A stretch of DNA of 64,000 bases from a virus (lineage: Duplodnaviria > Heunggongvirae > Uroviricota > Caudoviricetes): the IMG/VR virus record IMGVR_UViG_3300013137_000008. The stretch is one strand, 5' to 3'. The notes beneath the pieces were generated by a model, which did not search any database, was not told where the DNA came from, and worked only from the letters and a program-made list of their open reading frames with translations. Both the position numbers and the translations under genes were made by a program. Positions 1-64,000 of this stretch are shown here, one piece after another. Numbering within the stretch: position 1 is the stretch's first letter; every line of letters begins with the position of its first letter.

Positions 1-765
1 CTCAGCGTCCGCTTGATATTCCTTAGTTCGCACCCAGTCTCCCATGCGGGTATCCAATAATTCGGATTCAATGGACGCATATGCGCTACTGATATCATAA
101 TCTGCGGAATTGGTAAATCCGCCTTTCCAGAAGCTCTCAACCCATCCACCATGAACACACTGGTAGGCTAAATGAGCGAGGTCAAGCTTCATATCAGCAG
201 GATAATCATCAGTAGTCGGTAAATCTATCCCCTTGGGTTTAGGATTGCCTTTCTCATCTGTCTTTCCAAGATAGACTTTTTCAAAGATACGTATAGGGCT
301 GGTTAAGACTTTAGCATCAATATCGAGTTTCTTGGCTACTGATTGACATTTTTCAGCATAATCAGCGGCTTCTTTGGCCTTTGCCATACATTCGTCAAGT
401 GAGGGGTTTTCAGTAAATATGAGTTGGTTGTTGTATTGTGCCATGTCTGAAAACATTATCAGTGGGGCTTTGAAATAGTTTCCACTACGCACACTCAAAA
501 ACTTATTGGGGATATATTTGATGGCATAGATGTTGCCACGCAAATCACCTGTATCTAGTAGTATCTTTGCTTGCTCTTCTTTAAGGTTGAAAATGTTGCC
601 GACTAATATTGCTGTCAGATAGTCTAAGTGCCATGCAACACACAAATAATCTGGGTATCTATATTTCAAAAGTAGATCAAGATGCGATTTACGGTTATCC
701 CCGACTACATGTTCCCCTGTTGAACAGGCTGTGATACCTTTGGATAAATGGAAACCTACTATCAT
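1..765 (-). CDS. Hypothetical protein, 3' part runs off window start (N-terminus MIVGFHLSKGITACSTGEHVVGDNRK...)
   Basis: Continuous minus-strand reading frame from ATG at 765 to position 1 with no stops; not in ORF track because it is truncated. ATGA overlap with upstream gene. No confident family assignment. Confidence 0.5.
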   Translation of the reverse strand, partial: MIVGFHLSKGITACSTGEHVVGDNRKSHLDLLLKYRYPDYLCVAWHLDYLTAILVGNIFNLKEEQAKILLDTGDLRGNIYAIKYIPNKFLSVRSGNYFKAPLIMFSDMAQYNNQLIFTENPSLDECMAKAKEAADYAEKCQSVAKKLDIDAKVLTSPIRIFEKVYLGKTDEKGNPKPKGIDLPTTDDYPADMKLDLAHLAYQCVHGGWVESFWKGGFTNSADYDISSAYASIESELLDTRMGDWVRTKEYQADAE

Positions 766-947
766 TTTACAGTTACCTTGATATAGCCAAAGGCAATCAT
801 TAATAAGATAACTACACGTATTGGTGCGTTTAACGGAGTCCATGGTGGGGTTATTAGCTTCCCTATCAATGACATAAAACGGAATCTTATGCTTTTGCGG
901 TTGAATGTGAATTTGTATTGCTCTCGTAGTCCGTAATAAAATGTCAT
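762..947 (-). CDS. Hypothetical small protein
   Basis: 61-aa ORF, translationally coupled in minus-strand array. Confidence 0.3.
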   Translation of the reverse strand: MTFYYGLREQYKFTFNRKSIRFRFMSLIGKLITPPWTPLNAPIRVVILLMIAFGYIKVTVK

Positions 948-1177
948 CTCTGCTTACCAGCTTTGCGTTTTGCGCTGTTTATTCTTCCTTGTTTACGTGC
1001 TTGGCAAACATTACAGTATAGGTTTCCGTCTATATTTGATTTCTTCCAATTAAAATAGTCTACCCATCGTTCTAATTTGCATACGGGGCATCGTGCGTAA
1101 ATATACAAGTTGCTTTTTCTTGCTTTTCCTATATCTCTGCCACGAGCGGTGTCCCCAAGGCTCATGAATATTTCCAA
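944..1177 (-). CDS. Small zinc-ribbon protein (CxxC-x19-CxxC)
   Basis: CPVC...CNVC pairs; basic C-terminus. Confidence 0.4.
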   Translation of the reverse strand: MEIFMSLGDTARGRDIGKARKSNLYIYARCPVCKLERWVDYFNWKKSNIDGNLYCNVCQARKQGRINSAKRKAGKQR

Positions 1178-1312
1178 TGAAAACTACTTGCATCCCACCA
1201 TGACTCGAAGAGGTTATCTCCATATTGGGCTTGTTCTGCATCATTCCAACCCCTGCTCTCGTCAATTGCTCTCATTAAAAGTTCGTGTTGCTCATCTATT
1301 TCATCACACATC

Positions 1313-1861
1313 TTAATACTCCAAGGTCTTATTCAAATCAATGTTGATATTGTGCCTGCTGGAAATGAAATCAGCTATGTGTAAGAGTTTGCCTAATTTC
1401 GTAGATGGTGGAAAGGGTAATCCGCCCCATCTGCCTGAGTGTTGCAAAATCGTATCTATTACTTGCGTGTCATGTCCACATTTTGGTAGAACAAGTAAGT
1501 TCTTTTCCCATAGACTCATTACGAGTTGAGGGTGTTCTGAAAGAGTGTGGTCTGATTTGCCCTCTACCCCATATTTACAAATATCATGTAAGGAAGCGGC
1601 TGAAATTAGAATATCTCTTTCGATATCGCTTAAATCATCCATTCTAACCAATTGTTCTGCTACTGTAATTACTCTAAGTGTGTGAATTACCTGCCCTTCT
1701 TTACCGTTTTCATCTTCTTTGTGATATTTGCCAGTAGAAGATGACGGCCTATCCCAAAAGGCTTGTGGAGCGTGAGCCATCATAGCCATTGTCCATGAAC
1801 GTAGACTGTTATCATATATTGACCCCATGGTCTCGCAGAGTTGGGTTAATGGAATTTGCAT
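1313..1861 (-). CDS. HD-domain phosphohydrolase
   Basis: H...LHDICKYG (HD motif) and a later conserved Asp in LLHIADF; 182 aa. Confidence 0.65.
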   Translation of the reverse strand: MQIPLTQLCETMGSIYDNSLRSWTMAMMAHAPQAFWDRPSSSTGKYHKEDENGKEGQVIHTLRVITVAEQLVRMDDLSDIERDILISAASLHDICKYGVEGKSDHTLSEHPQLVMSLWEKNLLVLPKCGHDTQVIDTILQHSGRWGGLPFPPSTKLGKLLHIADFISSRHNINIDLNKTLEY

Positions 1862-1864
1862 CTA

Positions 1865-2107
1865 TTAATAGCCCATCCTTCTCGATATATATCCCTGTTC
1901 ACATGTCTGTTTCCATACCTTAAATGCGTTTTGCTTGATACAATAGTCTTTGATTTCATTAGTAGTTAGAAATGGATAGGCATCAATGTACGATAGCAAG
2001 CTATGCATATCATCCTGAATGTCCTTCCTGCTCAGTATACGCTTACCTAAAGATGTTATTTGATATAAATCTGGGAATTGCGTTAGTTCCATTTCGTCAC
2101 TCTCCAT
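1865..2107 (-). CDS. Hypothetical protein
   Basis: 80-aa ORF in gene array. Confidence 0.35.
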   Translation of the reverse strand: MESDEMELTQFPDLYQITSLGKRILSRKDIQDDMHSLLSYIDAYPFLTTNEIKDYCIKQNAFKVWKQTCEQGYISRRMGY

Positions 2108-2133
2108 GTCTTAAAATCCGATTCACTATATTT

Positions 2134-2400
2134 CTATTTCCACTCAGTCGTAAGATCAATTCCGAAGTTATCTTTTAAAAATATGCCCATGTCAGCAAAT
2201 GAAATCTCAAATTGCTCTTTATCAGGGTTATAAGTTGCAATTGATTTTAGCAGGTAAATACGTTCTTTAAGGAGCTTGGCAATATCTTTCATCATATATC
2301 CCCAACAACCCTGCTGGTCTGTGTTACTACATTCAATGCAATGTTGATGGGAGAAGCAATCTTTAACTAGTGACTTGAATATTTCTTGTTGTATGTTCAT
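2134..2400 (-). CDS. Hypothetical protein
   Basis: 88-aa ORF. Confidence 0.35.
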   Translation of the reverse strand: MNIQQEIFKSLVKDCFSHQHCIECSNTDQQGCWGYMMKDIAKLLKERIYLLKSIATYNPDKEQFEISFADMGIFLKDNFGIDLTTEWK

Positions 2401-2415
2401 ATTCTCTCCAACACA

Positions 2416-2655
2416 TTATCCGCAATTAGCACACTGAGCCTCTCCAGGTCGCACTACTGACATTGATTTTTCCCCACATTCAGGACACCAAGCAGACCAA
2501 ACAGAGCCAAAACCATCATCTATAGTGGAGTCGTCCTTAGGTTCTTTAAAATTACAACATTTGGGGCAAATACAATCACCCATGAAATCAAATGCCCCCT
2601 TTGCTCCACAGATATCACAAACTAAATCATCTTCAAGGTCTATATCTCTACTCAT
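2416..2655 (-). CDS. Cys-rich zinc-ribbon protein
   Basis: Four CxxC pairs (CDIC, CPKCC, CPEC, CANC) in 79 aa. Confidence 0.45.
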   Translation of the reverse strand: MSRDIDLEDDLVCDICGAKGAFDFMGDCICPKCCNFKEPKDDSTIDDGFGSVWSAWCPECGEKSMSVVRPGEAQCANCG

Positions 2656-2718
2656 ATAAATAGCCTCCTCATAACCTACTTAGGATAACATATTGAACAA
2701 GAAATGTCAAATGAAGCG

Positions 2719-3879
2719 TTAACCTTTATATCTATTCCCATATTTAACTTTCATAAGAGCTTGGAAATGTACTGTCCAAAAGTCACGATTCATGTTAACC
2801 TTAGCATTACAACTTCGGCATAACGTGATGTGATTTATAGGTTCATTATGCTTTTTATTGTAATCTATATGGTGGACTGCTAATGTTACTTGCTCCTTAT
2901 TTCTAAAACATAATTGGCAAGTAAATCCGTCACGTTCCTTAATCCGATTCTTGACTTCCATTGTCCATTCAAGCCCATATTCCTCAAAACTAATTCCACC
3001 CATCCATCGAGGGTGTTTTTCTTTTGCTTGTAGTCCTTTATGTACTCTACTTAAATGAGCACGTTGTTCAGCAGTCCAGTTATGACCAGAGGCGGAATGT
3101 CCATGTATGGCTACCCACGCATCCATTCGTTTTCGCCACGCTGCTATCATTTCTGGGGTACGCTTCTTGCCCTTGTTCCCTATCGAGATGTTCGCTCTTT
3201 TGGAGTCATATTCAGGTGTGCCTTTCTGATTGTGTGGCAATGCTTTTATTTTAGCTATTAAATCTGGATTTTCAAATGCTTTTTTGATAGAAATGCTTTG
3301 TTTTGCACGATGTTCAGGAGAATTCTTTTGTCCGCGTCTACCAGGGTCGTTTTCATTAATTTTACGTTTTGCTTCATCTGTATGATGCTTTCCATAAAAG
3401 TGGTTATTCATGCCAATCTTAGAGCAATGGAAACAACGCGGTGACTCAACCTCTTTTTTCTTGACTATGTATTTAACCCATCTTTCCTCGCCACAATCTT
3501 GGCAAGCCCACCATATATAACGTGTCCATGGATGTTTCCCAATGTATTCGCCAAGCGTGAAGTCTCCAATCTTTCGAGGCGATGATAAATCACATAGATT
3601 GTGTACAATTGTAGGGGATGAACATTTACGGCAGTATTCGGTCGTTGGTCTTTTTTCTCTTACAATATAGGGTATCCATCTTTCTTCATGGCAATCTTTA
3701 CATGCCCACCAAATATAGCGAGTTGCATGTTGTTTTCCAATATATTGTCCATATACCATATCCCCTATTTGGGGATGGTCAGGGACTTTAGAGAAATCTT
3801 CTTTTTTCAATCCCGCTTCCAGAACAATAAATACAACTTTGGTTTTGCCCGTATACGTTGCGTAATTTGCCAGTACCAT
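2719..3879 (-). CDS. HNH homing-endonuclease-like protein with duplicated zinc-finger modules and NUMOD3-like basic repeats
   Basis: C-terminal HHIDYNKKHNEPINHITLCRSCNAKVN = HNH motif. Two repeats of YIGK..TRYIWWAC.DC.EERW. Lys/Arg-rich repeats resemble NUMOD3. True start may be the internal Met at 3759. Confidence 0.75.
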   Translation of the reverse strand: MVLANYATYTGKTKVVFIVLEAGLKKEDFSKVPDHPQIGDMVYGQYIGKQHATRYIWWACKDCHEERWIPYIVREKRPTTEYCRKCSSPTIVHNLCDLSSPRKIGDFTLGEYIGKHPWTRYIWWACQDCGEERWVKYIVKKKEVESPRCFHCSKIGMNNHFYGKHHTDEAKRKINENDPGRRGQKNSPEHRAKQSISIKKAFENPDLIAKIKALPHNQKGTPEYDSKRANISIGNKGKKRTPEMIAAWRKRMDAWVAIHGHSASGHNWTAEQRAHLSRVHKGLQAKEKHPRWMGGISFEEYGLEWTMEVKNRIKERDGFTCQLCFRNKEQVTLAVHHIDYNKKHNEPINHITLCRSCNAKVNMNRDFWTVHFQALMKVKYGNRYKG

Positions 3880-4339
3880 TGCAGTGGCTACATATTCGAG
3901 TCATTGACTTAGGGGCATATCTTGATTTTAGTTTAGGGCCATATTTGCCAAGTGTTTTTCCAATAAGTGATTTAGCTGTAATTGCTTTTTGGAATGTCTC
4001 TTTAGATGTGATTTTGTCATGGGGCCGATAGCTTTGCTTCAAAAATAACCAAAAACTTCGCTTGTAATGTCTGCCTTTTTTCTTTATATAGAATTGTTCA
4101 AGAACTCGTTTGCCTTCCTTATACGTAAGGCCACTCCCACCCAATGCTTTGGGTTTGAGCGCATTTTCCCACCAGTCACGTCTTGATTGGAGAGCATGAG
4201 CGAATGTCTCTGATTGGGTAATAAGGTCAATGTTCTGGGGGTTGCCGCTTGGCGTCACAGCTTCGCTTAATTGACGCAGTTCTGATGGCAAAAAACCTGC
4301 GCTTCTCATTTGATCGGCTATTTCTTTTCTAAGTGCCAT
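3788..4339 (-). CDS. Basic protein with C-terminal DnaJ-type zinc finger (CxxCxGxG x2)
   Basis: CSHCNGTGK...CIYCSGSGI at the C-terminus. Confidence 0.45.
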   Translation of the reverse strand: MALRKEIADQMRSAGFLPSELRQLSEAVTPSGNPQNIDLITQSETFAHALQSRRDWWENALKPKALGGSGLTYKEGKRVLEQFYIKKKGRHYKRSFWLFLKQSYRPHDKITSKETFQKAITAKSLIGKTLGKYGPKLKSRYAPKSMTRICSHCNGTGKLRNVYGQNQSCIYCSGSGIEKRRFL

Positions 4340-4340
4340 T

Positions 4341-4565
4341 CTATTCGTTCCTAATCATGCCGCTTTCTATTACTCGTTCATAGGATTGGATATTCGCCTG
4401 TCCCGTTTTACAATGGGGGGATAGGCAGGTTGAAAAGCTTGTAAGGATGCCGTTCTTTGAATATGTTTTGAATCCACCACTAAACATTCTCAGTATTTCT
4501 GGTGCGTAGAGTTTGACAGGTGTAAGGTGACAGTCACAGTCGGGGCACTCCCCATTTTTCCCCAT
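4341..4565 (-). CDS. Small Cys-rich protein
   Basis: CPDCDCH...C..HC motifs in 74 aa. Confidence 0.35.
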   Translation of the reverse strand: MGKNGECPDCDCHLTPVKLYAPEILRMFSGGFKTYSKNGILTSFSTCLSPHCKTGQANIQSYERVIESGMIRNE

Positions 4566-4577
4566 CGGTTCCTCCTA

Positions 4578-5066
4578 TCAAAGTAGATTTTGTTGTTCTT
4601 CTATCTTTGATAATAACGGAACATCAGTGGGTTTTTCAAGTATTTCGTCCTCTTTTGTCGCTAAATCGGGTTTTTCAAATTCAACTTCCCATTCAAGGTT
4701 TGATTTTATTCCACACTTGGGGCATTTATAGGAAACTATGTTTTTATGGAGTGTTTGTTTCATCCGTACATGGCATTTGTGACAGTCGATGTTGTATTCT
4801 AAGTATCTGTGTTCAAGTGTGGGGCTTGTGGACAATTCAGCGATGGGGACTACGTAGACTTTTGTCCCACTTGCAAGTTCTGTGTGGTATTTTACGATGT
4901 CTACTTTTCTCATAAATAAGGGATCAGGATAGAGACGTAGCCCTTCCTTTGTCTTATAAGTGATGTTGATTTCGACTATAGCCCCCTCTAATTTGAGTCG
5001 GTATTCGGCTATGCCGATTTTACGTTCACCTTTGCCCTCAAACAAAGGTTTATATATTTCAATCAT
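4578..5066 (-). CDS. Zinc-ribbon protein
   Basis: CHKCH...CPKCG pairs in 162 aa. Confidence 0.45.
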   Translation of the reverse strand: MIEIYKPLFEGKGERKIGIAEYRLKLEGAIVEINITYKTKEGLRLYPDPLFMRKVDIVKYHTELASGTKVYVVPIAELSTSPTLEHRYLEYNIDCHKCHVRMKQTLHKNIVSYKCPKCGIKSNLEWEVEFEKPDLATKEDEILEKPTDVPLLSKIEEQQNLL

Positions 5067-5221
5067 TGTCCAATAGTCCCGATTCGCACAGCTCTTTCCA
5101 AAATTGGACGGCTTTTAAAAGCACAAGCATATGCTTTGCCCATGCATTGTTCTCAATAGCGCAAGAATTGAGTGCCTCTATGATTAAAAATATGTTCATT
5201 TGAACTCTCATATAAGTGTGG

Positions 5222-5530
5222 TCAACTGACAATAGCTTTCCCCTTGCTTGTTACTGAATCGCATTTTGCGCAGTAATAGTATCCTGGCATATCGCCTATA
5301 GGTTCTATTCCTGAGCCACATTTGTTGCAACCACCACTACTTGTTTTTACGTTATCTGTGGTTTCTGTTCTGGTTCTTGGTTTGGGGACATATGTTACCC
5401 TTGCTCTGATTGGTTGAGTTTTTTCAGTACGCAGGGATTTTAGCTCCTCAATAATTTTGGAGCGGATAGTAGTGTTGCCTATGCAAAATCCTATTATCAT
5501 ACTGATAAGGGCTATGACTATGTATTCCAT
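5222..5530 (-). CDS. Membrane-anchored zinc-ribbon protein
   Basis: N-terminal TM helix (VIALISMIIGFCIG); CNKCGSG...CAKC at the C-terminus. Confidence 0.45.
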   Translation of the reverse strand: MEYIVIALISMIIGFCIGNTTIRSKIIEELKSLRTEKTQPIRARVTYVPKPRTRTETTDNVKTSSGGCNKCGSGIEPIGDMPGYYYCAKCDSVTSKGKAIVS

Positions 5531-5917
5531 TTAGTCTTCCTCTTGCTCAGTATCGGTTGGCTCAAATATTTCAGGCGTTTCATTGGGTTTGTTTGAGAAT
5601 AGGAATATGACCTTCTGTGCTGTGATTTCGTAAGAGCGGTGCTTTACTCCGTCTTTCTCATAGGCTTGGGAATGGATTGAACCTTCAACATACACCGTCC
5701 TGCCTTTGGAGAGGAACTGGTTGCAGATTGTAGCTAGTTTATCCCAAGTCCTAATCCTGAACCATTCGGTACGTTTATGTGAGGTTCCTTGTGCGTCTAC
5801 ATAGGCTTCATTGACTGCCAGCGAAAATTCCACTACGGGCGTACCGTTGCCCGTCATTCTCATTTCAGGGTCTGAACCAAGATTGCCGATCAATATGATT
5901 TTGTTGAGACTAATCAC
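5531..5917 (-). CDS. ssb: Single-stranded DNA-binding protein (bacterial SSB type)
   Basis: OB-fold pattern LIGNLGSDPEMR...VEFSLAVNE...TEWFRIRTW...YVEGS with an acidic C-terminal tail (DTEQEED). Confidence 0.85.
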   Translation of the reverse strand: MISLNKIILIGNLGSDPEMRMTGNGTPVVEFSLAVNEAYVDAQGTSHKRTEWFRIRTWDKLATICNQFLSKGRTVYVEGSIHSQAYEKDGVKHRSYEITAQKVIFLFSNKPNETPEIFEPTDTEQEED

Positions 5918-6243
5918 TATCCCATCCTCCGTATCCGTATAATCAAATCCTGTGCATATTTTGAGGCATCTCTATCCATGTCTGTCAGTACACTTTTCTC
6001 GTTTATATAGCATTGGGCGTTGATTAAAAGAAAAAGCAAGAGTTTTAGGTTAGTGATAGTAAGTCTACTTGATTTGTCCATATTTTGCAGTCTCCTCATC
6101 CAAGATACCTTGGATTATACTTAGTGGGATATAGAAGTCTCCATCTTTTAACTGGTGGCTTTTACGGTTGTTCAAGAACATTATCAGCAGTTCTTGTCTG
6201 CCAAATAGCCGTCCTTGTTCAAATTCTGATATTGTTCCTTGTC

Positions 6244-6639
6244 TCATTTTTCCTCCAATGATTCTATTATAATTCGTGTCTGCTTCCTTTGTCCTACTCG
6301 TAATTCTCCCCTGCCTACCCATAGGCTCCACCCACTGTCAGAAAGGATAACACCGGCATCTTTCAACCCATCAAGCCACGCACCTGCTGCCGGTATAAGT
6401 CCTTTTTCTAAGTCTCTGATTCGTTTATCATCTGAATAGAATTCATAGTGTATCCTCGCCATTTGCGGGGCTTCCCAATAATCGCATTTTGATAAAGCGT
6501 CCTTTGCGATATAAAATGCTTCCTCTCTTGCCTCTGCTACAAGTTTTGACCGTTCCATGTGGTGGAGTTTATTTCTACCATTCATGGAAAGTCGCATGTC
6601 CGGCAATGAGGGGAAAACAATCGTTAAATTGAAGTTCAT
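6244..6639 (-). CDS. rusA: RusA-like Holliday-junction resolvase
   Basis: IRDLEKGLIPAAGAWLDGLKDAGVILSDS aligns with the RusA [26 protein letters not shown] core. Confidence 0.6.
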   Translation of the reverse strand: MNFNLTIVFPSLPDMRLSMNGRNKLHHMERSKLVAEAREEAFYIAKDALSKCDYWEAPQMARIHYEFYSDDKRIRDLEKGLIPAAGAWLDGLKDAGVILSDSGWSLWVGRGELRVGQRKQTRIIIESLEEK

Positions 6640-6902
6640 ACTTTATTTCCCATCATTCGTGAGAGTTCAAGTTCTTCTTCTTGTATTATCCAATCCCGTT
6701 TATATCTCTTTGGGTCTTCATAGCAATCATTCCCTGTGTTATAGTATGGGCTTAATTCTATCGTGTAAAACCATTTACCACATAACTCGCAACAATCAAG
6801 TGTAGAGTATATGCCAATGAGTATATAATGTTTACATCTTGGGCATATGACTTCTTTGAATTTATCCCAATATACTCCATTCCAAAACTTGACCTCGCTC
6901 AT
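6636..6902 (-). CDS. Cys-rich small protein
   Basis: CPRC...CCELCGK motifs; coupled to the dnaB stop. Confidence 0.4.
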   Translation of the reverse strand: MSEVKFWNGVYWDKFKEVICPRCKHYILIGIYSTLDCCELCGKWFYTIELSPYYNTGNDCYEDPKRYKRDWIIQEEELELSRMMGNKV

Positions 6903-8278
6903 TTAAACGCCTCTGGGGTTTCAATTGGTCTGTGTGAGAGTTGAGGCATACGCCCTATTTCTCTATAGCGTGAGAACGTGTCATCCCAACTGAGTTTGAG
7001 TGTGAAATTTGATTTTCCTTGACGTTGCTTTGCTACTATGAATTCGGCCTCGCCCTTATTAGTGGTACTTGTATCGTAGTAATCATCTCTGTAAAGGAAG
7101 TATACAGCGTCAGCATCTTCTTCGAGAGAGCCGGAATCCCGCAACTCTGATAGTTCAGGTCGCTTGTCAGCTTTGCGCTCTGCTTCACGATTAATCTGTG
7201 CGACTGCTATCAAAGGTACTTCAAGGGAATTCGCCATCACTTTTAGCCTACGTGAAATGTGGCGTATCTGATCTGCCCGTGACTTGCGCTCATCACCAGA
7301 GATTGGGTCTAATAGTCCAATGTAGTCAATGACGATCAACCCAAGCCCATAAGAGAGCTTCATGTGACGTGCCATTGTACCAATTAAAGTCGAGGTCACT
7401 ATTGGGGTATCAACTATGTCATTGTTGATGGCAAGTAGGTATATTCCACTTTCATGGACTACAGGGAGGGCATGGGAGAATATATCATCTGCTAATCTCT
7501 CTGAATATCCACCTGTGCGTATCTGTCGAATGGGTACTCCTGTTTCAGATGCCACGATACGGTCAAGAATTTGCTTGAAGTGCATTTCTACGGGACAGAA
7601 AAGCACAGGGGCAAATCTTCCTGCTTCCATGGCAATCTGGAGAGCGACTTGGGACTTGCCCAATCCTGCCCTTGCTGCCAAAATGATATAGTCACCTGGG
7701 AATAATCCTCCCGTGTGGTAGTCCAATTCTTCGTATCCGGTTGAAATTGATACTCGGTGTTGCGGATTTTTTAGTTTATCGTAGTGGCTAAATCCTAACT
7801 CTGCCAATTGATTAGGGGTGATTAGATGAGGGGTTGCCATCTCTGCTTGAATGGTCATTAACATCTGGTCAGTTTTTGACAGGCAAACGGCAGGATCAGT
7901 TTCTTCAATCGCCAAGTTCTCTATTTGTCCAGCAGCAGAAATCAATCTCCGCCTGATAGATGTGGATTTGACAATACGGGCGTAATACTCTGCATGTAAT
8001 GATGTAGGCACTTGGGAAATTAGTTCACTTAAATATGATACGCCGCCAATCTCATTGATTTTCTTCATGCCGTGTACTTCTTGTGCCACAGTGATTTGGT
8101 CTATGCCTTCACCCCTGTTGTAAAGTTGAAGCATGGCTGTATAGATTACTTGGTGTGCCTCAATAAAGAAATCTGCAACCTTGAGGACATTAGAGACTGC
8201 CACCATCGCCTCTTGGTCTATGAGTATTGATCCGAGCGTGTTTATCTCGGCATCGTTATTTCGGGGAATTTCTTTCAT
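6899..8278 (-). CDS. dnaB: Replicative DNA helicase, DnaB family
   Basis: N-terminal DnaB domain; Walker A ARAGLGKS; RecA-like C-terminus with GGLFPGDYIILAARAG...; 459 aa. Confidence 0.9.
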   Translation of the reverse strand: MKEIPRNNDAEINTLGSILIDQEAMVAVSNVLKVADFFIEAHQVIYTAMLQLYNRGEGIDQITVAQEVHGMKKINEIGGVSYLSELISQVPTSLHAEYYARIVKSTSIRRRLISAAGQIENLAIEETDPAVCLSKTDQMLMTIQAEMATPHLITPNQLAELGFSHYDKLKNPQHRVSISTGYEELDYHTGGLFPGDYIILAARAGLGKSQVALQIAMEAGRFAPVLFCPVEMHFKQILDRIVASETGVPIRQIRTGGYSERLADDIFSHALPVVHESGIYLLAINNDIVDTPIVTSTLIGTMARHMKLSYGLGLIVIDYIGLLDPISGDERKSRADQIRHISRRLKVMANSLEVPLIAVAQINREAERKADKRPELSELRDSGSLEEDADAVYFLYRDDYYDTSTTNKGEAEFIVAKQRQGKSNFTLKLSWDDTFSRYREIGRMPQLSHRPIETPEAFK

Positions 8279-8435
8279 ATCTTTTTGATTACATTGATAC
8301 TAATCTTGAGGTCAGTCCCTTCTATTGGGACAAAACCTTTGGTTGTAAAGACAATCTGTGATTTACCTGAATGTGAGCGTTTCCCCTTTTCTATGGGTAG
8401 ATTGATAGTCAATTCATCATTATTTAATTCTGTTT

Positions 8436-8714
8436 TCATTTGCTTTCCTTCCCGTTTTCGTCTGTCATATAATGTATATTCCCTCCATCTATAGTAAACA
8501 TACAGTTTTCAAAACAGATTCCATCTTTTGGGAGTTTAACAATAAGGTCAGCATTGTAAACATTAAGGTCAATGTCTCTTATGTAATTAGCGTGGAATGA
8601 TATCTCTGTATATGACCTTGATATTCTTGGTAGAAGAGTAACTGTAAATATGTACTGGCATCCAGTTAATAGTAATAATGTGATTATTGCAAATATATAA
8701 TCTGTTGGTTTCAT
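8436..8714 (-). CDS. Putative lipoprotein
   Basis: Signal peptide with lipobox LLTGC. Confidence 0.45.
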   Translation of the reverse strand: MKPTDYIFAIITLLLLTGCQYIFTVTLLPRISRSYTEISFHANYIRDIDLNVYNADLIVKLPKDGICFENCMFTIDGGNIHYMTDENGKESK

Positions 8715-8715
8715 T

Positions 8716-9174
8716 CTATGCTCCGAATGTTTTAATTATTGCTGGCAGATAGCCAAATGAATAGCCCTCTACTAAGATTTTATAGGCGTAATATCCTATG
8801 GCACAGGCTATGGCTATGAAGATTACTAAGTAAATTAATCTCTTGCCATCTTTCTTCTTGGGCTTGGGTATTTTCTTATCTGCTACTAATTCATCCTCAG
8901 TCGGCCCATATACCTGCTCATAGGGTTGGGGTGGTATCTTCGATTTGGGCGGGGGTTGTTTTAACTGCTCAGTGAACTTTTGCCCTTCACGTTCTTCTTT
9001 TCTCATTTGATTTAAGTCAAGGCGTACTATCTTACGGAATACCCACTCGTTGAAATCATCCTGAGAGAGTTCATCAGGTTCGTTATTTTGGGGCGTGGGT
9101 TGATTAAACTGCTGAAAATTAGGCATCTCAGGTCGTTTAACTCTATCTTTTGGTGGTTGCGGTTGCTGTTGCAT
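8716..9174 (-). CDS. Pro/Gln-rich protein with C-terminal TM anchor
   Basis: PQPPK/PPQP low complexity; C-terminal hydrophobic helix. Confidence 0.45.
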   Translation of the reverse strand: MQQQPQPPKDRVKRPEMPNFQQFNQPTPQNNEPDELSQDDFNEWVFRKIVRLDLNQMRKEEREGQKFTEQLKQPPPKSKIPPQPYEQVYGPTEDELVADKKIPKPKKKDGKRLIYLVIFIAIACAIGYYAYKILVEGYSFGYLPAIIKTFGA

Positions 9175-9392
9175 CAGACTTTACCCTCCAATATCAACCG
9201 TTCTACTTCTTCAACTGGTATATAGTAATGTGTGTTGATGCGGTTTGCCTTTATTTTACCACGCCGTATCCAGTTTAGGACAGTGTTGCGGTGGACTCCC
9301 ATCCGCTTTTTTACGTCACTGAGCTTTAAATATTCCTGCTGCTCCATTATCAAATCTCCTAATCCCAAGTGCGGTGTTTTTCTGCTACCCAT
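9174..9392 (-). CDS. HTH_17 (Xis/AlpA/MerR-like) DNA-binding protein
   Basis: LSDVKKRMGVHRNTVLNWIRRGKIKA helix-turn-helix. Confidence 0.65.
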   Translation of the reverse strand: MGSRKTPHLGLGDLIMEQQEYLKLSDVKKRMGVHRNTVLNWIRRGKIKANRINTHYYIPVEEVERLILEGKV

Positions 9393-9787
9393 TCATTGCC
9401 ATCATATTCCTTTATTTCCCATTGAATATCATCAGGAATAGAAACAATCTTAAGATCAGCATGTTTGCCGTTTGCCCGTTTCTTTAAACGAGTTATCACT
9501 TTTATCAAGATAGGGTCATTGCGTTTTAAATCATGGTCAAGCCAATAAATGCTTTTCTTAGACTTAGCTTGTTTCATCTCGTATTCAGTGTTGTCTTTAA
9601 CGGGAACGGTGCAGTAATGAACCAAAATGTAAGGGCTATCTAATGTCGCACGTTCCTTGTAAATGGACTTGGATATATCATCTATCCATGAATATAGCTT
9701 GATACCCTTTAACTTGGCATAGAGTTGTATGCCCTCATGACTTAATCCAAAACCCCCAAAACAAGTATTAATTACTATCTGTTGCAT
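9359..9787 (-). CDS. Hypothetical protein
   Basis: 142-aa ORF. Confidence 0.4.
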   Translation of the reverse strand: MQQIVINTCFGGFGLSHEGIQLYAKLKGIKLYSWIDDISKSIYKERATLDSPYILVHYCTVPVKDNTEYEMKQAKSKKSIYWLDHDLKRNDPILIKVITRLKKRANGKHADLKIVSIPDDIQWEIKEYDGNEWVAEKHRTWD

Positions 9788-9798
9788 TTTGAATCTCC

Positions 9799-10074
9799 TT
9801 AATCCTTGTAGAAGTCGCTCAATGGGCGTTCGTATTTTCTGAGGGGAATCCAGAACATAAATGTCATTCTGTATTGATGAAGCGTATCGAATCTTCGGAA
9901 GGTGTCAAATCCCTTGCCATCATCAATGCGTTGTCTTGTGAACACCCATTCTTCTTCAATGAGCCTAACTATAAACTTGAGAACAAGATGGTTGCGGATT
10001 AACAATAGAATACAAGTTACTGATCCAAGTAAGAAAATTATCGCAACAACTGCCTGCTCTGTTAAAAGTCCCAT
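9799..10074 (-). CDS. Small membrane protein
   Basis: One TM helix. Confidence 0.35.
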   Translation of the reverse strand: MGLLTEQAVVAIIFLLGSVTCILLLIRNHLVLKFIVRLIEEEWVFTRQRIDDGKGFDTFRRFDTLHQYRMTFMFWIPLRKYERPLSDFYKD

Positions 10075-10322
10075 AATAAATCTCCTTTAGAAATACGTTT
10101 TATTTCTAAACGCAATGCCTTGAAACCGTATATAATGTGTATCTTAGCTTTTTTGATGATGTTCTTTGTCCGTGCTATTGCTATTAACTTATGTCTTTTT
10201 AGACGTATTTTAGAGATTTCACGAACCTCTTTGTGGTCATACCCCATAAAGAATAAGCTATCATTAGCAACAACTTTAGACACGGTAGAAATATTTAAGT
10301 TGCTATTATTACATTCACACAT
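10062..10322 (-). CDS. Hypothetical protein
   Basis: 86-aa ORF. Confidence 0.3.
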   Translation of the reverse strand: MCECNNSNLNISTVSKVVANDSLFFMGYDHKEVREISKIRLKRHKLIAIARTKNIIKKAKIHIIYGFKALRLEIKRISKGDLLWDF

Positions 10323-10345
10323 CTGTATAGTTACTCCATTATTTC

Positions 10346-10813
10346 TTAGATATCAGGCAGGTCTTTTGTATCTGCCCACATTTCTGTAAATTTGTCTGTG
10401 TATCGTGCAAGTTTATAATCGCTAGTAATGGTAAATATGAGTCCTCCGAACATTGGGGTCATCACTATTAGTCCCCAAATCCAAATAATGTTAGCGGGGT
10501 TTGGAACAGCGGTGTCATCCTTATATGGTGGAGTTTTTAACACGTATCCATTTACAGTATCTATTTTATTAGGGCCATACACTACCTCAATATCTTTGTT
10601 CTGCTCAATAACTGCCCATGGAATTACATATTTGGTATATGTAATCTTCTGGGAGTCTGTTGCTGATGTGCATAAGCCCCATGCAAGCAAAGATACAAAG
10701 CCAATCAGTACCCACACTCCAATTATTCCCATAATCAAACTTGTCCACTTCCATGGCTTCTTCCTAAAGAACCTACGAATTGCTATACCTTTGACATCAT
10801 CTAAATTCAACAT
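10346..10813 (-). CDS. Membrane protein
   Basis: Multiple TM segments. Confidence 0.45.
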   Translation of the reverse strand: MLNLDDVKGIAIRRFFRKKPWKWTSLIMGIIGVWVLIGFVSLLAWGLCTSATDSQKITYTKYVIPWAVIEQNKDIEVVYGPNKIDTVNGYVLKTPPYKDDTAVPNPANIIWIWGLIVMTPMFGGLIFTITSDYKLARYTDKFTEMWADTKDLPDI

Positions 10814-10834
10814 GTTTTTTTCTCCTGTCTTTAT

Positions 10835-11053
10835 TTATTTCTTATCCTTAAAGAATTCAAAGCAACCATAGATAGATAATCCCATAAATGATGCTATTAC
10901 TATGTCTATTGGGATTGACCAATATCCTAATAGCTGGAAAAGCACATACCCTAATCCTACAAGCATTGCTATTAATATTAAACCTAATCCCAATGGGATA
11001 GAAAACAATACTAACCAAAATGATGCTATCCCTATATTTCTGAAAAACTCCAT
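10835..11053 (-). CDS. Small membrane protein
   Basis: Two TM helices in 72 aa. Confidence 0.4.
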   Translation of the reverse strand: MEFFRNIGIASFWLVLFSIPLGLGLILIAMLVGLGYVLFQLLGYWSIPIDIVIASFMGLSIYGCFEFFKDKK

Positions 11054-11112
11054 AATTCCATACCTCGCTTATAGGATATAATATCACAAATAGTAACAAT
11101 AGTCAACACATA

Positions 11113-11152
11113 TTGACATAATACTTGACAAACCAAGATATTGTGTTATAGT
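11113..11152 (+). promoter_or_regulatory. sigma70-type promoter (TTGACA x2, spacer 16, TGT-TATAGT extended -10) at a strand-switch region
   Basis: ttgacataatacTTGACAaaccaagatattgTGtTATAGT followed by aagggggttaaaagATG. Confidence 0.6.
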
Positions 11153-11172
11153 AAGGTTAAGGGGGTTAAAAG

Positions 11173-11345
11173 ATGGAATTAGAGTTTTTAATCGTAGAAG
11201 AAGCCGCAAAATGCCTGCGGGTTGATGAAGCGACTGTAACTCGCTGGATAAAAAGTGGTAAACTGAAAGCAATGAAGAAGGGCAGGCGGTGGTTAATCTC
11301 AAAAGCTGATTTTGAAGAGTTCGTATCAACGGGAGGTTCAAAATG
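11173..11345 (+). CDS. HTH_17 excisionase-family DNA-binding protein (57 aa)
   Basis: EEAAKCLRVDEATVTRWIKSGKLKAMKKGRRWLISKADFEEF; strong SD; not in ORF track because <60 aa. Confidence 0.6.
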
Positions 11346-12152
11346 AAAAGAATATTGTTTGTCTTAGTCGCAATGGTTCTCTTATCTACCTCTTGTCTCA
11401 ATGCTCCTACTGAGTCAAAAACAGGGACAAAGTATGATGCTACACAGGATGCCCGTATTGTCTCTCTTGAAGGTGTGGTACTTGGCCCCAATGGTCTACA
11501 GGCTATTGTTGGCACTATCCAGCAGAAAATCTCTGGCATATCTGATGTACCTTCATTAATTGCTCGTGTAACTTCAATGGAATCTCGCCTAACTACCGCA
11601 GAATCGAAAATCGGAGTCGGTGGCGGAGTTTCCCAGGATACTGTGGACGCTCTATCAGCACGAATTAAAACCCTTGAAGATTGGAAAGCGGGATTAGGTT
11701 CAAGTAGTGGTGGTAGTACACTTCCAGCGGTTGAAGGGGTACTCGACTCTGATGGTAATTTACAACTAATCCTTGATAGGGAGGTAGACGAAGAGATATG
11801 GCTAGCTGATGGCGATAGCCAGACATGGCGATTGACCGTCAAGAACAATGGAACGTCCTCAACATATTTCCGTATCAATGCGGACTTTGACTGTGAAGAA
11901 TCTGTAAATATTACCAAGGCCACTTTTACTCCAAGTTATGCTTCAACTGTTACAACCGTCCCTGCGGATTATACTGATAAAACGTCTATAGTCTCATTAC
12001 CATTTGTTATTACTACCACTGGAAACAATAAAATATATATTGGCAAGAATCGTGAAGAGTCTCTCTTTGTTACATTAACAATTGACTATACTGGCACTGC
12101 CACTCCTGGTAAGCTCTGGACATGGGACTTTTCTATTCGGGACGTGGATTGA
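11343..12152 (+). CDS. Secreted protein or lipoprotein
   Basis: Signal peptide MKRILFVLVAMVLLSTSC; Ser/Thr/Gly-rich; ATGA coupling to the upstream HTH gene. Confidence 0.55.
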   Translation: MKRILFVLVAMVLLSTSCLNAPTESKTGTKYDATQDARIVSLEGVVLGPNGLQAIVGTIQQKISGISDVPSLIARVTSMESRLTTAESKIGVGGGVSQDTVDALSARIKTLEDWKAGLGSSSGGSTLPAVEGVLDSDGNLQLILDREVDEEIWLADGDSQTWRLTVKNNGTSSTYFRINADFDCEESVNITKATFTPSYASTVTTVPADYTDKTSIVSLPFVITTTGNNKIYIGKNREESLFVTLTIDYTGTATPGKLWTWDFSIRDVD

Positions 12153-12315
12153 TTTCAATATCGTCTAGCTGAAGTTCAAGCCGCTCTAAGAATAGGTTGT
12201 CAGGCCAGCTCTCGATTTCTTCGAGTGCCAGTTCCTTTGCTTGCTCATCATCAAAGATGTCTGGCGATTGAATATCAATATCTACGTAGCCTGTGTAGTT
12301 TACTCGTACTATCAT
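12133..12315 (-). CDS. Small acidic protein
   Basis: 60-aa ORF. Confidence 0.3.
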   Translation of the reverse strand: MIVRVNYTGYVDIDIQSPDIFDDEQAKELALEEIESWPDNLFLERLELQLDDIEINPRPE

Positions 12316-12325
12316 TTTGTTCCTG

Positions 12326-12643
12326 CTAAGATATTATATCACTACTTGCTATTGTTCTAGCTATTGTTTGGGCATCTTTTAGTTTGCGTAGATTAAGTAA
12401 GTCAGTTGGTTCTAGTAAAAGTGTGTGATCTTTCCCTTTTGACATGTAATAGACACCCTTTGTAAGTGATAGTATATAAGCACTTTTAAACATTCGTTTT
12501 ATCTCGATAATAAAGATATTTTTGGCCTTAGTATCGTTGGCCGAACTCTTTACATAGTTGGATACTCTACCGAATATAAGGTTATTGTCAAATTTACTGT
12601 TAGTAGCTCTCTGTAGTATTTCCAAGTTTGTTAGTTCTTTCAT
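12326..12643 (-). CDS. Hypothetical protein (start placed at internal Met with GGAGG SD)
   Basis: The ORF-track version overlaps the upstream gene; ATG at 12643 is preceded by GGAGGATGAATAAT. Confidence 0.4.
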   Translation of the reverse strand: MKELTNLEILQRATNSKFDNNLIFGRVSNYVKSSANDTKAKNIFIIEIKRMFKSAYILSLTKGVYYMSKGKDHTLLLEPTDLLNLRKLKDAQTIARTIASSDIIS

Positions 12644-12644
12644 A

Positions 12645-13040
12645 TTATTCATCCTCCATGTTTTCAGACTGAGAGATGGACTCGCGTGCTTTTTCGATTG
12701 CATCTCCCATATCCATTTGAGCAGGCCATCCCTTAGCCATAATGTCATGGTTTTTGAAAGCCCTCTCAAATCCTTTTAGTGCCTCATACATAAGAGGAAT
12801 AGCCTTTGCTACTGCTAAGGGGTTAGAATAGTTTATCTTCGTACAAGCATTAACAGCAGCACAAATTAGGTTAGCATTGTTTGTAGAGTTGGGGTTATAG
12901 GGCAATCCATCTGCTTCATTAATATTGCCCAAATTACAAACAAATGTTAATGCTGGCCCATGATCGTTTGCTGATATGTGTAGATGTTTGTGCGAACTCC
13001 ATTTTGTAACTTCCCATTTGCCTTCAGTGTACTTAAGCAT
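12645..13040 (-). CDS. Hypothetical protein, paralog of 23872..24195
   Basis: Shared ANLICxA...PLMYEALKG motifs. Confidence 0.45.
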   Translation of the reverse strand: MLKYTEGKWEVTKWSSHKHLHISANDHGPALTFVCNLGNINEADGLPYNPNSTNNANLICAAVNACTKINYSNPLAVAKAIPLMYEALKGFERAFKNHDIMAKGWPAQMDMGDAIEKARESISQSENMEDE

Positions 13041-13303
13041 AGTTCTATTTTACCTCCACTTTATAAGTAGTATATTTTGTTAATGTCAGAGCGTAATTTA
13101 TAAGCGCAGTCGCAATTACTGATAGGATAGAGACAGCGAATATGTTTTTTAACATCTGCTTATGCCCAATCCTAAGTGTATATTCCATAGCACAAATACA
13201 ATAGAATATGATTCAAAATATGCCGTATGGATGTGCGCTCTAATTACATCCCATCCTCGCTCGGAGTCACGCCTTATAAAGTTGATGAATCTTAGTTGCC
13301 AAT

Positions 13304-13621
13304 TCAACGTAGCGTCCTCTCTTTGAATTGTTGCCACCAAGTACAAGACTTACGCATGAAACTGCAGCATGGGTCAGCCAAAGGACATAGGGTTGTTTCT
13401 TCTCCAACGCAGCAAACATTATCTCGCTGGTTATCTATCTCCTCAATAACTGCCTTGACTGATTTACGGTCTTGGGCTTTGAGTATTTCAATGGCAAATT
13501 TATATTCTCTTGATTTTAAGAAATCGCTGTATGTAGTGGTTCCATCATCATCTGATATACCATCGTGGTAGTATGTATTCACTATCTCAGCATCCGCCAG
13601 CAATCTATCTTTACTATCCAT
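13304..13621 (-). CDS. Hypothetical protein
   Basis: 105-aa ORF. Confidence 0.35.
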   Translation of the reverse strand: MDSKDRLLADAEIVNTYYHDGISDDDGTTTYSDFLKSREYKFAIEILKAQDRKSVKAVIEEIDNQRDNVCCVGEETTLCPLADPCCSFMRKSCTWWQQFKERTLR

Positions 13622-13636
13622 GATATTCCTCCAAAG

Positions 13637-13951
13637 CTATTCCTCTACTTTCTCGTATGTAGCTTCAAATATGTCCGGTTTGCAAGGATAAAATTCCCCT
13701 TTAACTCCCCTGATAATCCAATCTCCAACAATGGCAGTCATCCACCCTTCTAACGTATCTATTTGCAGATATTCTCCTGTTGGATTATCCTGTGTAGGTT
13801 CGAGTACGGGACTTTCAATCACCTTATCACTTGACCAATTCCGGATTTCCCAACCATTTTTGCCAGTATATTGGATAGTATCAATAACTACGGGTTTCTT
13901 TCTATATTTCATTTTATCTCCTCCAATTCTTTGAGCATTTGCTCCCAACAA
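13637..13951 (-). CDS. Hypothetical protein
   Basis: 104-aa ORF. Confidence 0.35.
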   Translation of the reverse strand: MLGANAQRIGGDKMKYRKKPVVIDTIQYTGKNGWEIRNWSSDKVIESPVLEPTQDNPTGEYLQIDTLEGWMTAIVGDWIIRGVKGEFYPCKPDIFEATYEKVEE

Positions 13952-14205
13952 TCAGGACAAACTCTCCTGATTGGATATGTTTGGAAAATACCTTGCTTCT
14001 CTGAAATCCACCTATTTATTGGATGCTCAGTACATGGTTCATCAGCCCATTTTGCAAGAGCCTTTGCTGTTGCGATTAATCCAATGTATTCAGATAAAGG
14101 TCGGCAAGTAAGAGAGCAAATCAATAAGTGACTATTGGGGTCTTTCCGTCTAACCTTGCAATCATCACAAGAATTCTTGGGCATCCATTCTGGTTTATTT
14201 ACCAT
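13909..14205 (-). CDS. Cys-rich small protein (W-x-P-K-N-x-C-x-x-C family)
   Basis: PEWMPKNSCDDC...CPDCWEQMLKELEE; paralog of the C-terminal half of 21109..21432. Confidence 0.4.
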   Translation of the reverse strand: MVNKPEWMPKNSCDDCKVRRKDPNSHLLICSLTCRPLSEYIGLIATAKALAKWADEPCTEHPINRWISEKQGIFQTYPIRRVCPDCWEQMLKELEEIK

Positions 14206-14455
14206 CTTGTGCCTCCAGATGAGCTTTCATTTGTTCGCATAGAATTTTGCCAAGATATTTTTCCACTTGTTCCATTAAATCCTCGTAAGCACTGTCAGCT
14301 CCATCTTCATATACTTTATAGTCTCTCTGTGTTTGTTCATTAACACCATGAAACAATGGATATGGATTTACGCCTATCCATTCTGGCCTTACTGGTTTAT
14401 TTCTGCTCGGACAGATGCAATCCTCTGGTTCTTCCTGGCAAAACTTACAAGTCAT
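14195..14455 (-). CDS. Cys-rich small protein (MTCKFCQEEPEDCICPSRNKP family)
   Basis: N-terminus nearly identical to 21109..21432 at both protein and DNA level. Confidence 0.45.
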   Translation of the reverse strand: MTCKFCQEEPEDCICPSRNKPVRPEWIGVNPYPLFHGVNEQTQRDYKVYEDGADSAYEDLMEQVEKYLGKILCEQMKAHLEAQDGK

Positions 14456-14652
14456 TTGCTGACCCCCTGCTTATATATCCAAAAGCCAAAACCTAATAAT
14501 ACCAACGAATATCTTAATAGCCCATTATCTCGCCATTCAACCTAGTCCAATACCCATAGAAAAAACCAATCTCGCAAAGATATAAAATCCCAAGGTTTCA
14601 TCCATGTGACAAATATAATCTTCATCTCTACTCACCTTTCCTTTTGGCTATC

Positions 14653-15126
14653 TCAGCCTTGTAATTTGAGTGTAGCAATTAATTTACCCCACTCATCATT
14701 TCTATACATGCCATCTGCGAATTGATACATATTATCGAATTCACCTTTTGGTAGTTCAGGTGTCATCCAATAGATATAAAACAGGCCTCCTTTCCCTTTC
14801 ATATAGCCAGCTTCGAGATGGGCACTTCGGCCACAAGGCATCATCATAAGTACACAGTTAGCCCAATCAAGCCACTTCTTGTCCTCCTTAAAGGCCATCT
14901 CGAATTTATCCTTAACGGCTGGATGGGTAAGTGCTGAGATAGCGTCAACATCATCTATGTTGCACCCCGCTTGTTCAAGACATTCTCTTATATTAAATCC
15001 CAAGCGACCCCCGTCTTGGTCACAAAAGCAATCGACATCAAAACCATGAGCTCGCAGTCCTTTCAGGTACAGTTTTATTACATCTGCTAAACGCCAACTA
15101 CCAGCAAGATATATTTTGAGTGCCAT
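14653..15126 (-). CDS. Nucleoside 2-deoxyribosyltransferase-like protein
   Basis: IYLAGSW N-terminal motif and SAHLEAGYMKGKG matching the NDT catalytic ELGYA..GK region. Confidence 0.55.
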   Translation of the reverse strand: MALKIYLAGSWRLADVIKLYLKGLRAHGFDVDCFCDQDGGRLGFNIRECLEQAGCNIDDVDAISALTHPAVKDKFEMAFKEDKKWLDWANCVLMMMPCGRSAHLEAGYMKGKGGLFYIYWMTPELPKGEFDNMYQFADGMYRNDEWGKLIATLKLQG

Positions 15127-15127
15127 C

Positions 15128-15376
15128 TTATTTACCCTCCTGTCTTTTCAAAATCTCCTGTATGTGGGAACGGAGATATATTGTGAATGGGTAAAGCTCA
15201 GTAATATATGAATAACGGCGTTGTATATCATCCAAATCCAATCTTGCCAGTACAGCCAATTCCTCGGCTGACCAGTTGGATGGAACTGAGATAATTTTAT
15301 CTTTGCTTATAACCAAGTCACCACTATCAGTTTCAAATGGTTTAGCATCGCTACTGAATATTCTAACTGTGTTCAT
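15128..15376 (-). CDS. Hypothetical protein
   Basis: 82-aa ORF. Confidence 0.35.
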   Translation of the reverse strand: MNTVRIFSSDAKPFETDSGDLVISKDKIISVPSNWSAEELAVLARLDLDDIQRRYSYITELYPFTIYLRSHIQEILKRQEGK

Positions 15377-15391
15377 TGTGCTGCCTCTATC

Positions 15392-16740
15392 TTTGATTGC
15401 ATGTAGTGTTCTATAAACCCAACCGGCTTTGCCTTAAAAGTCTCATTTTCCAATTACTTTTGGGGCAACTAGCGTTTTTGCCTCAGAAGTCCAAAAAGTT
15501 GGTTCTAATCCGAGTTCATAAATCGACTGAATCAGTACGCAAATATTGTGGCAGAGAACCTTACAAAGGACTTCATTTACCTGTGCAGTAGGGGTTTTAG
15601 CCTTTACAGCAGTCCCAAACTTAGATTTAATCATACTGAAAGTAGTTTCAGCATTGGAACGCTTGTGGTAGTGCTGTAGGAAAGTTTCACGGTTGAAGTT
15701 ATAGAAGTGCCACATGCGATTCCAAATATCGTTCATATCATTATAAGATGCGTTCTGCTGTACAGCGGCGTTAGTTTTAAATGGAATATAGGCTGTTCCG
15801 CCCATCATTTGAGTGGCTTTGATATTTCGTTTGCTTGAGTATGCTTTATCAGCAGAAACCTCATTTATATCGAATGTCTTGGCAGTCTGGCTAAGAAGTG
15901 GTGCAAACTGTGGATTGTCAGCAGATTCATACGGATCGGCTTCTACGCTTGTTACTACGTGCGTTTTAACTCCACACATGATATGAGCTTTTATCCAAGT
16001 TTGTTTTGAGCGATTCTTACCATACTTGTGGTCAAACCAACGGCGGTAGGTGGACGTAGAAAAGCCAGAGGAATCAACTGCAAAATCGGTTTCTACGGCT
16101 TTCAACGGGCTTGCGCTCAACTCTATTAAATTCTTTAGTATTGGAGTAATTCTTGGATTTTCAAGGTAACGGAAGGCACTATTGTAGTGCGGGGCTTTGT
16201 CCATGAATCCGTCATTTTGGGCTTCTACGAGGTCGCTGGTAATCCTTCTGCCCGACATCATGCAGTAAGACTTATAAACAAGTGCAAACACAACATCTGA
16301 TAACGGTAGGCGTGGCCTACCAAATTTATAGACAGGCTGCTCAACGCCATCACAAAGCTCATGCAACAGTTTTAAGAAATGCTCTGTTTCATGTGTTTGG
16401 GCTTCGTTGTATGTGTGCCAATCTTGGTTATAGGTTATTCTAATCCCCTCCGTATAAGTCACCGTACCATCGGGCTTAGTTTCTCGCTGAATAACAAATT
16501 CAACAGCGTGAATATGTTTGCAAGGCTGTTGCCGTTCCTCGAAATCAGGGCAAGAGCAAAATGGTTCGCCTTGGTCGAGATTCACAATATAATTTCCAGC
16601 ACCCGACTGAGAAGGTACTTTCCAACCAATCTTATTCCTCTCAATTCGAGAAGTCGCTGCGATTTGTAGTCCTCTTTCTTGTCTTGCATCCATTATAATT
16701 ACCTATCATTAATTTCCTTTGTAATATGCGTCAATTGCCT
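15392..16740. mobile_element. IS4-family insertion sequence (approximate ends); imperfect terminal IR TTGAYYGCATRT; candidate 9-bp direct repeat TGCCTCT(A/C)T
   Basis: ttgattgcatgta at 15392 matches the reverse complement of 16728..16740 (ttgacgcatatta). ctgcctctat at 15381 matches ttgcctctct at 16742. Encloses a single transposase gene. Confidence 0.4.
15443..16693 (-). CDS. DDE transposase, IS4 family, with N-terminal SWIM zinc finger
   Basis: CSCPDFEERQQPCKHIH (SWIM CxCx..CxH). DDE residues in DSSGF, SADKAYSS and ETTFSMIK. YHKRSNAETTFSMIK fits the Y-x2-R-x3-E-x6-K signature. Confidence 0.8.
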   Translation of the reverse strand: MDARQERGLQIAATSRIERNKIGWKVPSQSGAGNYIVNLDQGEPFCSCPDFEERQQPCKHIHAVEFVIQRETKPDGTVTYTEGIRITYNQDWHTYNEAQTHETEHFLKLLHELCDGVEQPVYKFGRPRLPLSDVVFALVYKSYCMMSGRRITSDLVEAQNDGFMDKAPHYNSAFRYLENPRITPILKNLIELSASPLKAVETDFAVDSSGFSTSTYRRWFDHKYGKNRSKQTWIKAHIMCGVKTHVVTSVEADPYESADNPQFAPLLSQTAKTFDINEVSADKAYSSKRNIKATQMMGGTAYIPFKTNAAVQQNASYNDMNDIWNRMWHFYNFNRETFLQHYHKRSNAETTFSMIKSKFGTAVKAKTPTAQVNEVLCKVLCHNICVLIQSIYELGLEPTFWTSEAKTLVAPKVIGK

Positions 16741-17545
16741 CTCTAACCTTTGCCAATGACTTAGACAGTTCGCGATCACTTTTTGTAGGCGATATTATTG
16801 AATCTAATAGATATTCTGTAGAAATTAAATGTGTGCTATTGCTAACAGATTTCAATGTATGGGGGGCAATAGAAGATATTTTGAAATCTCTGACATATTC
16901 ATCTATAGCGAATGCAATTTGTTCCGTTGGAACAATATGCCGAAGATTATTGAGGGTTTGGGATAATTTACAATAATCTCTGTCTTGAGCCAATATGATT
17001 TCTAATCTGAATAACTTATTGAACAATTGCGTAGTCTCATTTGGGTGATCTGCGTTTTGTCTGATTTCTAATTTAAATTTACTTGGTAGGAATCTCGCTA
17101 CTCTTTTAAATACCTCATTAATGCCATCGATAGGAGCTAATGTTCCTGCATCCATCGCAATTGGATTTTGTATGAATAAAGGAGTTCCATCTATTGATTC
17201 CATTGGGAAGGGGTTATTCTCGCTCAAAGATATCAAAGAATTCAGGGCAAAGTCAGAATCTATCACTGACGATTCTGCGATATCAGAGGTACGCAAGCGC
17301 ATTTTATTAAGTAATGGCGGTATATCTAATAAGTTTTTACGAGTTCTGCCCCTTATAAATAGTCCAATTGCAATTAACATTACTACAGCACAAACGGTAA
17401 CTATTATCCTGTTTTCTGTGGGTAAGGCTTCCCAAATATTAACAATAAATATAATCATTGTTGGGACTCCTGCAATAATGGCGACAATCTCGAAAATACT
17501 GATTTTGCCTTGAATAAATTTGTCCCACCCTGCTTTCTTATCCAA
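16709..17545 (-). CDS. Membrane-anchored hypothetical protein
   Basis: Two N-terminal TM helices; 278 aa. Confidence 0.45.
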   Translation of the reverse strand: MDKKAGWDKFIQGKISIFEIVAIIAGVPTMIIFIVNIWEALPTENRIIVTVCAVVMLIAIGLFIRGRTRKNLLDIPPLLNKMRLRTSDIAESSVIDSDFALNSLISLSENNPFPMESIDGTPLFIQNPIAMDAGTLAPIDGINEVFKRVARFLPSKFKLEIRQNADHPNETTQLFNKLFRLEIILAQDRDYCKLSQTLNNLRHIVPTEQIAFAIDEYVRDFKISSIAPHTLKSVSNSTHLISTEYLLDSIISPTKSDRELSKSLAKVREAIDAYYKGN

Positions 17546-17701
17546 TTACCCCTACCTTCTACGATAACGTTTTTAAATAACGTCACGTATTTGTACAATC
17601 TATTCTCATTATATAATAGATTGGGAGGTAGACGTTTGCGAAGTATTGATATAAGCTCATTCTTCATAGTTAATCTCCATTCTTTTATAGTGGTACAATA
17701 G

Positions 17702-18106
17702 TCATAATTTGGAAGTGGGAGGTTTGTTGTGTGTAAAATTGTTGGTTTTATTATTGGTGTCGTTGGTGTGGCAACGTTGGTCATTAGTGTAGCCCTTAAT
17801 TCGCTGGGTGTAATTTCTATGGATCAGGCACTTTATGCAATTGTAGTACCATCTATTGGTGGCATGGTTATTGGTACTGTAATGGTTATTTTCTGCTGAA
17901 CATAAACCATTTTTTAGAAGCCAACTTCCTATTACTATCTCTATAAGCCCAACACAAATAGGAATAGTAATGTTGTATAGCAATCCCAATCCTATTAGGA
18001 GCGTATTAAAAGAGAAAATAACAGTTCCCAATCCAATGAATTGGCACGGCCTTTGGGGAATTAATCTATGAGCAAATTCAGATAACCGCTTATGGAAGTT
18101 ACGCAT
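17702..18106 (-). CDS. Membrane protein
   Basis: Hydrophobic segments. Confidence 0.35.
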   Translation of the reverse strand: MRNFHKRLSEFAHRLIPQRPCQFIGLGTVIFSFNTLLIGLGLLYNITIPICVGLIEIVIGSWLLKNGLCSAENNHYSTNNHATNRWYYNCIKCLIHRNYTQRIKGYTNDQRCHTNDTNNKTNNFTHNKPPTSKL

Positions 18107-18111
18107 CTACC

Positions 18112-18471
18112 TCACCTCCCAATCATAAAGGGCTGACTTTTGGGGCAGATTGCCCACTTTTGGGGCAAGTGGCACTTGTAGGGCAAAGCCAACCCAACCA
18201 CATTACAACTTTTAAATGGACATTCACTGCACATTTCTGTGATGTCAATTTCAACAATATCTGATTCCCAATATCTTTTCTCAGGATCGGAGCAATCAGG
18301 TTCGGCACTTGGTTTTATTATTTTGATTGTGTTCATTTGGGCACCTCTTTTATTCTCCTGCCTGACCTTTGCTCGGAAATTTGCGACTCCACTCTGGCAG
18401 GACAACCACATCTTATCTCTCTGGTCTTTGCTCGGCAATCGCCTACTTTGCAACTGCGCTCTGAGAGACAT
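18112..18471 (-). CDS. Hypothetical protein
   Basis: 119-aa ORF. Confidence 0.35.
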   Translation of the reverse strand: MSLRAQLQSRRLPSKDQRDKMWLSCQSGVANFRAKVRQENKRGAQMNTIKIIKPSAEPDCSDPEKRYWESDIVEIDITEMCSECPFKSCNVVGLALPYKCHLPQKWAICPKSQPFMIGR

Positions 18472-18601
18472 GACCTACCTTGCGCTCCAACCTATGAGCG
18501 TCTTTAGAAAGTCCTCTTCTTCCTCCTCTTCCTCTTCGTCCCAATCGAAATCATTGTATTCCCTTTCGTCTTCGTCCATTATATGTCCTCCTGTTTTTTA
18601 T

Positions 18602-18820
18602 TTACCAGTCACTTTTGGGGTAGTCTTTCGCGGAATAGTATTCATCATAATCGGAGCAACTTCTGTCTCGACATACATAACAGGGTTCGCCGTCATATGG
18701 ATGCCTTGCCATTGACATCTTCTTGTCACAGATAGTGCACCTTGCTATCCCTTCGTAACCGTTGCCTGTAAATTCAAATATTTTGTTTGTCATTCCTGCT
18801 TCACCTCGAATATTTTTCAA
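18602..18820 (-). CDS. Cys-rich small protein
   Basis: CTICDKK...CYVCRDRSC. Confidence 0.35.
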   Translation of the reverse strand: MKNIRGEAGMTNKIFEFTGNGYEGIARCTICDKKMSMARHPYDGEPCYVCRDRSCSDYDEYYSAKDYPKSDW

Positions 18821-19010
18821 ATTCGCTCTGTGGGATATTATCCAGGTCTACGCCCCTATAGTAAAAAGCACAACCTCGTTTCCCCTTGAGTATCAGAGCT
18901 TCACCGCCATTAGCCTCTATTAAGTCCTTTGAGTTGCGCTCATCCGTAGTATTGGATGAGTACCATAGCTCGTAGTCTTTGCCATTGTGGTTGATTCGTT
19001 CCTTTGCCAT
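18801..19010 (-). CDS. Hypothetical small protein
   Basis: 69-aa ORF. Confidence 0.35.
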   Translation of the reverse strand: MAKERINHNGKDYELWYSSNTTDERNSKDLIEANGGEALILKGKRGCAFYYRGVDLDNIPQSEFEKYSR

Positions 19011-19021
19011 TCTATGCCCTC

Positions 19022-19246
19022 CTATTTTTTAATTTTGTAATACACGCCAAATATGACAACTGTAAAGGATATTGCTGTTCCGGTAACACAGATTATAGCG
19101 GGAAGCCACAGAAAATAGGCCAATTTGTTGCCATTGAGCATAACCATAAACCAGTTAGATGCTATGGTTAAGGATAGGAATATTATCCCTACGATTGACC
19201 ATATTATGATTGTTTCCGTCTTTGTTATGTCCATAGTGCTTCTCAT
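19022..19246 (-). CDS. Small membrane protein
   Basis: Two TM helices. Confidence 0.35.
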   Translation of the reverse strand: MRSTMDITKTETIIIWSIVGIIFLSLTIASNWFMVMLNGNKLAYFLWLPAIICVTGTAISFTVVIFGVYYKIKK

Positions 19247-19508
19247 TTATTTAGAATCATCCATCATGTTTCCAAAAGCGAATGATGCTCCACATAGGAA
19301 TGCAGTAGTAAATAGAGCTTTAGGGTCAGTGATTTCCTTATGCTTACGAAAGTCTTTCCTTATCTGATCTTTCACTTGCTTTTCAAACTCTACCTTTCTT
19401 TGTTTGTTCATATCGTTTTACTCCTAAAAGTTGATTTTTCTTTGTGCCAGACGGAGGATGGATCATTCCCCCGTCCGGCAATAATAAAGGAGGTGTTCCC
19501 GTCTTCGG

Positions 19509-19748
19509 TCACAACTCCGCAGACGGCAAAATATTGCGGTCAATCTGAAACCACATTTCATAGAGACTGACCTTCTCGCCATAGATTAATTTCCATGACA
19601 CAGGCGTTATATCAGGGCTTCGCTCTCGATTGTACCTGTAATTGAGATACATGAAACTGTCAACCATATTCTGTATTTTGTCCATGACTACTTCCATGTT
19701 GCCTTGATGTATTTCTCGATCTCTTCCCTGCAAATCCTGCGTATCCAC
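19509..19748 (-). CDS. Hypothetical protein
   Basis: 79-aa ORF. Confidence 0.3.
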   Translation of the reverse strand: MDTQDLQGRDREIHQGNMEVVMDKIQNMVDSFMYLNYRYNRERSPDITPVSWKLIYGEKVSLYEMWFQIDRNILPSAEL

Positions 19749-19812
19749 CTTTCGAGTAGTTTGGTTGATTCCTTTGCTGTTATTTCCATAATTGATACCT
19801 CTTTTATTATGT

Positions 19813-20040
19813 TTATCTTCCTATCTTGGAAAGTAGAGCATAGAGGTCGCCACTCCAAACTTTAATGCTATCTTCCCATAGGGTAATTTCAACCTTTTTA
19901 AGTTTACTGTCACCGAATGCTAATGATTTGTAATTCAAATGGATAAATTTATGTGGTTCATATTCCTGTGATATTCCACCCTCTGCTGCTGTGTACTGTT
20001 CAGTGTATTCTTCTAGCGTTCCGGTCAAATCGTTTGGCAT
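19813..20040 (-). CDS. Hypothetical protein
   Basis: 75-aa ORF preceded by GGAGG. Confidence 0.35.
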   Translation of the reverse strand: MPNDLTGTLEEYTEQYTAAEGGISQEYEPHKFIHLNYKSLAFGDSKLKKVEITLWEDSIKVWSGDLYALLSKIGR

Positions 20041-20089
20041 ACTAGCACCTCCTTTATGTTACTATATCCACAATATATCACAAAAGTAA

Positions 20090-20278
20090 CTACTTGTCAA
20101 GTTTGGGTTTAAGATAACTTATGACATATTCAGGGTTTTCATCTATCATAGCTGCGACGGCTGTACTAATTGTTTCCCTGAGGTCCCGGTCAATATTTCG
20201 GTAGAATTCAAGATAAAGTGTGAGGTTCATTAACAGTTCGTTCTGTGTATAGATTTTAGTTCCATTTACGTTTAGCAT
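20090..20278 (-). CDS. Hypothetical protein
   Basis: 62-aa ORF preceded by AGGAGG. Confidence 0.35.
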   Translation of the reverse strand: MLNVNGTKIYTQNELLMNLTLYLEFYRNIDRDLRETISTAVAAMIDENPEYVISYLKPKLDK

Positions 20279-20436
20279 ATCAGTCCTCCTTTATTTGGAT
20301 AACATAATCCAGTATTTCTGAAACGGTTTTGATGATAGCCATAGATGCCTGTTTGGGTGTGGCACATTGGGATTTGCCATCATAGCAAATGGCATGAAGA
20401 TAGTTTGACAGATTCATTATTTCAGCGTAAATCTCT

Positions 20437-20814
20437 TTATTTGTCATACTTGACCTCGCTCATTAGGAATTGGCACAAATGCATTATTACATTGGATGCG
20501 TTTACGCTTGTTCCATGTTCATCTATATAATGTTGTTCTATTTGCTCTACCATCTTATAAAGGTCAATTTCAACAGTATCAGATTCATAATATAGACGTG
20601 GGACTAATACCCCTAATCCCTCAGCGGATTGTATTATCTTTTGTGCGTCAGGCTTTACTACTCTAATTATCATATTTTCACCTCGCTCATTTAATCTCCA
20701 GTTTTTTAACAGAGAAACCATCCCGTATGGCAGTACGAACACAGGAATCACAGTAATAGTGAGGCAATATGGTTTGTGATGTGTAATGAGTAGCAAGTTT
20801 GTCGCATGTTGCAC
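20437..20814 (-). CDS. Hypothetical protein (probable true start at internal Met near 20673)
   Basis: ORF; internal ATG preceded by GAGG. Confidence 0.35.
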   Translation of the reverse strand: MQHATNLLLITHHKPYCLTITVIPVFVLPYGMVSLLKNWRLNERGENMIIRVVKPDAQKIIQSAEGLGVLVPRLYYESDTVEIDLYKMVEQIEQHYIDEHGTSVNASNVIMHLCQFLMSEVKYDK

Positions 20815-20900
20815 ATGTGGGAGTTTTCTGCTCTCGTGCTGTTTCTTTCATTTGCTTATTCTCCTAACTCTTTAAGCATTTGCTTACATATCTTGTCAGC

Positions 20901-21104
20901 TTACTGTATAACCTTGAGATTATCTCCATTATGAGATATCTCTATGTAGATGCGTTTCATGGCTTCTGTAAGCGCAGCTTTTGCTCCCATGTTTGCAATC
21001 TCTTGTAAACCTTGACCACAAGAATGACAACTTGGAATACATAATGGACAACCAGTAAGTAGATTGCACAAATCACTTTCCTTTGACATATATTTTGGCT
21101 TCAT
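20901..21104 (-). CDS. Cys-rich small protein (MKPK... family)
   Basis: CPLCIPSCHSC. Confidence 0.35.
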   Translation of the reverse strand: MKPKYMSKESDLCNLLTGCPLCIPSCHSCGQGLQEIANMGAKAALTEAMKRIYIEISHNGDNLKVIQ

Positions 21105-21108
21105 ACAC

Positions 21109-21432
21109 TCACCCCCCTAATTCCTTGAGCATCTGTTCAAGCTTCTTCTTTTCGATACAGTAATAAGGCTTTTCTCCTGGTATTCCATAAGGCCTAACAT
21201 TCGTTAGCAGATATTCCAGTATAGTTTTTTGTGCGGTAATCTTCTGCGTGTATTCAGCTAATATAAGGCACACGCAAGTACCATCTATAGTAAAGCTGCT
21301 CTCCATTTGTGCGAATAACTGCCTTTCGCATTCATCGCAAGGGTTCTTAGGTTTCCACTTTGGTTGAGACTTATTCCTACTTGGGCAGATACAATCCTCT
21401 GGTTCCTCTTGGCAAAATTTACAAGTTGTCAT
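21109..21432 (-). CDS. Cys-rich small protein (MTTCKFCQEEPEDCICPSRNK family)
   Basis: Composite paralog of 14195..14455 (N-terminus) and 13909..14205 (PKWKPKNPCDEC...EQMLKEL). Confidence 0.45.
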   Translation of the reverse strand: MTTCKFCQEEPEDCICPSRNKSQPKWKPKNPCDECERQLFAQMESSFTIDGTCVCLILAEYTQKITAQKTILEYLLTNVRPYGIPGEKPYYCIEKKKLEQMLKELGG

Positions 21433-21614
21433 TTGCTGGCCTCCATCTCTTTGAGCATTTGTTGGACTCTATCCCTGAAATCCATAGGATGTCCTTCCCA
21501 TGCTCGTAAACACACTAACGCCATTTTTGCTCCATCGGTTAAGTCTTTATATAAACTGCAATGTTTGCAATCATTAATTTTGTTACAATCGCATGTTATC
21601 CATTTTGGCTTCAT
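21429..21614 (-). CDS. Cys-rich small protein (MKPK... family)
   Basis: CDCNKINDCKHC. Confidence 0.35.
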   Translation of the reverse strand: MKPKWITCDCNKINDCKHCSLYKDLTDGAKMALVCLRAWEGHPMDFRDRVQQMLKEMEASK

Positions 21615-21832
21615 ACAAGTATCCTCTCTCGCTGAAATTGGGCGGTTTCCACTTGGTCAACCTCTACTGGTAGGCCGATCAGGTCAGCTATAAGATTGGC
21701 AATGGTCTCCTGGTTCTCTGAGATTAAATCTGTTAGCTCTTCTTCAGCATCTTCTCTATCTATAGCTGAATGTGGTTTACGATAACATATATTGAGGTCT
21801 ATAGATATGGTGTAATTGGTCTCTGTTCTCAT
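21611..21832 (-). CDS. Small acidic protein
   Basis: 73-aa ORF, coupled. Confidence 0.3.
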   Translation of the reverse strand: MRTETNYTISIDLNICYRKPHSAIDREDAEEELTDLISENQETIANLIADLIGLPVEVDQVETAQFQRERILV

Positions 21833-21834
21833 GG

Positions 21835-22113
21835 CTATTCCTCCTGAGTTTGTATTTTCTTTTGCATCTCTACTATGAGCGCACGGTTTATCTCACGGTA
21901 TCGAGAATAGCCATCATCGCATTTCCCCCATGCAAGAAGCCACTCAATTAGCCCTCTTATAGTAGCTATGCTATTATAGTAGTCATGTTCTCTTGAGCAG
22001 TGGCAGTTGTTGTCAAAATCATAGTAGCGATCCTCATAGAAATCACTAGGCAGTGGGTCGTCTTTGCCACACTCTTTGCAGGGGTTTGTTGGTTTCCATG
22101 TTGTATCTATCAT
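21835..22113 (-). CDS. Cys-rich small protein (W-x-P-x-N-x-C-x-x-C family)
   Basis: TTWKPTNPCKECGKDD. Confidence 0.4.
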   Translation of the reverse strand: MIDTTWKPTNPCKECGKDDPLPSDFYEDRYYDFDNNCHCSREHDYYNSIATIRGLIEWLLAWGKCDDGYSRYREINRALIVEMQKKIQTQEE

Positions 22114-22131
22114 GGTTCTATACCTCCTTAT

Positions 22132-22275
22132 TTAATCATCTACCCCAGGCCAATATCCGCATATACTACAGTAGGTATCTGTCTCTATTGACCCATTTGG
22201 GTATTTACATTCATGGTTTCTTATCCAATGGATTTTGAGTAGTTTACATAGGATGAGTTTTGCAATCTTAGTCAT
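22132..22275 (-). CDS. Small Cys-rich protein (start at the Met that overlaps the upstream stop)
   Basis: CKYPNG...CSICG; ATGA-type coupling. Confidence 0.3.
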   Translation of the reverse strand: MTKIAKLILCKLLKIHWIRNHECKYPNGSIETDTYCSICGYWPGVDD

Positions 22276-22472
22276 CATGGTTTCTGCGCCTCCTCTATGT
22301 CTACAAGTTTGTAAATGTCTGTCCATTCTTTTCCGCATTTGCCACACCTTATGTTTGCAGATGGGTCTAAATCGTATTTAATTGGGTCGCTGTCAAGTTC
22401 ATTTGAGTGGCAGAACGGACAACTGATGCCGTGGTTTTTAAGGTAATACTCTCTCTGTTCTTTTGTAATCAT
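22275..22472 (-). CDS. Small zinc-ribbon protein
   Basis: CPFCHS...CGKCGK. Confidence 0.4.
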   Translation of the reverse strand: MITKEQREYYLKNHGISCPFCHSNELDSDPIKYDLDPSANIRCGKCGKEWTDIYKLVDIEEAQKP

Positions 22473-22483
22473 GGCTAATCCTC

Positions 22484-22840
22484 CTACTGTTTTATTTGGT
22501 CTGCGATTATTTGTTTTACATGATCTGCTCCAGCCATTGATATTCTATCCTCAGTCTCAGCCCTTGCTCTCATAGCTGTCTTATGACAAAGTATACTCAT
22601 GCTTAAACCAGTGGATTTTTCAGTGCAAGTCCAGTATGTATCCCAAACATCTACTCCGTTTTCTGTTTGGCTATAAGCCTTGCCCTTATAGTCTCTATGG
22701 GCAAACATGGTAATTCCTTGATACTCAAAAGGTACTATCTTGGGAGGTAGAATCTTACCTGCTGCTGTCTTGATAAAATATGTCTTGTCGTTTACTATTT
22801 CTTTGCTGTCAAACATTGTATTAGTTCGTAACATAGTCAC
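22484..22840 (-). CDS. Hypothetical protein
   Basis: 118-aa ORF. Confidence 0.4.
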   Translation of the reverse strand: MTMLRTNTMFDSKEIVNDKTYFIKTAAGKILPPKIVPFEYQGITMFAHRDYKGKAYSQTENGVDVWDTYWTCTEKSTGLSMSILCHKTAMRARAETEDRISMAGADHVKQIIADQIKQ

Positions 22841-22843
22841 CTC

Positions 22844-23062
22844 CTAATACTCAGTAGCCCGCATTTTGCGTCTCTTTGGCCTCTCTAAGCCTTCTATTGA
22901 CCGTTTACGTGGATGTTTAAGGTCATAGGATAGCCCAGCCAACATAAGGGTTAAAATAGCCGGTAAAAGAAATCCCCATCCGTTACCATTGCCCAGGCTT
23001 ACCGTTGCAATAAAAGCGATCATCAGCACCGTTCCTATGATTGATAGAATAGTGGTTATCAT
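22844..23062 (-). CDS. Small membrane protein
   Basis: Two TM helices. Confidence 0.35.
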   Translation of the reverse strand: MITTILSIIGTVLMIAFIATVSLGNGNGWGFLLPAILTLMLAGLSYDLKHPRKRSIEGLERPKRRKMRATEY

Positions 23063-23213
23063 GGCCTACTCCTCGCCAATAATCACTTCTGCAATAGGAT
23101 ATACGTCCCAGTTGGCCTCAGCAGGGGATGATAGGTTAGCCAATGATAGTAGCCGTTCTTGTGTCTCTTTGGTTAAGTCCCTGAAATAGATTTCCATTGT
23201 GTTTTCCATAACT

Positions 23214-23861
23214 CTATACCTCCTTACCTTCGGCCTTATATATTTTGCTACATGACCAGCATTTATTTCCTGTTATGATTGCCCCACATTCACAATATTT
23301 CCTTGCCTTTTTGCGAGATGTACTATTATTAGGGACTTTCGCAAATATTTTATTTTTAGGAAGTACAGGATTAAATATCTGTGTATATCCAGTTCCCTTG
23401 CAGTCATAACAGGTGTGCAATTGTGATATTAGTTTTTCCTTTCTGCTAATGCCACCAGTTCCCAAACATTCAAAGCAAATATGCCAACGTTTAAATCCGC
23501 TACCTTGACATGCAGGGCATTTATGAATATAAGTATATTCGGTGTGCTGTTTGTGTACATATCCATTGCCATGACACTTAACGCAAGGTTTTTGATTTAC
23601 TAAATCTCCCAATCCTTTGCCAAGATTAAATATTAAGTCTCCCTCTGCTGTAACCTTCTCAGTGTTTGCCTTGATATTAGCAGCGAACGGCCTCAAGAAA
23701 TCGTAAGCATTCTTAATGGCAATGAATTGTTTTTGCTCTCCGCCTTTATCGGGATGACATTTGAAAGCTAACTGTGTAAAAGCGTGTTTCAATTCATCAC
23801 TTGTAAAGGGGTACGTTATCCCCAATACGTCAGTCTGCTTTTTAATAATGGGATCGTACAT
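23214..23861 (-). CDS. DnaJ-like co-chaperone: J-domain plus four CxxCxGxG zinc-finger repeats
   Basis: J-domain with HPD (KCHPDKGG); CVKCHGNGY, CPACQGSGF, CFECLGTGG, CYDCKGTGY. Confidence 0.8.
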   Translation of the reverse strand: MYDPIIKKQTDVLGITYPFTSDELKHAFTQLAFKCHPDKGGEQKQFIAIKNAYDFLRPFAANIKANTEKVTAEGDLIFNLGKGLGDLVNQKPCVKCHGNGYVHKQHTEYTYIHKCPACQGSGFKRWHICFECLGTGGISRKEKLISQLHTCYDCKGTGYTQIFNPVLPKNKIFAKVPNNSTSRKKARKYCECGAIITGNKCWSCSKIYKAEGKEV

Positions 23862-23871
23862 CGGCTATTCC

Positions 23872-24195
23872 TTATACTTTACCTTCGGCCTTTGAAATGG
23901 CTGCTCGTATATCTCTAATTGCGCTTGTTATTAATTCAAATGTTTTGGTAGTAGGATCAGGGTTGAACGCCATATACTCGGCATATAATAGATTTACGCC
24001 TTTTAGTGCCTCATACATAAGAGGTGCGGAGCAAATTAAATTTGCATCGGCTCTCATAGTGGCAAGTTCCTTATTATATGTGTCCGATTCAATAGGATTT
24101 ACCATGCCACAGATTACATTACCACTCCCTGCTATCATAGAGAAATTAGCCCCTAACTCTTCAGTAAATGTCCATACCCCTTTTGTATATTTCAT
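23872..24195 (-). CDS. Hypothetical protein, paralog of 12645..13040
   Basis: ANLICSAPLMYEALKG shared motif. Confidence 0.45.
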   Translation of the reverse strand: MKYTKGVWTFTEELGANFSMIAGSGNVICGMVNPIESDTYNKELATMRADANLICSAPLMYEALKGVNLLYAEYMAFNPDPTTKTFELITSAIRDIRAAISKAEGKV

Positions 24196-24209
24196 AGCTA
24201 TACCTCCTG

Positions 24210-25184
24210 TTATTTAATCCGGTTGCCTTCTTTATCTACTTTATAGACTGGTATACATGCCCGTACTCGTATCTTATCAGGATATTGAGCAAAGGCAGGT
24301 AATGGTGCAATATCCTTAATGTTTACTCTACAGGCTAAGTAATTACCCGAATCGTGGAATGTGATTGCCTGTTGGATTGACGGGCTAAGGTGTAATCCCT
24401 TGCCACATTCTATGTTTGCTTTGGCATCCCAATCAACGGCTACGGTTTCCTTGCCGATGATATACTTTGTTTTGCCATCATGTGCTGCCGTATTATTTTC
24501 TTGGACAGACTTGTAGAGGATAACAAATTGATTTTTCATAGGAACGCCACAGGATTTAAGGTAATCTTTAGGTTGAATTGTATTGCCACCTACTGATCGT
24601 CCGATACACTTAGTCGTAATCTCTTTTAGTATTGCACAAGCATATGGGCTTTTACATTGTGCGTGGCTGTTTCCCCTGAGTTCGGCGTGGCTGTTTCCCC
24701 AGAGTACGGCGTGGCTGTTTTCCCTGAGTACGGCGTGGCTGTTTTCCCAGAGTACGGCGTGGCTGTTTCCCCAGAGTACGGCGTGGCTGTTTCCCCAGAG
24801 TACGGCGTGGCTGTTTCCCCTGAGTACGGCGTGGCTGTTTCCCCTGAGTTCGGCGTGGCTGTTTCCCCAGAGTACGGCGTGGCTGTTTCCCCAGAGTACG
24901 GCGTGGCTGTTTTCCCTGAGTTCGGCGTGGCTGTTTTCCCTGAGTTCGGCGTGGCTGTTTTCCCAGAGTACGGCGTGGCTGTTTTCCCTGAGTTCGGCGT
25001 GGCTGTTTCCCCAGAGTTCGGCGTGGCTGTTTTCCCAGAGTACGGCGTGGCTGTTTTCCCTGAGTTCGGCGTGGCTGTTTCCCCAGAGTTCGGCGTGGCT
25101 GTTTCCCCAGAGTTCGACAGTTTGATCGTCTTTATAAACCGTAAATTCCTGCTCACATCCACAAAAGTCACAATATCTTTTCAT
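24210..25184 (-). CDS. Repeat protein: N-terminal CxxC, about 19 tandem 8-aa repeats (WGNSHAEL / RENSHAVL), globular C-terminal domain
   Basis: Start placed at the ATG preceded by AAGGAGG (the ORF-track version extends to 25256 and overlaps the upstream gene). Repeats are encoded by a 24-bp tandem array. Confidence 0.55.
   Translation of the reverse strand: MKRYCDFCGCEQEFTVYKDDQTVELWGNSHAELWGNSHAELRENSHAVLWENSHAELWGNSHAELRENSHAVLWENSHAELRENSHAELRENSHAVLWGNSHAVLWGNSHAELRGNSHAVLRGNSHAVLWGNSHAVLWGNSHAVLWENSHAVLRENSHAVLWGNSHAELRGNSHAQCKSPYACAILKEITTKCIGRSVGGNTIQPKDYLKSCGVPMKNQFVILYKSVQENNTAAHDGKTKYIIGKETVAVDWDAKANIECGKGLHLSPSIQQAITFHDSGNYLACRVNIKDIAPLPAFAQYPDKIRVRACIPVYKVDKEGNRIK
24661..25117. 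repeat. Tandem repeat, 24-bp unit gcgtggctgtttccc(c/a)(t/a)gagt(t/a)cg, about 19 copies, in-frame inside the CDS
   Basis: Read directly from the sequence; the period is a multiple of 3. Confidence 0.9.
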
Positions 25185-25188
25185 TGTT

Positions 25189-25440
25189 TTATACCTCCTT
25201 TGTTCTTGGTTCTGAGTCTGTAAAAACAAACGCATAGCCTGTTTTTGTAGCTCCACCGATCAAGTCTCCAGTCCAGCCCATTTTATCTCTAAGGGCTACG
25301 GCTGCCTTAAGATGTGCCTGGTCTGTATCTAATTCATGTGGATAGGGTATGGTTACGTAATTGCCGTCACTGTCACAGGCTTTGATACGGCTTCCCCTCT
25401 GCTCGGTTACTGGTAGATACTTTGTGATGATTGCTTTCAT
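25189..25440 (-). CDS. Hypothetical protein
   Basis: 83-aa ORF. Confidence 0.35.
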   Translation of the reverse strand: MKAIITKYLPVTEQRGSRIKACDSDGNYVTIPYPHELDTDQAHLKAAVALRDKMGWTGDLIGGATKTGYAFVFTDSEPRTKEV

Positions 25441-25455
25441 GGCAATTACCTCCTC

Positions 25456-25773
25456 TTATAAAATCCGTATTTGTTTTTTGTGAGTTATTTCATATTGGAA
25501 GATAGGATGTTTGCCTTGCTTTATATACTCTTGAATATACACACGGGCAAATTTCTCGGCTAATCCCCTTGATAATGGGGCTTCTTCAACGAGGCCTATT
25601 GAATCGTTTTGTGCTCTACCTTCAAGATGGTAGGTATACCACCACGGATTATTATAATTCTCATTCCATGTACGCTGAATAACAACGGCATGATTTTTCC
25701 CATTTAATCTAAAACCGAACTGAGTCCATTCACGTTTGTTTTCTCTCCCTGTGCTTTTTCTCATAATATACAC
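25456..25773 (-). CDS. Hypothetical protein
   Basis: 105-aa ORF. Confidence 0.4.
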   Translation of the reverse strand: MYIMRKSTGRENKREWTQFGFRLNGKNHAVVIQRTWNENYNNPWWYTYHLEGRAQNDSIGLVEEAPLSRGLAEKFARVYIQEYIKQGKHPIFQYEITHKKQIRIL

Positions 25774-26095
25774 CTCCGTTAAAATCTTATTTGCGTTTTA
25801 TTACTCTCTAAATAGGCCGAAAGTGGTCGAATCCCCTCGGCCTATCGCTGGGAATAATGAAATTACTGTCTGCCTTTGTGCATATGGGCTATATTGTTTG
25901 TGTCAACGATTGCTGTAATGTAGCCCATCTCGACTAATAGTTTCCATTCTGTACTGTGATATTGTACATACATCACTAACATAATCTGTTACCTCCATTT
26001 ATTAAATTTTGTGTCCTATTGTTAAGTATATACTGTTGTGTACGCTTGTCAAGTACTTATTTGACATAAGGGTTAAGGCATTTAAGATATTTACC

Positions 26096-27004
26096 TTAGT
26101 AAACTGGTATTGCCTCCAGTTCGTTAATTTCAGATTCGCTCAACGGCAATAGCTCAACCTGTGCGGATTTAAGATATTTACCGCATGATCCACTATCAGC
26201 ATCCGTTTTTCCGCATTTATCGCAAGTATAGACTGTAACCATTTTGCGAATTTTGCGTTTGTGGTCTTCTTCATCTTGTTCAAGTATTGTAGTGCGCTTA
26301 AATTCCGTCCGCATATGTCCGGCACAATCAGGACAAGTTGAGAGTAGCATTTCACGTTCTACTGGTGGATTTTGGGAATTATACCAGTCGTCCATACGTG
26401 CTATGGTAGCAGGTTTGATACTTGTTGCAGATAACCGGCATGTGCCGCCGCCTAATTTATTCTTACCTGTTCTTAGCCAGGGGAAGTTATCTGCCATCCA
26501 GTAGTCGTCCGGCGTGACTGGCAATTCAATAGATTTTACTTTGCGCGTTTTCTTTTTCAGCTCGTCAAGGTCAAACTGGTCGATTAGCTCGGCATGGTTG
26601 GTTTTGATTTGGTTGACGGTTTCCTTGAATTTGAAATAATCGAGTAGTAATTGCGCCTCAATTTCCGTCAATCCGTCCGTTGGTTTGTCCGTATAAGTTC
26701 TAAGCATATCAGATACCTCCACTTTATTTATTACCGTATCAATGACCACATTCTGTATGATCTCAGATATGACCTCCGGTATAGGTTCAATGGCTTCGGG
26801 TTTGTAATCAGCACAAGTTTGGCAATCGTGATACTCGCAAATCTCACATGGTTCAGCTATGGTTGTTTTGACAGTTGCGGTTATGGTTGCGGATTTTTGC
26901 GGTCTATCAGTCGTTTTTTGGCGGTTTAAGGCCGTAATTAGTACCAGTGTGCCGGCGTTAAATAGGATTGCATAGAATAGGATCGCTAATAATATATATT
27001 CCAT
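26096..27004 (-). CDS. Membrane-anchored Cys-rich protein
   Basis: N-terminal TM helix; CEICEYHDCQTC; CPDCAGH...CDKCGK. Confidence 0.45.
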   Translation of the reverse strand: MEYILLAILFYAILFNAGTLVLITALNRQKTTDRPQKSATITATVKTTIAEPCEICEYHDCQTCADYKPEAIEPIPEVISEIIQNVVIDTVINKVEVSDMLRTYTDKPTDGLTEIEAQLLLDYFKFKETVNQIKTNHAELIDQFDLDELKKKTRKVKSIELPVTPDDYWMADNFPWLRTGKNKLGGGTCRLSATSIKPATIARMDDWYNSQNPPVEREMLLSTCPDCAGHMRTEFKRTTILEQDEEDHKRKIRKMVTVYTCDKCGKTDADSGSCGKYLKSAQVELLPLSESEINELEAIPVY

Positions 27005-27008
27005 AACT

Positions 27009-27251
27009 TCACCGTCCTTTATATTCGCGTTGTTCTATTCTTAGACCAAAACCGATGCTATGTTGGAGTAGATAGATTAAGTAGTCCTGAGCTTCCTCCC
27101 GTGTGCTAAAGGAAATCCAATTATTGCGTTGATAAACTAATTTGCCATGCATGCTTTTACTATGATCGTTTTCACGGTATGCGCTTAATGGTATCCCCGA
27201 TTTGTTTACTAATACAAAATACTCCATTGTTGACACCTCCAAATTTAGCAA
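27009..27251 (-). CDS. Hypothetical protein
   Basis: 80-aa ORF. Confidence 0.35.
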   Translation of the reverse strand: MLNLEVSTMEYFVLVNKSGIPLSAYRENDHSKSMHGKLVYQRNNWISFSTREEAQDYLIYLLQHSIGFGLRIEQREYKGR

Positions 27252-27482
27252 ATTTGCGCTTGATTATAACGCATGATAGCTAACAGGATACGCATTCCGT
27301 ATGATCCTTTGCACATTTCATACATTCCGTATCAATGGTTTTTATTATTCGCATTGAACCATATTCCCTATATTGGCAGTTGTTATGGTACATGCAATCT
27401 AAACAACTATACAATCGCTTATATGACCTGTATAAATTGCACCAAATGGTTTTAGATAGTTTCATGTTCAACACCTCCGAAT

Positions 27483-28136
27483 TTAGCAAATTTGCGATTG
27501 TACTTTAATCATTAAATCATCAGAATAGCGGTTATACCATAGCATAGATTTATAACTCCACCTAAAACCTAAATCACGTAGAGTATTCAGTACGCTATCA
27601 TCCGGCCTTGATCCGAATTTGATCTCTATACCGTTTAGTTTGTCATTGTGTGTTATGACTGATTTGCCATCGTCAACGGTTTGCAGTTTAGATTGTGTGG
27701 ATTGCTTAACTGGTTTATCATCCTTGTAGTTTATAGAATATGAGCGTATGCCGTGAAAGATTATTTTATCATTGATTGATATTTGATATTCAGTACCTAA
27801 AGGTATTTTAGAGCGTTCAATCAGGATAGCATCTTTAAAGCTCATTCCGGCATCAGCAGTTCCAAAAAATCCACCAACCTCATTCTCTATGCCGTGATAA
27901 ACATACGTACTCTTGACATTTTCAGGTTTATGAATCTTGATTGTTTGTATGTTTGGTTTATCATCCTGGTATAGTTCAGGATAAAATGCTTTACGTGTAG
28001 ATTGTTTAGCTTGTTTGATTGTCAAACCGTGTTTGCGGATATGATAAGTTAACTGTGTATCTAATTGTTGCATCCTATGTGTGGTGGTTATGGTCTCATT
28101 GCATATGGGGCAGTTTATTTCTTTGCGATCCTGCAT
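27483..28136 (-). CDS. Hypothetical protein with N-terminal CxxC
   Basis: 217-aa ORF; INCPICNE. Confidence 0.45.
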   Translation of the reverse strand: MQDRKEINCPICNETITTTHRMQQLDTQLTYHIRKHGLTIKQAKQSTRKAFYPELYQDDKPNIQTIKIHKPENVKSTYVYHGIENEVGGFFGTADAGMSFKDAILIERSKIPLGTEYQISINDKIIFHGIRSYSINYKDDKPVKQSTQSKLQTVDDGKSVITHNDKLNGIEIKFGSRPDDSVLNTLRDLGFRWSYKSMLWYNRYSDDLMIKVQSQIC

Positions 28137-28163
28137 ATTAGCACCTCCATATTTTAAGGTATA

Positions 28164-28367
28164 TTAACTGTTGATTGCTTTGCGGAATTTTGCTTCATCA
28201 AAATGTGGATTGTCGGCCTTGAGCATAGCGCATAAGTCATTAATGAATCTTGATAAATTGAGATGTTCGCAATTCATCATTTTAGTAATTCCGTTGTCGA
28301 TCCACGTTTCTGTAACAATATTATTCTTGATGATTGCCGCCAGTTTGATATAATCCTTTTTAGTCAT
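28164..28367 (-). CDS. Hypothetical small protein
   Basis: 67-aa ORF. Confidence 0.35.
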   Translation of the reverse strand: MTKKDYIKLAAIIKNNIVTETWIDNGITKMMNCEHLNLSRFINDLCAMLKADNPHFDEAKFRKAINS

Positions 28368-28379
28368 GTTTTAGTCCTC

Positions 28380-28884
28380 CATTTATTATCATATTTGCTC
28401 ATTATGGAGCATACCTTATATTAAACGCCTTGTTTGACATTGTCAAGTATTATTCAATAAATCCTGTAAATATTTACTAAATTAAATAAAACAAATGTAC
28501 TATTAATTAATTATTTAATATACAGTCTCATATAAGACTGTTTTGGCAATATTCAATTAATATCGAATTATTTAATTTTCAGCCTTAATTTTGGTTGTGA
28601 CTGATCCAGTCTATAAATCCAGTCTAAGCGCATGACTGTATTTTAAGACTGTTTATCCTGTGGATTTATAGGCTATTTTACGCTGATTTATACGTGAATT
28701 TCAAGCCTATTTTACATAATAATTAGGTAATTAAATGCAGGTATCCAGTCGGTGAGTTTTGAAAAAGGCGGTCTCGTATGAGATTTTACGGCGGGTTTTG
28801 ACCTGGTTTTCAAGGCCTGGTGGAGAGCGGAAATTAGAGGGAAATTATCTTATATACTGTATATAGACTGTGAGTGGCATGTGG
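28380..28884. repeat. AT-rich non-coding region with repeated AGACTGT/CAGTCT words, an inverted repeat ACAGTCT-N6-AGACTGT and short direct repeats; candidate origin or regulatory region
   Basis: acagtctcatataagactgt (28522..28541), ccagtctataaatccagtcta, gactgtattttaagactgt, tatagactgtgag (28862..); GATTTATA x2; ctattttac x2. Confidence 0.5.
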
Positions 28885-29646
28885 TCACTGTAGGTTTAGT
28901 CGTGCCTCTACGTCTGCTTTACGTCTGCTCTTGCGTGGCTTGTGAATGAAGTTATCTATCTTGTTAGATGAGTAGGTTAGACTACTATGATGGGAACAGT
29001 GCGGACAACCTGTGCCATTCTGATTGCGGTTTGCTATGATTGCTTCATAAGGATGTCCATTGGGGCAAATCCAATGAGCTAATTTATGGGAATAAGGTGA
29101 GTAGTCATTGGGCGTTAAGGCATTGAGTTTATAATCCCATTCTTTTGCGAGGTTTGGGTTTTGTGTAGCAAGTGAGATGGTAGGGTTGATGTTCCGTTGT
29201 TTATGACACTTTGGACATTTAGAGCCATTGACTCTATGCGCTACCCGTGTCTCCCAACTGTTGCCACATTTACACTTCCACCAGTATGATCGGCTACTTT
29301 TGGGAGATACTGCCTGAGGGTTGACTTTGTTTTTACTGTAATCCCATTCCTTTAACAATTCAGGGTACATAGATGCAAAATTATGTTCTTGGGTAGTGGG
29401 TTGGTTATGGCTACAGTATGGGCATCCACTTTTACCAGAGCTTTCCAATGTCCTTGAGAATATTCGTGCAGTGTATCTATGACCCTGTGGGCAAACCCAC
29501 CTTGCTTTTTGTCCACTACCATAGGTAATAGTATCTAAGTCAATGTGTTTGTTGTGTTCAAAATCCCATTCCTTAATGAGTTCGGGAAATTTGTCTTTTA
29601 ATAAGTTATCTTTCATTTCATGTCTCCTTATAAGATATAGTAACAT
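28885..29646 (-). CDS. Protein with three treble-clef zinc-ribbon repeats (DUF4379-like)
   Basis: Three repeats of KEWD(F/Y)..N...W.C..GH.(Y/W)......R...G.GCP.C. Confidence 0.65.
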   Translation of the reverse strand: MLLYLIRRHEMKDNLLKDKFPELIKEWDFEHNKHIDLDTITYGSGQKARWVCPQGHRYTARIFSRTLESSGKSGCPYCSHNQPTTQEHNFASMYPELLKEWDYSKNKVNPQAVSPKSSRSYWWKCKCGNSWETRVAHRVNGSKCPKCHKQRNINPTISLATQNPNLAKEWDYKLNALTPNDYSPYSHKLAHWICPNGHPYEAIIANRNQNGTGCPHCSHHSSLTYSSNKIDNFIHKPRKSRRKADVEARLNLQ

Positions 29647-29830
29647 AGAATATTGTATTTGTCAAGAGTTGTCCATGTGGTGAATGTAGATACAAAAATG
29701 TGTCGCTAACAATGAGTTATTAGGGTAGAATAGTCTTGACATAAAGAAAGATTGTGCTATATTGAACACAAGATGTTAATCGCACAGTCTGTGCAACAGG
29801 AGAAAAGCTATCGGTGGTGCATTTGGTGAG

Positions 29831-30013
29831 ATGATGATGGCTGCCATTGGTGGCGTAGTCTGCTTCGTGGTTATCAAGGAAGTCATGGATGGGCAAAATA
29901 CCACGAGTTGGTCTACTTTGGAGATCACTCTGTTCACGACTATCGTCCCGTTATTGGCTGCTATCGGTGTCATCTTCGCTATCTTCGCAATCTTCCAGCG
30001 GATGACTCGCTAA
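29831..30013 (+). CDS. Small membrane protein
   Basis: Two TM helices; GGTGAG upstream. Confidence 0.3.
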   Translation: MMMAAIGGVVCFVVIKEVMDGQNTTSWSTLEITLFTTIVPLLAAIGVIFAIFAIFQRMTR

Positions 30014-30121
30014 CACCAGGCGTAAAAAAGTGGTTCGTGCAAACGATAATGAGAGCGATTACTTCGGTAGTCGCTCTCGCCATGTTTTTTGTGGTATAAT
30101 AAGGTAAAAAGGAGTCATGGA

Positions 30122-30328
30122 ATGTTAAAGCCTATAATGATATCGTCAGTGGTGTCAATGGTGGTGTATGCAACTCTTTCTTGGGTGGTGAAGTTCTTGG
30201 GGTGGACTGGGAGCAATGATGTGGAGTCGGCGTTGATTCAAGTGGTACTTCCTTTGGCAGTGGCTATCTGTGTTATTTTTGTTGTGTTTGGCTTTGTGAT
30301 AAAAGTTAGAAAAGCTGGAAAGGGCTGA
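30122..30328 (+). CDS. Small membrane protein
   Basis: Two TM helices; AAGGAG upstream; start at MLKPIM. Confidence 0.4.
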   Translation: MLKPIMISSVVSMVVYATLSWVVKFLGWTGSNDVESALIQVVLPLAVAICVIFVVFGFVIKVRKAGKG

Positions 30329-30506
30329 TAGGGCGTAGTCAGTCTTTAAAGGATTAGCTCCTTGCTTGAAAAAGTGAGGGGCTTTTTTCTTTTCAACTGC
30401 GGTTGAAAAGCATATCTTTTCCCTAATTGCGATTAAAAAGCATAGGTTAGCGACAAAAGACTTAAAAAACGTTGACTTATGTAGGTATAGTATGTATATT
30501 GGAAAT

Positions 30507-30656
30507 ATGGGTAAGTACTGTCCATTTTGCAGGTGTAAGCGTCCTCTTACCAAAGCAGGGGTGGCATATGGGGCGCATGGGCAGGCTGTGCAGAGGTGGA
30601 AGTGTACTAATAAAATGTGTAGCAAATTTACTATTAAGCCCTTAAGTGTGAAATGA
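30507..30656 (+). CDS. IS1595/InsA-like zinc-ribbon small protein (49 aa), candidate regulator
   Basis: MGKYCPFCRCKRPLTKAGVAYGAHGQAVQRWKCTNKMCSKFTIKPL. Stop overlaps the ATG of the giant gene. Below the ORF-track size cutoff. Confidence 0.5.
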   Translation: MGKYCPFCRCKRPLTKAGVAYGAHGQAVQRWKCTNKMCSKFTIKPLSVK

Positions 30657-33600
30657 GACACAGAAGTTTAAGTATATTATGCCTGCTGATTATACTCTTT
30701 AGTATAGTTAGTGTCTTTCTTGTTCCGCCTGCTCCTGTATATGCGGCATCGGATTTATATTGGGTGCATACTTTAGGTGGAAGTGGTACTGGGTCATGGT
30801 CTAATACGTCTTGTTGGTCAGCTACTTCAGGTGGTGCTGGTGGGGCTGGAGTACCTAACTCTACAGTAAATGTACATTTTGATAATATGTCCTTTAATGC
30901 AGTAGGACAAATTGTAACAGTCGATGCCACGGCTAATTGTTTATCAATGGATTGGACTGGAGCGAGTAATACACCAACACTGGCGATGGGCACCAATACT
31001 ATAAACATATATGGTAACTGCACGTTTATTGCTGTAATGGCACAGACATCATCTGCTGGCGGCACTCTGGATATCAAAGGTGTTTCAACAATAACAACCA
31101 ACGGGCTATCCTTGACCTCTGGAGTAACAGTGGGTGGAGCAACAGTTACTATCCAACTTGCAGACGCTTTAACTACTTCAAGAGATTTTACATTTACTGG
31201 TGCATCAACAAGTCCAACATTTCAAACGAATAACAATACAATGAACGTAAGGACGTTCCAAATCACCGGAAGTGGTGCAGGAACAAAAACATTAACTCTT
31301 GGCAATTCAACAATTAACATTGCGTCTAATGTGGCTGTGGGATGGGATTATGCAGGTTCAAATCTAACCTTAACAGCGAATACTGCAATAATCAATATTG
31401 CAGGAGCAGGGAACTTCAATGGTGGTGGTATTACAACCTACAACACAGTAAACCTCAATGGCACAGCCCATACCGTATCGGGCAACAATACCTTTGTAAA
31501 CTTCTATAGGAATGGGACAGCCACCAAAACAGACACATTGACATTAACCAGTGGCAGTACACAAACCGTAACAGGTGAATGTGGATTAAAAGGCAATAGC
31601 GCTACAAACAGACTTTTGGTGCAAAGCTCAACTCTTGGCTCAGCGGCTACCATTGATTTAAGTGCAGGTGGGAAATGTAAGACAGCCACAACCACACAGA
31701 ACGTAGACTTCATGGATATAACCATGTCCAATGGAGCAGCCAATGAAAGAGACTTATCTGCCATAACAGGATTAAGCGGTGACTGTGGTGGGAATACAGG
31801 GATAACCTTAACTACAAGCGCAACTCAAACATCAGGCACTACGGATACATGGTCAACAGCAGGCAAATGGACAAGCCGTGTACCACTTCCACAGGATGAT
31901 GTTAATTGCTCCCATAACTCTACAGTAGATATGCCAAGAATTGGGAGGAGTATTACATTTAGCGGGACACCAACGATAAGTTTGTCAAATGATATAAACA
32001 ACTATGGGTCATATACATTGGTAAGCGGAATGACCTATACGCACAATAGCTGGTACAATTATTTTAGAGGTAGGGATTCTTATACATTAACAAGTAATGG
32101 AAAGTCACTCTACTCTGTAAATATATCTGCCCCAACAGGGACATATCAAGTGCAGGATGACTTTACATGCAATACCAGTGGAGCGTTAAGTATTTCCTCA
32201 GGAACTTTTGACGCTAATAACAAAAACATTACAGCAGGACGATTTCTTGTTAATGGTTCATCGACCCGCACCGTTACAATGGGTTCAGGCACTTGGACAG
32301 CAAATAGGGCCACGGCAACAGATAAATGGGATGCCTCTACTACGACTGGACTTACTTTTAACGCAAATACATCTACTATAGTAATAACTAATTCATCGAC
32401 AAATGCGGAGAATTTTTATGGTGGTGGCTTAGCCTACAACAACGTAACCGTCCAGGGAGCAGGAAACTACGCCTTAACCATCAGTGGCAACAATACCTTC
32501 AACACTTTTACTGTGGATAGGTCAGTGGCGGCTAAGACGCTGACCCTGACAGCGGGTTCAAATACTACGGTCACAAATATGGTCTGCAATAAAAGCGATG
32601 CAAGATATTTGACTATCAATTCTACTGCTGGCACTGCATACCTCACAAAAGCTGGTGGTGGACAGTTAGGATTTACTAACCTTAATCTGTCGAATAATAC
32701 GGGTAATCCAGTCAATACATGGTACTATTCTCCTGAAAGCGTTATTGGTGCAAACGTAGTTAATTGGATATTGGACGCTCCACCTACAGTTACTACGGAT
32801 GGGGCATCGCCAATTGGAATGACCACTGCAAGTACAAATGGCACGATAACTTCACTAAACTTTGGCGGAAATGCCAATATTACAGGTGTTGATTGGGGCA
32901 CAGTTACAGGTGTATATGTACGTACACAGAATACTACTGGGGATTTTGGAATAGGCACATTCTATGAAAATTTGACTGGTCTGATTCAAGGTGAACTGTA
33001 TTACTTTAGAATGTATGCTTATAACGATGATGGTAGGGGAGATGGCGTTGAAAGTACATTTTTAACTAAACCTGTTGAACCAAATACATTCACCACTACA
33101 ACTTTAAATTCAACTGCAATCACCTGTAATTGGAATAAAGGACTTGGTGCGCTTAATACGGTAGTAAGATATAAGTTGGGTGGTTATCCCACAGATACAA
33201 CTGATGGTACTTTGGGTTATAATGGAACGCTGGCAACTTATCAGCAAAGCGGACTGGTTACTGACAATGTATACTTCTTCAGGGCATGGTCATGGGCAAG
33301 TGAGGGTACACGGCAACAGTATTCTGATTTATATGCTGGTAATTATACGGTAACATCAGGTATCCCTACACTTACTACGATAGCAGCGTCAAGTGTTGAG
33401 GAGACTACGGCTACAACTACGGGAATTATCACGTATTCGTATGCTAATTACACAGTATGGGGAACTCAATATGGCCTATCGTCTGGCTATGGTGGTTGGG
33501 CAAACAATACTGGTATATCTACAACTGTCCCATATCCATTCAATGATAACCTTGCTGTTCTGTCACAAGGTTCGTTATATTATTTCAGGGCTTATGCTGT

Positions 33601-34114
33601 CAATATCGTTGGTACTGGATATGGAGCACAACGTACATTCTTGACTAAACCTGTTGAACCTACGGTGTTGATAGTCACTAATTCCGCTCATTCTGCTTCA
33701 TTAACATGGACTAAAGGCGCAGGTGCGCTTAATACAGTTATAAAAGCTAAGATAGACGGTTATCCGTCAACTGTAGCTGATGGTACTCTGGTTTATAATG
33801 GAACAGCAGCGTCCTGCTCATTTACTCCACCTCTATCTACAAAGACATATTACTATAGAGCATGGTCATGGGCATCTAATTCTACTTGGAATGTCTACTC
33901 GGATTCTTATGCTGATTCAAGTTCACAAGGATTGATGTCAGACTTTGTGAAGATGATCGTCTCTGTAGTCTTTATGGCTGTAATGATTATGGCAATGCTG
34001 TTCTTACTTACGGCTACTCCTCTTGCTACCAATGCCTTCGGGATGATTTTGAGTTTGATAAGTTTTGCGTTCATGACCTTTATCGGTATCGCTATTATCA
34101 ATGCCCTGCTATAG
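30653..34114 (+). CDS. Giant secreted surface protein: signal peptide, Thr/Asn/Gly-rich beta-solenoid-like region, fibronectin-III-like repeats, C-terminal TM anchor
   Basis: Signal peptide ending VYAASD. Repeated LYYFR.YA.N..G.G......T.P..P and W.KG.GA...V.......P.......YNGT......GL.....YYFRAWSWAS modules. C-terminal hydrophobic helices. Confidence 0.8.
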   Translation: MRHRSLSILCLLIILFSIVSVFLVPPAPVYAASDLYWVHTLGGSGTGSWSNTSCWSATSGGAGGAGVPNSTVNVHFDNMSFNAVGQIVTVDATANCLSMDWTGASNTPTLAMGTNTINIYGNCTFIAVMAQTSSAGGTLDIKGVSTITTNGLSLTSGVTVGGATVTIQLADALTTSRDFTFTGASTSPTFQTNNNTMNVRTFQITGSGAGTKTLTLGNSTINIASNVAVGWDYAGSNLTLTANTAIINIAGAGNFNGGGITTYNTVNLNGTAHTVSGNNTFVNFYRNGTATKTDTLTLTSGSTQTVTGECGLKGNSATNRLLVQSSTLGSAATIDLSAGGKCKTATTTQNVDFMDITMSNGAANERDLSAITGLSGDCGGNTGITLTTSATQTSGTTDTWSTAGKWTSRVPLPQDDVNCSHNSTVDMPRIGRSITFSGTPTISLSNDINNYGSYTLVSGMTYTHNSWYNYFRGRDSYTLTSNGKSLYSVNISAPTGTYQVQDDFTCNTSGALSISSGTFDANNKNITAGRFLVNGSSTRTVTMGSGTWTANRATATDKWDASTTTGLTFNANTSTIVITNSSTNAENFYGGGLAYNNVTVQGAGNYALTISGNNTFNTFTVDRSVAAKTLTLTAGSNTTVTNMVCNKSDARYLTINSTAGTAYLTKAGGGQLGFTNLNLSNNTGNPVNTWYYSPESVIGANVVNWILDAPPTVTTDGASPIGMTTASTNGTITSLNFGGNANITGVDWGTVTGVYVRTQNTTGDFGIGTFYENLTGLIQGELYYFRMYAYNDDGRGDGVESTFLTKPVEPNTFTTTTLNSTAITCNWNKGLGALNTVVRYKLGGYPTDTTDGTLGYNGTLATYQQSGLVTDNVYFFRAWSWASEGTRQQYSDLYAGNYTVTSGIPTLTTIAASSVEETTATTTGIITYSYANYTVWGTQYGLSSGYGGWANNTGISTTVPYPFNDNLAVLSQGSLYYFRAYAVNIVGTGYGAQRTFLTKPVEPTVLIVTNSAHSASLTWTKGAGALNTVIKAKIDGYPSTVADGTLVYNGTAASCSFTPPLSTKTYYYRAWSWASNSTWNVYSDSYADSSSQGLMSDFVKMIVSVVFMAVMIMAMLFLLTATPLATNAFGMILSLISFAFMTFIGIAIINALL

Positions 34115-34162
34115 CGACAAATCTATTGACTTTTTATTTAAATTGTATGTATAGTAGAAAGT

Positions 34163-34309
34163 ATGGAACGGTATTGTCCTTTCTGCCGAAGTACGAAGCC
34201 CATGGTGAGGGCAGGGTTCTCTTGGGATAGGCATGGTGCTCACCAGCGGTGGTGGTGTAGGAATAGGGAGTGTAGAAGGTTTACCATTAAACCTCTGAAG
34301 AAGAAGTAA
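34163..34309 (+). CDS. IS1595/InsA-like zinc-ribbon small protein (paralog of 30507..30656)
   Basis: MERYCPFCRSTKPMVRAGFSWDRHGAHQRWWCRNRECRRFTIKPL; similar upstream promoter-like cassette. Confidence 0.5.
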   Translation: MERYCPFCRSTKPMVRAGFSWDRHGAHQRWWCRNRECRRFTIKPLKKK

Positions 34310-34438
34310 TCATGCCATATAAACGAATCGCCAACAAGATCTACCATTATAAGAATCATGGGTGGGTTTTGAAACAGAAATGCCAAAATGTCAACAACGC
34401 AAAGAAGGCTATGAGACTTTTGAGGAGTTTGGAAAAAC

Positions 34439-37400
34439 GTGAGGGGATTTAATCTCTTAGTTTTACTCACTTTACTATTGTTTCTATTCCCTTATCAGGT
34501 AATAGGAGACGATGGTGGGTATCAATTGGCAGTAGAATCGTTAGATAAAGGCGAGGGGTATTTTTATAAACAAACGGCAACTACTCCAAATCCTATTGTG
34601 AGTAATTCTTATGTAATAGGGCAGGAAGTAGTCGAAAAGCGTACAGAGAACTCTAAAACCACTTATTTAGGCAAGGTCGGAAATAAAGAAAAATATGCCC
34701 TTGAAGTTTCAATGGGGCCAATTCATTACAAGGATAACTATAATGACCCTAATGAACAATGGAAAGATATTGATTTAACATGGGAAAATGGGAAAATTAC
34801 TAAGGCTCCATATGAGTTGACCGTTGATGGGAATTCTATAACAGTCAGAGATAAAAAGACCAATTCTATTGTCGCGTTGACGTTATCAGAGATTGGGGGG
34901 AAATCTATTGGTAAACATTCCTTAGAATACTTAAAAGGGAAAGCAGTTGCAAAAGATATAGCATTAGATACAGACTTGGAAATTACAGCAACTAATACCA
35001 ATGTTCAGTTCTCGCGTATTCTTAAGACTAGTGCTGCTGCGAAAGAGGCTAAATTTGGTTTTTCTAAGGTGGGTGGTGGAATTTCTGTTAGATGTGTGGG
35101 TGAGGATAGTAGTGTTGGAGAAAACAAGAATATAAAGGTTGAAAGTAGTATTAAAGATGGTGTATTAACTGAGACTGTTAACGATGTAGGCCTAGCTTAT
35201 CCTGTTAAGATTGACCCTTCTATAACTGTGCAATTAGCATCAGCTAATGCGAGTTGTAATGTATACTGGGATACGGGATTCGCTTGGGCTTATGCGAGCG
35301 GGGTTTATTGTTATGTAGGGAGAACTACTTTTGGAACAAGAGAGCGTGATGGTGGTGGGTTATTATTTCAGAGTGTAAGCATTCCTCAAGGTTCCTCTAT
35401 TAGTACTGCCTATATCAACTTTACTGCTAGGTTAGCAGATATACAATTTACTACATATTCAAGGCTTACAGGTGAGGATGTGGATAATGCCCGTTTATTT
35501 GCGAATTTGACTGATTACCAGACTAGACGTGGTACTGCTGTAGGTGGAGCATCTAATATTTATCTTACATCAGCAAATGTGTCGTGGACAATGGATGGAT
35601 GGACAACTGTAAATGCGACATACCAATCTCCTAGTATAGTTACAATAGTGCAAGAGATTGTATCAAGGGTTGGTTGGGCAAGCGGTAATTCCATGAATAT
35701 ATTTTTTGACGATCATGAATCTCGTAGTTCGTCAGACAATCGTGTTAGGCGTGCGTGGAATTTTTATGATGATTCATCTAAATCCCCAAAATTGTATATC
35801 GTTTATATCAGTAGTGCGATAGTATCTACCTTAAATGCAAGTGATGTTGAAGAGACAACTGCAACTGTAGGTGGCAATGTTACGGAAATGGGTGGGGGAA
35901 ATATTACATCTTATGGGATACAATATGGCCTATCAACAAGCTATGGTTCGTGGTGTAACCATACAGAAACAAAAACAGCAATATTTACATGGAACTGTTA
36001 TTTAGGGACTAACACTTCATCTTTAACGCAAGGGTTATTGTATTACTACAGGGCATGGACGTATGATAATACATATGGGTATGGGTATGGTTCACAACTC
36101 ACGTTTTTGACCAAACCTGAAGCCCCAACGGGGTTTGTTTGTACCACGGTTAACAGCACGGCTATTTCATACGTATGGGTCAAAGGTACTGGGGCAGATT
36201 ATACGTATATAAGGTATAAGGATGGTGGATATCCTGCTAATGTTGCTGATGGCATAGAGTCGTATAATGGGACGGGAACGTCAAATACACAATCTGGGTT
36301 GACTGATGGGCATACATATTATTTCAGGGGATGGTCATGGGTTTCTAACACTACATTAACACAATATTCTGATGGGTATGATGGGTGTTTTTCAACCACT
36401 TATGACCCTCCTATAGTGACTACTACAGCGGCATCTTTAGTAGAGGAAACCACAGCAACTACAGGTGGTAATATTGTATCATCTCCATTTGCAATAACTA
36501 CATGGGGTGTTCAGTATGGCACTACCAGTTCGTATGGTTCGTGGGCAAATACATCGAGCAATCCAGGTTTACCATACGCATTTTCAAAGAACCTTACTTC
36601 TCTTTCAAAAGGCACGTTCTATTATTTCAGGGCGTTTGCTGAACATGCTTCGGGTGCTGGTTATGGTGCTCAAAATACTTTCTTGACTAAACCTGACCCA
36701 CCTGTGCTGGCGGTCACAGCATTAAATGCTTCAGCAGTTACGCTATCATGGATAGTGGGTGATGGTGCGGACTATACATATATAAGGTATAGGACTGTTT
36801 CATGTCCTGCAACCATAGCAGATGGTACACTTGCAGGAAATATATCTGCTCCTACAGCATCACTGATTGTAAGTAACCTAACTACGTTGCAGACCTATTA
36901 TTTTTCAGCATGGAGTCATTCTACTGGTGGGGCGACCTATCAATTCTCGGATACATACGATTGTGAAAGTCAGCAAGTACCAGGTTTACCTACTGTGACT
37001 ACCAACGCTCCTACAGGATATGGAAATGATTGGGCAAGTGTCAGTGGAACACAAACAGGTGGATACCCTGTTTCAACACTATTTGGGTTTCAATATGGGA
37101 CTACAATAGGGTATGGGTCATGGTCAAATACTACGATTACAGTAGCTGGCGGGAGCTTTTCAGCTACAATTTCAGGATTAACTCCATCATCCTCATATCA
37201 TTACAGGGCGTTTGCGGTGAATCCTTACGGTGTTGGGTATGGCGCAGATATGACTTTTTCTACAGCAGGTACGGCTATTCTTTACGAGAATCATCAATAT
37301 GGATGTAATACAACGTGGTCACAGGTTTATGATACTGATTCTACTTCAATTTCTGCTAACTGGACTTCAGGTACGATTGCTTCATATTCAACTCAACCTG

Positions 37401-39133
37401 TGTTTGGTAATAACTGGACTGCCCAGACGTTTACTACCACTCAGGCACATTCAGTTCATCAAGTAGTCCTGTGGATGTCACGTACAACTACAGCAGCAGC
37501 AGGGTATGTTTACGTTTCAATACGTGAAGCGACTACAGATAACGTAACCTCTCCAGATTTGGGATTAGGATTATATGCAATAGCTTATGTGCCTGCAAAT
37601 GGTGGGCCATGTGAAGTATCACTTGAAAACGAAATACAATTAGATGCAAGTAAAAAATATGCGATTGTGGTCAGAGCACCATCAGCAGACGCTACTAACT
37701 ATGTCTCAATATGGGGAAGCGCAGCCGCTACCTCTATCTATGCAACTGGCAATGCTATCCGTTCTATCACTGGTGGGGCATCATGGGTAACTCAAGACTA
37801 TGATGTGTTCTTCTCTATAATTGGGCGTCCGCAACCTATCTATGGTAATATTCAAGCGGCTCAATCCTTTACTGTTGGTACAACTCCTCATACGGCGTAT
37901 AAGGTTCGGTTGATTTTGGGCAGGATAGGACAACCTGGAAATATATATGTATCTATCCGCAACTATTCAGGTGGAGTGATATCAAATGCTGATTTAGCAG
38001 TTGTAGCACTAAATGGAAATGCAATTACTCTTGATAAGGCAATGTATGATTGTGTACTTGTGCCAGAAAAAAGTTTGGAGGCAAGTAAACAATACGCCAT
38101 TATAGTTTCAGCACCATCAGGGGATAGGTATAACTATATCTTAATGTGTGCGGATGTTGGAGCGGGTTATGCAGATGGAACGGCTCTGTTGTCTTCTGAT
38201 AGTGGACTTACGTGGGTTGCACAGGCTTATGATTATAACTTTGAGGTATGGGGCAATGCCTGTCTTAATGTCTTGAACGCAAAGGTTTTCCGCAATTATT
38301 TAGTCTCAGGTGACTGGCTGATTGTATCGGAAACCCTGAACGTATCTCCACCATACTATGATGCTAACCAAGACCCGTCAACTCTTTTTATTCTGAGTTT
38401 CATGGGATTAGCAGGGACTACGTATGCTTCCACTCCCTGTGAATTGTGGGAAAAAGGGCCGATAGCTATTTATTTGAATCCTACTCAGGCATCAGCCCTG
38501 ACATGGGGTGGAAATTACAAGGTACGCCTTAGTAATATCGGAGGCACTATCTACAGTGAATACGGGTTGATTTCAACTGACTGGAGTTCTTCTTCATTGG
38601 TGTATTTAGATAACTGGGTACGGTTGGTAGCAAAGGATATGGAATCTTACCAAACAACCCGCACAGGTACTACTGTAACTTATTTAACGTATGTTGCTGA
38701 CAAGGGCTATGTTCTGAATCAGGATGGTGGGGCGATTTTTAACCAGGCTTGCCCACGTCTTTCTTATGTACGTCCTGACCTATTCCAAATTACCTCAAAT
38801 CAACCAGACATAACCACTACCCCAGTAACCACTACAAGCGTTGACTATCATGTTATTCTTGGTTCGTATCTATCTGGTCTGATAGACCAAGGGGCAGGGG
38901 CAATGGGTATTGGGGATGCAAAGGCGGCGGGGGGGATAATGATAGTCGCAATCTACGCAATCATCGCCTTTGGGACTGTGATAAAAGGATTTGCGTGGGC
39001 TGGCATGATTGCAGCCTTCCCAATAATCCTTTTGGGAATGTACTACGGTTTATTAGATATGGGCATGATTCTTGTCATGCTTGTTATTCTCGTATTCTTA
39101 TTCGTGAGAGAATTTTTTATGAAAGGTGGATAA
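34439..39133 (+). CDS. Giant secreted surface protein with multiple FN3-like domains and C-terminal multi-TM anchor
   Basis: GTG start with GAGGAG SD; signal peptide; FN3-like YYFRAW motifs; shared module VQEIVSRVGWASGNSMNIFFDDH; C-terminal TM helices. Confidence 0.8.
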   Translation: MRGFNLLVLLTLLLFLFPYQVIGDDGGYQLAVESLDKGEGYFYKQTATTPNPIVSNSYVIGQEVVEKRTENSKTTYLGKVGNKEKYALEVSMGPIHYKDNYNDPNEQWKDIDLTWENGKITKAPYELTVDGNSITVRDKKTNSIVALTLSEIGGKSIGKHSLEYLKGKAVAKDIALDTDLEITATNTNVQFSRILKTSAAAKEAKFGFSKVGGGISVRCVGEDSSVGENKNIKVESSIKDGVLTETVNDVGLAYPVKIDPSITVQLASANASCNVYWDTGFAWAYASGVYCYVGRTTFGTRERDGGGLLFQSVSIPQGSSISTAYINFTARLADIQFTTYSRLTGEDVDNARLFANLTDYQTRRGTAVGGASNIYLTSANVSWTMDGWTTVNATYQSPSIVTIVQEIVSRVGWASGNSMNIFFDDHESRSSSDNRVRRAWNFYDDSSKSPKLYIVYISSAIVSTLNASDVEETTATVGGNVTEMGGGNITSYGIQYGLSTSYGSWCNHTETKTAIFTWNCYLGTNTSSLTQGLLYYYRAWTYDNTYGYGYGSQLTFLTKPEAPTGFVCTTVNSTAISYVWVKGTGADYTYIRYKDGGYPANVADGIESYNGTGTSNTQSGLTDGHTYYFRGWSWVSNTTLTQYSDGYDGCFSTTYDPPIVTTTAASLVEETTATTGGNIVSSPFAITTWGVQYGTTSSYGSWANTSSNPGLPYAFSKNLTSLSKGTFYYFRAFAEHASGAGYGAQNTFLTKPDPPVLAVTALNASAVTLSWIVGDGADYTYIRYRTVSCPATIADGTLAGNISAPTASLIVSNLTTLQTYYFSAWSHSTGGATYQFSDTYDCESQQVPGLPTVTTNAPTGYGNDWASVSGTQTGGYPVSTLFGFQYGTTIGYGSWSNTTITVAGGSFSATISGLTPSSSYHYRAFAVNPYGVGYGADMTFSTAGTAILYENHQYGCNTTWSQVYDTDSTSISANWTSGTIASYSTQPVFGNNWTAQTFTTTQAHSVHQVVLWMSRTTTAAAGYVYVSIREATTDNVTSPDLGLGLYAIAYVPANGGPCEVSLENEIQLDASKKYAIVVRAPSADATNYVSIWGSAAATSIYATGNAIRSITGGASWVTQDYDVFFSIIGRPQPIYGNIQAAQSFTVGTTPHTAYKVRLILGRIGQPGNIYVSIRNYSGGVISNADLAVVALNGNAITLDKAMYDCVLVPEKSLEASKQYAIIVSAPSGDRYNYILMCADVGAGYADGTALLSSDSGLTWVAQAYDYNFEVWGNACLNVLNAKVFRNYLVSGDWLIVSETLNVSPPYYDANQDPSTLFILSFMGLAGTTYASTPCELWEKGPIAIYLNPTQASALTWGGNYKVRLSNIGGTIYSEYGLISTDWSSSSLVYLDNWVRLVAKDMESYQTTRTGTTVTYLTYVADKGYVLNQDGGAIFNQACPRLSYVRPDLFQITSNQPDITTTPVTTTSVDYHVILGSYLSGLIDQGAGAMGIGDAKAAGGIMIVAIYAIIAFGTVIKGFAWAGMIAAFPIILLGMYYGLLDMGMILVMLVILVFLFVREFFMKGG

Positions 39134-40715
39134 TTTGTTACATAAACGACTTATATTAGCCATCTTACTTGTGCTGGCGTGTTTGCCAGTAGTGGTTTCG
39201 TATACTCCTGTTCATGCCACTACCATGGCAAATAATACGGCAACTTCAAATTTCTCAATCCGTCAGAATCCCACTACTTCTGTATGGACTCAGGGTACTT
39301 TCAACTATGTGGGATGTGTGCGGGGTGACAATGACACTAGATACGGTATAGGAATACGTTTTTCCGCCGTTGCTATTCCACATGGGGCAACTATTGACTC
39401 TGCTCATTTAGTGGCAACTTCGGCGTCCTCTTTTACTCAGGATACAGTCAATTCAATGATTCAAGGTGAATATGTGGATTCTGCGGCAGCGTTTTCTACA
39501 GTGGCAAACTATCAAGGGCGTACCCGTACTCCAACGGCAGTTGCATGGAATGGAATAGAACATTGGACAATGGGTACTCAATATTCATCTCCCGATATCT
39601 CTGAAGTGATAGAGGAAATAGTGGGGAGGGCTGGTTGGGTTTCGGGTAATAACATGGTTTTGTTCTGGGATGACCATTTGGCTAACTCCTCTCAAGGTTC
39701 ATATACTCCACCGTGTGTACGTGGTGGGTCAAGTTATCTTCTGATGGTGGAATACACAGCGGCTACAACAGTCAGTCATGCAAATGTGACTACTAAAGAC
39801 GCTACTGACATTGGTAGCTCAACGGCAGTCCTAAACGCTTACGTAGATGAAGATGGTGGTGATACCAATGGTGTAGCTCTGCAATTTGGGTATGCTAACG
39901 CCACTCATGCTGCTAACTTTGCAGCGTATACACATTTTACAGCATGGTCTACTTCAAACTATACCACTGGTGAAGCATATAATTTAGCTGTCGGGTCATT
40001 AACGCCTTCAACTACTTATTACTTTAATACGCAGGGGCAAAACTCAGTTGGGTATACTTATGGTGTTGAGCAGACCTTCGTCACGCCTGCTTCATCCACG
40101 GTATTGACACCATCAAACTTTATCATTCTACCTTCAAGCACGTCTGTTGATTTGCAGTGGTCTAAACCTGCTGGATTCAGTGAAAGCCGCCTGTATTTCA
40201 AATCTGGCTCTATCCCGTCTTCTAACACTACGGTTGATCTTTTGTATAGTGGTGTAAATAACTATTACACTCATTCATCGCTTACATCGGGTACTACTTA
40301 CGGGTATTTGTTGTACGGGTATGAATCGGGAATATGGTCAGCATCGGCTTCAGGCATTATTACAACCAAGGGTACTTCCACTGGTACTGGATTTAATACA
40401 CCAACTGTCCCGACTAACTGGTTTATTGATACTGAGTATACAACTCAGAACACAACTTTTTATTATGACATAGTAAATAACCTTGCAGATTCGTTTTCAA
40501 TGCCAAGGAATACAGCATGGGCTACATGGGCACTTTGCCTTGCGATGTTCCTCGGGTTTTTGATTTGGAGTGCATCCAGAAGCATGGTTGCGACTACAGG
40601 AGCGGTATGTGTGGGTGTTATAATCGGAAGTTTGCAACATTTGATTCCAATGTATATGATGTTGCTTGTTTTGGTATTTGGGATTAGTATAATTGCAGTG
40701 AGGGAAAGAATTTGA
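39126..40715 (+). CDS. Secreted FN3-like protein with C-terminal TM anchors, homologous to modules of the upstream giant proteins
   Basis: Signal peptide; IEEIVGRAGWVSGNNMVLFWDDH module; 8-nt overlap with the upstream gene. Confidence 0.7.
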   Translation: MDNLLHKRLILAILLVLACLPVVVSYTPVHATTMANNTATSNFSIRQNPTTSVWTQGTFNYVGCVRGDNDTRYGIGIRFSAVAIPHGATIDSAHLVATSASSFTQDTVNSMIQGEYVDSAAAFSTVANYQGRTRTPTAVAWNGIEHWTMGTQYSSPDISEVIEEIVGRAGWVSGNNMVLFWDDHLANSSQGSYTPPCVRGGSSYLLMVEYTAATTVSHANVTTKDATDIGSSTAVLNAYVDEDGGDTNGVALQFGYANATHAANFAAYTHFTAWSTSNYTTGEAYNLAVGSLTPSTTYYFNTQGQNSVGYTYGVEQTFVTPASSTVLTPSNFIILPSSTSVDLQWSKPAGFSESRLYFKSGSIPSSNTTVDLLYSGVNNYYTHSSLTSGTTYGYLLYGYESGIWSASASGIITTKGTSTGTGFNTPTVPTNWFIDTEYTTQNTTFYYDIVNNLADSFSMPRNTAWATWALCLAMFLGFLIWSASRSMVATTGAVCVGVIIGSLQHLIPMYMMLLVLVFGISIIAVRERI

Positions 40716-41041
40716 GTTGGAGAGTAATTACAGCGTTACTGTTCTTGTATGTGATGGTCGTTCTCTTATCAGGAGTAATGACCGAGGCGTATTATGGCGA
40801 TAATGCTACAACCATTGTAAGCCTTATCATTCGCCCACAAACCCCTTCGTATACTAACCCTGTAGGTGGTATTTCGTCTACATTTTCTGTTACGTCAGCA
40901 TGGATTGGGGCGTTTTTCCAAGCATTGTTCTTAGACTTTCCGATTTTCGATGGCCCGTACCAGATAGTACGTATCCTAATTTTAACTACAGCCATGGGCG
41001 TACTCGCCTACCAGGTAATTTCAGGGATTAAACCAGGATGA
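40712..41041 (+). CDS. Small membrane protein
   Basis: N- and C-terminal TM helices; 4-nt overlap. Confidence 0.45.
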   Translation: MSWRVITALLFLYVMVVLLSGVMTEAYYGDNATTIVSLIIRPQTPSYTNPVGGISSTFSVTSAWIGAFFQALFLDFPIFDGPYQIVRILILTTAMGVLAYQVISGIKPG

Positions 41042-41084
41042 GGAGTAGTTTATGTTAATGCGGCTTTGTAAGGAGAATTGTTAG

Positions 41085-42056
41085 ATGGGTAGGGGTTTAG
41101 GATGGTCAAAAGGGTTAACTAAGGAAACCAGTCCAAGTGTTGCTGCAAGGGCAGCTAAAATAATCGGCCATAAGACATGGAATGAAGGTCAAACTAAGTA
41201 TACTAATCCAAGTATCATGGCACAGGCGAAAAAGATGGCAGGAAGAACTAAAGAGACTGACCATGGCATAGCTATAAGGGTCTTAAAAATAACGGGTAGA
41301 ACTAAGTCAAATTATGAATATTTATTAGGAATGTCTAAAAAACGAGAAGGTTTAACCAAGGAGAGTACTCCTTGGTTAGCAAGAATGGGATGGAGTAAGG
41401 GGCAAACAAAGGATACTAATCCAAGTATTGCAAAGGCTACTATTAAACGACAAGGAAGAACTAAAGAGAATGATTTAGGAATGCTGTCGCAGTCAATTAA
41501 AATGACTGGTAGGACTAAAGAAACGCACGAAGGTATTCGTAGAGGCGTAGAGAAGAAGAAAGGAAGGACTAAGGAAAATCATAGTGGGGTTAGATCACAT
41601 GCCATTAAAATGGCTGGCAGAACTAAAGAAACGCATGATGGTGTTCGTAGGGGGGCAGAAAAGAGAAAGGGAAGGAATAAAGAGAACACACCTTATATGG
41701 CAACGATGGCAGTAAAGATTTCAGAATTATTTAAAGGTGATAAACATCCAAATTGGATTGATGGTAGATCATATTTGCTATATGGCAAAGATTTTACTCG
41801 AAGTCTACGGACGAAAATAAAAAAACGGGATGAGTACACTTGTCAATATTGCGGGATGTTGGAAGTTAATTATTGGCGAAAATTGGATGTACATCACATT
41901 GATTATGCTAAAACCAACTGTCCTGAATCCAATTTGATTACTCTTTGCCACACTTGCAATGTGCGTGTTAATCAAAATAGAGAGTTTTGGCAACGATTTT
42001 TCTCAGACAAGATATTGGTGAGGCAATTAAATGAAGGGAGTTTTATATATGGGTAG
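41085..42056 (+). CDS. HNH homing-endonuclease-like protein with N-terminal NUMOD3-like repeats
   Basis: Repeats GRTKET(H)xG(I/V)RRG; C-terminal HHIDYAKTNCPESNLITLCHTCNVRVNQNREFW, close paralog of the HNH region in 2719..3879; AAGGAG SD. Confidence 0.75.
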   Translation: MGRGLGWSKGLTKETSPSVAARAAKIIGHKTWNEGQTKYTNPSIMAQAKKMAGRTKETDHGIAIRVLKITGRTKSNYEYLLGMSKKREGLTKESTPWLARMGWSKGQTKDTNPSIAKATIKRQGRTKENDLGMLSQSIKMTGRTKETHEGIRRGVEKKKGRTKENHSGVRSHAIKMAGRTKETHDGVRRGAEKRKGRNKENTPYMATMAVKISELFKGDKHPNWIDGRSYLLYGKDFTRSLRTKIKKRDEYTCQYCGMLEVNYWRKLDVHHIDYAKTNCPESNLITLCHTCNVRVNQNREFWQRFFSDKILVRQLNEGSFIYG

Positions 42057-42065
42057 GTGTAAAGT

Positions 42066-42293
42066 ATGCTAATGCGACTTTTTCTTGGCTTGACATTGAT
42101 TTTGTGTTTTCTTGTTATTTATCCGAGCATGATGTCCATATTGACTGACAATGTGTCAGGTTTACTTACCTTAATCCCTGCTGGTTCGATGTCACCGTTA
42201 GAGCAGAGCATTTGGGGATTATTCCCTCTTGCCTTTTTGGTACTTGGCGTGGGCGGGTTTATCTGGCTGATTGTGAGAGATCGAGAGCGATAG
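42066..42293 (+). CDS. Small membrane protein
   Basis: Three hydrophobic segments. Confidence 0.4.
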   Translation: MLMRLFLGLTLILCFLVIYPSMMSILTDNVSGLLTLIPAGSMSPLEQSIWGLFPLAFLVLGVGGFIWLIVRDRER

Positions 42294-42320
42294 TTGATTT
42301 TATATTGAGGGTGTGCTTTA

Positions 42321-42749
42321 ATGAGTAAAGAGATGTATGTAACAGATAAAAAGGGCAATCGGTATGAAATCAAGTCCCATATTGACTATGGGGCGATTAT
42401 TATGACGTCTGTTTTACCTGAGTTAAAACCCATAGATAGTTTGTGTATTGCAAGAGATGGACTAATCTTCGGGAAATGGCGAGACCCTGATTATCGAAAC
42501 TCCGCTGCTATAGATGATTGTAGGATGTTGAAGTGGGAAGAATTTTTAAGGCAGGGGTGGTTACTGCCCGAAGTAGATAAGATTTACGGTTTTGTCCACC
42601 CGAATAATGTCGCTTCGATTAAATGGGTATTGTCAAGGGGTGGGTATCTAGATGGAAAACATGAGATAGATGGAGTAATATACGATAAGTATGTTGTACC
42701 TATAGATGCCATGGTTAAGATGGCTGAGAAAATTAAATGTATGGTTTGA
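42321..42749 (+). CDS. Hypothetical protein
   Basis: 142-aa ORF, coupled to the giant gene. Confidence 0.45.
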   Translation: MSKEMYVTDKKGNRYEIKSHIDYGAIIMTSVLPELKPIDSLCIARDGLIFGKWRDPDYRNSAAIDDCRMLKWEEFLRQGWLLPEVDKIYGFVHPNNVASIKWVLSRGGYLDGKHEIDGVIYDKYVVPIDAMVKMAEKIKCMV

Positions 42750-45700
42750 ATGATGAACCTTTATACTTTCGTGGAAGACGATATTGTATAGGGAAATTAT
42801 GCTTTACTGGAGCAGTCGGGGCAAGTGGCCCTGATTTAATGCTATATACGCCACCTTCAATCTATTCAACTCCCTCTTCAACCCCGTCAGCACCTGCTGC
42901 TCCCGCTGAACCCGTATCCTCGCCAGTGCCTACGCCTCCGTCTGATTCTTTAGACTCTACTTTCCGTAGGACTCAGCAGGTATCTGGTGGAGCTAGTGGT
43001 GATGTTTACAGGGAATCTTCAGAATCAGTCGCAAGGATTGGGGCAGGGATGGGTAAAGGTGATGTGGGACAGTCAAAACAGCTTCTTTCAAAGGAAGAAG
43101 AAGCACGACAGATTCAACGACTTGAGAATTTGCCTCATACTTGGGCAGAAATGGTATCTCAAGACCCATATGTTTTGCTGAGACCTGATGCGGAAGCAAG
43201 GTTGGCTGTCTTACCTGAAAGTGAGAGACCGAAGATTACTTATCCTGTAAACGATAGTGAATTAGCACTTCTAAAACAGCAGGCGGCTAAGTACGGGACT
43301 TCCGAAGATGAAAAAATCGTTCAGACTGTAATGAACATTATGCAGTCGGATTGGAGTCCATCTGCTACAATGCCATCAGATTTACTCAATCTTCCTAAGA
43401 CGTACGGTGAACTTGCTGTTATAAAACTGGGAATCTTAAACAATAGTCCTAACAATACGTGGACTTTGTCAACGGGGCAAAAGGTGACTCTCCCTAAATC
43501 TGAATATGTAAATCAGGCTATCTTGGACAATACAACTTACACATACAGGCAAATGGGTGAATCTGAGATACCAAGGTCAAAAACTGAGCCATCGACAGGA
43601 GTGTTCTCACCTAACCCCAATGCTTTTGGGTTATGGACGCCTCTTTCTGATGAAGCTCGATATGACAGCAGAATAGTAGACGCTCTCGATAAATCCAAAT
43701 ATCAGAGCGCACTTAACATCGTAGATAAGCTCTCAGAACCTTGGGGTGCAAGGCCAAGTGGTGCTGGTGGAGGTGGTGGTGGAGCAGTGGGTAGCTCTGG
43801 GACAATGGGTAGTGGTGGAATAACTATACCTGGGGTTACGGTTAATGTCGCTCCAACTACGGGCGTGGTTACAGTTTCATCACAAGGGCAAGAAAGAGTT
43901 ACGGGTGTTGCTGATACAGGCACAGCGTTCCTTACAACCCAATCAATGAAAGAAGCAGCAAAACAGGCCGGATATGGACTATTAAGCGCAGAAGATGTAA
44001 AAAATGTCTATGATAAGGCAGAACAATTACAGAAATGGCAGGCTGAACTTCCAACGGCTAAGAACAAAGTAGAAATCCAACGGAATATAGATGAAGCGCA
44101 ATCATATCTTTCTAAGGTAGTAAAAGCGAATACTCCACTTACGCCTACACTACTCGTAGATGCAGTTGAATCGTCCATTCGAAATAAAAGCAATCCTGCT
44201 CAAGAATTGGCAAATGATGGACTTACAAGGGCTGCTGAACAGGCTGGTGGACGTGAAATAAAAGATGGTGTGTGGGAAACCAGAACTTCTACAGCAAAAT
44301 ATATGGATGCCCTTCAAGAGTTTTTAAAGGGTGTACAGGGCATAGAGAGGGAAGCCCCATTCAAACAGAAAGTTTTCTCGGATGCTCAACAGGTAGCACA
44401 GGACAATGACGAGGCTAACGCTGTGGATAAAGGCAATAGGCCTACAGACCCTGTAAAAATAATGGAATCATGGAGATACACAAAAGAAGCAGCCCAACTT
44501 CGTGACAGCAAGGGCAATAACTTAACGGGTGAAGCACTTTCAAGAGTAATTGAGGGTTGGGGCAAACAAAGGACAGCCGAAGGCGGCTCACCAATAACCT
44601 ATGTTCAATATGTCCCTGTTGGTCAGACTATAGAAAATGGAGTAGTTAAATTAGTCTATGATTGGCGTTCAGTAGATGAAAATAACAAACCATACGAATA
44701 TGGTGTAATACAGCGTCCTATCTGGTGGGATATGAGCACTGGCAAAATCTTGGTTACAAGCAAGGATTGGCGTCCTGACCGCAAACTTCAGAACTGGCAG
44801 ACTTTTGATGAGTTTGCTGAGGCAGTTGCAAGGGGCGAAATAGCGACTCCAAACAGAATACTTGATGCAAAAGCAAAGAAACTGGAGAGTATTCTTAAAA
44901 GTGCTGAATGGAATAAATATCTTAATGATTGGAATGGTTTTCTTAAGAACCCTGTAAAAGGTGATGAGCCAATAACGGATATTCCAGTAAGTGATTTGAA
45001 CATTGCTGACTTCGGATATAGATATGGTGCGTATTATGTAGATGATAAAGGGATTGTTGATTATAAAGGAATTGTTAAGGCATCTGAAAGGTACGAGGAT
45101 TCTCTTAATATAGATCAACCGTTAGATTGGGTATACATTTTGAGTGGGTCGTCCTATAAACCTGAGCCTGTACCAGTGACTGAGGCACAACCAGAGCGAT
45201 ATGTTTCTACGGGTACTACAGAGACTAAATTTGAACCAAGTGAGAAGATAGAGACTAAGCCATCAGGAGTAGTTTCTGTTGATATTGCTCCAAAAGTGTT
45301 TGAAACATCAGCATTAACACAAGAATCGGATGGACGTATATATAAGGCCAAAATAGTTATAACAGTAACAAAAGATAAGATAACTGAGACAAGATATGAT
45401 GATAAGGGCAACATAGATATCGGCGGGTCTTATGAGTCTCCTCTTGCTGCGGATACTAACAGTATTCCTTTCCAAAGCCTTGTAAGAACTATAGGGTTGG
45501 ATAGTGCTAATAAAGTTGTCAGTGATATGCAGCAAGCTGCCACTACCCCGTCTGTAATAACTCAAGAGGTGAGGGCTACAACTATTCCAATGTTGGTTGG
45601 GGAAGGTCAAGGCAGAAAGGTTGTAGAGCAAAGGGGTGACAAGGTAAGAGCAATAGTTTTTGATGCTAATGGTATTATACTATTTGATAATACGTACTCA

Positions 45701-48700
45701 GCGGATAGCGATCAAGGTAAATTTAATATTGGGTTCGCTAAAGAGCAAGCACGTTTAGGATTGGCAAAGGTTAATATTACCAGTGTCCAAGTTACTGCTC
45801 CTACTAAGACAGAACGTGTTGAAACAGAAAATGTTGAACCGTCAAGTTGGTTTGCAGGTGGATTACCAAAAGTTTTGGCATTGCCTTATCTTGAAGGGGA
45901 GATATCAGGGGATAGCTCTATTAATATCCATGATGTTGGAATGGATATAGTAAATGGTAAAACTATAATAAGTTGGAAAACAGATAAACCTACTCTTGGT
46001 ATTGTTCAAGGTTGTTATGATGGTGGGTGTGGTAATTGGCGTGATACTGAATTGTCTACTGACCATAAAATTGAGGTGGATATCTCAGAGTATTCTCCTG
46101 AACAATTGGCTACGTTGCATTTAACTGCAATAACCTCAACCACAGGTGATGGGTTAAAGGATACGAGTATACAATGGATGCCTATAAACAAGAACGTTAC
46201 CTTATCGGCAGAAACAGTTATATCATCTATTCCTGATATGTCTATGGGTAGTGTTAAGAGTGTAATTACAACTAAAGAAGAACCAAAATTCAAAGGTAGG
46301 GAACTGACGTCAGATGAGAATACAGCCAAAGGAATACTTTGGATTAAGGTTGATGACAACGGTATTGCTACTGCCATGGATATTAACCGCACTGTAATTT
46401 ACACTGTTTATCCTGATGGTAGGATGGAAGGTCATGATTTACATGGTGGTAACAGGGTATGTACAAACACTGAGTGTTCTATCAAACATGCCAAGGCGAT
46501 TGAGGATATCAAGAGTGCAGTAAAATCCGCTGGCATGGATATCAACAATTATAAACCATCTGTAGTAGTTGCTGCTATTCCAACTATTTCAAAGGTTGAA
46601 GGTGTAAAACCAACTGAGTTTGTAATTACTCCAACTGCTATAAAGGCAGGTATAACACCAAAAGATATAGTAAACAACATGGTAACACAAGCCTATGTTA
46701 CTGATAACAAGGATTGGAGAACTAAAGTATTAGACATTGTAAACAAGTATACCGATAAGGGTATTCTCAATATCGAAAAAGCATACCAGGAAATCACAAG
46801 GGCTAAACTTCCGATTGCTGCTCCAATCATACAACCCAAGATAGTTTCAACTCCTGATGAAACCCGCCGTTATTTCTACTGGGGCGTAACTCTTAAACCT
46901 ACCATGGATGAAACGTTATTTGAAGTTGCCAAACGTGAAATGACCACGGATTATAATGAAGCTAAGAGGCGTCAATCTCTTGCTGAGTATGAGCCTTCAG
47001 ATGAAGCAGGCAAGAAACTCAAAGCCACCTTAGCCCCACAAGATCAATTTACTGACTATGATCGTAAAGTTATAGAGAATTGGGAAAGTCCCAAATTGTT
47101 CAAATCATCCACTCAATGGATAGGTCAAGACCCCATGAACTATTATGGACTTGCTATTGAAATGGGTAAACAACAGGTAATAGTAAATAAAGCTAAACAG
47201 GTAGATGCTTTGCGTAAGGCTGGTAAACTGGATGAAATTCCGCCTATGCCAACCCCTTATACTTCATTGGCGACTCGCCTTGAACCTATCATCTCTACCA
47301 CAAAATCAGAATATGAAAAATCCCTTGCTATTATTAATGCTAACAAACTTGATTCCTCAAAACCTGTTCCTACAGAAAGAGATTACACTATTGTCTCCAC
47401 AGTAGAAAAATACCGTGGTGATGATAAACTCCGTACCCCTAACTTCTACTCTGTCTATGAAGCACTTAAAGGGGGGCCATGGGCAATTGGGGTGGAGGGA
47501 GAGGTAGGTGGAGGGTTGAAACTTAGAGTTGGGCAAGTTACTAGTGAACGTCCTGAAGTGCCTATTAGTGAGTATTATATACCTCAACCAATTGTAGAGA
47601 CTTCAAGACAACCAATGTCTAATTATTTGGATGTTTTGTTTGGAAGAACAACTCCACAGGGTTGGGCGGGTAGATATGAGATGAGGGCTAAACCTGAAAT
47701 TTCTATGAGGGCGTCAGAATTAATAAAGTTAGGCCCATTTGAAGGTCAGGTACATTTGGTAAAACCTAAAATACCTGAACTGAGCCTTGAGGAGAAATGG
47801 ATTGGCATGATTCCAGTTTTAACAATGGATAGTGTTAAAACTTGGCTTCCATCAGAAACCAATAAGGAAGCCTATACCAAACAAAAAGCATATTTTGAAT
47901 CACAAGGATACGTATTACCTCTGGGAAGTATCTTTGGTGGGTATGATAATCAAGGTAAGGCAACTTTTGTTAGCAAGGTAGACTTTGCTAAATTATCACC
48001 TGATAATAAGAATGTATTGCTTACTGAGGGAATAAGTGGGTTGAATGCCAAGATGTCGGTAGACTCTTGGAATGGGGGAATAGTATGGGGTGTAATACAG
48101 GAAAAGTATGGCAGTAATCCATTTAAGTGGGCGCAAGATTTAAGAGATACAGGTGTTAAACCTGATGAGATTCGTGGGTTACTTGCTACTGTTAATTGGA
48201 AAGAACCAGATACCATAGATAATGTTATGAAAACTATCCCTAAAGAGAATGAGGTTACTGATAGTGAATGGGCAAAAATGTGGTTTAATATATTGGCACC
48301 AGGCGACCAGTTTGTTCCTAATAGAGTTGAGTTTATTGAATATGCCACAAAACATCCTGAAGACCCAAGGGCAAATGTTTTGTTCAAAGGTGTTCCATCG
48401 GTTTTGCCATTAACTTATGAGGCGGCAAGTGATATAGATCAAAAAGCACCTTGGTCTGACCAAGTGATGCAGATTAAACTGGCAGAGGTAAAAAGCCTTT
48501 ATAAATATGGAGAAAAGGTACAAGAGGGGATTGGAGCAGAGGGCAATAGGGTAATTCAATCCGTATTAGCTCCAGGAGCTTGGGCAATGGCAGGAGCCAA
48601 TGGTGGTTTTTGGGATTCTGAGTTTAGAGTAGGGGCAGAAAAGAATATCTCTCCAATTACGTTTTATGTAGACCCTAATACTGGTGAAAAAAAGGCTGAA

Positions 48701-51700
48701 TGGTTAATGGATGGCAAACCAATAGATACAACTTTTGAAACTAACGCTATAAAAACCATTTCAGATTTTGCGCCTAGGGAAAAATTTGCGGGTGGAGTAA
48801 AAGGGATAGACGAGTGGTATCAAAAAGTTAGACCTGATTGGTATGATTATACTGGAAGTTTTAATCCTGATTATGCAATAGGAGTAGTAAAGGGATCGGT
48901 TTGGGTTGTTAGCGAATTATGGCAAATGGTTAGTGGTATGTTAGGGGTGTTACCGTTAACTATCTTAAAGGTTGGGAGAGAAGCTACTGCTGGTGATATT
49001 AATCATGCGGCAGAAACCATTGTAACAAGTGGTGGTGGGATGGTATTAATGCCAGGGGCATGGTTAGGTGAAAAAGTATCTGATATAGGAAGAGGTAATA
49101 TACCCAAATTTGTTGGGGAATCAGTAGGGATGGGGCTTAGTTTAGTATTTGCACCAGAAGCTTTGGCAAAAGGGTTAAATAGAGGGTTTAATGTATCTCA
49201 ATTAGCTATCAAAGCGGCAAAAGGTGATATTATTTCTGCTCGTGCAATAGCCAATTATCCAGAAGTAGTAGCAATTAGAACACCTCAATCATTTAGAGTA
49301 TTGGAAACTGAACTGTCGGCTATCTTTTCTGATAAAGTCAAGGTAGATAAGATATTGGAGAAATCTAATCCGATTGAACAGCGAAAAGAGATACGTGCAT
49401 TACTTAATCCAGAAACTGCAAAAGTATTTGATGCAATCGTTGAATTGGTAGATTTAGTAGGTGGATATACAGTTAACCCATCAAGTATTCGCAAAGTTAA
49501 CTTCGATGATATATTAAGAGTACCAATTGGAGCAGACAAAGCAATTAAATCAGTGCTGGATAATTATAAGGGAAAATTTGAAATACATGGTAGCTTTGCT
49601 GATTGGGTACAGATGAAAAATGTTCCTGATGCCTATAGACCAAAGGATTTGGACGCATTCTTTAATGATGATGTTTCTATTAATACGGTTGCAAAGAAAA
49701 TTTCAGATGATATAAATAAGGAACTAGGTAAGAATATAACAAGAGCAGAGGGAGCACAAATTAAAACGCTTAAAGATGGTAATTGGGATAAAATGCTTGA
49801 TATTCATCATAAGAGCGAATTTAGTTCTGTTGCTCCGCTAGGTTTTGAGCAAATAAGGAATAATGTTGTTGTTGATGGAATAGAATTTGAACCACTTGGC
49901 AATCAGTTATGGCATCGCGGTTGGGAATTAATGAACCCAGGAGTTGGTACACAACGTGGTTTAATGGGGCCAGTTGCCGCAGCTAAGGAATGGAGATTAA
50001 AAGATCAATATAGGTTTGAAGTATTGGTTAGGAGTATTATTAATGATTTGAAAACCAATGGAGAGGTTGAATTGGCTAATCAAGTATCAACTAATCTTAA
50101 TACATTCTTAACCTCACCACGGGGAGAAGCATTTAAATGGTCTCCTACAGAGATGGCTGACATATCTAGTGATTTCTTGGAACTCTTTAAGGAATTACAA
50201 GAAGCTTCAATATTGAGCGGTAAAAAGATGGTAGCTTTTGATGAGAAAGGCATACTTGTCAGAGAACCAACTCCGTCAGAGCAGGTAATTCCTGGTACGC
50301 TTTATCATGTTACCTTTGATATACGTCCTTATTTAGAGGCGCAGAAGAGGGGTAAACCAGTTACTATTGGTCAGATAATGGATGAAACTGGTAAATTAAC
50401 AAAGGCAGAAGGCCAGTTTTTATTTACATCACCACAGGCAGCATTTGATTTTATACAAAGATTAGGTGAAGTTGGCGAGAATGCTGGAGTGATTGCGATA
50501 CGTACTACTCTAAATGAGGTTGGATTGGGAAGAGATATAACTCCTGCGTTTAGGATAGAGCAATTTACTGAACCTAAAGAGTTTTCAATTGAAATAGGTG
50601 GTAAAAAGTTTGTCCCAGGTGGTGATGTCATTGTTGGGCGTACTTTAAATGAGTGGTTAGTCCAACCTGGAACCAAGATATATATGACTGGAGAGAAAAT
50701 TGGGACATACCACCCAAGAAGTCTAAAGGGGTATGATATTCATTGGGCACAGACCGCAGGGGCGAGGGATTTGGGGTTAAAGATGCCGAATAATGCCCAG
50801 ATTCATGCCATGAATTTAATGGCAATGAAAGAAACATTCAGGGATTTATTGAATCCTACTTTAGTCAAACAGATAAAAGTTATTAGTGGGCCAACTCCTG
50901 CTATTGGCGAAGGTAGTATTATTAGTTTTAGAAGGGAGCCAATATATTTTAAATCTGTCAATGAGCTAAGTGGCGATTTAAAATTAGTAAGTGACTTATT
51001 GAAAAAGAATAAGACATATAATAAGGCTACTGAAGAGATAGTACGTAGGGTTTGTGAGGAATATGGGTTTGATTATCATGAAGGTTTGGGTACAGAAAAG
51101 TTTGGAACAGGGTTACAAGGGATGTTTTCGCCATTGGAAGGCAAGATTACTTTAACGGATCAATTTATGCAAGACCCAAGGAGCCTAATAACAATTATCC
51201 ACGAATTAACACATAACAAAATGGATAAGTTAATTGATAGTAATCCTAGATATAGGAAAGGAATGGATAATTTACTCAAGGATGTCAGTGTGTATATTAA
51301 GAGTCGTTATGGTGTATCAGTACCGTTAGAAGTAGTAGATACATTTGTACACGAAATAGCCACTATTAATCATGTTAAGAGATTAAGTGGGTTCAATGAT
51401 ATAGATTATCATCTATATAATATTAAGGTTTTGGATGATGTTATCAATAAAATGACTAATGGAACAAGAGTTTTAAGCCCAGATGATATGTTAGCCTTGG
51501 TCAATATGGCAGAAAGTTACGAGAGAACATTACCTATCAAACATGGCATAAATTATGAATATCTACATAAGGCAATGGTAAATGATGCGAAAAATAAGAG
51601 ATCACAGGTGTTATCTCAAGCAGAGGTTAATGAAACCATAGCAATTGGTAAAGAAATGAGGGGTGAATATAGTTCACCGTTGAGCCTTATTCCATCTTTA

Positions 51701-52675
51701 ATAAAAGAGAGAATAAGTAGTACTGAATCTAAATTAAGGAATGATACTGATAGTATTGCTATTAAGCTTTCTAAAGAGGTTGAAAATAGTAAAACACAAA
51801 TAGAAGCAGATAATAAATTAAACCAGATAGTTGATGATGAGTTGGTTAAGTTTAAGAGAGAGATTGGAGAAGAGAACTTTGATAATATTGCAAAGAGTAG
51901 GGATTTTGAAAGGACTTATTACGTAAATCTTGATAAGGTATTTAAAAGTTCAATTAAACCACGTACGATAACTGTTAGTGAGACTCCATCCAAATCTAGT
52001 ATTATCCCTAGTGTGACTTCAGTTCCAGTAAGTGAGGTTGTTACTACAAAGATGGTTGGTAGTGAGCCAATCATTGAAACTATGCCTATTAGCGAAACTA
52101 TTGCTGAGAAAACAATTACAGAAGGAATAACTACTCCCATTACTACGTCAAAGACAGTTCCAGTAACTACAGGAACAATTACACCTACAATTCCAATAAC
52201 TACGCCTATTACGCCAATAATAACCACTACAACTAAAATTACGACTATTCCTATAACTACACCTGTTGCTATCCCAGTTATAACTACAAAAACAGCTCCA
52301 TCTCAAATAATAAAATTACAAAAAGTAAGGCAGATACTTAAAAAGGGTGATAAAGAAGGTTTGATAGCTTGGAAACAAGGTTGGAATTATCGTGTACTTT
52401 TTGCTCCGTGGTCACAAAATGATGTTTTGAATACTCGTAAACCAGTTGAAGGTGTGGAATATCATGAGGGAGTAAGGTCAGCCTATGATTCCATAGTTCG
52501 TAGGGGTGGGTATATCCCACCAGTAATTACTCGTGATATGGGCATCTACACGATTCAGATCAGGACACCAAAAGACCAGCGTAAACCAGAACTTGTGTTT
52601 AGGCGAGATGTGAAGGATGTTTACAAGGGTAAGAAGAAGCCTGTAGCCAAAATGCCACGTATCATACGGTTCTAA
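42737..52675 (+). CDS. Giant (3312 aa) multidomain protein with HExxH zincin-like metallopeptidase motif, Gly-rich and Thr/Pro/Ile-rich low-complexity tracts; polyvalent-protein-like
   Basis: Uninterrupted 9.9-kb ORF; no signal peptide; IIHELTHNKMD motif; SGAGGGGGGAVGSSG tract; C-terminal PITTPITPIITTTTKITTIPITTP tract; basic tail. Confidence 0.8.
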   Translation: MYGLNDEPLYFRGRRYCIGKLCFTGAVGASGPDLMLYTPPSIYSTPSSTPSAPAAPAEPVSSPVPTPPSDSLDSTFRRTQQVSGGASGDVYRESSESVARIGAGMGKGDVGQSKQLLSKEEEARQIQRLENLPHTWAEMVSQDPYVLLRPDAEARLAVLPESERPKITYPVNDSELALLKQQAAKYGTSEDEKIVQTVMNIMQSDWSPSATMPSDLLNLPKTYGELAVIKLGILNNSPNNTWTLSTGQKVTLPKSEYVNQAILDNTTYTYRQMGESEIPRSKTEPSTGVFSPNPNAFGLWTPLSDEARYDSRIVDALDKSKYQSALNIVDKLSEPWGARPSGAGGGGGGAVGSSGTMGSGGITIPGVTVNVAPTTGVVTVSSQGQERVTGVADTGTAFLTTQSMKEAAKQAGYGLLSAEDVKNVYDKAEQLQKWQAELPTAKNKVEIQRNIDEAQSYLSKVVKANTPLTPTLLVDAVESSIRNKSNPAQELANDGLTRAAEQAGGREIKDGVWETRTSTAKYMDALQEFLKGVQGIEREAPFKQKVFSDAQQVAQDNDEANAVDKGNRPTDPVKIMESWRYTKEAAQLRDSKGNNLTGEALSRVIEGWGKQRTAEGGSPITYVQYVPVGQTIENGVVKLVYDWRSVDENNKPYEYGVIQRPIWWDMSTGKILVTSKDWRPDRKLQNWQTFDEFAEAVARGEIATPNRILDAKAKKLESILKSAEWNKYLNDWNGFLKNPVKGDEPITDIPVSDLNIADFGYRYGAYYVDDKGIVDYKGIVKASERYEDSLNIDQPLDWVYILSGSSYKPEPVPVTEAQPERYVSTGTTETKFEPSEKIETKPSGVVSVDIAPKVFETSALTQESDGRIYKAKIVITVTKDKITETRYDDKGNIDIGGSYESPLAADTNSIPFQSLVRTIGLDSANKVVSDMQQAATTPSVITQEVRATTIPMLVGEGQGRKVVEQRGDKVRAIVFDANGIILFDNTYSADSDQGKFNIGFAKEQARLGLAKVNITSVQVTAPTKTERVETENVEPSSWFAGGLPKVLALPYLEGEISGDSSINIHDVGMDIVNGKTIISWKTDKPTLGIVQGCYDGGCGNWRDTELSTDHKIEVDISEYSPEQLATLHLTAITSTTGDGLKDTSIQWMPINKNVTLSAETVISSIPDMSMGSVKSVITTKEEPKFKGRELTSDENTAKGILWIKVDDNGIATAMDINRTVIYTVYPDGRMEGHDLHGGNRVCTNTECSIKHAKAIEDIKSAVKSAGMDINNYKPSVVVAAIPTISKVEGVKPTEFVITPTAIKAGITPKDIVNNMVTQAYVTDNKDWRTKVLDIVNKYTDKGILNIEKAYQEITRAKLPIAAPIIQPKIVSTPDETRRYFYWGVTLKPTMDETLFEVAKREMTTDYNEAKRRQSLAEYEPSDEAGKKLKATLAPQDQFTDYDRKVIENWESPKLFKSSTQWIGQDPMNYYGLAIEMGKQQVIVNKAKQVDALRKAGKLDEIPPMPTPYTSLATRLEPIISTTKSEYEKSLAIINANKLDSSKPVPTERDYTIVSTVEKYRGDDKLRTPNFYSVYEALKGGPWAIGVEGEVGGGLKLRVGQVTSERPEVPISEYYIPQPIVETSRQPMSNYLDVLFGRTTPQGWAGRYEMRAKPEISMRASELIKLGPFEGQVHLVKPKIPELSLEEKWIGMIPVLTMDSVKTWLPSETNKEAYTKQKAYFESQGYVLPLGSIFGGYDNQGKATFVSKVDFAKLSPDNKNVLLTEGISGLNAKMSVDSWNGGIVWGVIQEKYGSNPFKWAQDLRDTGVKPDEIRGLLATVNWKEPDTIDNVMKTIPKENEVTDSEWAKMWFNILAPGDQFVPNRVEFIEYATKHPEDPRANVLFKGVPSVLPLTYEAASDIDQKAPWSDQVMQIKLAEVKSLYKYGEKVQEGIGAEGNRVIQSVLAPGAWAMAGANGGFWDSEFRVGAEKNISPITFYVDPNTGEKKAEWLMDGKPIDTTFETNAIKTISDFAPREKFAGGVKGIDEWYQKVRPDWYDYTGSFNPDYAIGVVKGSVWVVSELWQMVSGMLGVLPLTILKVGREATAGDINHAAETIVTSGGGMVLMPGAWLGEKVSDIGRGNIPKFVGESVGMGLSLVFAPEALAKGLNRGFNVSQLAIKAAKGDIISARAIANYPEVVAIRTPQSFRVLETELSAIFSDKVKVDKILEKSNPIEQRKEIRALLNPETAKVFDAIVELVDLVGGYTVNPSSIRKVNFDDILRVPIGADKAIKSVLDNYKGKFEIHGSFADWVQMKNVPDAYRPKDLDAFFNDDVSINTVAKKISDDINKELGKNITRAEGAQIKTLKDGNWDKMLDIHHKSEFSSVAPLGFEQIRNNVVVDGIEFEPLGNQLWHRGWELMNPGVGTQRGLMGPVAAAKEWRLKDQYRFEVLVRSIINDLKTNGEVELANQVSTNLNTFLTSPRGEAFKWSPTEMADISSDFLELFKELQEASILSGKKMVAFDEKGILVREPTPSEQVIPGTLYHVTFDIRPYLEAQKRGKPVTIGQIMDETGKLTKAEGQFLFTSPQAAFDFIQRLGEVGENAGVIAIRTTLNEVGLGRDITPAFRIEQFTEPKEFSIEIGGKKFVPGGDVIVGRTLNEWLVQPGTKIYMTGEKIGTYHPRSLKGYDIHWAQTAGARDLGLKMPNNAQIHAMNLMAMKETFRDLLNPTLVKQIKVISGPTPAIGEGSIISFRREPIYFKSVNELSGDLKLVSDLLKKNKTYNKATEEIVRRVCEEYGFDYHEGLGTEKFGTGLQGMFSPLEGKITLTDQFMQDPRSLITIIHELTHNKMDKLIDSNPRYRKGMDNLLKDVSVYIKSRYGVSVPLEVVDTFVHEIATINHVKRLSGFNDIDYHLYNIKVLDDVINKMTNGTRVLSPDDMLALVNMAESYERTLPIKHGINYEYLHKAMVNDAKNKRSQVLSQAEVNETIAIGKEMRGEYSSPLSLIPSLIKERISSTESKLRNDTDSIAIKLSKEVENSKTQIEADNKLNQIVDDELVKFKREIGEENFDNIAKSRDFERTYYVNLDKVFKSSIKPRTITVSETPSKSSIIPSVTSVPVSEVVTTKMVGSEPIIETMPISETIAEKTITEGITTPITTSKTVPVTTGTITPTIPITTPITPIITTTTKITTIPITTPVAIPVITTKTAPSQIIKLQKVRQILKKGDKEGLIAWKQGWNYRVLFAPWSQNDVLNTRKPVEGVEYHEGVRSAYDSIVRRGGYIPPVITRDMGIYTIQIRTPKDQRKPELVFRRDVKDVYKGKKKPVAKMPRIIRF

Positions 52676-52714
52676 TATAGACAAATGTATCCCAATATGC
52701 TATAATGGGGCATA

Positions 52715-53263
52715 ATGAAAGATAAACTTGTAATCATTTGTGTTAGTGCCGTTCTAATTGTTGGTGGATGTGTAGCAGGATTTTTTGTGGGGATGGATGG
52801 TGGTAAAAAAGAAGCACTACAGGAATGTGGTGACAGAATTTATGCTTCTTATGAGCAGGGATATTCCATGGGTTATGGCAACGGTAAGGAATACGTAGTA
52901 ACCCATATAGATGAATATGTGACAATCCCAAAGGCTGTGGCGTATGATGAGGTGGTGGAGTTTTTAGAAGAGGATAAAACAGATTCTAGTGTTTATACCA
53001 ATGAATACAATTGTATATCTTTTTCAGCTACACTTAAAGATAGGGCTACTATGTATGGGATAAAATGTGCGGTTGTATCTATGGACTTGAGCGGCAAATA
53101 TGAAGATACGGCTCACGCAATAAACGCCTTTGATACTACAGATAAAGGAATAGTTTACTTCGATCCACAAACAGATGGAGAAAGATTTGGAATATATGAG
53201 GGTGGTACGTATTACTTATTGGGAACAACCTACAAAATCACCAAGGTAGACATTATATGGTAA
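52715..53263 (+). CDS. Membrane-anchored or secreted hypothetical protein
   Basis: N-terminal hydrophobic segment VIICVSAVLIVGGCVAGFFVG. Confidence 0.45.
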   Translation: MKDKLVIICVSAVLIVGGCVAGFFVGMDGGKKEALQECGDRIYASYEQGYSMGYGNGKEYVVTHIDEYVTIPKAVAYDEVVEFLEEDKTDSSVYTNEYNCISFSATLKDRATMYGIKCAVVSMDLSGKYEDTAHAINAFDTTDKGIVYFDPQTDGERFGIYEGGTYYLLGTTYKITKVDIIW

Positions 53264-53538
53264 AAAAACTCTACAAGCGATTGGGGAACCTCAAGATTTA
53301 CTTGTCTGATCGAACATTGGTGAACAAGCAAACGATAGAAATCGACAGGAACGCCCCAAATAGAGACCTACTAATGCTTCAAAAGGTCAGAGAGTATAAT
53401 ATGGCACAGTGTGGACAAAAGGATTGCGGGGAGTCTAAAACCATTGAAAAATGCAGGCGTAATCCTCTTTTGATACCCCATCGTCTATTTAGAGAGGAAT
53501 GCAAAATAAAGCGTAGGGAGCGCAGAAATGACAGGTAA
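53257..53538 (+). CDS. Hypothetical basic protein
   Basis: 93-aa ORF. Confidence 0.35.
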   Translation: MVKKLYKRLGNLKIYLSDRTLVNKQTIEIDRNAPNRDLLMLQKVREYNMAQCGQKDCGESKTIEKCRRNPLLIPHRLFREECKIKRRERRNDR

Positions 53539-53706
53539 AAAGAAGTTGCAGATGGCCTTGATTGTTATTGTAGGATTGCTTATTTGCTATGGTCTGGAAA
53601 TGTTGATGTTGAATTGGATTGAGTTTCCCTGGAACTGGTGGATTGCTGTTATTGCTACCCTTGTCTACTATGTTGCTGTGGGTATTGTGTGGACACGGGG
53701 GAAGTA
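53527..53706 (+). CDS. Small two-TM membrane protein
   Basis: MTGKKKLQMALIVIVGLLICYG...WWIAVIATLVYYVAVGIVW; 59 aa, below the ORF-track cutoff. Confidence 0.35.
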
Positions 53707-53754
53707 GGGCTACAAGTGTGAGAGTTTCTTGACAAGCGTTCCAAATGCTTTATC

Positions 53755-54255
53755 TTATGGTATTCCCATAGATTGTAGCCATAGCTTCTCAGCTTCTATA
53801 TCATCACAATGTTTAAGTAGTTCTTTAGTTTGATATGGAGTGAATGTATATTCTATGGCGTCAGTTTTGTCACTGGTGGTATGAGTACTATTAAGTTGAT
53901 CTCTGCGTTTCCATGTTGATGTGTCCCTATTGATGTGATAACGATTTGCTCTATTTGGTTGCCTGTCTATTTTAAGTATATTGAGTGCCTCTAGTTCATT
54001 CATTGCTTTAATATCCCCTCTCCGAGTAACCTCAAGAAATTTACTGCGTATGGCATGCCCTACCAAATCACCATCTTTGATGTTACCGTTTTTAATGAAG
54101 CCAAATTCCTGATCTATTTGATATATGAGAATCCGTAATGCAAGGTGTGTAGTATTCGCTTTACAGGCAGCCCTTGTTAATCGTTGTGCTATTTCGTAGT
54201 TTGTTTCTTGACTTTTATTATGTCGTGTGGTATTATCAGCATTGGATAGAACCAT
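53755..54255 (-). CDS. Hypothetical protein
   Basis: 166-aa ORF diverging from the ubiquitin-like operon. Confidence 0.45.
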   Translation of the reverse strand: MVLSNADNTTRHNKSQETNYEIAQRLTRAACKANTTHLALRILIYQIDQEFGFIKNGNIKDGDLVGHAIRSKFLEVTRRGDIKAMNELEALNILKIDRQPNRANRYHINRDTSTWKRRDQLNSTHTTSDKTDAIEYTFTPYQTKELLKHCDDIEAEKLWLQSMGIP

Positions 54256-54469
54256 TCATATTATTCCCCGAAATGGAAGCCTCACCGTCAGAAAGTTGGG
54301 CTTCCGTTTCATTATTTACAAGTATTTGTTCTGGGGTAAATGTAGCCCGATGGCAATCACGACAATAATAGCTTTGTCGCATTGAACCGCTATACCTCAT
54401 GCCGTATTTATTGAGCCTCTTTGATTTACACCTAGGGCATATCAACTTGATTTCCATATTGCACTCCAT
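54236..54469 (-). CDS. IS1595/InsA-like zinc-ribbon small protein, candidate regulator
   Basis: CPRCKSKRLNKYGMRYSGSMRQSYYCRDCHRATFTPE. Confidence 0.5.
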   Translation of the reverse strand: MECNMEIKLICPRCKSKRLNKYGMRYSGSMRQSYYCRDCHRATFTPEQILVNNETEAQLSDGEASISGNNMNGSIQC

Positions 54470-54592
54470 TTGAGTTCATCTATCGTAATAATATCATTCT
54501 TATAGTAGTCTGTCAAGTACTTTTAGATATAAATTGTTATCCACAAAAAAATGAAAGCGTCAGCTTTCTACTGTAAGTAGCATTTACTGATA

Positions 54593-54704
54593 TCTCTATT
54601 TACTGAATACTCTATTTACTGTAGGGTGAACGGTGGTTCATTACTGTGGTGAACGGTAGTTCAGCAGGGGGTGAACAGTGGTTCAGTAGTGAACGGTGGT
54701 TCAC
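54593..54704. promoter_or_regulatory. Candidate operator array: direct repeat CTCTATTTACTG x2 followed by four copies of the palindrome GTGAAC-N4-GTTCA(C)
   Basis: gtgaacggtggttca (54626), gtgaacggtagttca (54649), gtgaacagtggttca (54671), gtgaacggtggttcac (54689); GTGAAC and GTTCAC are reverse complements. Confidence 0.6.
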
Positions 54705-54827
54705 CACATAATATAACATGATTAAGGTAGTCAAGTAGGCTTGACTACTCAGTAGTTTTATGGGCAGTAGTTCTATGGGTGATACTACTGTTTGAGGTGC
54801 AGAAATTTGCGCCTAAAGTTTCTATAG

Positions 54828-54942
54828 TTGCACAAGCATATATAATATGGTATAATAGAGTAGCAAATGGCAATAGCGGTCAAAATAGCACAGCAATGGA
54901 TGACGCAGGTGGTTGACATAGGCTAATACAGTATGCTATAAT
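54828..54942 (+). promoter_or_regulatory. Tandem sigma70-type promoters: TTGCAC-N17-TATAAT and TTGACA-N18-TATAAT
   Basis: ttgcac aagcatatataatatgg tataat (54828..54856); ttgaca taggctaatacagtatgc tataat (54913..54942); ATG at 54972 with GGAGGA SD. Confidence 0.6.
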
Positions 54943-54971
54943 ATAGCAAAACAAATAAAGATGGAGGAAAC

Positions 54972-55220
54972 ATGGATAGCAAAGAAGTTAAAGTAGTGGG
55001 AATCAATGACATGGTTACGGTCAAAATCGGAAACAAGGATTACTTTGTTAATTCGGGCAACTTTGTTTCTGAGGTGCAAAAGGCAGCGCATTCAGCAGGT
55101 CTAAGCCAGTACAAGGTCTATGTTAATGGCAATGTAATAGGTGAGCGTGAAGCGCATTCTATGACAGTAAAACCCTCAGATAAGGTTATGGTGCAGCCAT
55201 TTGATGAGGCTGGTAGTTAA
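54972..55220 (+). CDS. Ubiquitin-like beta-grasp protein (ThiS/MoaD-like)
   Basis: 82 aa. Alternating hydrophobic strands VKVVGI..VTVKIG. C-terminal block VYVNGNVIGE...VKPSDKVMVQPFDEAGS resembles ThiS/MoaD ...VNG..V......L..GD.V.i....GG. Ends AGS, not GG. Confidence 0.55.
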   Translation: MDSKEVKVVGINDMVTVKIGNKDYFVNSGNFVSEVQKAAHSAGLSQYKVYVNGNVIGEREAHSMTVKPSDKVMVQPFDEAGS

Positions 55221-55222
55221 CA

Positions 55223-56164
55223 ATGGAAGACACGGTGTGGGGGCGGAGTTTTAAAGAGATAGCCCCTGTTCTGCCTGTTGCAAGGGAACCTGAGCCTTGG
55301 GGAAGGAACTTACCTCAAAAGGTAGGGGGTAAAATGGGTATACCTCAGTGGGTTGGTTGGGGTGGACTTGGGATTGGTACGTGTCTTGCTCTTGGTGGAA
55401 CATTTATACCTATACTTGGGGTTGTCCCTATGGTAGTAGGTGGGATACTTGTCTTTGGTGGTGGAATAGTATTAGGTATAGGTGATAAATTAAGAGGTCA
55501 TTTGGGAAATGATGTTGTTATAGATGAGCAAGAAACCCCACAGGTGGAATCTACTTTTTGGATTGCCAATTCCGTAGTATCTTTACAGAGAGACTTTCGT
55601 AAACTAAAGGCACTTAATGAACTTAATCGAACGGTTGAATTGGTCAATGCCTATAACTTAACAGCGCAGGAGATATCTCGTATTAAGGAATCTAATGTGT
55701 CTAGTTTTGGCGTTACAACACAGATAGAGCCGCTCGCTACCGATGTATTCAGACAAGGATTACTATTCCTTTGTAGTGTGAGGGATTTCCTTAGTCTAAT
55801 TAAGGCAGAGGATGAGGGAAAATTACAGGGTATTGTCATGTCCCTTAATGATGAAATAGAAGAACTGTCTAAAAGTGGGTCGGCATTAGCTGCTCAAACA
55901 CTTGAACTTAAGTTTAGTTCACTTAGATATACGCAAGATCGTATCTTGAATTTGTCAACTAATAGAGAGTATGTTGCCCTATTAGTTGCTCGTGTAGAAG
56001 AATGTGAGAATATATTGAGGGTGACGTTTGATAACCTCACAAAGCTCAATATTGAGGATTCAGCAAGTTCAGTGGATGAAATACGGCATAGGTTACAGAA
56101 TTGTATCAATTTTGCCATTGAAGTAAGAAAGGAGATAAATAAAGCATGTCTCGAAGTATCGTAA
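55223..56164 (+). CDS. Membrane protein with Gly-zipper TM helices and a long coiled-coil domain
   Basis: GIPQWVGWGGLGIGTCLALGG...VVGGILVFGGGIVLGIG, then heptad-rich sequence. Confidence 0.5.
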   Translation: MEDTVWGRSFKEIAPVLPVAREPEPWGRNLPQKVGGKMGIPQWVGWGGLGIGTCLALGGTFIPILGVVPMVVGGILVFGGGIVLGIGDKLRGHLGNDVVIDEQETPQVESTFWIANSVVSLQRDFRKLKALNELNRTVELVNAYNLTAQEISRIKESNVSSFGVTTQIEPLATDVFRQGLLFLCSVRDFLSLIKAEDEGKLQGIVMSLNDEIEELSKSGSALAAQTLELKFSSLRYTQDRILNLSTNREYVALLVARVEECENILRVTFDNLTKLNIEDSASSVDEIRHRLQNCINFAIEVRKEINKACLEVS

Positions 56165-56475
56165 AGGTTATGGAAACCAGTGAGTTGCCTAAAGATTTTG
56201 AGGAGTCTTTCTATGCTAAGGTAGCAGAGCATAGGTTTTGTCCTAAATGTGGTAAAGAACGTAGTTTTGTTATTACAGGTAAAGAGGCAAATGGGTTTAA
56301 TACTAAGACTGGCAAGGTTATGTATTCGTATATAGGAATGGGGCATTGTAACGGGCACCAATGCTTACCTTGTAAACTTGAATTATGCAGAACGAATGAT
56401 GGCTCATATGAGTGGCACAATCAATACGAGTCACAATGGTATCCACCATTTAAAGATAAGACAGCGTGGTATTAA
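56146..56475 (+). CDS. Multi-Cys/His zinc-finger protein (possible binuclear treble-clef, RING-like)
   Basis: FCPKCGK...GMGHCNGHQCLPCKLELC...WH. Confidence 0.45.
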   Translation: MSRSIVKVMETSELPKDFEESFYAKVAEHRFCPKCGKERSFVITGKEANGFNTKTGKVMYSYIGMGHCNGHQCLPCKLELCRTNDGSYEWHNQYESQWYPPFKDKTAWY

Positions 56476-56494
56476 GAGATAGGAGAGTAGAATT

Positions 56495-57679
56495 ATGGGA
56501 ATAAACATTTTAGATCAATCAAAAGCACTTAGTATAGATGTTCAAAAGCCTAAAGTACCTGAGAAGTTATCGGATAAGGAAAAAGAACAGATAGAGTCTA
56601 TGGCTGACCAAGTGGTAAAGAAGTTGGAGTCATCCGATGGTTCGCAGATAATCGAGTATATTGAGCAGGTTGGTAATGTGGGATTTAAGGCGCAGCAGTC
56701 AGCCTCAACAAAACTTGACCTTTTTCAAAGTAGGATGGGACAGGTTTTTAACCACAAAGAATCGCTGTCTAGTCAAATAACAGACGATGTGGTGTCGCTC
56801 AAAAAGGCAATGCGTAGCATCAATCCGTCTGATATTAAGAAGGAATGGTTGGTATCATTTCTTGAGGCGTTGCCATTTGGGAATAAATTGGTTAATGTCT
56901 TACAGAGGATAGACGTTCGTAGAGAAAGCGTTGAGAAGGTTATCTCTACTATTGAGGCAAGTCTTACCAATGGGCGTAATATGATAGTAAAAGATAATGC
57001 TGAGTTGGGCGTACTCCATAAAGACCTTGAAGGGACTCAGACAGTTGTGCAGAAGAATGCGTATTTAGCTGAGGTGATGGCTGAAAAACTTGATGAACTG
57101 ATTGCCAACACAGTTGATACGCAGAAGCAAGGTCAATATAAGAACGTTTTGTTCAGAGTTGTTACTCGTGGGCAGGATTTACGTGCCATGGAAGCGGCCT
57201 ATGAGCAGTTCTTCGTATCTATCAAACTGACTAAGGAAAACAACTCGCTTCTAATAGATACGTCTCAGCGAATGCTTACTTTAGCGATGCCTGTCTTGTC
57301 AGTTGCCTTTGCTATTCATGTTGCTCTTGCAGAGCAGGGTAAAGTCCTTGATGCGGTTAAGGCTACCCGTGACTTTATCGGCGGTATGCTGATACAGAAT
57401 GCTACTGCTATCCGTGACAACATCAAGGAAACCGCCGAACTTTACAAAGAACCTATCATTGCTATCCAATCTATCGAAAAGGCACAGCAGATGCTTGTAC
57501 AGGCTATTGATGAAGTTGATAGGTTAAAGACAGTTGGAATTCAGACAGCTAGAGAGAACATCATGAAACTTAAGTATATATCTGAGGAGATGAGGCAAAA
57601 GGCTGAGGGTAATGCAGGAACGATTATGTCCCTTGAAGCTAACGATTATAAAGTTTTACCGAGTGGAGAAGAAAAATGA
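56495..57679 (+). CDS. TelA/KlaA-family protein (toxic anion resistance protein-like)
   Basis: 394-aa all-helical. LSDKEKEQIESMADQVV ... IKKEWLVSFLEALPFGNKLVNVLQRIDVRRESVEKVISTIEASLTNGRNMIVKDNAEL parallels the TelA/YaaN conserved core. Confidence 0.65.
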   Translation: MGINILDQSKALSIDVQKPKVPEKLSDKEKEQIESMADQVVKKLESSDGSQIIEYIEQVGNVGFKAQQSASTKLDLFQSRMGQVFNHKESLSSQITDDVVSLKKAMRSINPSDIKKEWLVSFLEALPFGNKLVNVLQRIDVRRESVEKVISTIEASLTNGRNMIVKDNAELGVLHKDLEGTQTVVQKNAYLAEVMAEKLDELIANTVDTQKQGQYKNVLFRVVTRGQDLRAMEAAYEQFFVSIKLTKENNSLLIDTSQRMLTLAMPVLSVAFAIHVALAEQGKVLDAVKATRDFIGGMLIQNATAIRDNIKETAELYKEPIIAIQSIEKAQQMLVQAIDEVDRLKTVGIQTARENIMKLKYISEEMRQKAEGNAGTIMSLEANDYKVLPSGEEK

Positions 57680-57978
57680 CAGAAAAGAATGAGTTTGACG
57701 CACTAAAGCAGTTATTCAATGACCCTCGAATTGGGGCAAAGTTTTTAAACATAGTGGCAGATGTTAAGGATTTGGGTAGTGCTATTTCTGAGAAGTTGAA
57801 GAGCAAAGAGTGCCAGGATGAGATAAACAAGGTCAAATCTACGTTAGGATTGGATAGTTGTCATGGGTGTGATGGGAAAGGATGGATAACTATAGGCAAA
57901 GATGAGGCTTTGAGACCCACAATGTGTCCGATTTGCAATGGAACGGGGAAGAAGCAGGATGAGCAAAAAACGGTATAA
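57676..57978 (+). CDS. Small protein with DnaJ-type CxxCxGxG zinc finger
   Basis: CHGCDGKGW...CPICNGTGKK. Confidence 0.45.
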   Translation: MTEKNEFDALKQLFNDPRIGAKFLNIVADVKDLGSAISEKLKSKECQDEINKVKSTLGLDSCHGCDGKGWITIGKDEALRPTMCPICNGTGKKQDEQKTV

Positions 57979-58717
57979 CGGGAACCTTTCTGCTGATAAG
58001 TTCATAAAGGAATTAGAGAAAGTCCCTGCTAAGGCAGCAGAAATCACCAAGGAGCTTCCAGTCATTGTAAGCATAGATGGCAAGTCGTATAAACTTTTGC
58101 CATGTGAAGAAGTGGATTATAAAGAAGTTATATTTGAATACGTGGAGACTTATCTAAAAGAAACTGTCAGTGCAATGAAGGGACAGGTTAAGGAATTTGC
58201 CTCTCGTTTGCAAGATAAAATTGATGAAATCAGTCTATCTCAAACAAAACAGTATCCTCCGCCACCCACTCTTGAGTTTGTAATGAACAACGATATGCAG
58301 ATAGCGGTTAAAGGCGGTTTATACTACTATATCCTGCCTTTTAACTATACTCCACAGTTATTGAGTGGTAGGAAGATTACAGGTGCAGACAAGTTATCTA
58401 GAGAGGTATTGATATTTTTTGGCTATGATACTAACAAAAAAGGAGAGTTTATATTAGAGAGTGTTGAACTGCGTAATTATAATATGAGTGCTTTTAATCA
58501 CTATCATGATTTAAATACGGTAGGAAAGGATTGTTGGGGCAACATAAGTCTACCCATAGGTTCTGCTTATGATGTGGCAAAGTTGCCTGAATTGCGGGAT
58601 AGGTTGCAGAATTCCTTGGAGAATATCAACGGGCGTAGCCTTGCTCATAATAAGCCATCTAAATTACCTGACGTTAAGAACATAAATATAAAACCAGGAA
58701 GTGTTGTATGGAGTTAG
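57959..58717 (+). CDS. Candidate E2-like (UBC-fold) protein
   Basis: NHYHDLNTVGKDCWGNISLP resembles the E2 HPN-x(5-6)-G-x-(I)C-L active-site region; sits directly upstream of E1. Start taken at MSKKRYNG. Confidence 0.4.
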   Translation: MSKKRYNGNLSADKFIKELEKVPAKAAEITKELPVIVSIDGKSYKLLPCEEVDYKEVIFEYVETYLKETVSAMKGQVKEFASRLQDKIDEISLSQTKQYPPPPTLEFVMNNDMQIAVKGGLYYYILPFNYTPQLLSGRKITGADKLSREVLIFFGYDTNKKGEFILESVELRNYNMSAFNHYHDLNTVGKDCWGNISLPIGSAYDVAKLPELRDRLQNSLENINGRSLAHNKPSKLPDVKNINIKPGSVVWS

Positions 58718-59460
58718 ACCGGCAGAATTCTTTAAAACTGAACATCCCCGATAGTGTCTGTGTGGTAGGGTGTGGCGGTATTGGCAATTGGGTTGCGCTT
58801 TATCTTACATTAATGGGGGTACGTTCGCTTTGCTTATTTGATGGCGATAAGGTGGAAATCCATAATCTCAATCGTACTATCTTCTCAAAAGCAGACATAG
58901 GCGAATACAAAACAGATGCGCTTAAGAAGATACTTAATGCTATGCGTAGCGTGAGCATCTTATCATTTACAAGTGAGTGTTCGTCTATTAAATTAGATAG
59001 CCTAATTGAAAAACCTGATGTTTTTATGGATTGTACAGATAGACATGAAGTGCAGTTAACAATGGCAAAATGGTGTGAGAACAATAAGGTGCGATATATT
59101 AGGGTTGGGGCTAATACAAACCATATTACTGTGACTTCTAATGTAAATACATGGGGTGAATCTAAACAAGAACAATGTGGCGTTACTATACCAAGTTGGG
59201 TTGCCCCAGTTGCTCTTGTAGCAGCTTATGCTATAACAAAGCTTGCTTTGAATTCAGGCTTGGAAGTCAGTATGTCATTGGATGATGAAAACACTATTCC
59301 TGATGGAATATCTGTTGGTGAACGAGAAGGGCTAGGGAAACATAATGATATTCCTGTTTATCGTACCCTAGAACCCTTTTCTTCTCCTAATGCCAATATT
59401 CCTAATGATTGGCTTTGCTCTGAATATAGAGAAGAAGTCTATAATCAAATACGGAGATAA
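58708..59460 (+). CDS. E1-like ThiF/MoeB-family adenylyltransferase
   Basis: VCVVGCGGIGNWVALYLTLMGVRSLCLFDGDKVEIHNLNRTIF...GEYKTDALKKIL...VFMDCTDRHEVQL: Rossmann GxGxxG, D-x-D and conserved DCTD motifs. Confidence 0.85.
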   Translation: MELDRQNSLKLNIPDSVCVVGCGGIGNWVALYLTLMGVRSLCLFDGDKVEIHNLNRTIFSKADIGEYKTDALKKILNAMRSVSILSFTSECSSIKLDSLIEKPDVFMDCTDRHEVQLTMAKWCENNKVRYIRVGANTNHITVTSNVNTWGESKQEQCGVTIPSWVAPVALVAAYAITKLALNSGLEVSMSLDDENTIPDGISVGEREGLGKHNDIPVYRTLEPFSSPNANIPNDWLCSEYREEVYNQIRR

Positions 59461-59462
59461 AT

Positions 59463-59672
59463 ATGGCTAAGATTTGTCCGATTATGAGCGCAGGATGGTT
59501 AGCAAACAAATGGGGTGCTACGATAGGTGGAGCCAAGAATACGAGTGTGTTAGATAACCTCGTAGAATGTAAAGAGGAAGTTTGTATGGCTTTTGAAGAT
59601 GGTGAATGTGGATTATGCAGTAAGCTAATTTCAACAATGAAATCTAAGGATATGGGAGTAAAAGAGTGTTAG
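59463..59672 (+). CDS. Small Cys-rich protein
   Basis: CP...C.EEVC...GECGLC...C; 69 aa. Confidence 0.4.
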   Translation: MAKICPIMSAGWLANKWGATIGGAKNTSVLDNLVECKEEVCMAFEDGECGLCSKLISTMKSKDMGVKEC

Positions 59673-60361
59673 ACTTAACAAAACCAATAGTAGATTGGAT
59701 GCCTAAGAATAAAACATGGTCAAGTGATGTGCAGGTACATGAAAAGTGTATCTTGAACAATGGCACAGTATATATGGATAGCTTGGTACATGACAAGGTT
59801 CGCATGTTAACAGGACAGATATCAACTGAATGGCTGGGATACCTAATTGGCAAGGTAGATGGGACAAAGGCTTATATAGAGGATATCTTTATCCCTGAGC
59901 AATCTGTGAGTTCGACTCATGTACACGTCAAAGATCAGGTTTTGCCTGAGAACATCATAGGTACAGTCCATTCACATCATACCATGGGTAATTTCCTATC
60001 AGGGACAGATCATAGGCATTTGGTAGGTAATCACGCTGTGACTATAGTTGCCTCACGGACTGGATTGATGTCTAAAATGCGGGTAAAAGCCCCTTGCGAA
60101 GCCTTAATGCTATTAGATGCCGATATTGAGGTTGAAGACTCTGCAATGCTTAAAGAATTTTTTGAACAGAATATAACCAAGATTGAGGGTAGTGGTGTTA
60201 ATCCTAATACTCCTAAATTAAACTGGGCAGGGAAAATTTGGCGGTATCCTGCCACTGTACTTTCCAATTGGCAGTCAAGGTCGGGTAAGAATGGTATTGT
60301 CGTTGTGGTAATTGTGGTTCTTTTGGCGTTGGCCTTGATACTTTATGGTAGAGGATTCTAG
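59666..60361 (+). CDS. JAB/JAMM (MPN) metallopeptidase with C-terminal TM anchor
   Basis: E...HSHHTMGNFLSGTD fits E-x(n)-H-x-H-x7-S-x2-D; C-terminal IVVVVIVVLLALALILYG. Confidence 0.8.
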   Translation: MLDLTKPIVDWMPKNKTWSSDVQVHEKCILNNGTVYMDSLVHDKVRMLTGQISTEWLGYLIGKVDGTKAYIEDIFIPEQSVSSTHVHVKDQVLPENIIGTVHSHHTMGNFLSGTDHRHLVGNHAVTIVASRTGLMSKMRVKAPCEALMLLDADIEVEDSAMLKEFFEQNITKIEGSGVNPNTPKLNWAGKIWRYPATVLSNWQSRSGKNGIVVVVIVVLLALALILYGRGF

Positions 60362-60603
60362 TGAGCGTTAGAGAGCGCAGATTACGTAACTTAGGTAGGG
60401 ATTATCCCAAGCTTGGTAGCTATAGGGGTGATAGTTCCCATTATAAAGGGCGGGTGTTATCAATAGGTTTAGGTAGGACTATTGGGCTAATATTTGTGTT
60501 AGTATCGCTAGCGGCTATTATTATGGCAGCGACAATGATTTCTCCAATGTTTCTTATACTTATGACATTAATAGCGATACCATTTATATTTGGGTATGAT
60601 TAA
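60361..60603 (+). CDS. Small membrane protein
   Basis: C-terminal TM helices. Confidence 0.4.
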   Translation: MSVRERRLRNLGRDYPKLGSYRGDSSHYKGRVLSIGLGRTIGLIFVLVSLAAIIMAATMISPMFLILMTLIAIPFIFGYD

Positions 60604-60605
60604 CA

Positions 60606-61088
60606 ATGACTATAAAAGAACGTAGAATGCGTAATTCATACACTTCTATCAATCAATCTAGTTGGGTACAGCCTCATTGTAAACAAAAGAAGCAACGATC
60701 TAGTCCCGCTAATTCTAGTCCTGATTGGGATGTTTTGTCCTTCTTGACGCCATTTGGCGTAGTTATATTGATAATTTTATTTTGCCAACCATTTTGTAAT
60801 GGAAATGAAGGGCAGGTTGCCCAAGAGGTACAAAAGTTTAATGCTATAGTCCAAAGTGATAATTACACTCAAATGAGATTTATTTGCTCTGGGGTAGCTG
60901 AGGCGGAAGCATTTGGCAAGGTAATAGAGTACAAAGATTCTCGTTATGGCTGGTTTAGAGAAATGGCTGTTAAGAATTTAGACGGGACTATTACTGAGAA
61001 GATAGGGCTTCAGGAAGGTAAAGCTTATCAAGTCTACGAGTATAATGGGCGTTACTTTGCATCTGAGATACCTAGTTCATCGCCGTAA
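60606..61088 (+). CDS. Hypothetical membrane-anchored protein
   Basis: One TM helix; 160 aa. Confidence 0.4.
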   Translation: MTIKERRMRNSYTSINQSSWVQPHCKQKKQRSSPANSSPDWDVLSFLTPFGVVILIILFCQPFCNGNEGQVAQEVQKFNAIVQSDNYTQMRFICSGVAEAEAFGKVIEYKDSRYGWFREMAVKNLDGTITEKIGLQEGKAYQVYEYNGRYFASEIPSSSP

Positions 61089-61141
61089 CTATTGCATAGG
61101 CTGATAAAACATGGTATAATATTATACAAGGTGGTGAAAGA

Positions 61142-61552
61142 GTGCATAGAATCTTACCGTGGATTTTAGTTATCGCAGTAGTGGCTATTATGATAATATT
61201 GTGGATTGTCAATATGCCACCTAAATCTGATGAAGCTAAGGCAAGTGGTGGGTTTTCATGTGGGTGTGCTGCTCCTGAAGATGATTCGTACATTTCGCTT
61301 GGTAGTGGTGTTATTACTAATATAGAATATGTGAAAAAGGGCGAGAAAACATACATAAAGTTCTTGATAGATGGTACTCCAGTAACACTTGATTTTGACA
61401 AGACAAAGACGGCAGACTATTCAGAAATATATGGTACTACTAATATAGAGGAAGGAATGTACTATTATATATATGAGAAAGGGGGTAGATTAATTTGGTC
61501 AACAACACCTAAGCCCACAAGGGATAGAAGTAAAGTAAATGAAAAGGAGTAA
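61142..61552 (+). CDS. NfeD-like small membrane protein (TM plus beta-rich C-terminal domain), SPFH partner
   Basis: GTG start; N-terminal TM; paralog of 62416..62895 (IDGTPVTLDFDKT...YYYIYEKGGRLIWSTTPKP). Confidence 0.45.
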   Translation: MHRILPWILVIAVVAIMIILWIVNMPPKSDEAKASGGFSCGCAAPEDDSYISLGSGVITNIEYVKKGEKTYIKFLIDGTPVTLDFDKTKTADYSEIYGTTNIEEGMYYYIYEKGGRLIWSTTPKPTRDRSKVNEKE

Positions 61553-62375
61553 AAGAGTGAAGGAATTTGAATGGAACGGTTGGAGCACTGCAGGTGTCAT
61601 ATTGGCGTTTATCTTTGTATTGATTACATTGATTGGTGGTATAGTGACTACGCCTGCTGGTCATACTAATATCGTGCTACAGTTTGGCAAAGTAGTTGGG
61701 ACTAAGGCAGAGGGGTTGTCTTTTAAGATGCCCATAATTGAGAATGTGGTTACTATGAGTTTGCAGACTCAACTATATTCGGAGTCGGCATCTGCGGCAA
61801 GCAAGGATTTACAGGATGTGAACACAAAGGTAGCAATCAACTATCGTGTCGATCCTATATATGTTTCTGAGATTTATCGTACTTTAGGAGTGAACTATAT
61901 AGACAAAATAGCTGCTCCTGCTGTGCAGGAAGTAGTCAAGGAAATCACAGCTCGCTATAATGCTGAAGATATGATACTTAGGCGTGCAGATGTCAAAAAC
62001 GACATCACTAATTCCTTGAGCCAACGTTTACGTGAGCGTGGGATAATCACTGAGACAGTCAATATAACTGACTTCAAGTTTTCTCCAGTGTTCACTCAGG
62101 CTATTGAATCTAAGGTGTCTGCATTACAGGCAGTCTTAGAAGCGCAGAATAAGCTTGAGCGTGTTCGTGTTGAGGCGCAACAGGCTAAAGCGCAAGCTGA
62201 GGGTGAAGCAAATGCGGCAGTGGCAAGGGCAGAAGGTCAGGTCAAAGCCATTGAGATTCTGAAAGCCGCCTTAACCCCTGAGTATCTTCAGTATATCTAC
62301 ATTGATAAATTAGCAAAAGATGCTAAGGTTATTGTAGTTCCACAGGGTATGCCTCTAACTCTTTCGGGTTATTAG
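61539..62375 (+). CDS. SPFH/band-7 (stomatin/prohibitin-like) protein
   Basis: N-terminal TM, SPFH core, Ala/Gln/Glu-rich coiled-coil tail AQQAKAQAEGEANAAVARAEGQ; true start may be the GTG at 61557. Confidence 0.7.
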   Translation: MKRSKRVKEFEWNGWSTAGVILAFIFVLITLIGGIVTTPAGHTNIVLQFGKVVGTKAEGLSFKMPIIENVVTMSLQTQLYSESASAASKDLQDVNTKVAINYRVDPIYVSEIYRTLGVNYIDKIAAPAVQEVVKEITARYNAEDMILRRADVKNDITNSLSQRLRERGIITETVNITDFKFSPVFTQAIESKVSALQAVLEAQNKLERVRVEAQQAKAQAEGEANAAVARAEGQVKAIEILKAALTPEYLQYIYIDKLAKDAKVIVVPQGMPLTLSGY

Positions 62376-62415
62376 AAGCAAGAATGCGATAAAACAACAT
62401 GTAAGGTAGAATAAA

Positions 62416-62895
62416 GTGCTTAAATACATAAATTGGTTCATTGTATGGGTAATTGCATCAGTCATAGTAGTATTTGCCACGGGTGGTATATCTACAGATA
62501 ATGTTACTGTACCACAAATGTCGTGCGAGTCTAAAGATATGCAGAAAGTGGATAAACCTACTGAGAGTGTACAAACTAAGGATAACTTTAGCTGTGGGTT
62601 TAGACTCTCAGGGTTAACCCTTATATCTAAGGGCATTGTGCGTAATATAATGATTGATAAAAACGCAGAACCAAACACAATCTCATTTGAGGTGGATGGT
62701 CAGCCAATGACTTTAGATTATGACAAGACGGTATCTCGTAGTAGAATAGACGTGCAGATATATAATAAGGATGGGAAGAAAGTTATAGAAGAAGGGAAGT
62801 ATTATTATATCTATGATTGGGACAATTTTAGAATAGTATGGTCACAAACACCCAAAATGTTGGATGGAGGTTTATTAGCGGATTTGAAAGAGTGA
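62416..62895 (+). CDS. NfeD-like small membrane protein (paralog of 61142..61552)
   Basis: N-terminal TM; VDGQPMTLDYDKT...YYYIYDWDNFRIVWSQTPK. Confidence 0.45.
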   Translation: MLKYINWFIVWVIASVIVVFATGGISTDNVTVPQMSCESKDMQKVDKPTESVQTKDNFSCGFRLSGLTLISKGIVRNIMIDKNAEPNTISFEVDGQPMTLDYDKTVSRSRIDVQIYNKDGKKVIEEGKYYYIYDWDNFRIVWSQTPKMLDGGLLADLKE

Positions 62896-62949
62896 AGATT
62901 GGTTTTGTAAGTACGGATTCAAAATAAAACATAAGGAGCGTTTTAGAAA

Positions 62950-63867
62950 ATGGTAGGTCTTATATTCATCTTGGTAGGTGTAGGTCTATTCCTAATCTTG
63001 GCATTGGCAACTTCTATATTTACAGTCAGACAACAGACGGCAGCGGTTATTGAACGGTTTGGCAAGTATGTGCGGACAGTGGGGCCTGGTATTCATATGA
63101 AGTGGTTTTTTGGTATTGAGTCGATTGTCGCTCGCCCAACTCTCAGAATTAGCCAGTTAGACTTGAAAATGCAGTCAAAGACTAAGGATGATGTGACTGT
63201 GACTTTGCAACTGGCAATCCAGTACGTGATACCAACTATGGATAAGATTTGTGATGCGTACTACAAGCTTATCAACCATGAACAGCAGATTGAATCATGG
63301 GTATTTGATGTAGTTCGTTCTAAAGTCCCTAACTTGACTATGAACGAGGTTTATGAGAACAAAGACGAAATCGCTAAGGACGTAGAGGACAGGCTTAAGG
63401 AACGGATGCACATCTATGGTTTTGAGATCGTGAGGGCGTTGGTGAACGATGTAATTCCACCTTCTAAGGTTATGGAAGCGATGAATGAAGTTAATACTCA
63501 GCAAAGGTTACAGGTTGCTGCTTCAGCAGAGGGTGAGAAGAACAAAATTCTTACCATCAAAGCCGCAGAAGCACAGAAGGAGAATAAGATTCTCCAAGGT
63601 CAGGGTATAGCAGGAGAACGGAAAGCTATCATGGAAGGTCTTAAGGAAGCGGTTGAGGACTTCAAGAAAGGCGTACCTGGGGCTACTTCCAATATGGCTA
63701 TGAACCTTTTGGTTCTCACTCAATACTTTGACACTCTCCAGACTTTTGGCAAGAGCACAAACGGCAAAGTTGTCTTGCTACCGTCTAACCCTGGAGCTGT
63801 AGGTGATTGGCAAAACCAGATACTATCAATGCTTGTGGCTGGTAGTGAAACTAAGACAAAGGAGTAG
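62950..63867 (+). CDS. SPFH/band-7 protein (second copy)
   Basis: N-terminal TM; QTAAVIERFGKYVRTVGPGIHMK...; AAGGAG SD. Confidence 0.75.
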   Translation: MVGLIFILVGVGLFLILALATSIFTVRQQTAAVIERFGKYVRTVGPGIHMKWFFGIESIVARPTLRISQLDLKMQSKTKDDVTVTLQLAIQYVIPTMDKICDAYYKLINHEQQIESWVFDVVRSKVPNLTMNEVYENKDEIAKDVEDRLKERMHIYGFEIVRALVNDVIPPSKVMEAMNEVNTQQRLQVAASAEGEKNKILTIKAAEAQKENKILQGQGIAGERKAIMEGLKEAVEDFKKGVPGATSNMAMNLLVLTQYFDTLQTFGKSTNGKVVLLPSNPGAVGDWQNQILSMLVAGSETKTKE

Positions 63868-63872
63868 TTAAA

Positions 63873-64000
63873 GTGGGGATATTTGGCAAGGATAAAGATG
63901 AAGGTCAGTCAGTTAAGAGTAAATCCAGTGGTGTGATTGCTCAATGTTCACTTTGTAATGAATACTTCTATATTGAGCAGTTAAGGGAAATGAAATACAA
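63873..64000 (+). CDS. Hypothetical protein, 5' partial (runs off window end)
   Basis: GTG start after AAAGGAG; open to the window end. Confidence 0.35.
   Translation, partial: MGIFGKDKDEGQSVKSKSSGVIAQCSLCNEYFYIEQLREMKY

Follow-up and report, generated by a model that had tools for sequence, protein, structure and literature searches.

What would a phage-like DNA element do with three very large proteins that appear to be built for the outside of a cell? The question is raised by a 64 000-nt stretch of DNA (the window, part of a 98-kb source contig) which encodes proteins A, B and C on its + strand. A preliminary description had seen here an operon of three giant secreted proteins that could serve in surface display, for example in lysogenic conversion, or as unusual virion fibres; our analysis confirmed its observations in part and gave partial support to its interpretation. 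We find that the very large exported proteins are probably the element's device for sticking to cell surfaces. The more specific reading that we prefer, with a probability of roughly 0.45, is that B, C, two small membrane proteins (D and D2) and a giant protein make up an adhesion complex that is exported, rooted in the membrane and glycan-binding, and that belongs to the core of a new phage-like element, with A as an add-on. The features concerned are as follows.

29831..30013, + strand: 60-aa protein; two hydrophobic segments, acidic loop, basic C-tail
30122..30328, + strand: 68-aa two-TM protein, with an AAAGGAG Shine-Dalgarno and the basic tail KVRKAGKG
30472..30656, + strand: cassette copy 1, with the sigma-70-like site TTGACT-17-TATATT (30472-30500)
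30507-30656, + strand: 49-aa Zn-ribbon ORF of cassette copy 1, its stop overlapping the ATG of A (ATGA)
30653..34114, + strand: protein A, 1153 aa; predicted signal, head module, FN3-like stalk, anchor
34126..34452, + strand: cassette copy 2, with the promoter-like site TTGACT-18-TATAGT (34126-34155)
34163-34309, + strand: 48-aa Zn-ribbon paralogue of cassette copy 2
34312-34452, + strand: 46-aa basic ORF of cassette copy 2, overlapping the start of B
34439..39133, + strand: protein B, 1564 aa; predicted signal, tip, CBM96-like module, FN3-like stalk, anchor
39126..40715, + strand: protein C, 529 aa; predicted signal, CBM96-like module, FN3-like domains, anchor
40712..41041, + strand: protein D, 109 aa; TM helix at the N- and C-terminus, conserved P-x-VGG loop
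41085..42056, + strand: HNH endonuclease, an insertion between D and D2
42066..42293, + strand: protein D2, 75 aa; two TM helices
42737..52675, + strand: giant protein, 3312 aa, with no signal peptide and no TM segment

The ORFs of A, B and C were found with the lengths, coordinates and strand first reported. Signals and TM helices were judged from hydropathy, by inspection and from AlphaFold helices; at both protein ends hydropathy, AXA sites and AlphaFold helices agree. The signal peptides claimed earlier are borne out: each has a predicted n-h-c structure and an AXA-type site for cleavage (A, VYA↓AS; B, VIG↓DD; C, VHA↓TT) and is conserved in homologues, the VHA↓T site across those of C and the B signal in ∼35 of 40 divergent homologues, which likewise keep the topology. 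At the other end the expected hydrophobic anchors are present, not as single segments but as predicted polytopic anchors of two or three helices each, with positively charged, predicted cytoplasmic ends (...VREFFMKGG in B, ...AVRERI in C). No LPx[TSA]G, PGF or PEP motif was detected and Pfam gave no SLH domain, in agreement with the reported lack of LPXTG and SLH signals. A Sec-type signal combined with a C-terminal anchor implies that the entire body in between is extracytoplasmic, forming a chain of beta-sandwich domains; this predicted build, exported, membrane-anchored and with adhesin-like stalks, favors the idea of surface display.

Between its signal (aa 1–31) and two-helix anchor (aa 1093–1153), A carries a head module (aa 36–712; nt 30758–32788) and four FN3-like domains (aa 713–1090). 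The signal of B (aa 1–24) is followed by a strongly conserved tip domain (aa 55–270; nt 34601–35248), a DNRLRE/CBM96-like module (aa 285–458; nt 35291–35812), a stalk of five FN3-like domains (aa 460–945) and two beta-sandwich repeats (aa 950–1270), a conserved C-domain (aa 1271–1480) and a three-helix anchor (aa 1490–1564). Protein C has a signal (aa 1–31), a DNRLRE/CBM96-like module (aa 33–211; nt 39222–39758), two FN3-like domains (aa 220–413) and a juxtamembrane segment with a three-helix anchor (aa 430–529), this last region being conserved in sequence among homologues. The FN3-like domains, suspected from the start, are ∼90-residue beta-sandwiches superposable on solved FN3 domains. Pfam scores for FN3 (PF00041) were 18.3 bits in A and 23.2 bits in B against a cut-off of 25, with none in C; a C-family profile matched the FN3 chains of titin and fibronectin (9e-10 to 1e-6).

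According to structure models, one module in B and one in C adopt the carbohydrate-binding fold of DNRLRE/CBM96 domains, as in PDB entries 8wab and 7vbo (identity 13–14%); glycan binding is predicted from likeness of fold only, and beta-sandwich folds are promiscuous. In NCBIfam, with NF033679 (DNRLRE) included, no family was found at E ≤ 1 for A, B, C or the C homologue of related locus L001. In contrast to the known examples, the module here forms part of a non-enzymatic protein that is anchored in the membrane and encoded by a mobile element. A GW(A/V)SGN..DDH module, said to be shared by all three proteins, was found in B (aa 412) and C (aa 170) and is absent from A. The tip domain of B, distal and near-universal in the family, is among the best-conserved parts of the protein (mean column identity 58%; invariant motifs HYKD.Y and EQWKDIDLT); a structure search with the tip and the C-domain gave no informative match.

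Two further claims did not hold. The N-x-S/T sequons, described as dense, number 36, 25 and 9 in A, B and C versus 26.1, 16.5 and 7.3 in shuffled sequences (p 0.014, 0.016 and 0.30); as similar counts are obtained for the mirror motif [ST]xN (33, 22 and 7), the excess tracks N/S/T-rich composition and is not sequon-specific. The N-terminal region of A, supposed to be beta-solenoid-like, has no outstanding fixed repeat period; its head is ∼670 aa long, T/G/S/N-rich and beta-like by lag-2 alternation.

The proposed operon of three stands for B and C, which are coupled with each other and with D through overlaps of 8 bases (B/C) and 4 bases (C/D, the start of D lying over the stop of C); it does not extend to A, which is set apart from B by 324 bp holding the second copy of the promoter-like site and Zn-ribbon ORF cassette. 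The conserved unit is B–C–D–D2 with the giant protein, not A–B–C: the order B, C, small TM protein, small TM protein, giant is identical in all five related loci that we read (L001, L002, L003, L004 and L089, on four contigs of 67–104 kb). D2 is the positional counterpart of 98–112-aa genes located 3′ of D in the relatives. The giant protein always follows the B–C–D–D2 set on its 3′ side and measures 2893–4040 aa in the relatives; in the window's copy a single HExxH is located at aa 2822 and aa 2024–2768 form a conserved core, and the last homologue search with the protein returned no match.

Neighboring genes vary among the loci. Small basic ORFs occupy the same position 5′ of B in L001, L003 and L089; the HNH insertion between D and D2 is found in the window and in L002 and is missing at that place in these same three loci. 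Upstream of B, L002 encodes an N-terminus 87% identical to the 60-aa protein and L001 a 77-aa two-TM ORF comparable to the 68-aa one; in the window, each of these two small genes is followed on its 3′ side by a hairpin and T-run (30050–30079 and 30356–30383, respectively). Judging by gene order and overlaps, we characterized B, C, D and D2 as a conserved, putatively co-translated set of membrane proteins, and they appear to be core genes and not sporadic extras.

The head module of A is widespread (∼2000 cluster representatives at E < 1e-30, none annotated), and its stand-alone homologues carry neither signal nor anchor; one that is ∼50% identical and signal-less is flanked by terminase and capsid genes within a morphogenesis block of a tailed phage (L091). 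In relatives of the element A sits elsewhere, and in the window it has its own promoter cassette. A thus looks, as far as sequence can tell, like a movable add-on made from the same parts as B and C. The idea that the set is a lysogenic-conversion gene (moron) of a prophage was rejected: B–C–D–D2 is core and syntenic in 5/5 loci, neither accessory nor sporadic, and only A alone acts as movable. A search of 185 579 species genomes produced a single, partial match to the family, and an element almost absent from such a set is not a common prophage.

The source belongs to a previously undescribed family of uncultivated phage-like DNA elements of ∼67–104 kb with bacterial-type signals. Its phage-like nature, proposed earlier, is supported by ∼90 small leftward ORFs in the window, with DnaB, an SSB-like ORF, HNH/NUMOD3 endonucleases and DnaJ, and by YopX and P22_Y8K6 genes in relatives. 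The relatives share early genes with the window (DnaB at 40% identity, DUF4379 at 36–55%), and one of them carries ParB_N and PAPS-reductase genes. The family recurs in sediment, wetland and other metagenomes; searches of Pfam, PHROG, NCBIfam, PADLOC and GenBank phages gave no relatives of it, and IMG/VR no true relative. Nowhere in the window did we recognize a capsid, portal, terminase, packaging ATPase or tail gene, and ∼60 kb of the relative JAEAME010000129.1 gave none of the first four. Membrane proteins abound in the rightward block of the window, and no Walker-A ATPase lies in the 30–64 kb part. Since ∼34 kb of the source contig lie outside the window, ordinary capsid and tail genes may be there. 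In the sequence searches the large exported proteins match no described phage or plasmid protein family: PHROG gave no match for A, B, C or D, and tblastn against 50 697 phage genomes yielded none for C, only a short FN3 match (31%) for B and one weak match for the A head.

How could such proteins work? In the adhesion complex that we propose, Sec would insert B and C in the cytoplasmic membrane of the host, and on their FN3 stalks the tip and the glycan-binding modules would stand tens of nm away from it (a rough estimate), past the wall or S-layer. The anchors would pack with D and D2 into one complex, which would bind envelope polysaccharide, and the carrier membrane, or a membrane-bearing particle derived from the carrier, would become attached to target cells, leading to the element's spread. 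The giant protein may be the cytoplasmic partner of B–C–D–D2 in this core module. The universal presence and shared gene order of the set across the family make a role in spreading the element itself most likely; an optional host-conversion trait is the less likely alternative. Surface adhesins of mobile elements as such are already known. PrgA, PrgB and PrgC of pCF10 are also large mobile-element adhesins, encoded by the first genes of a long operon and using cell contact for spread; unlike the proteins described here, they are sortase-anchored via LPXTG and followed by type IV secretion ATPases, and neither feature was found in our analysis.

The same proteins could shield the infected cell, coating the carrier's own wall polysaccharide and thereby masking receptors and excluding superinfection, or preventing re-adsorption of progeny. 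The topology would be identical to that in the adhesion reading, the fold resembles a glycan-binding module, and conservation of the tip domain across the family is expected if a conserved wall polymer is bound. We nevertheless consider a shield unlikely. The exclusion proteins known to us are small and sporadic, whereas here the set is core, syntenic and tied to a protein of 3000–4000 aa; the long stalks point away from the carrier's own membrane, and the family was not found as prophages.

Rather unlikely, too, is that B, C, A and the small two-TM proteins are inserted in the membrane and then taken into a membrane-bearing or membrane-assembled particle, the large proteins as its spikes. Each of the latter has a predicted signal and C-terminal anchor, as have virion proteins of inoviruses, plasmaviruses and pleolipoviruses, and two small proteins (hydrophobic N-terminus, acidic loop, TM, basic tail) have a strong terminator 3′ of each gene. 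The virion and packaging genes that went unrecognized in the window and in JAEAME010000129.1, and the result with IMG/VR, would also fit, although unrecognized capsid genes are weak evidence in dark-matter sequence, a third of the source contig being outside the window. The A head module does occur in a phage virion gene block, and relative L009 encodes a 306-aa P-loop (Walker-A) protein beside membrane proteins; its ‘Zot-like’ PHROG match is weak (E 0.002), however, Pfam does not support it, and the window encodes no homologue of the protein. Budding would be hindered by a walled bacterial host, and we know of no enveloped or membrane-extruded dsDNA bacterial virus of ∼100 kb.

Known membrane-associated viruses offer partial parallels. 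In the Inoviridae, the adsorption protein pIII has a signal and a C-terminal anchor and pVIII resembles our small proteins in its hydrophobic N-terminus, acidic loop, TM and basic tail; a Zot/pI-like P-loop protein is here a weak match in a relative only. Unlike these 5–15-kb ssDNA viruses, the element has ∼70–100 kb, DnaB, an SSB-like ORF and polytopic anchors; we detected no homology to pIII or pVIII, and no Zot-like gene in the window. The hosts of pleolipoviruses are archaea that have only an S-layer, those of plasmaviruses wall-less Mollicutes. In both virus groups the spikes have the same type-I topology, with signal and C-terminal anchor, and small integral membrane proteins alongside; the viral genomes are <20 kb, in contrast to the present element with its bacterial-type signals, and no sequence or fold relation was found. 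Background on pleolipoviruses is given in PMC8875312 and PMC5867852. One could speculate, doubtful as it is, about a new kind of ∼70–100-kb dsDNA bacterial virus or vesicle-borne element, assembled at the cytoplasmic membrane, whose infectious form has a host-derived membrane with B, C and A as spikes, the small two-TM proteins as major membrane proteins and the giant protein internal or delivered.

It is improbable that a tailed phage uses these proteins as ordinary tail fibres or for decoration, their terminal hydrophobic segments playing no role in export or anchoring. Phage structural proteins often contain FN3 and other Ig-like domains, and FN3-like domains in tandem act there as spacers or weak glycan binders; the BFVD Foldseek matches are multi-beta-sandwich phage structural proteins, with TM-scores of at most 0.29, and the signal- and anchor-less homologues of the A head include the morphogenesis-block protein of L091. 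Such phage proteins, however, are synthesized in the cytoplasm and lack signal peptides and membrane anchors, so that an AXA-site signal and a polytopic anchor conserved across the B and C families are unexpected. Neither B nor C has relatives in PHROG or among GenBank phages beyond the short FN3 match, and no profile match to ordinary tail-fibre families was found for them there or in BFVD.

It is very improbable that the proteins are adhesins of a plasmid-like element passed between cells by conjugation or in another way, akin to the aggregation and exclusion proteins at the head of enterococcal conjugation operons. Adhesin-like proteins are indeed the first genes of a long one-direction operon rich in membrane proteins, one relative has the ParB_N and PAPS-reductase genes, and virion genes were not recognized in the window, but on the + strand of its 30–64 kb part we found no VirB4-, VirD4- or relaxase-like gene and no Walker-A motif at all, and the tiny leftward ORFs, HNH homing endonucleases, YopX and P22_Y8K6 are phage-like.

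For the adhesion complex, the architecture of Sec signal, conserved tip, CBM96-like module, FN3 stalk and polytopic anchor has not been described before; also new are its fixed pairing with two small membrane proteins and a giant one, and its place as the core module of an unclassified element family. The 670-aa head of A represents a large uncharacterized family of adhesins or fibres that merits a Pfam entry. If the set is indeed an attachment device, it would define a novel route by which a large bacterial mobile element arrives at its next host; were it carried by a membrane-bearing particle, a new class of bacterial viruses would be opened up.

The window is divided at ∼29.7 kb into a leftward block of ∼90 mostly small ORFs and a rightward block that begins with the genes of A, B and C, the large exported FN3-array proteins; a switch in the sign of GC skew coincides with this split. 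The three ORFs of 1153, 1564 and 529 aa reported in the preliminary description were recovered as described, in the following arrangement:

29831-30013 and 30122-30328: 60-aa and 68-aa proteins with two transmembrane (TM) segments, upstream of A
30653-34114, + strand: protein A, 1153 aa
34439-39133, + strand: protein B, 1564 aa
39126-40715, + strand: protein C, 529 aa
40712-41041, + strand: protein D, 109 aa, two TM helices
41085-42056, + strand: HNH endonuclease gene, after D
42066-42293, + strand: protein D2, 75 aa, two-TM ORF
between D2 and the giant-protein ORF: 142-aa ORF
42737-52675, + strand: giant-protein ORF, 3312 aa

The B and C genes overlap by 8 bases, and C and D by 4 bases. The 60-aa and 68-aa proteins share one layout, in which a hydrophobic N-terminus is followed by an acidic loop, then a TM segment and finally a basic tail; a strong terminator (hairpin and T-run) follows each gene, and counterparts are located upstream of B in two related loci (L001 and L002). 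These proteins could be procoat-like, holin-like or pilin-like. Signals of bacterial type (sigma-70-like sites, hairpin plus T-run terminators and Shine–Dalgarno sequences) are present in the window, where we found neither tRNA genes nor Rfam RNA families. The HNH gene separating D from D2 was observed in the window and in L002, and not in the related loci L001, L003 and L089; thus, it is probably a homing insertion within a conserved module. A second HNH endonuclease gene, with a NUMOD3 motif, is situated at 2719-3879.

Database homologues of B (131) and C (34) are all metagenomic; the single taxon label among them, ‘Patescibacteria’, is carried by a partial protein. Synteny was assessed in five related loci, four contigs of 67-104 kb and one 8-kb copy. 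In all five, one or two tiny basic ORFs come first, followed by B (987-1539 aa), C (509-608 aa), two small TM proteins in succession and finally the giant protein (2,893-4,040 aa); the genes are packed closely together, and conservation of D and D2 is weak but recognisable. Early genes common to the window and the related contigs include those for DnaB and a DUF4379 zinc-finger protein, as well as several small ORFs. The DUF4379 treble-clef protein (28885-29646; three repeats, 1.9e-53) is encoded just upstream of the B operon, likewise in L002, L003 and L089, and may regulate the rightward block.

The small-ORF early block, the HNH/NUMOD3 endonucleases, an SSB-like ORF and DnaB, along with YopX and P22_Y8K6 in relatives, give the family a phage-like character. 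The family is absent from PHROGs, from 50,697 GenBank phage genomes and, apart from FN3-level matches, from IMG/VR; a search of 185,579 species genomes with an alignment of the tip, the N-terminal domain of B, produced one partial match, in one MAG contig. The family thus belongs to no described phage group and is not a common prophage. The matching 461-aa protein (CAZYIC010000016.1, 9770-11155) has the B tip alone and is preceded by a 2044-aa ORF; its 21.6-kb contig, labelled Gammaproteobacteria, may be mis-binned.

Several other features of the window were recorded. A 24-bp tandem repeat (24661-25113; 18.9 copies, 94% matches) lies inside a minus-strand ORF (24210-25256, 348 aa), where it translates into an 8-residue peptide repeat; its sole Pfam match, to ‘antifreeze beta roll’, is weak. 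Inside the early gene block, 15443-16693 encodes a DDE transposase that contains a SWIM zinc finger, and the relatives L001, L009 and L094 carry genes of the IS605 OrfB (TnpB-like), rve-integrase and IS1595 kinds. Two gene-poor gaps, at 54300-54970 and 28639-28715, contain short tandem repeats (of 16-23 bp, at 54582-54686, and of 34 bp × 2.2, at 28639-28715) with a possible regulatory or origin-like role; the sign of GC skew changes near 28-30 kb.

The proteins A, B and C had been proposed to carry signal peptides and C-terminal anchors. Their N-termini, putative signals, do run from a charged n-region through a hydrophobic core to an AXA-type site; hydrophobic helices do close their C-terminal ends. 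In AlphaFold models the helices match the hydrophobic ends exactly, with three C-terminal helices in C and three to four in B (model of P0023, a short B-family member), so the anchors are polytopic, not single-pass. As previously stated, no LPXTG motif or SLH domain was found; a PGF/PEP motif was also absent from A, B and C. We rejected a lipoprotein reading of C, as the Cys of its signal peptide (candidate lipobox) is not conserved.

The model of C (pLDDT 79.7) shows, after the signal, a 180-residue beta-sandwich (a DNRLRE/CBM96-like module), two FN3 domains, a juxtamembrane segment of high conservation (TDYT.QN.TF.YPIVNN.ADS.SMPR.TAW) and three TM helices, within which there are conserved polar residues. 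For the B family, the P0023 model (pLDDT 77.9) gives the order signal, beta-rich N-terminal tip, the same 180-residue sandwich, FN3 domains, further sandwich(es), a C-domain and the anchor. Across the family the number of FN3 domains varies, one or two extra sandwiches occur and the C-domain is conserved. The tip is present in nearly all members, with mean column identity of 58% and invariant HYKD.Y, EQWKDIDLT and APY motifs. No informative match was found for the tip or the C-domain, and PADLOC produced zero matches for B or C. The GW(A/V)SGN..DDH motif, earlier assigned to all three proteins, was seen in B and C and is missing from A.

Sequons N-x-S/T are indeed abundant, reaching 3.1 per 100 aa in A. 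Still, counts of 36, 25 and 9 in A, B and C are accompanied by 33, 22 and 7 occurrences of the mirror motif [ST]xN; the excess over shuffled sequences therefore mirrors a composition rich in N, S and T rather than sequon specificity, and given this control we rejected archaeal-type N-glycosylation as a conclusion from the sequons. The N-terminal region of A has beta-type alternation; a fixed repeat period, as expected for a beta-solenoid, was sought in A and not found, and the region had no match to PDB sequences.

B, C and their partners are exported, membrane-rooted proteins whose genes are translationally coupled; as a set they are conserved and belong to the core of a new element family. 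The ectodomains are beta-sandwich stalks bearing a conserved tip at the distal end and a fold of carbohydrate-binding type. We suggest that the set would sit in the carrier cell's cytoplasmic membrane as an adhesion complex that binds glycans and serves the spread of the element.

One alternative is that the membrane bearing the complex leaves with a particle rather than staying on the cell. The rest of the rightward block was surveyed for recognisable genes. The giant protein had no match in Pfam, PHROGs, PDB sequences or, by tblastn, phages; it lacks DxDxD and Walker-A motifs, and a homologue search with its residues 2024-3023 found nothing. Most ORFs downstream of it have an N-terminal TM helix, and they include a membrane-associated group at 56495-63867:

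56495-57679: TelA
58708-59460: ThiF/E1-like protein
between the ThiF/E1-like and JAB genes: Cys-rich 69-aa ORF
59666-60361: JAB protein
61142-61552 and 62416-62895: small N-terminal-TM proteins, one before each SPFH gene
61539-62375 and 62950-63867: two SPFH/Band-7 genes

The pairs of small TM and SPFH proteins resemble NfeD-SPFH pairs; the E1 domain was the only PADLOC match in this group. No Walker-A motif was detected on the + strand of 30-64 kb. On the relative JAEAME010000129.1 a 306-aa Walker-A protein with a marginal PHROG ‘Zot-like’ match (E 0.002) is located among membrane proteins; it has no counterpart in the window. The block in question (4412-9324; Walker A GLEGSGKS, Walker-B-like VIMIDE in the P-loop protein) also encodes a T/S/G/N-rich protein of 642 aa whose N-terminus has a hydrophobic, signal-like segment, again with no homologue in the window.

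Capsid, portal, terminase and tail families were not recognized in 30-64 kb of the window or in ∼60 kb of JAEAME010000129.1, and all candidate surface proteins have a topology like that of inovirus and pleolipovirus surface proteins; both points favour a membrane-bearing particle. However, one third of the source contig is outside the sequence read and, to our knowledge, such a particle has no precedent at this genome size; we consider it unlikely. Receptor masking, one of the roles initially proposed, ranks below the adhesion complex because the set is core and syntenic, a poor fit to an optional extra, and because the stalks point outward, so that the binding modules stand off from the membrane of the cell itself. 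A role as ordinary tail fibres also ranks below it because signal and anchor are conserved family-wide, both being kept in ∼35/40 divergent B homologues.

The gene of protein A stands apart from the set and is movable. It has its own copy (30472-30656) of a cassette made of a promoter-like site and a Zn-ribbon ORF, with a second copy before B (34126-34309); since the motif is present at these two cassettes only, a shared late-promoter motif was rejected. In relatives with B, A is missing at the equivalent place, and full-length A homologues (52-54% identical) are located elsewhere: one (P0157) 27 kb away from B on JAEAME010000129.1 and another (P0155) on a different contig, adjoining sugar epimerase and glycosyltransferase genes. 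On the latter, a related mobile contig (SRR24319190_4396), a glycan-synthesis cluster ∼2.7 kb downstream of P0155 (16277-23385) encodes a UDP-GlcNAc 2-epimerase-like protein, two NAD-dependent sugar epimerase/dehydratases, a GT4 glycosyltransferase and a DUF2206 membrane protein. DUF2206 is mostly archaeal and would bear on the host.

The 670-aa head module of A belongs to a very large family that carries no annotation and counts 12,887 representatives at E < 1e-3 (2,017 at E < 1e-30); Pfam gave nothing for ten members. Among the best 144 matches a signal was present in 53 and an anchor in 38, and many forms of 600-770 aa begin directly with MADRY.V.G..G.WS, having neither. One such homologue, 50% identical, is encoded between tailed-phage terminase and capsid genes. 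As the head also occurs signal-less in a tailed-phage virion gene block, we characterize A as a virion-used fibre- or adhesin-type head mounted on FN3 pairs of the B type with a membrane anchor.

The mechanism of the proposed adhesion complex is drawn from topology and one fold match; the finding itself is solid and points to a large block of dark matter. Adhesins encoded by mobile elements are already known, while the architecture, the protein partnership and the element family seen here are undescribed.

Follow-up and report, generated by a model that had tools for sequence, protein, structure and literature searches.

Polyvalent proteins are regarded as the weapons that a mobile element sends first into a new host. 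The virion RNA polymerase of phage N4 (gp50), a protein of 3500 aa that contains a zincin-like MPTase, is packaged and injected. In the polyvalent proteins of phages and conjugative elements described by Iyer, Burroughs, Anand, de Souza and Aravind (2017, J Bacteriol; PMC5512222), module shuffling is a hallmark, and the MPTase core, which contains a variable insert, consists of an HExxH helix and a further helix that bears a Glu. The same source describes phage T4 Alt as a packaged and injected R-S-E ADP-ribosyltransferase (ART) that is delivered with the DNA and modifies host proteins. A single polypeptide of the polyvalent kind combines 2-15 domains that are unrelated and mostly enzymatic, and its gene belongs to a phage, a prophage or a conjugative element; it reaches the recipient cell together with the DNA, by packaging in the virion or by transfer, and is frequently, but not obligatorily, linked to a handle (MuF/portal in phages, ArdC-N/T4SS in plasmids). 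A budding or filamentous-type virus lineage has been proposed for the IME1 elements of Dehalococcoides (bioRxiv 10.64898/2026.09.15.751708), which are compared here by the preprint's description only.

The window, meaning the whole stretch of 64,000 nucleotides that was analysed, encodes a giant protein (Table 1) in which the first two of these features are found, a multidomain polypeptide and a virus-like mobile element, whereas linkage to a handle is not. It is rather probable that the giant protein is a polyvalent-type effector of a large, undescribed virus-like element, the host of which is probably a member of the Dehalococcoidia. The likeness to polyvalent proteins lies in the many unrelated enzymatic modules within a single giant polypeptide of a mobile element, in the kinds of component present (zincin-like MPTase, ART, Pol-beta nucleotidyltransferase (NTase), 2H phosphoesterase) and in the shuffling of modules among relatives, the peptidase being N-terminal, in the middle or C-terminal. 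The differences are that no Pfam model of the set is matched at threshold, that no MuF, portal, ArdC-N, SNF2 or methylase module was found, that the family has a C-terminal domain of its own behind a Thr/Pro-rich tether, and that the neighbours are membrane-anchored proteins and a Zot-like ATPase rather than tail or T4SS genes.

Table 1. Features of the giant gene and its neighbours in the window.
Feature	Position	Strand	Remarks
1153-aa secreted, membrane-anchored protein	30653..34114	+	sequon-rich, fn3 repeats; first gene of the plus-strand block
1564-aa secreted, membrane-anchored protein	34439..39133	+	
529-aa type-I membrane protein	39126..40715	+	signal peptide, fn3-like repeats, C-terminal TM anchor
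Free-standing HNH endonuclease	41085..42056	+	NUMOD3-like repeats; Pfam, PHROG
75-aa small membrane protein	42066..42293	+	from sequence
142-aa gene	42321..42749	+	overlaps giant start by 13 nt
Giant ORF	42737..52675	+	one uninterrupted frame, 3312 codons/aa, ATG start
N-terminal ~2040 aa	42737..48856	+	lineage-specific; low complexity at aa 40-75 (Ser/Pro-rich) and aa 339-362 (Gly-rich)
Gly/Ala-rich, mildly hydrophobic segment, aa 2041-2165	48857..49231	+	kept in relatives
Module A, Pol-beta-type NTase, aa ~2190-2470	49304..50146	+	G2285-S2286, D2304-x-D2306, D2355
Module B, ART-fold domain, aa ~2480-2744	50174..50968	+	Y2523, R2530, S2565, R2606, E2639
Zincin-like cassette, aa ~2745-2999 (~255 aa)	50969..51733	+	indel relative to P0045; six-member alignment
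HELTH (HExxH), aa 2822-2826	51200..51214	+	invariant in 6/6 modules
Glu2873 (VHEIAT), candidate third zinc ligand	51353..51355	+	51 residues past the first His; predicted helix
Helical segment ending in Y-[VI]-[VI]-N-L (YYVNL, aa 3061-3065)	51734..51961	+	family-conserved; by eye
Thr/Ile/Pro-rich linker, aa ~3076-3190	51962..52306	+	equivalent linker in relatives
Conserved C-terminal domain, aa ~3191-3312	52307..52672	+	W-[KR]-Q-G; W3212, Q3214 and G3215 invariant
182-aa N-terminally anchored protein	52715..53263	+	directly downstream of giant

The initial annotation described a single 9.9-kb ORF for a protein without a signal peptide, and this description holds: the frame is intact and no 19-residue window reaches a Kyte-Doolittle value of 1.5 (0.99 at the N-terminus). 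The Gly-rich and Thr/Pro/Ile-rich linkers that it listed agree with the composition of aa 301-400 (18% Gly) and aa 3101-3200 (30% Thr, 21% Ile, 12% Pro). An exhaustive HMMER search recovered 44 metagenomic relatives, nearly all of giant size (1100-5257 aa), and the giant protein belongs to a previously unannotated viral protein family that numbers at least 44 metagenomic members. The Gly/Ala-rich, mildly hydrophobic segment, a Thr/Pro-rich linker and a C-terminal domain of ~110 aa are common to the family. The giant protein had no match in Pfam, PHROGs or NCBIfam, nor among PDB sequences (phmmer), nor, for aa 314-3312, in 50,697 GenBank phages (N4-like phages included) and PLSDB plasmids (tblastn). 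Relatives P0023 and P0002 had no match in GenBank phages (tblastn), and the part of the window from 30 to 54 kb had none in phages (megablast). A word-indexed protein search, which scores only the 8000 candidates with the most words in common, returned nothing for aa 2151-3312 and aa 376-1300, yet relatives exist; with family alignment A1 as the profile, the word-indexed database yielded a single fragment, P0045. Nor did pattern-based locus searches that took the giant protein, P0001 and P0008 as queries find anything in contigs from viruses, genomes and metagenomes, and an exact look-up found none of the window's own proteins on record.

At its conserved core the family has a Pol-beta nucleotidyltransferase, the catalytic signature of which is intact, and after it an ART-fold domain with an invariant Glu. 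Module A has the Pol-beta alpha/beta fold in an AF2 model (pLDDT ~90), its top structural match being a viral poly(A) polymerase, and the signature hG[GS]...[DE]h[DE]...third carboxylate is present as G2285-S2286 (39/39 and 38/39 members), D2304-L-D2306 (both Asp in 40/40) and D2355 (Asp or Glu in 33/40). It is a large NTase, unlike the 'minimal' firmicute type of polyvalent proteins. Module B has the ART fold, with E2639 kept in 34/34 members, S2565 in 33/35 and R2606 in 31/34; it resembles toxins of the R-S-E clade, not the H-Y-D clade typical of polyvalent proteins. The catalytic triad of that R-S-E clade is made up of an Arg on strand 1, Ser-x-Ser on strand 2 and [EQ]xE on strand 5; E2639 and S2565 stand for its Glu and Ser, whereas R2606 is a different Arg. 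The chemistry of module B is uncertain because the canonical beta-1 Arg of R-S-E ARTs, R2530 in the giant protein, is Arg in only 11 of 34 members; the first position of [EQ]xE in the giant's module B is Leu. Like T4 Alt, the giant protein is virus-encoded and has an ART-fold enzyme in the R-S-E structural neighbourhood, whereas Alt is a single-domain protein of ~70 kDa and the giant's family has not kept the beta-1 Arg throughout; no sequence similarity to Alt was detected (PHROGs).

The HExxH motif noticed near residue 2800 is the only one in the giant protein, for which ~0.016 would be expected by chance at its composition because His is rare in it. The zincin is not the core of the protein, which is formed by the NTase and ART-fold domains that the initial annotation did not see; the HExxH module is evidently a movable cassette and accessory, carried by only six family members, at three different positions relative to the core, and missing from the closest relative, P0045. 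The six modules are 16-23% identical, with H, E and H making up three of only four invariant columns, and the motif is under selection. Downstream, where a third zinc ligand was to be looked for, lies Glu2873, conserved in homologous modules (aligned in 5/6 in one alignment and in 6/6 in a local one). In the AF2 model of the cassette (pLDDT 75.8), HELTH lies on a predicted helix at 71-91 and E2873 on another at 120-140, and the predicted order (helix, two strands, HExxH helix, helix, Glu helix) matches the MPTase core described in PMC5512222. Of the folds sought with the models, NTase and ART were recognised, whereas searches with the cassette did not retrieve zincins.

No profile match of the cassette to any zincin family reached significance. 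Sub-threshold matches, in one relative each, were to DUF6782 (0.017), MPTase-PolyVal (E = 0.032) and Peptidase_M78 (0.039), and the giant's own cassette did not match these profiles. A further sub-threshold match (score 0.17) was to proabylysin (PDB 4jiu; minigluzincins, M48/M56-type zincins), in which the HExxH helix comes after a strand; this pattern (g-x-I-t-L ... hh-HEL-x-H) can be aligned with that of the cassette, and the third ligand is likewise a downstream Glu. All the sub-threshold matches point to zincins, and a peptidase (zincin) fold is likely for the cassette. Comparison with the MPTase region of the N4 virion RNA polymerase (hhalign) aligned 13 columns, the HExxH helix only, at a probability of 30%. 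N4 gp50 is of comparable size and has one HExxH module in its C-terminal third, but the giant protein has no T7-like RNA polymerase region (PHROGs, Pfam) and no N4-like neighbours; a crAss-like or N4-like virion RNA polymerase was dropped as a candidate, as no matches supported it. The idea that the cassette is compositionally foreign was likewise dropped: the cassette has a GC content of 0.33 and the gene one of 0.39, but the GC3 of the cassette is not distinct. Other relatives carry an inserted Metallophos domain (P0005) or 2H-phosphoesterase-like HxT motifs seen by eye (P0008, P0010), and enzymatic modules are evidently shuffled within the family.

For 2000 of the 3312 residues there is neither an assigned fold nor a homologue. 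In the N-terminal ~2040 aa, no internal repeats were found and no homologues were detectable beyond weak matches at aa 462-530 and 1720-1900. The Gly/Ala-rich segment contains two of the three top hydrophobic windows (aa 2061-2079, Kyte-Doolittle 1.46; aa 2125-2143, 1.25) and is possibly a membrane-interacting element. The C-terminal domain had no match among PDB sequences.

In the window and in L082-L084 alike, genes for secreted, membrane-anchored proteins run in the same direction as the giant gene and form a single block with it. The 529-aa membrane protein accompanies it in five related contigs, the C-terminal 450 aa of the 1564-aa protein are kept upstream of it in L082-L084, and the 182-aa protein is conserved beside the giant's closest relative (L081) and also in a Dehalococcoidales MAG (L002; 60% identity). 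The small coupled upstream gene and the flanking free-standing HNH gene of the initial annotation were both borne out: the former has a homologue directly upstream of P0001 (E=1.8e-7), and the latter, which probably is a homing-endonuclease insertion in the operon, scores above the Pfam HNH cut-off (22.1 against 21.4 bits) and matches a PHROG HNH family (E=1e-12).

By PHROG and Pfam matches the window has genes for SSB, RusA, DnaB and homing endonucleases (HNH/NUMOD3), and it also has one for a nucleoside deoxyribosyltransferase; no tRNAs or Rfam matches were found in it. Relatives adjoin genes for DNA polymerase A with UDG, RNR, ThyA and queuosine-type functions, and a Zot-like ATPase is also among their genes. 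The context was virus-like in all eight loci examined, and in L084 a downstream protein matches virion-structural and tail-spike PHROGs; no capsid, portal, terminase or tail genes were recognised near any family member, and no T4SS genes were seen. Copies of the window's IS transposase occur in Dehalococcoidia MAGs at 88-90% identity, and a bacterium of the Dehalococcoidia (Chloroflexota) is the probable host. An archaeal virus or Borg origin, prompted by the Thr/Pro linkers, the sequon-rich anchored proteins and the strand switch, was rejected on three grounds: the bacterial type of DnaB, SSB and RusA, the lack of pervasive tandem repeats, and the presence of the IS copies in Dehalococcoidia. 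The IME1 elements probably share the host group and, like the elements described here, have a Zot/pI-like ATPase and small hydrophobic or membrane proteins, without recognisable tailed-phage hallmarks; the elements described here differ in their size (at least 53-118 kb), their DnaB or DNA polymerase A replication modules and their giant proteins.

The polyvalent reading of the initial annotation stands as regards several enzyme-type modules, a virus-like mobile element and shuffled modules, but not as regards a packaging or transfer handle: Pfam and PHROG found no MuF, portal fusion or ArdC-N in the giant protein, four relatives and the precomputed Pfam lists of their neighbours. Injection with the DNA is not supported as it was put; no linkage to MuF, portal, tail or T4SS genes was found. 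The lack of a detected handle favours an intracellular enzyme hub that is never in the particle, the NTase, the ART-fold domain and the peptidase of which would act on RNA and proteins of the host or the virus, or counter NAD+/nucleotide-based defence, as does a second subfamily in which the giant gene directly follows a DNA polymerase and nucleotide-metabolism block. Such a role seems unlikely all the same, for in the window and L082-L084 the gene runs with those of secreted, membrane-anchored proteins, and in the window a strand switch parts it from the replication genes; a tethered conserved C-terminal domain and a hydrophobic segment are hard to explain in a soluble enzyme, and giant size with module shuffling is typical of delivered polyvalent proteins (PMC5512222).

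That the protein instead forms a DNA-delivery conduit, as a tape-measure-like, internal-core or ejectosome protein with secondary or inactive enzyme-like domains, is suggested by its size, its hydrophobic Gly-rich segment and its place after small coupled genes. We judge this very unlikely: family lengths vary about five-fold, which does not fit a length ruler, and the protein is not a helical ruler between tail chaperones and distal tail genes. It has globular enzyme domains and no PHROG tail, tape-measure or chaperone matches, and ejectosome matches were not significant. Retention of the NTase catalytic residues in 38-40 of 39-40 members and of the ART Glu in all 34 also argues for active enzymes. 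An exported polymorphic-toxin-like protein or surface adhesin of a cellular genome, serving inter-bacterial competition, is least credible and indeed most improbable. Surface proteins are encoded next to the giant gene, and ART, nucleotidyltransferase and zincin domains do occur in polymorphic toxins too (PMC3482391), but the giant protein has neither a signal peptide nor a trafficking domain of a known kind, its NxS/T sequons number 0.48 per 100 aa (the three secreted membrane proteins upstream have 1.6-3.1), and it is variable at its N-terminus and conserved at its C-terminus, the reverse of polymorphic toxins; the virus-like context of its loci also speaks against a cellular origin.

As a polyvalent-type effector, the giant protein would be made late, along with the operon's membrane-anchored proteins, and packed into the particle, possibly via its tethered C-terminal domain. 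It would enter the next host with the DNA, possibly aided by the hydrophobic segment, and there the NTase and ART-fold domain may act on proteins or nucleic acids of the host and modify them, after which the zincin-like module might cut the polyprotein into working pieces or cleave a host target. Dehalococcoidia and other Chloroflexota hosts lack peptidoglycan. A bolder and doubtful suggestion is that the giant family marks an undescribed lineage of non-tailed dsDNA viruses (~53-118 kb) of Dehalococcoidia and other Chloroflexota, which would assemble at the membrane with the help of a Zot/pI-like ATPase and of type-I membrane proteins that are heavily glycosylated. Inside the particle the giant protein would be carried as cargo, with its C-terminal W-[KR]-Q-G domain as the tether; when the membrane is fused with or penetrated, the protein would be delivered and would reprogramme the host by nucleotidylylation and ADP-ribosylation.

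To our knowledge, almost no polyvalent proteins outside Proteobacteria and Firmicutes have been studied, and neither Pfam, PHROGs and NCBIfam nor any deposited phage genome reveals this family. It has, all the same, a clearly conserved NTase and ART-fold core, a shuffled peptidase cassette and a tethered C-terminal domain that is new. Because the closest relative, P0045, lacks the cassette, the family offers a testable case of module gain or loss. Its members are candidate host-takeover enzymes in organohalide-respiring and subsurface Chloroflexota, and the giant gene is a marker for a virus group.

The 3312 codons of the giant gene form one uninterrupted frame, as the initial annotation held, and the flanking HNH endonuclease gene and the small coupled upstream gene that it described are both real. 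The Gly-rich and Thr/Ile/Pro-rich stretches are likewise present (aa 3101-3200 comprise 30% Thr, 21% Ile and 12% Pro), as is the HELTH motif, the sole HExxH of the giant protein, in which approximately 0.016 such motifs would be expected by chance because His is rare there. In agreement with the reported absence of a signal peptide, no hydrophobic segment is found at the N-terminus, and the giant protein has 0.48 NxS/T sequons per 100 aa versus 1.6-3.1 in the three secreted proteins encoded upstream.

The giant protein had no match in Pfam, PHROGs or NCBIfam, among PDB sequences, or in 50,697 GenBank phage records and 72,556 plasmids, and viral, genome and metagenome contigs searched by pattern gave none either. 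Two word-indexed protein searches, in which the 8000 candidates sharing most words were scored, came back empty despite existing relatives: an exhaustive HMMER search with aa 1900-3090 as the query retrieved 44 (E down to 8e-130), mostly of 1100-5257 aa and all derived from metagenomes or MAGs. No family members were found in deposited phage genomes, and the relatives looked up are named 'hypothetical protein' at most. Re-alignment of the full giant protein to the 44 relatives yielded the family architecture (see table), which opens with a variable N-terminal part; aa 1-2040 of the giant protein are essentially without homologue. More than 2000 residues lie between modules A and B in the metagenomic relative P0010, and module A is present in duplicate in another, P0008. 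Paired HxT motifs in these two relatives, seen by eye only, are suggestive of a 2H phosphoesterase. A third relative, P0005, has a calcineurin-like phosphoesterase (Metallophos) inserted between modules A and B.

Neither module A, a Pol-beta-type nucleotidyltransferase, nor module B, an ADP-ribosyltransferase-fold (ART) domain, was recognised by Pfam models in any of 11 members. An AlphaFold2 (AF2) model of aa 2180-2765, with an 11-sequence alignment as input, reached a pLDDT of ~90 in module A and of 70-85 in module B. The Pol-beta signature of module A is intact and almost invariant among family members: G2285 is found in 39 of 39, S2286 in 38 of 39, D2304 and D2306 in 40 of 40, and D2355 (D or E) in 33 of 40. 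The hits of module B are ADP-ribosyltransferases, namely HopU1 (8.1), SidE (8.1), CPILE-a (7.7), C3 and SpvB (7.5) and ExoS (7.2), with Certhrax, Vis, ART2.2 and VIP2 as further hits. E2639 (34/34), S2565 (33/35) and R2606 (31/34) are conserved, the aromatic Y2523 is also kept, and the canonical strand-1 Arg (R2530 in the giant protein) occurs in just 11 of 34 members. As modelled, the fold of module B is that of an ART in which the strand-1 Arg of the R-S-E type is mostly missing across the family.

Only six family members carry an HExxH, one motif each. In the giant protein and the relatives P0001 and P0005, the module that contains it lies after module B; in P0010 and P0012 it comes after module A and before module B, and in P0008 it precedes the core by a long way. 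The fragment P0045, encoded by a JGI contig of 1.8 kb, is the closest relative of the giant protein: BLASTP identity is 62% for aa 2548-2789 and 54% for aa 3000-3312, and the best tblastx segment reaches 77%. All of aa ~2745-2999 is missing from P0045. From this gap and the varying positions of the motif, it follows that the HExxH module is a cassette that has been gained, lost and moved. The six modules are 16-23% identical over ~230 aligned residues, and the H, E and H of the motif make up three of the four invariant columns. The third zinc ligand that the initial annotation suggested looking for has a candidate in E2873: a Glu 45-75 residues past the motif is aligned in five of the six modules by MAFFT and in all six by local alignment. 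The AF2 model of the module (pLDDT 75.8, pTM 0.69) consists of a helix, two short strands, the HExxH helix, a helix and then the E2873 helix. The same order, with a variable insert separating the ligand helices, is described for the zincin-like peptidase of polyvalent proteins (MPTase; PMC5512222), a likeness of predicted element order. Profile matches are weak but all in one direction: proabylysin, a minigluzincin, is matched across the strand and HExxH helix (E=0.17), and DUF6782 (0.017), MPTase-PolyVal (0.032) and Peptidase_M78 (0.039) are each matched by a single relative. With the MPTase region of N4 vRNAP, the part aligned by hhalign is the 13-residue motif helix only. The module very probably holds a gluzincin-type metal site under selection, within a predicted fold and as a candidate member of the zincin families.

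Features of the window, the giant protein and related sequences
Feature	Sequence	Position	Strand	Remarks
HNH endonuclease, NUMOD3-type repeats	window	2719-3879	-	free-standing
IS-type DDE transposase, SWIM zinc finger	window	15443-16693	-	inserted in replication-side block
Repeat-containing ORF	window	24210-25256	-	tandem repeat at 24661-25113
DUF4379 treble-clef zinc-finger protein	window	28885-29646	-	three repeats (E=2e-53); strand-switch region
Three large proteins (1153, 1564, 529 aa)	window	30653-40715	+	signal peptide, fn3-like repeats, sequons, C-terminal membrane anchors
HNH endonuclease, NUMOD3-type repeats	window	41085-42056	+	free-standing; confirmed
142-aa ORF	window	42321-42749		overlaps start of giant gene by 13 nt
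Giant gene	window	42737-52675	+
HELTH motif	window	51200-51214		aa 2822-2826
Sigma-70-like site	window	52678-52706		11/12; directly after stop of giant gene
182-aa membrane-anchored protein	window	52715-53263	+	directly downstream of giant gene
Small genes	window	53755-54469	-
Promoter-like site, divergent pair	window	54488-54516		11/12
Terminator-like hairpin	window	54726-54749		10-bp stem; between the divergent pair
Promoter-like site, divergent pair	window	54913-54942		12/12
TelA (E=2e-37), DnaJ-type zinc-finger, ThiF-family E1-like, JAB deubiquitinase-like, two SPFH/Band-7	window	56495-63867	+
Gly-rich stretch	giant protein	aa 339-362
Gly/Ala-rich segment, mildly hydrophobic	giant protein	aa 2041-2165		includes two of the top three hydrophobicity windows
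Module A	giant protein	aa ~2190-2470
Module B	giant protein	aa ~2480-2744
Helical stretch	giant protein	after module B		Y-[VI]-[VI]-N-L at its end
Thr/Pro-rich linker	giant protein	after helical stretch
Conserved ~110-aa domain	giant protein	after linker		W-x-Q-G invariant (W3212, Q3214, G3215)
Metallophos insertion	P0005	aa 1679-1894		Pfam E=3e-12
Homologue of 182-aa protein	L002	879-1418		60% identical
Homologue of 182-aa protein	L081	1672-1833		behind P0045
DUF4379 protein	L083	572-1636		35% identical to that of window
Zot-like ATPase	L085	21997-22749		Pfam
Zot-like ATPase	L088	23123-23863		Pfam
Zot-like ATPase	L089	16969-17718		Pfam
Zot-like ATPase	L082	21253-22308		HMM and BLAST (E=9e-18, 1e-11)
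Putative Zot-like ATPase	L084	25580-26548		homology to L082 protein
Putative Zot-like ATPase	L083	28214-28805		homology to L082 protein

From 1 to 30 kb the genes of the window are on the minus strand and include SSB, a RusA-like resolvase, DnaB helicase, nucleoside deoxyribosyltransferase, an HNH/NUMOD3 endonuclease, a DnaJ-like protein and several PHROGs without known function, with nearest relatives in deposited phages merely ~30-36% identical. The IS transposase in this block has 88-90% identical copies in Dehalococcoidia MAGs, and dozens of copies of 64-79% identity in other Dehalococcoidales and Chloroflexota genomes; because of the copies in Dehalococcoidia MAGs, the host is probably a Dehalococcoidia bacterium. 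One ORF of the block contains a 24-nt unit repeated 18.9 times in tandem with 94% identity, encoding an 8-residue repeat, and has a weak antifreeze-type beta-roll match (Pfam) and a match to phrog_15773. The homing-endonuclease load is high, as in large lytic phages, with two free-standing HNH genes in the window and LAGLIDADG and NUMOD3 genes in related contigs; the DUF4379 protein of the window has a counterpart at the equivalent place in one of them (L083).

Plus-strand genes begin at 30.6 kb, where the three large proteins, with fn3-like repeats (VEETTAT...YYFRAW), are followed by small membrane proteins, the HNH gene, the 142-aa gene, the giant gene and the 182-aa anchored protein. The three large proteins resemble archaeal-style surface glycoproteins, and in related contigs their homologues are neighbours of the giant gene. 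The homologue of the 182-aa protein in a Dehalococcoidales MAG (L002) adjoins the same IS transposase. The terminator-like hairpin and the near-consensus sigma-70-like sites, which are consensus matches only, suggest that a new transcription unit may begin near the divergent promoter-like pair, and that a regulatory switch region may surround the small minus-strand genes. The 56495-63867 cluster, with TelA, ThiF, JAB and both SPFH genes, would belong to this new unit. It comprises a ubiquitin-like conjugation set and membrane-stress/scaffold genes, none with a BLASTP-level homologue in the related contigs L082-L084.

Among seven related contigs of 43-118 kb, L082-L084 share the gene order of the window: a large surface protein (with DUF2341 matches in two of the three), a ~620-aa fn3-type anchored protein, small genes and the giant gene. 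Homologues of the 1564-aa, 529-aa and 142-aa proteins occupy matching positions, and DUF4379, NUMOD3/LAGLIDADG endonuclease and DNA methylase genes lie nearby. Ahead of the giant gene, L085, L088 and L089 have queuosine-type genes (PTPS, radical SAM, GTP cyclohydrolase I) and a DNA polymerase A-UDG fusion, to which L085 adds RNR and ThyA. Six of the seven contigs encode a Zot-like (Zot/pI-like) P-loop ATPase a few kb past the giant gene, those of L083 and L084 being assigned putatively; no such gene is seen in the 10 kb of sequence that follows the giant gene in L086, nor within the 64 kb of the window.

The giant protein is a cytoplasmically synthesised product of a virus-like element. It combines a nucleotidyltransferase and an ART domain, both conserved folds in which catalytic-type residues are kept, and also carries an accessory HExxH...E cassette; it belongs to a family that shuffles enzymatic modules, of which the Metallophos insertion is an example. 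It therefore falls within the definition of a polyvalent protein, and the multi-module character proposed for it is borne out. A polyvalent effector is, on balance, the probable explanation of the giant protein; actual delivery with the DNA, one part of that explanation, has rather less than an even chance. If the protein were packaged and delivered, the tethered C-terminal domain might serve in its incorporation into particles, the hydrophobic segment in membrane passage, and the putative peptidase cassette in processing. The main rival, that the protein works solely within the infected cell, is unlikely, and two others rank below it: a mainly structural role is improbable for the giant protein, and a cellular toxin or adhesin, in a family found with virus-like genes and here lacking a hydrophobic N-terminus, is very improbable.

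No capsid, portal, terminase or tail genes were recognised in the loci examined; L084 encodes a 333-aa protein whose PHROG matches are annotated as 'tail spike' and 'virion structural protein' (E=6e-17). The particle of this virus group may not be tailed. Polyvalent proteins are a known kind, whereas this family is itself new and unannotated in every library searched, and it differs from known polyvalent proteins in that its conserved core and C-terminal domain are peculiar to it and the usual handles (MuF/portal, ArdC) are lacking. Its gene context of anchored glycoprotein-like proteins, a Zot-like ATPase and a probable Dehalococcoidia host is unlike that of a conventional tailed phage or conjugative element. 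A Zot/pI-like ATPase is also encoded by small elements of Dehalococcoides for which a budding or filamentous virus lineage has been proposed (bioRxiv 10.64898/2026.09.15.751708); much smaller than the contigs here and likened to them by description alone, these elements are a useful precedent for unconventional viruses in this host group.

Follow-up and report, generated by a model that had tools for sequence, protein, structure and literature searches.

A widespread phage-borne cassette for probable ubiquitin-like conjugation and its clade-specific combination with membrane-associated proteins

Described systems and the locus compared with them

Several prokaryotic systems bring together the components of ubiquitin-like transfer. 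The Type I/II BilABCD operons (bacterial ISG15-like, anti-phage) encode E1 and E2 as distinct proteins, next to a JAB/JAMM peptidase and a ubiquitin-like protein (Ubl) that has a conserved C-terminal glycine. They serve chromosomal defence and follow the gene order Ubl-E2-DUB-E1; their E2 (BilB) is of the CEHH/Prok-E2 type, with a conserved histidine after the cysteine, and their E1 (BilD), of ~500 aa, has an IAD+AAD+CYS build and a Zn site. Type II BilA can carry one-residue extensions behind the glycine, whose removal by the JAB enzyme was shown by experiment, and in E. aridi BilA (Gly97-Ala98) a cut by BilC is required before conjugation (10.1101/2023.09.26.559546). Type II CBASS combines a ThiF-type adenylation domain and a JAB peptidase in Cap2/Cap3, where Cap2 is an E2-E1 fusion with the C-terminus of a CD-NTase as substrate. 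Operon classes 6a-6e (Iyer, Burroughs, Aravind 2006; including Bub, 6E, and PRTRC) likewise unite Ubl, E1-like, E2-like and JAB genes on mobile DNA (PMC1779556).

The window, i.e. the whole 64,000-nucleotide stretch of a Caudoviricetes virus record (IMGVR_UViG_3300013137_000008) analyzed here, carries an operon with the same four types of components, including a Ubl with a short post-glycine extension as is possible in Type II BilA. It belongs neither to Bil nor to CBASS Cap2/Cap3. Differently from Bil, the protein in the E2 position has an HYH motif before its cysteine and no detectable similarity to BilB (hhalign P=0.43; no Pfam or PADLOC match), the E1 is a single adenylation domain of 190-250 aa, BilD is not found among its PDB matches, the gene order is Ubl...E2-E1-(x)-JAB, the cassette is located on phage contigs, and accessory TelA, TM and Zn genes, not described for Bil, are present. 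In contrast to CBASS, E2 and E1 are encoded by separate genes, the substrate is a beta-grasp Ubl, and both CD-NTase and effector are absent; PADLOC E1-E2 models match the E1 at 1e-15, in their E1 part only. Pfam Prok-E2 families derived from classes 6a-6e match nothing here, PRTRC models give noise-level matches only (TIGR03736, 33 bits vs 145; TIGR03735, E=0.09), and Bub, with its serine oxyesters and DUF6527 protease, is unlike the present cassette. The initial annotation knew of no described system with this architecture, and Pfam, PADLOC, NCBIfam, PHROGs and the searchable literature yielded no description of it. Our preferred reading, to which we assign a probability of roughly 0.7, is a phage/MGE-encoded Ubl protein conjugation system whose basis is a cassette of four genes, for the Ubl, the protein with the cysteine in the E2 position, a minimal ThiF-type E1 and a JAMM peptidase.

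The operon and its membrane-associated partners

Nine co-directional, tightly packed genes behind a strong promoter/operator region had been proposed, and both points hold: the ORFs (54972-60361, + strand) overlap or lie at most 19 nt apart (spacing -20 to +19 nt), and the upstream elements are present (Table 1). Three further sequence lineages keep all nine genes in identical order, at ~50-68% protein identity, so that the operon is more than a chance arrangement. The conserved gene set runs beyond 60361 and includes at least two small membrane-protein genes.

Table 1. Features of the locus (positions in the window)
Feature	Position	Strand	Details
Four operator-like copies of a palindromic motif	54624..54709	+	GTGAAC-N4-GTTCA type; divergent intergenic region
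Sigma-70 promoter	54913..54942	+	TTGACA-18-TATAAT, TG extended -10; 12/12 consensus match
Ribosome-binding site	54963-54967	+	GGAGG
Ubiquitin-like beta-grasp protein, 82 aa	54972..55220	+	End QPFDEAG-S: conserved Gly81 plus one extra residue
Clade-specific membrane protein, 313 aa	55223..56164	+	Two-TM coiled-coil
Zinc-ribbon protein, 109 aa	56146..56475	+	CPKCG ... HC-x4-C-x2-C
TelA/KlaA-family protein, 394 aa	56495..57679	+	PF05816, E=2e-37, 129.5 bits vs cut-off 30; phrog_5890
100-aa protein, DnaJ-type zinc finger	57676..57978	+	Helical conserved N-terminus; paired C-terminal CxxCxGxG knuckles
E2-position protein, 252 aa	57959..58717	+	Cys192 invariant; alternative start 57938
ThiF/MoeB-type E1 adenylating enzyme, 250 aa	58708..59460	+	Minimal single-domain; PF00899, E=7.3e-30
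Cys-rich protein, 69 aa	59463..59672	+	CP-x..-C-x4-C-MA[YF]-x2-G-x-C
JAMM/MPN+ metallopeptidase, 231 aa	59666..60361	+	PF14464 Prok-JAB; C-terminal TM anchor
Single-pass membrane protein, 80 aa	60361..60603	+	N-terminal V-S-V-R-E-R-R-L-R-N
Single-pass membrane protein, 160 aa	60606..61088	+	N-terminal M-T-I-K-E-R-R-M-R-N
SPFH/Band_7 membrane protein	61539..62375	+	PF01145, E=7.8e-27; neighbour, system membership uncertain
Second SPFH/Band_7 membrane protein	62950..63867	+	PF01145, E=2.8e-29; neighbour, membership uncertain

As first described, the Ubl, E1 and JAB genes are interspersed with telA, a membrane-protein gene and genes of small zinc-finger proteins. The TelA assignment was confirmed, the protein being a full-length family member and the most conserved gene product of the set (63-68% identity). 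This family has been tied to resistance against membrane-active agents (PMC6811118, PMC11765107); known telA genes accompany xpaC, ter or kilA and are tied to tellurite, nisin or daptomycin tolerance. PMC1779556 makes no mention of TelA, and no report linking TelA with a Ubl cascade was found in the searchable literature. In the 313-aa protein the N-terminus is variable, residues ~40-90 form a hydrophobic, Gly-rich region, and the C-terminal domain, helical and ~200 aa long, is strongly conserved. The protein had no match in Pfam or the PDB, and hhalign indicated that it is unrelated to TelA. Its earlier description as pore-like is unsupported, since it offers only the glycine-rich stretch followed by the helical domain.

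The zinc-ribbon gene occurs in 2-3 tandem copies in two loci (L001 and L002), the start of the DnaJ-type gene overlaps the TelA stop (ATGA), and the 69-aa Cys-rich gene is kept between E1 and JAB in every lineage of the clade. TM segments are found in the JAB enzyme, the 313-aa protein and the small downstream proteins, and in L004 a Band_7 gene lies directly upstream of the operon. Only in the window clade were genes found for TelA, the two-TM coiled-coil protein, the zinc-finger proteins and the small membrane proteins, and the clade-specific arrangement is a Ubl tagging kit combined with membrane-associated proteins.

The wider cassette family and its core proteins

The protein in the E2 position founds a family of 119 representatives, whose motif F-x-HYH-x(3-8)-C-[WL]-G is almost invariant. 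It adjoins a ThiF gene in 12/12 distant loci (L011, L013, L014, L095, L096, L098-L104), accompanied by a JAMM gene in 10 (it is missing in L013, and L099 ends too early) and by a small protein with a [YF]D-x-x-G end in 11 (L102 has no upstream sequence). From this association it follows that the core is a phage-borne Ubl/E2-like/E1/JAB cassette, which is widespread in uncultivated phages; 7/12 of the distant loci are IMG/VR viral contigs. The cassette is missed by Pfam, PADLOC, NCBIfam and GenBank phages. Note that this wider family of four core genes had been overlooked in the initial annotation.

The tails of the distant Ubl relatives align with the ...FDEAG-S end of the window Ubl, and 10 of the 11 stop exactly at the glycine matching Gly81, that of L100 having one extra Met. 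These distant ends, together with the BilA precedent, support the earlier suggestion that a Ubl ending in AGS may be processed by the JAB enzyme. The latter is indeed a JAMM peptidase with a C-terminal TM segment (residues 210-228, KD 3.1): it scores 27.2 bits against PF14464 (cut-off 25), and the residues of its motif, E55...H102-S-H104-x7-S112-x2-D115, are invariant in six homologues. It is a candidate for both the maturing and the deconjugating enzyme of the Ubl, and in the L003/L004 lineage it has no membrane anchor.

Profile searches placed the E1 in PF00899, in agreement with the first assignment to ThiF/MoeB. Its ATP-binding residues are invariant in the alignment, and it possesses GxGGxG, D45, N53/R56, K68 and D108-C-x-D111. 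Cys157 (EQCG) is a candidate catalytic cysteine, as judged from the sequence; it is missing from all four distant E1s compared (L011, L014, L095, L096), so that an E1 thioester step would not be family-wide. In NCBIfam and the PDB the enzyme matches ThiF, MoeB and MccB best, and PaaA too is among its best matches in the PDB. These matches, the minimal single-domain build shared with MoeB/ThiF and the ThiS/MoaD size of the Ubl would also fit a sulfur carrier, i.e. a ThiS/MoaD/QbsE-like Ubl that the JAMM enzyme trims and the E1 adenylates and that, as thiocarboxylate, serves as sulfur donor for a cofactor, a tRNA or a secondary metabolite, without conjugation to proteins. JAMM-trimmed sulfur carriers are indeed known (CysO/Mec+ and QbsE/QbsD). 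However, the NCBIfam matches are all far under the equivalog cut-offs (ThiF, 77 bits vs 159), no rhodanese, cysteine desulfurase, ThiG/ThiH, MoaE or other biosynthetic enzyme occurs here or in the 12 distant loci, the obligate extra partner is the invariant-Cys protein instead, and the setting is a phage, which makes a sulfur carrier very improbable.

The 252-aa protein had been read as a candidate UBC-like E2 with an H-x-H-x6-G-x2-C region. What stands is the conserved cysteine in the E2 position; the actual spacing is H181-Y-H183-x5-G189-x2-C192, and no fold or profile test could verify a UBC fold. The AF2 model is poor (pLDDT 62, motif loop <50), the PDB hmmsearch gave no match, P was 0.31 in the hhalign comparison with six eukaryotic E2s, and none of 56 diverse family members matched the Pfam families Prok-E2 or UQ_con. 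Among these members Cys192, Tyr182 and Gly194 never vary, while His181 and His183 are at least 90% conserved, within the signature PF-x-Y-x-P ... F-x-HYH-x(3-8)-C-[WL]-G ... P..LP ... W. Given that every fold and profile test for UBC similarity was negative, that His-x-His plus Cys could bind zinc and that the E1 has MccB and PaaA among its best matches in the PDB, the motif may instead form a metal site or another catalytic centre, e.g. of a peptidase or transferase acting on the Ubl-adenylate, ligation being driven by the E1 alone as in Pup-like, MccB-like or E2-independent SAMP/UbaA-type systems; SAMP conjugation in archaea does not need an E2. We consider this unlikely, since the predicted AF2 core (helix, four strands, His/Cys-motif loop, helix) would be arranged as in a minimal UBC core, and linkage of the protein to E1, Ubl and JAB is strict (12/12 loci). 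In addition, the His 9 residues ahead of the Cys, the helix that follows and P..LP parallel, by eye and without statistical support, the HPN-x-C...PN..PL of E2s. The 252-aa protein is probably the carrier (E2-like) enzyme of the cascade, with Cys192 as candidate thioester carrier.

Phage context and proposed mechanism

The placement on a phage-like element is supported by PHROG matches, HNH endonucleases and a DnaB helicase in the window, within which no structural phage genes were identified; the L096 contig carries a terminase. The host of this virus-like element is probably a Dehalococcoidia bacterium. The operon has its own consensus promoter and operator-like repeats, as morons under independent regulation typically do, the PHROGs class of the TelA-like genes is 'moron, auxiliary metabolic gene and host takeover', and in L001 a resolvase adjoins it, all of which would suit a Bil-like anti-phage moron of a temperate phage or MGE that tags proteins of superinfecting phages, with TelA and the membrane proteins as sensor or effector, and does not aid replication of its carrier. 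Such defence cargo appears unlikely, as PADLOC matches nothing beyond the generic E1 domain and the distant cassettes lie among replication-type phage genes (AAA_25, LAGLIDADG). Moreover, defence systems reside as a rule mostly in cellular genomes, whereas a pattern scan of GTDB species-representative genomes revealed no members of the window clade, and the distant subfamily is found on viral contigs. The mechanism of such cargo overlaps with that of the conjugation system we favour, and the beneficiary alone differs.

For the favoured conjugation system, sequence features are what was observed, and from them we infer each biochemical step. The membrane-anchored JAMM enzyme would trim the 82-aa pro-Ubl (...DEAG-S), exposing Gly81, which the E1, probably a MoeB-like homodimer, would adenylate; in the window clade an E1 thioester on Cys157 is probable. 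The Ubl would then be handed to the invariant Cys192, with the preceding HYH in the role of the classical E2 HPN motif, and moved onto an amine of the target(s), no E3 having been identified; the JAMM enzyme may also reverse the conjugation. Eukaryotic ATG8 lipidation provides an analogy only, in that a Ubl with residue(s) past its reactive Gly is processed by a dedicated protease and E1-/E2-like enzymes act in a membrane-tied reaction; homology is limited to generic folds, the protease of the window system is a JAMM enzyme and not a cysteine protease of the ATG4 type, and lipid conjugation in the window system is pure conjecture.

The clade-specific membrane partners around the cassette suggest, as neighbours, that conjugation takes place at the membrane, most likely at the cytoplasmic face of the host membrane. 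The target would most likely be a co-encoded membrane-associated protein, or a membrane protein of the host or of a competitor phage. As possible roles the initial annotation had put forward superinfection exclusion, counter-defence or virion protein modification. The likely purpose of the system would be a changed envelope state in infection, which might serve superinfection exclusion, lysis timing or the control of membrane integrity.

The operon and its Ubl, E1 and JAMM components

All nine open reading frames listed for this operon in the initial annotation are found on the + strand, where neighbouring genes either overlap by at most 20 nt or are separated by at most 19 nt, and the first ATG, that of the gene for the ubiquitin-like protein (Ubl), has a GGAGG ribosome-binding site 4 nt on its 5' side. 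The proposal that these genes form a Ubl/E2-like/E1/JAB conjugation operon joined by TelA, membrane and zinc-finger genes has proved largely right, with the UBC fold of the E2-like protein and the suggested functions as its putative parts. Beyond E1, TelA and JAB, searches of Pfam, PADLOC, PHROGs, NCBIfam and PDB sequences returned no significant match for five other operon proteins, the sole exception being a weak DnaJ-type CxxCxGxG match in the 100-aa protein; no family was found in Pfam, PADLOC, PHROGs or NCBIfam for the E2-like protein, the membrane coiled-coil protein (TM-CC), the zinc-ribbon protein (Zn109) or the Cys-rich protein (Cys69).

Features of the operon, its upstream region and related motif proteins (window coordinates unless a locus is named)
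Feature	Coordinates	Strand	Remark
Four palindromic TGAAC-N-GTTCA-type repeats	54624-54709		Divergent intergenic region
Sigma-70 consensus promoter	54913-54942		12/12 match, extended -10; 5' of Ubl gene
Ubl, 82 aa	54972-55220	+	
TM coiled-coil protein (TM-CC), 313 aa	55223-56164	+	
Zinc-ribbon protein (Zn109), 109 aa	56146-56475	+	
TelA, 394 aa	56495-57679	+	Pfam PF05816
DnaJ-type zinc finger protein, 100 aa	57676-57978	+	
E2-like protein, 252 aa	57959-58717	+	Alternative start 57938
E1, 250 aa	58708-59460	+	Pfam ThiF PF00899
Cys-rich protein (Cys69), 69 aa	59463-59672	+	
JAB, 231 aa	59666-60361	+	Pfam Prok-JAB PF14464
KERRLRN-type proteins, L001	12544-13644		
KERRLRN-type proteins, L002	11499-12961		
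KERRLRN-type proteins, L004	7549-8031, 15513-15770		

The beta-grasp fold claimed for Ubl is borne out by an AlphaFold2 model (pLDDT 76, four sequences in the alignment) of bb-a-bb-(a)-b topology, in which the C-terminal tail with its Gly is exposed. The C-terminus itself, QP[FY]DEAG[SC], is common to the four lineages of the clade. In E. aridi, BilA must be cut at Gly97-Ala98 by BilC prior to conjugation, a precedent for one-residue trimming of Ubl by JAB (10.1101/2023.09.26.559546).

Profile searches also placed the two enzymes where they had been expected. E1 matches ThiF (E=7.3e-30, 104.3 bits vs a cut-off of 28.1), and its ATP-site residues (G21-x-G23-G24-x-G26, N53/R56, K68 and D108/D111) do not vary among seven homologues. 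It is a single-domain protein that falls outside the ThiF/MoeB equivalogs, since its best NCBIfam match (NF006395) scores 77 bits where 159 are required, and every other NCBIfam match is likewise under its cut-off; thiamine or molybdopterin biosynthesis genes were looked for among its neighbours and none were seen. Its Cys157 is kept in the window clade and in the distant locus L013, and is absent from the other four distant E1s checked. JAB matches the JAMM family Prok-JAB at 27.2 bits (cut-off 25) with its E...HxHx7Sx2D motif intact, which aligns with the active site of CSN5 and whose residues E55, H102, H104, S112 and D115 are unchanged across six homologues. The C-terminal segment of JAB (residues 210-228) is strongly hydrophobic, and a TM anchor is present in three of the four lineages.

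The E2-position protein and the wider phage-borne cassette

The protein encoded between the zinc finger and E1 genes, which had been taken for a candidate UBC-like E2, is the weak link in reading the operon as a Ubl cascade, as Pfam, PADLOC, hhalign and hmmsearch detected no similarity to UQ_con, Prok-E2_A-E, BilB or Cap2. PADLOC gave no match for it, and a Pfam scan of 56 members of its family matched no family. Profiles built from four and from 56 sequences retrieved coiled-coil noise only when run with hmmsearch against PDB sequences, and hhalign of the 56-sequence core profile was not significant either against six eukaryotic E2s (P=0.31) or against E. aridi BilB (P=0.43). The AlphaFold model, built on an alignment of only four sequences, reaches a pLDDT of 62.5, with values below 50 in the region of the conserved motif, and nothing in the PDB scored below E=0.04 against it in Foldseek. 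In its core (residues 105-222) a helix, four strands, the motif loop and a helix are predicted, an order of elements that matches a minimal UBC core but is not proof of one.

An exhaustive profile search of 1.84 billion representatives recovered relatives of this protein in at least 119 sequence clusters. The family is recognised by the signature PF-x-Y-x-P ... F-x-H-Y-H-x(3-8)-C-[WL]-G ... P..LP ... W, in which Y182, C192 and G194 are invariant, whereas conservation of H181 and H183 is 90% or more. With its His residues placed before Cys, the motif recalls the HPN...Cys arrangement of classical E2s, unlike the Cys...His order (CEHH) of BilB. A caspase-like His...Cys dyad was also considered for the HYH..C motif and rejected, the spacing of about 9 residues being too short.

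The case for a joint role of the HYH..C protein with E1, Ubl and JAB rests most firmly on the strict linkage of their genes. Twelve distant loci were examined, comprising five metagenome contigs (L011, L013, L014, L095, L096) and seven IMG/VR viral contigs (L098-L104). In 12/12 of them a ThiF-type gene adjoins the gene encoding the invariant Cys with the His motif just upstream of it, as would be expected of an E2-type protein. A JAMM gene follows downstream in 10 of the 12, usually as the next gene; L013 lacks one, and the L099 contig stops short. Just upstream, 11 of the 12 encode a protein ending in ...[YF]D-[KRVI]-[AVP]-G, the exception being L102, which is without upstream sequence. These [YF]D-x-x-G tails align with the ...FDEAG-S of the window; 10 of the 11 stop exactly at Gly, and that of L100 carries one extra Met. 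The contigs contain Terminase_3 (L096), AAA_25 replication proteins, LAGLIDADG and many small ORFs and look like phage genomes, and in the annotated loci the cassette often adjoins the AAA_25 replication genes. Annotation of five distant loci (L011, L013, L014, L095, L096) yielded no TelA gene, and blastn and tblastn found no relatives of the operon or cassette among GenBank phages. The linkage of Ubl, HYH..C, ThiF and JAMM genes in the distant loci thus puts a conserved four-gene cassette borne by phages at the centre of the finding.

Among the described bacterial systems, the operon would work like Bil (Ubl, E2, JAB, E1) but falls outside BilABCD: E1 is single-domain here whereas BilD is multidomain, the gene order differs from the Ubl-E2-DUB-E1 of BilABCD, and no similarity to a BilB-type (CEHH / Prok-E2) E2 is seen. 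Nor is it CBASS type II (Cap2/Cap3), which has an E2-E1 fusion together with a CD-NTase and an effector; here E2 and E1 have separate genes, and no CD-NTase model was matched in PADLOC or Pfam. Bub systems use the DUF6527 serine protease BubE and have serine rather than cysteine active sites (PMC11601596); by contrast with this 6E / DUF6527 type, the E2-position protein here has an invariant Cys, and Pfam gives no DUF6527 match. PRTRC assignment fails in NCBIfam (33 bits vs a cut-off of 145, the other match at E=0.09), and no ParB was found. In the literature searched, the coverage of which was incomplete, there was no paper linking TelA with ThiF or JAB and no description of a complete phage-encoded Ubl cascade. 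The operon is best classed as one of a new family of Ubl conjugation cassettes borne by phages; its clade has a TelA/membrane/zinc-finger expansion of its own.

The window clade, its membrane-associated neighbours and its probable host

The full nine-gene arrangement also occurs in the related loci L001, L002 and L004-L007, with parts of it on the short contigs L003 and L008. L009 does not differ from the window, and L010 seems to be a near-identical copy of L001, with which it has the motif proteins in common. These loci form a clade of four lineages at about 50-68% identity. Pattern scans with the clade's E2-like protein returned nothing from GTDB genomes and IMG/VR and only L010 from JGI metagenomes, and a TelA-clade scan of IMG/VR likewise returned none. 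TelA, the most conserved operon protein (63-68% identity), was correctly recognised as TelA/KlaA (E=2e-37, 129.5 bits vs 30, profile positions 14-329 of 332). All four clade TelA proteins end in ...G-E-x-K, the C-terminal Lys being invariant. TM-CC is not related to TelA, and no relatives of it were found outside the clade; the zinc-finger and Cys-rich proteins were observed in the window clade only, the clade loci alone having been searched. The Zn109 gene is present in tandem copies, three in L001 (7405-8417) and two in L002 (6334-7222), and in L002 the 3' end of the TM-CC gene was duplicated along with it, suggesting that rearrangement at this site is recent and still under way.

Directly after the JAB gene, every lineage encodes one to four small single-pass membrane proteins starting M-[ST]-[IV]-K-E-R-R-L-R-N. 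In a six-frame scan of the window this KERRLRN-type motif was found in ORFs 60361-60603 and 60606-61088 only, and it may represent a recognition tag or an acceptor lysine. In its broader form the motif reads M-[ST]-[IV]-[KR]-[ED]-R-R-[LM]-[RH]-[NS]; it always flanks the Ubl operon in the related loci, and in L001 and L010 it is also seen at the C-terminus of an ORF of 85 aa on the 5' side of the Ubl gene. The operon has SPFH/Band_7 genes close to its downstream end in the window and close to its upstream end in L004. The cytoplasmic membrane is a recurrent theme of the clade. In the window there are two tandem pairs, each of a small N-terminal-TM protein and an SPFH/Band_7 protein (61142-61552 / 61539-62375 and 62416-62895 / 62950-63867). 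The small proteins of both pairs are paralogues with a common C-terminal EEG.YYYIY...R[IL][IV]WS.TPK, a looser version of which (EG..Y.[IV]Y) occurs in 60606-61088 and in L001 13192-13644.

Elsewhere, the window codes for HNH endonucleases and a DnaB helicase as well as for several PHROG-only families, and it has three giant ORFs, the longest of 3312 aa; neither a tRNA nor a recognisable gene for capsid or terminase turned up in its 64 kb. The giant ORFs (30653-34114, 34439-39133 and 42737-52675; 1153, 1564 and 3312 aa) have weak fn3 matches only and no PHROG match; they could encode virion proteins of an adhesin or fibre type, or else surface proteins. ORF 24210-25256 (- strand) matches phrog_15773 and, weakly, an ice-binding beta-roll; inside it, a 24-nt tandem repeat (24661-25113; 18.9 copies, 94% matches) encodes an octapeptide repeat. 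At about 28000-30600 both coding strand and GC skew switch: to the left most genes are on the - strand, to the right most are on the + strand, a pattern suggestive of a replication origin or of divergently transcribed units. A transposase of the IS4 type (DDE, with a SWIM zinc finger; 15443-16693, - strand) is 88-90% identical to copies in Dehalococcoidia MAGs and is the sole clue to the host taxon; taken with the sigma-70 promoter and Shine-Dalgarno sites, it points indirectly to a bacterial host, probably of the Dehalococcoidia. An archaeal or Borg-like origin, raised by the giant ORFs and the strand bias, was rejected because of the perfect sigma-70 promoter, the GGAGG sites and these 88-90% identical IS copies.

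Proposed mechanism and significance

We infer every step of the following scheme from sequence features. JAB would remove the residue after Gly81 of Ubl, Gly81 would be adenylated by E1, and Ubl would form a thioester on E1 Cys157, move on to Cys192 of the 252-aa protein and then be passed to a target amine. The membrane-associated neighbour genes suggest that the reaction would be organised at the membrane. A far more specific reading, which we consider improbable, is that the window clade is a membrane-directed Ubl system of a bacterial virus, in which Ubl matured by the anchored JAMM protein would be joined, on the inner side of the host membrane, to the conserved N-terminal KERRLRN lysine of the co-encoded small membrane proteins, to TelA or, in the style of ATG8, to a membrane lipid amine, so as to remodel or seal the Dehalococcoidia envelope in infection; the enzyme involved would be an E2 lineage of canonical His-before-Cys layout that the libraries searched (Pfam, PADLOC, NCBIfam and PDB) do not contain.

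To our knowledge, descriptions of bacterial Ubl conjugation (CBASS Cap2, Bil, Bub) have so far presented it as a means of host immunity to phages. The cassette suggests the opposite situation, in which phages themselves carry a complete Ubl/E2-like/E1/JAB cascade, with an E2-like family of at least 119 sequence clusters that goes unrecognised in the domain, defence-system and phage databases of today. Possibly the E2-position protein represents a new lineage of E2s, with His-x-His before Cys in a manner reminiscent of the eukaryotic HPN-Cys, and it would then bear on how E2 enzymes arose. For the poorly understood TelA family, the TelA/membrane clade would supply a concrete partner in biochemical terms, and the nine-gene operon would be a tractable system for the role of Ubl at a bacterial membrane. 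If the membrane-directed reading were true, the window clade would be a prokaryotic-virus counterpart of ubiquitin-coupled membrane biology. An active cassette would mean that viruses of bacteria, as those of eukaryotes do, bring ubiquitin-type machinery of their own.
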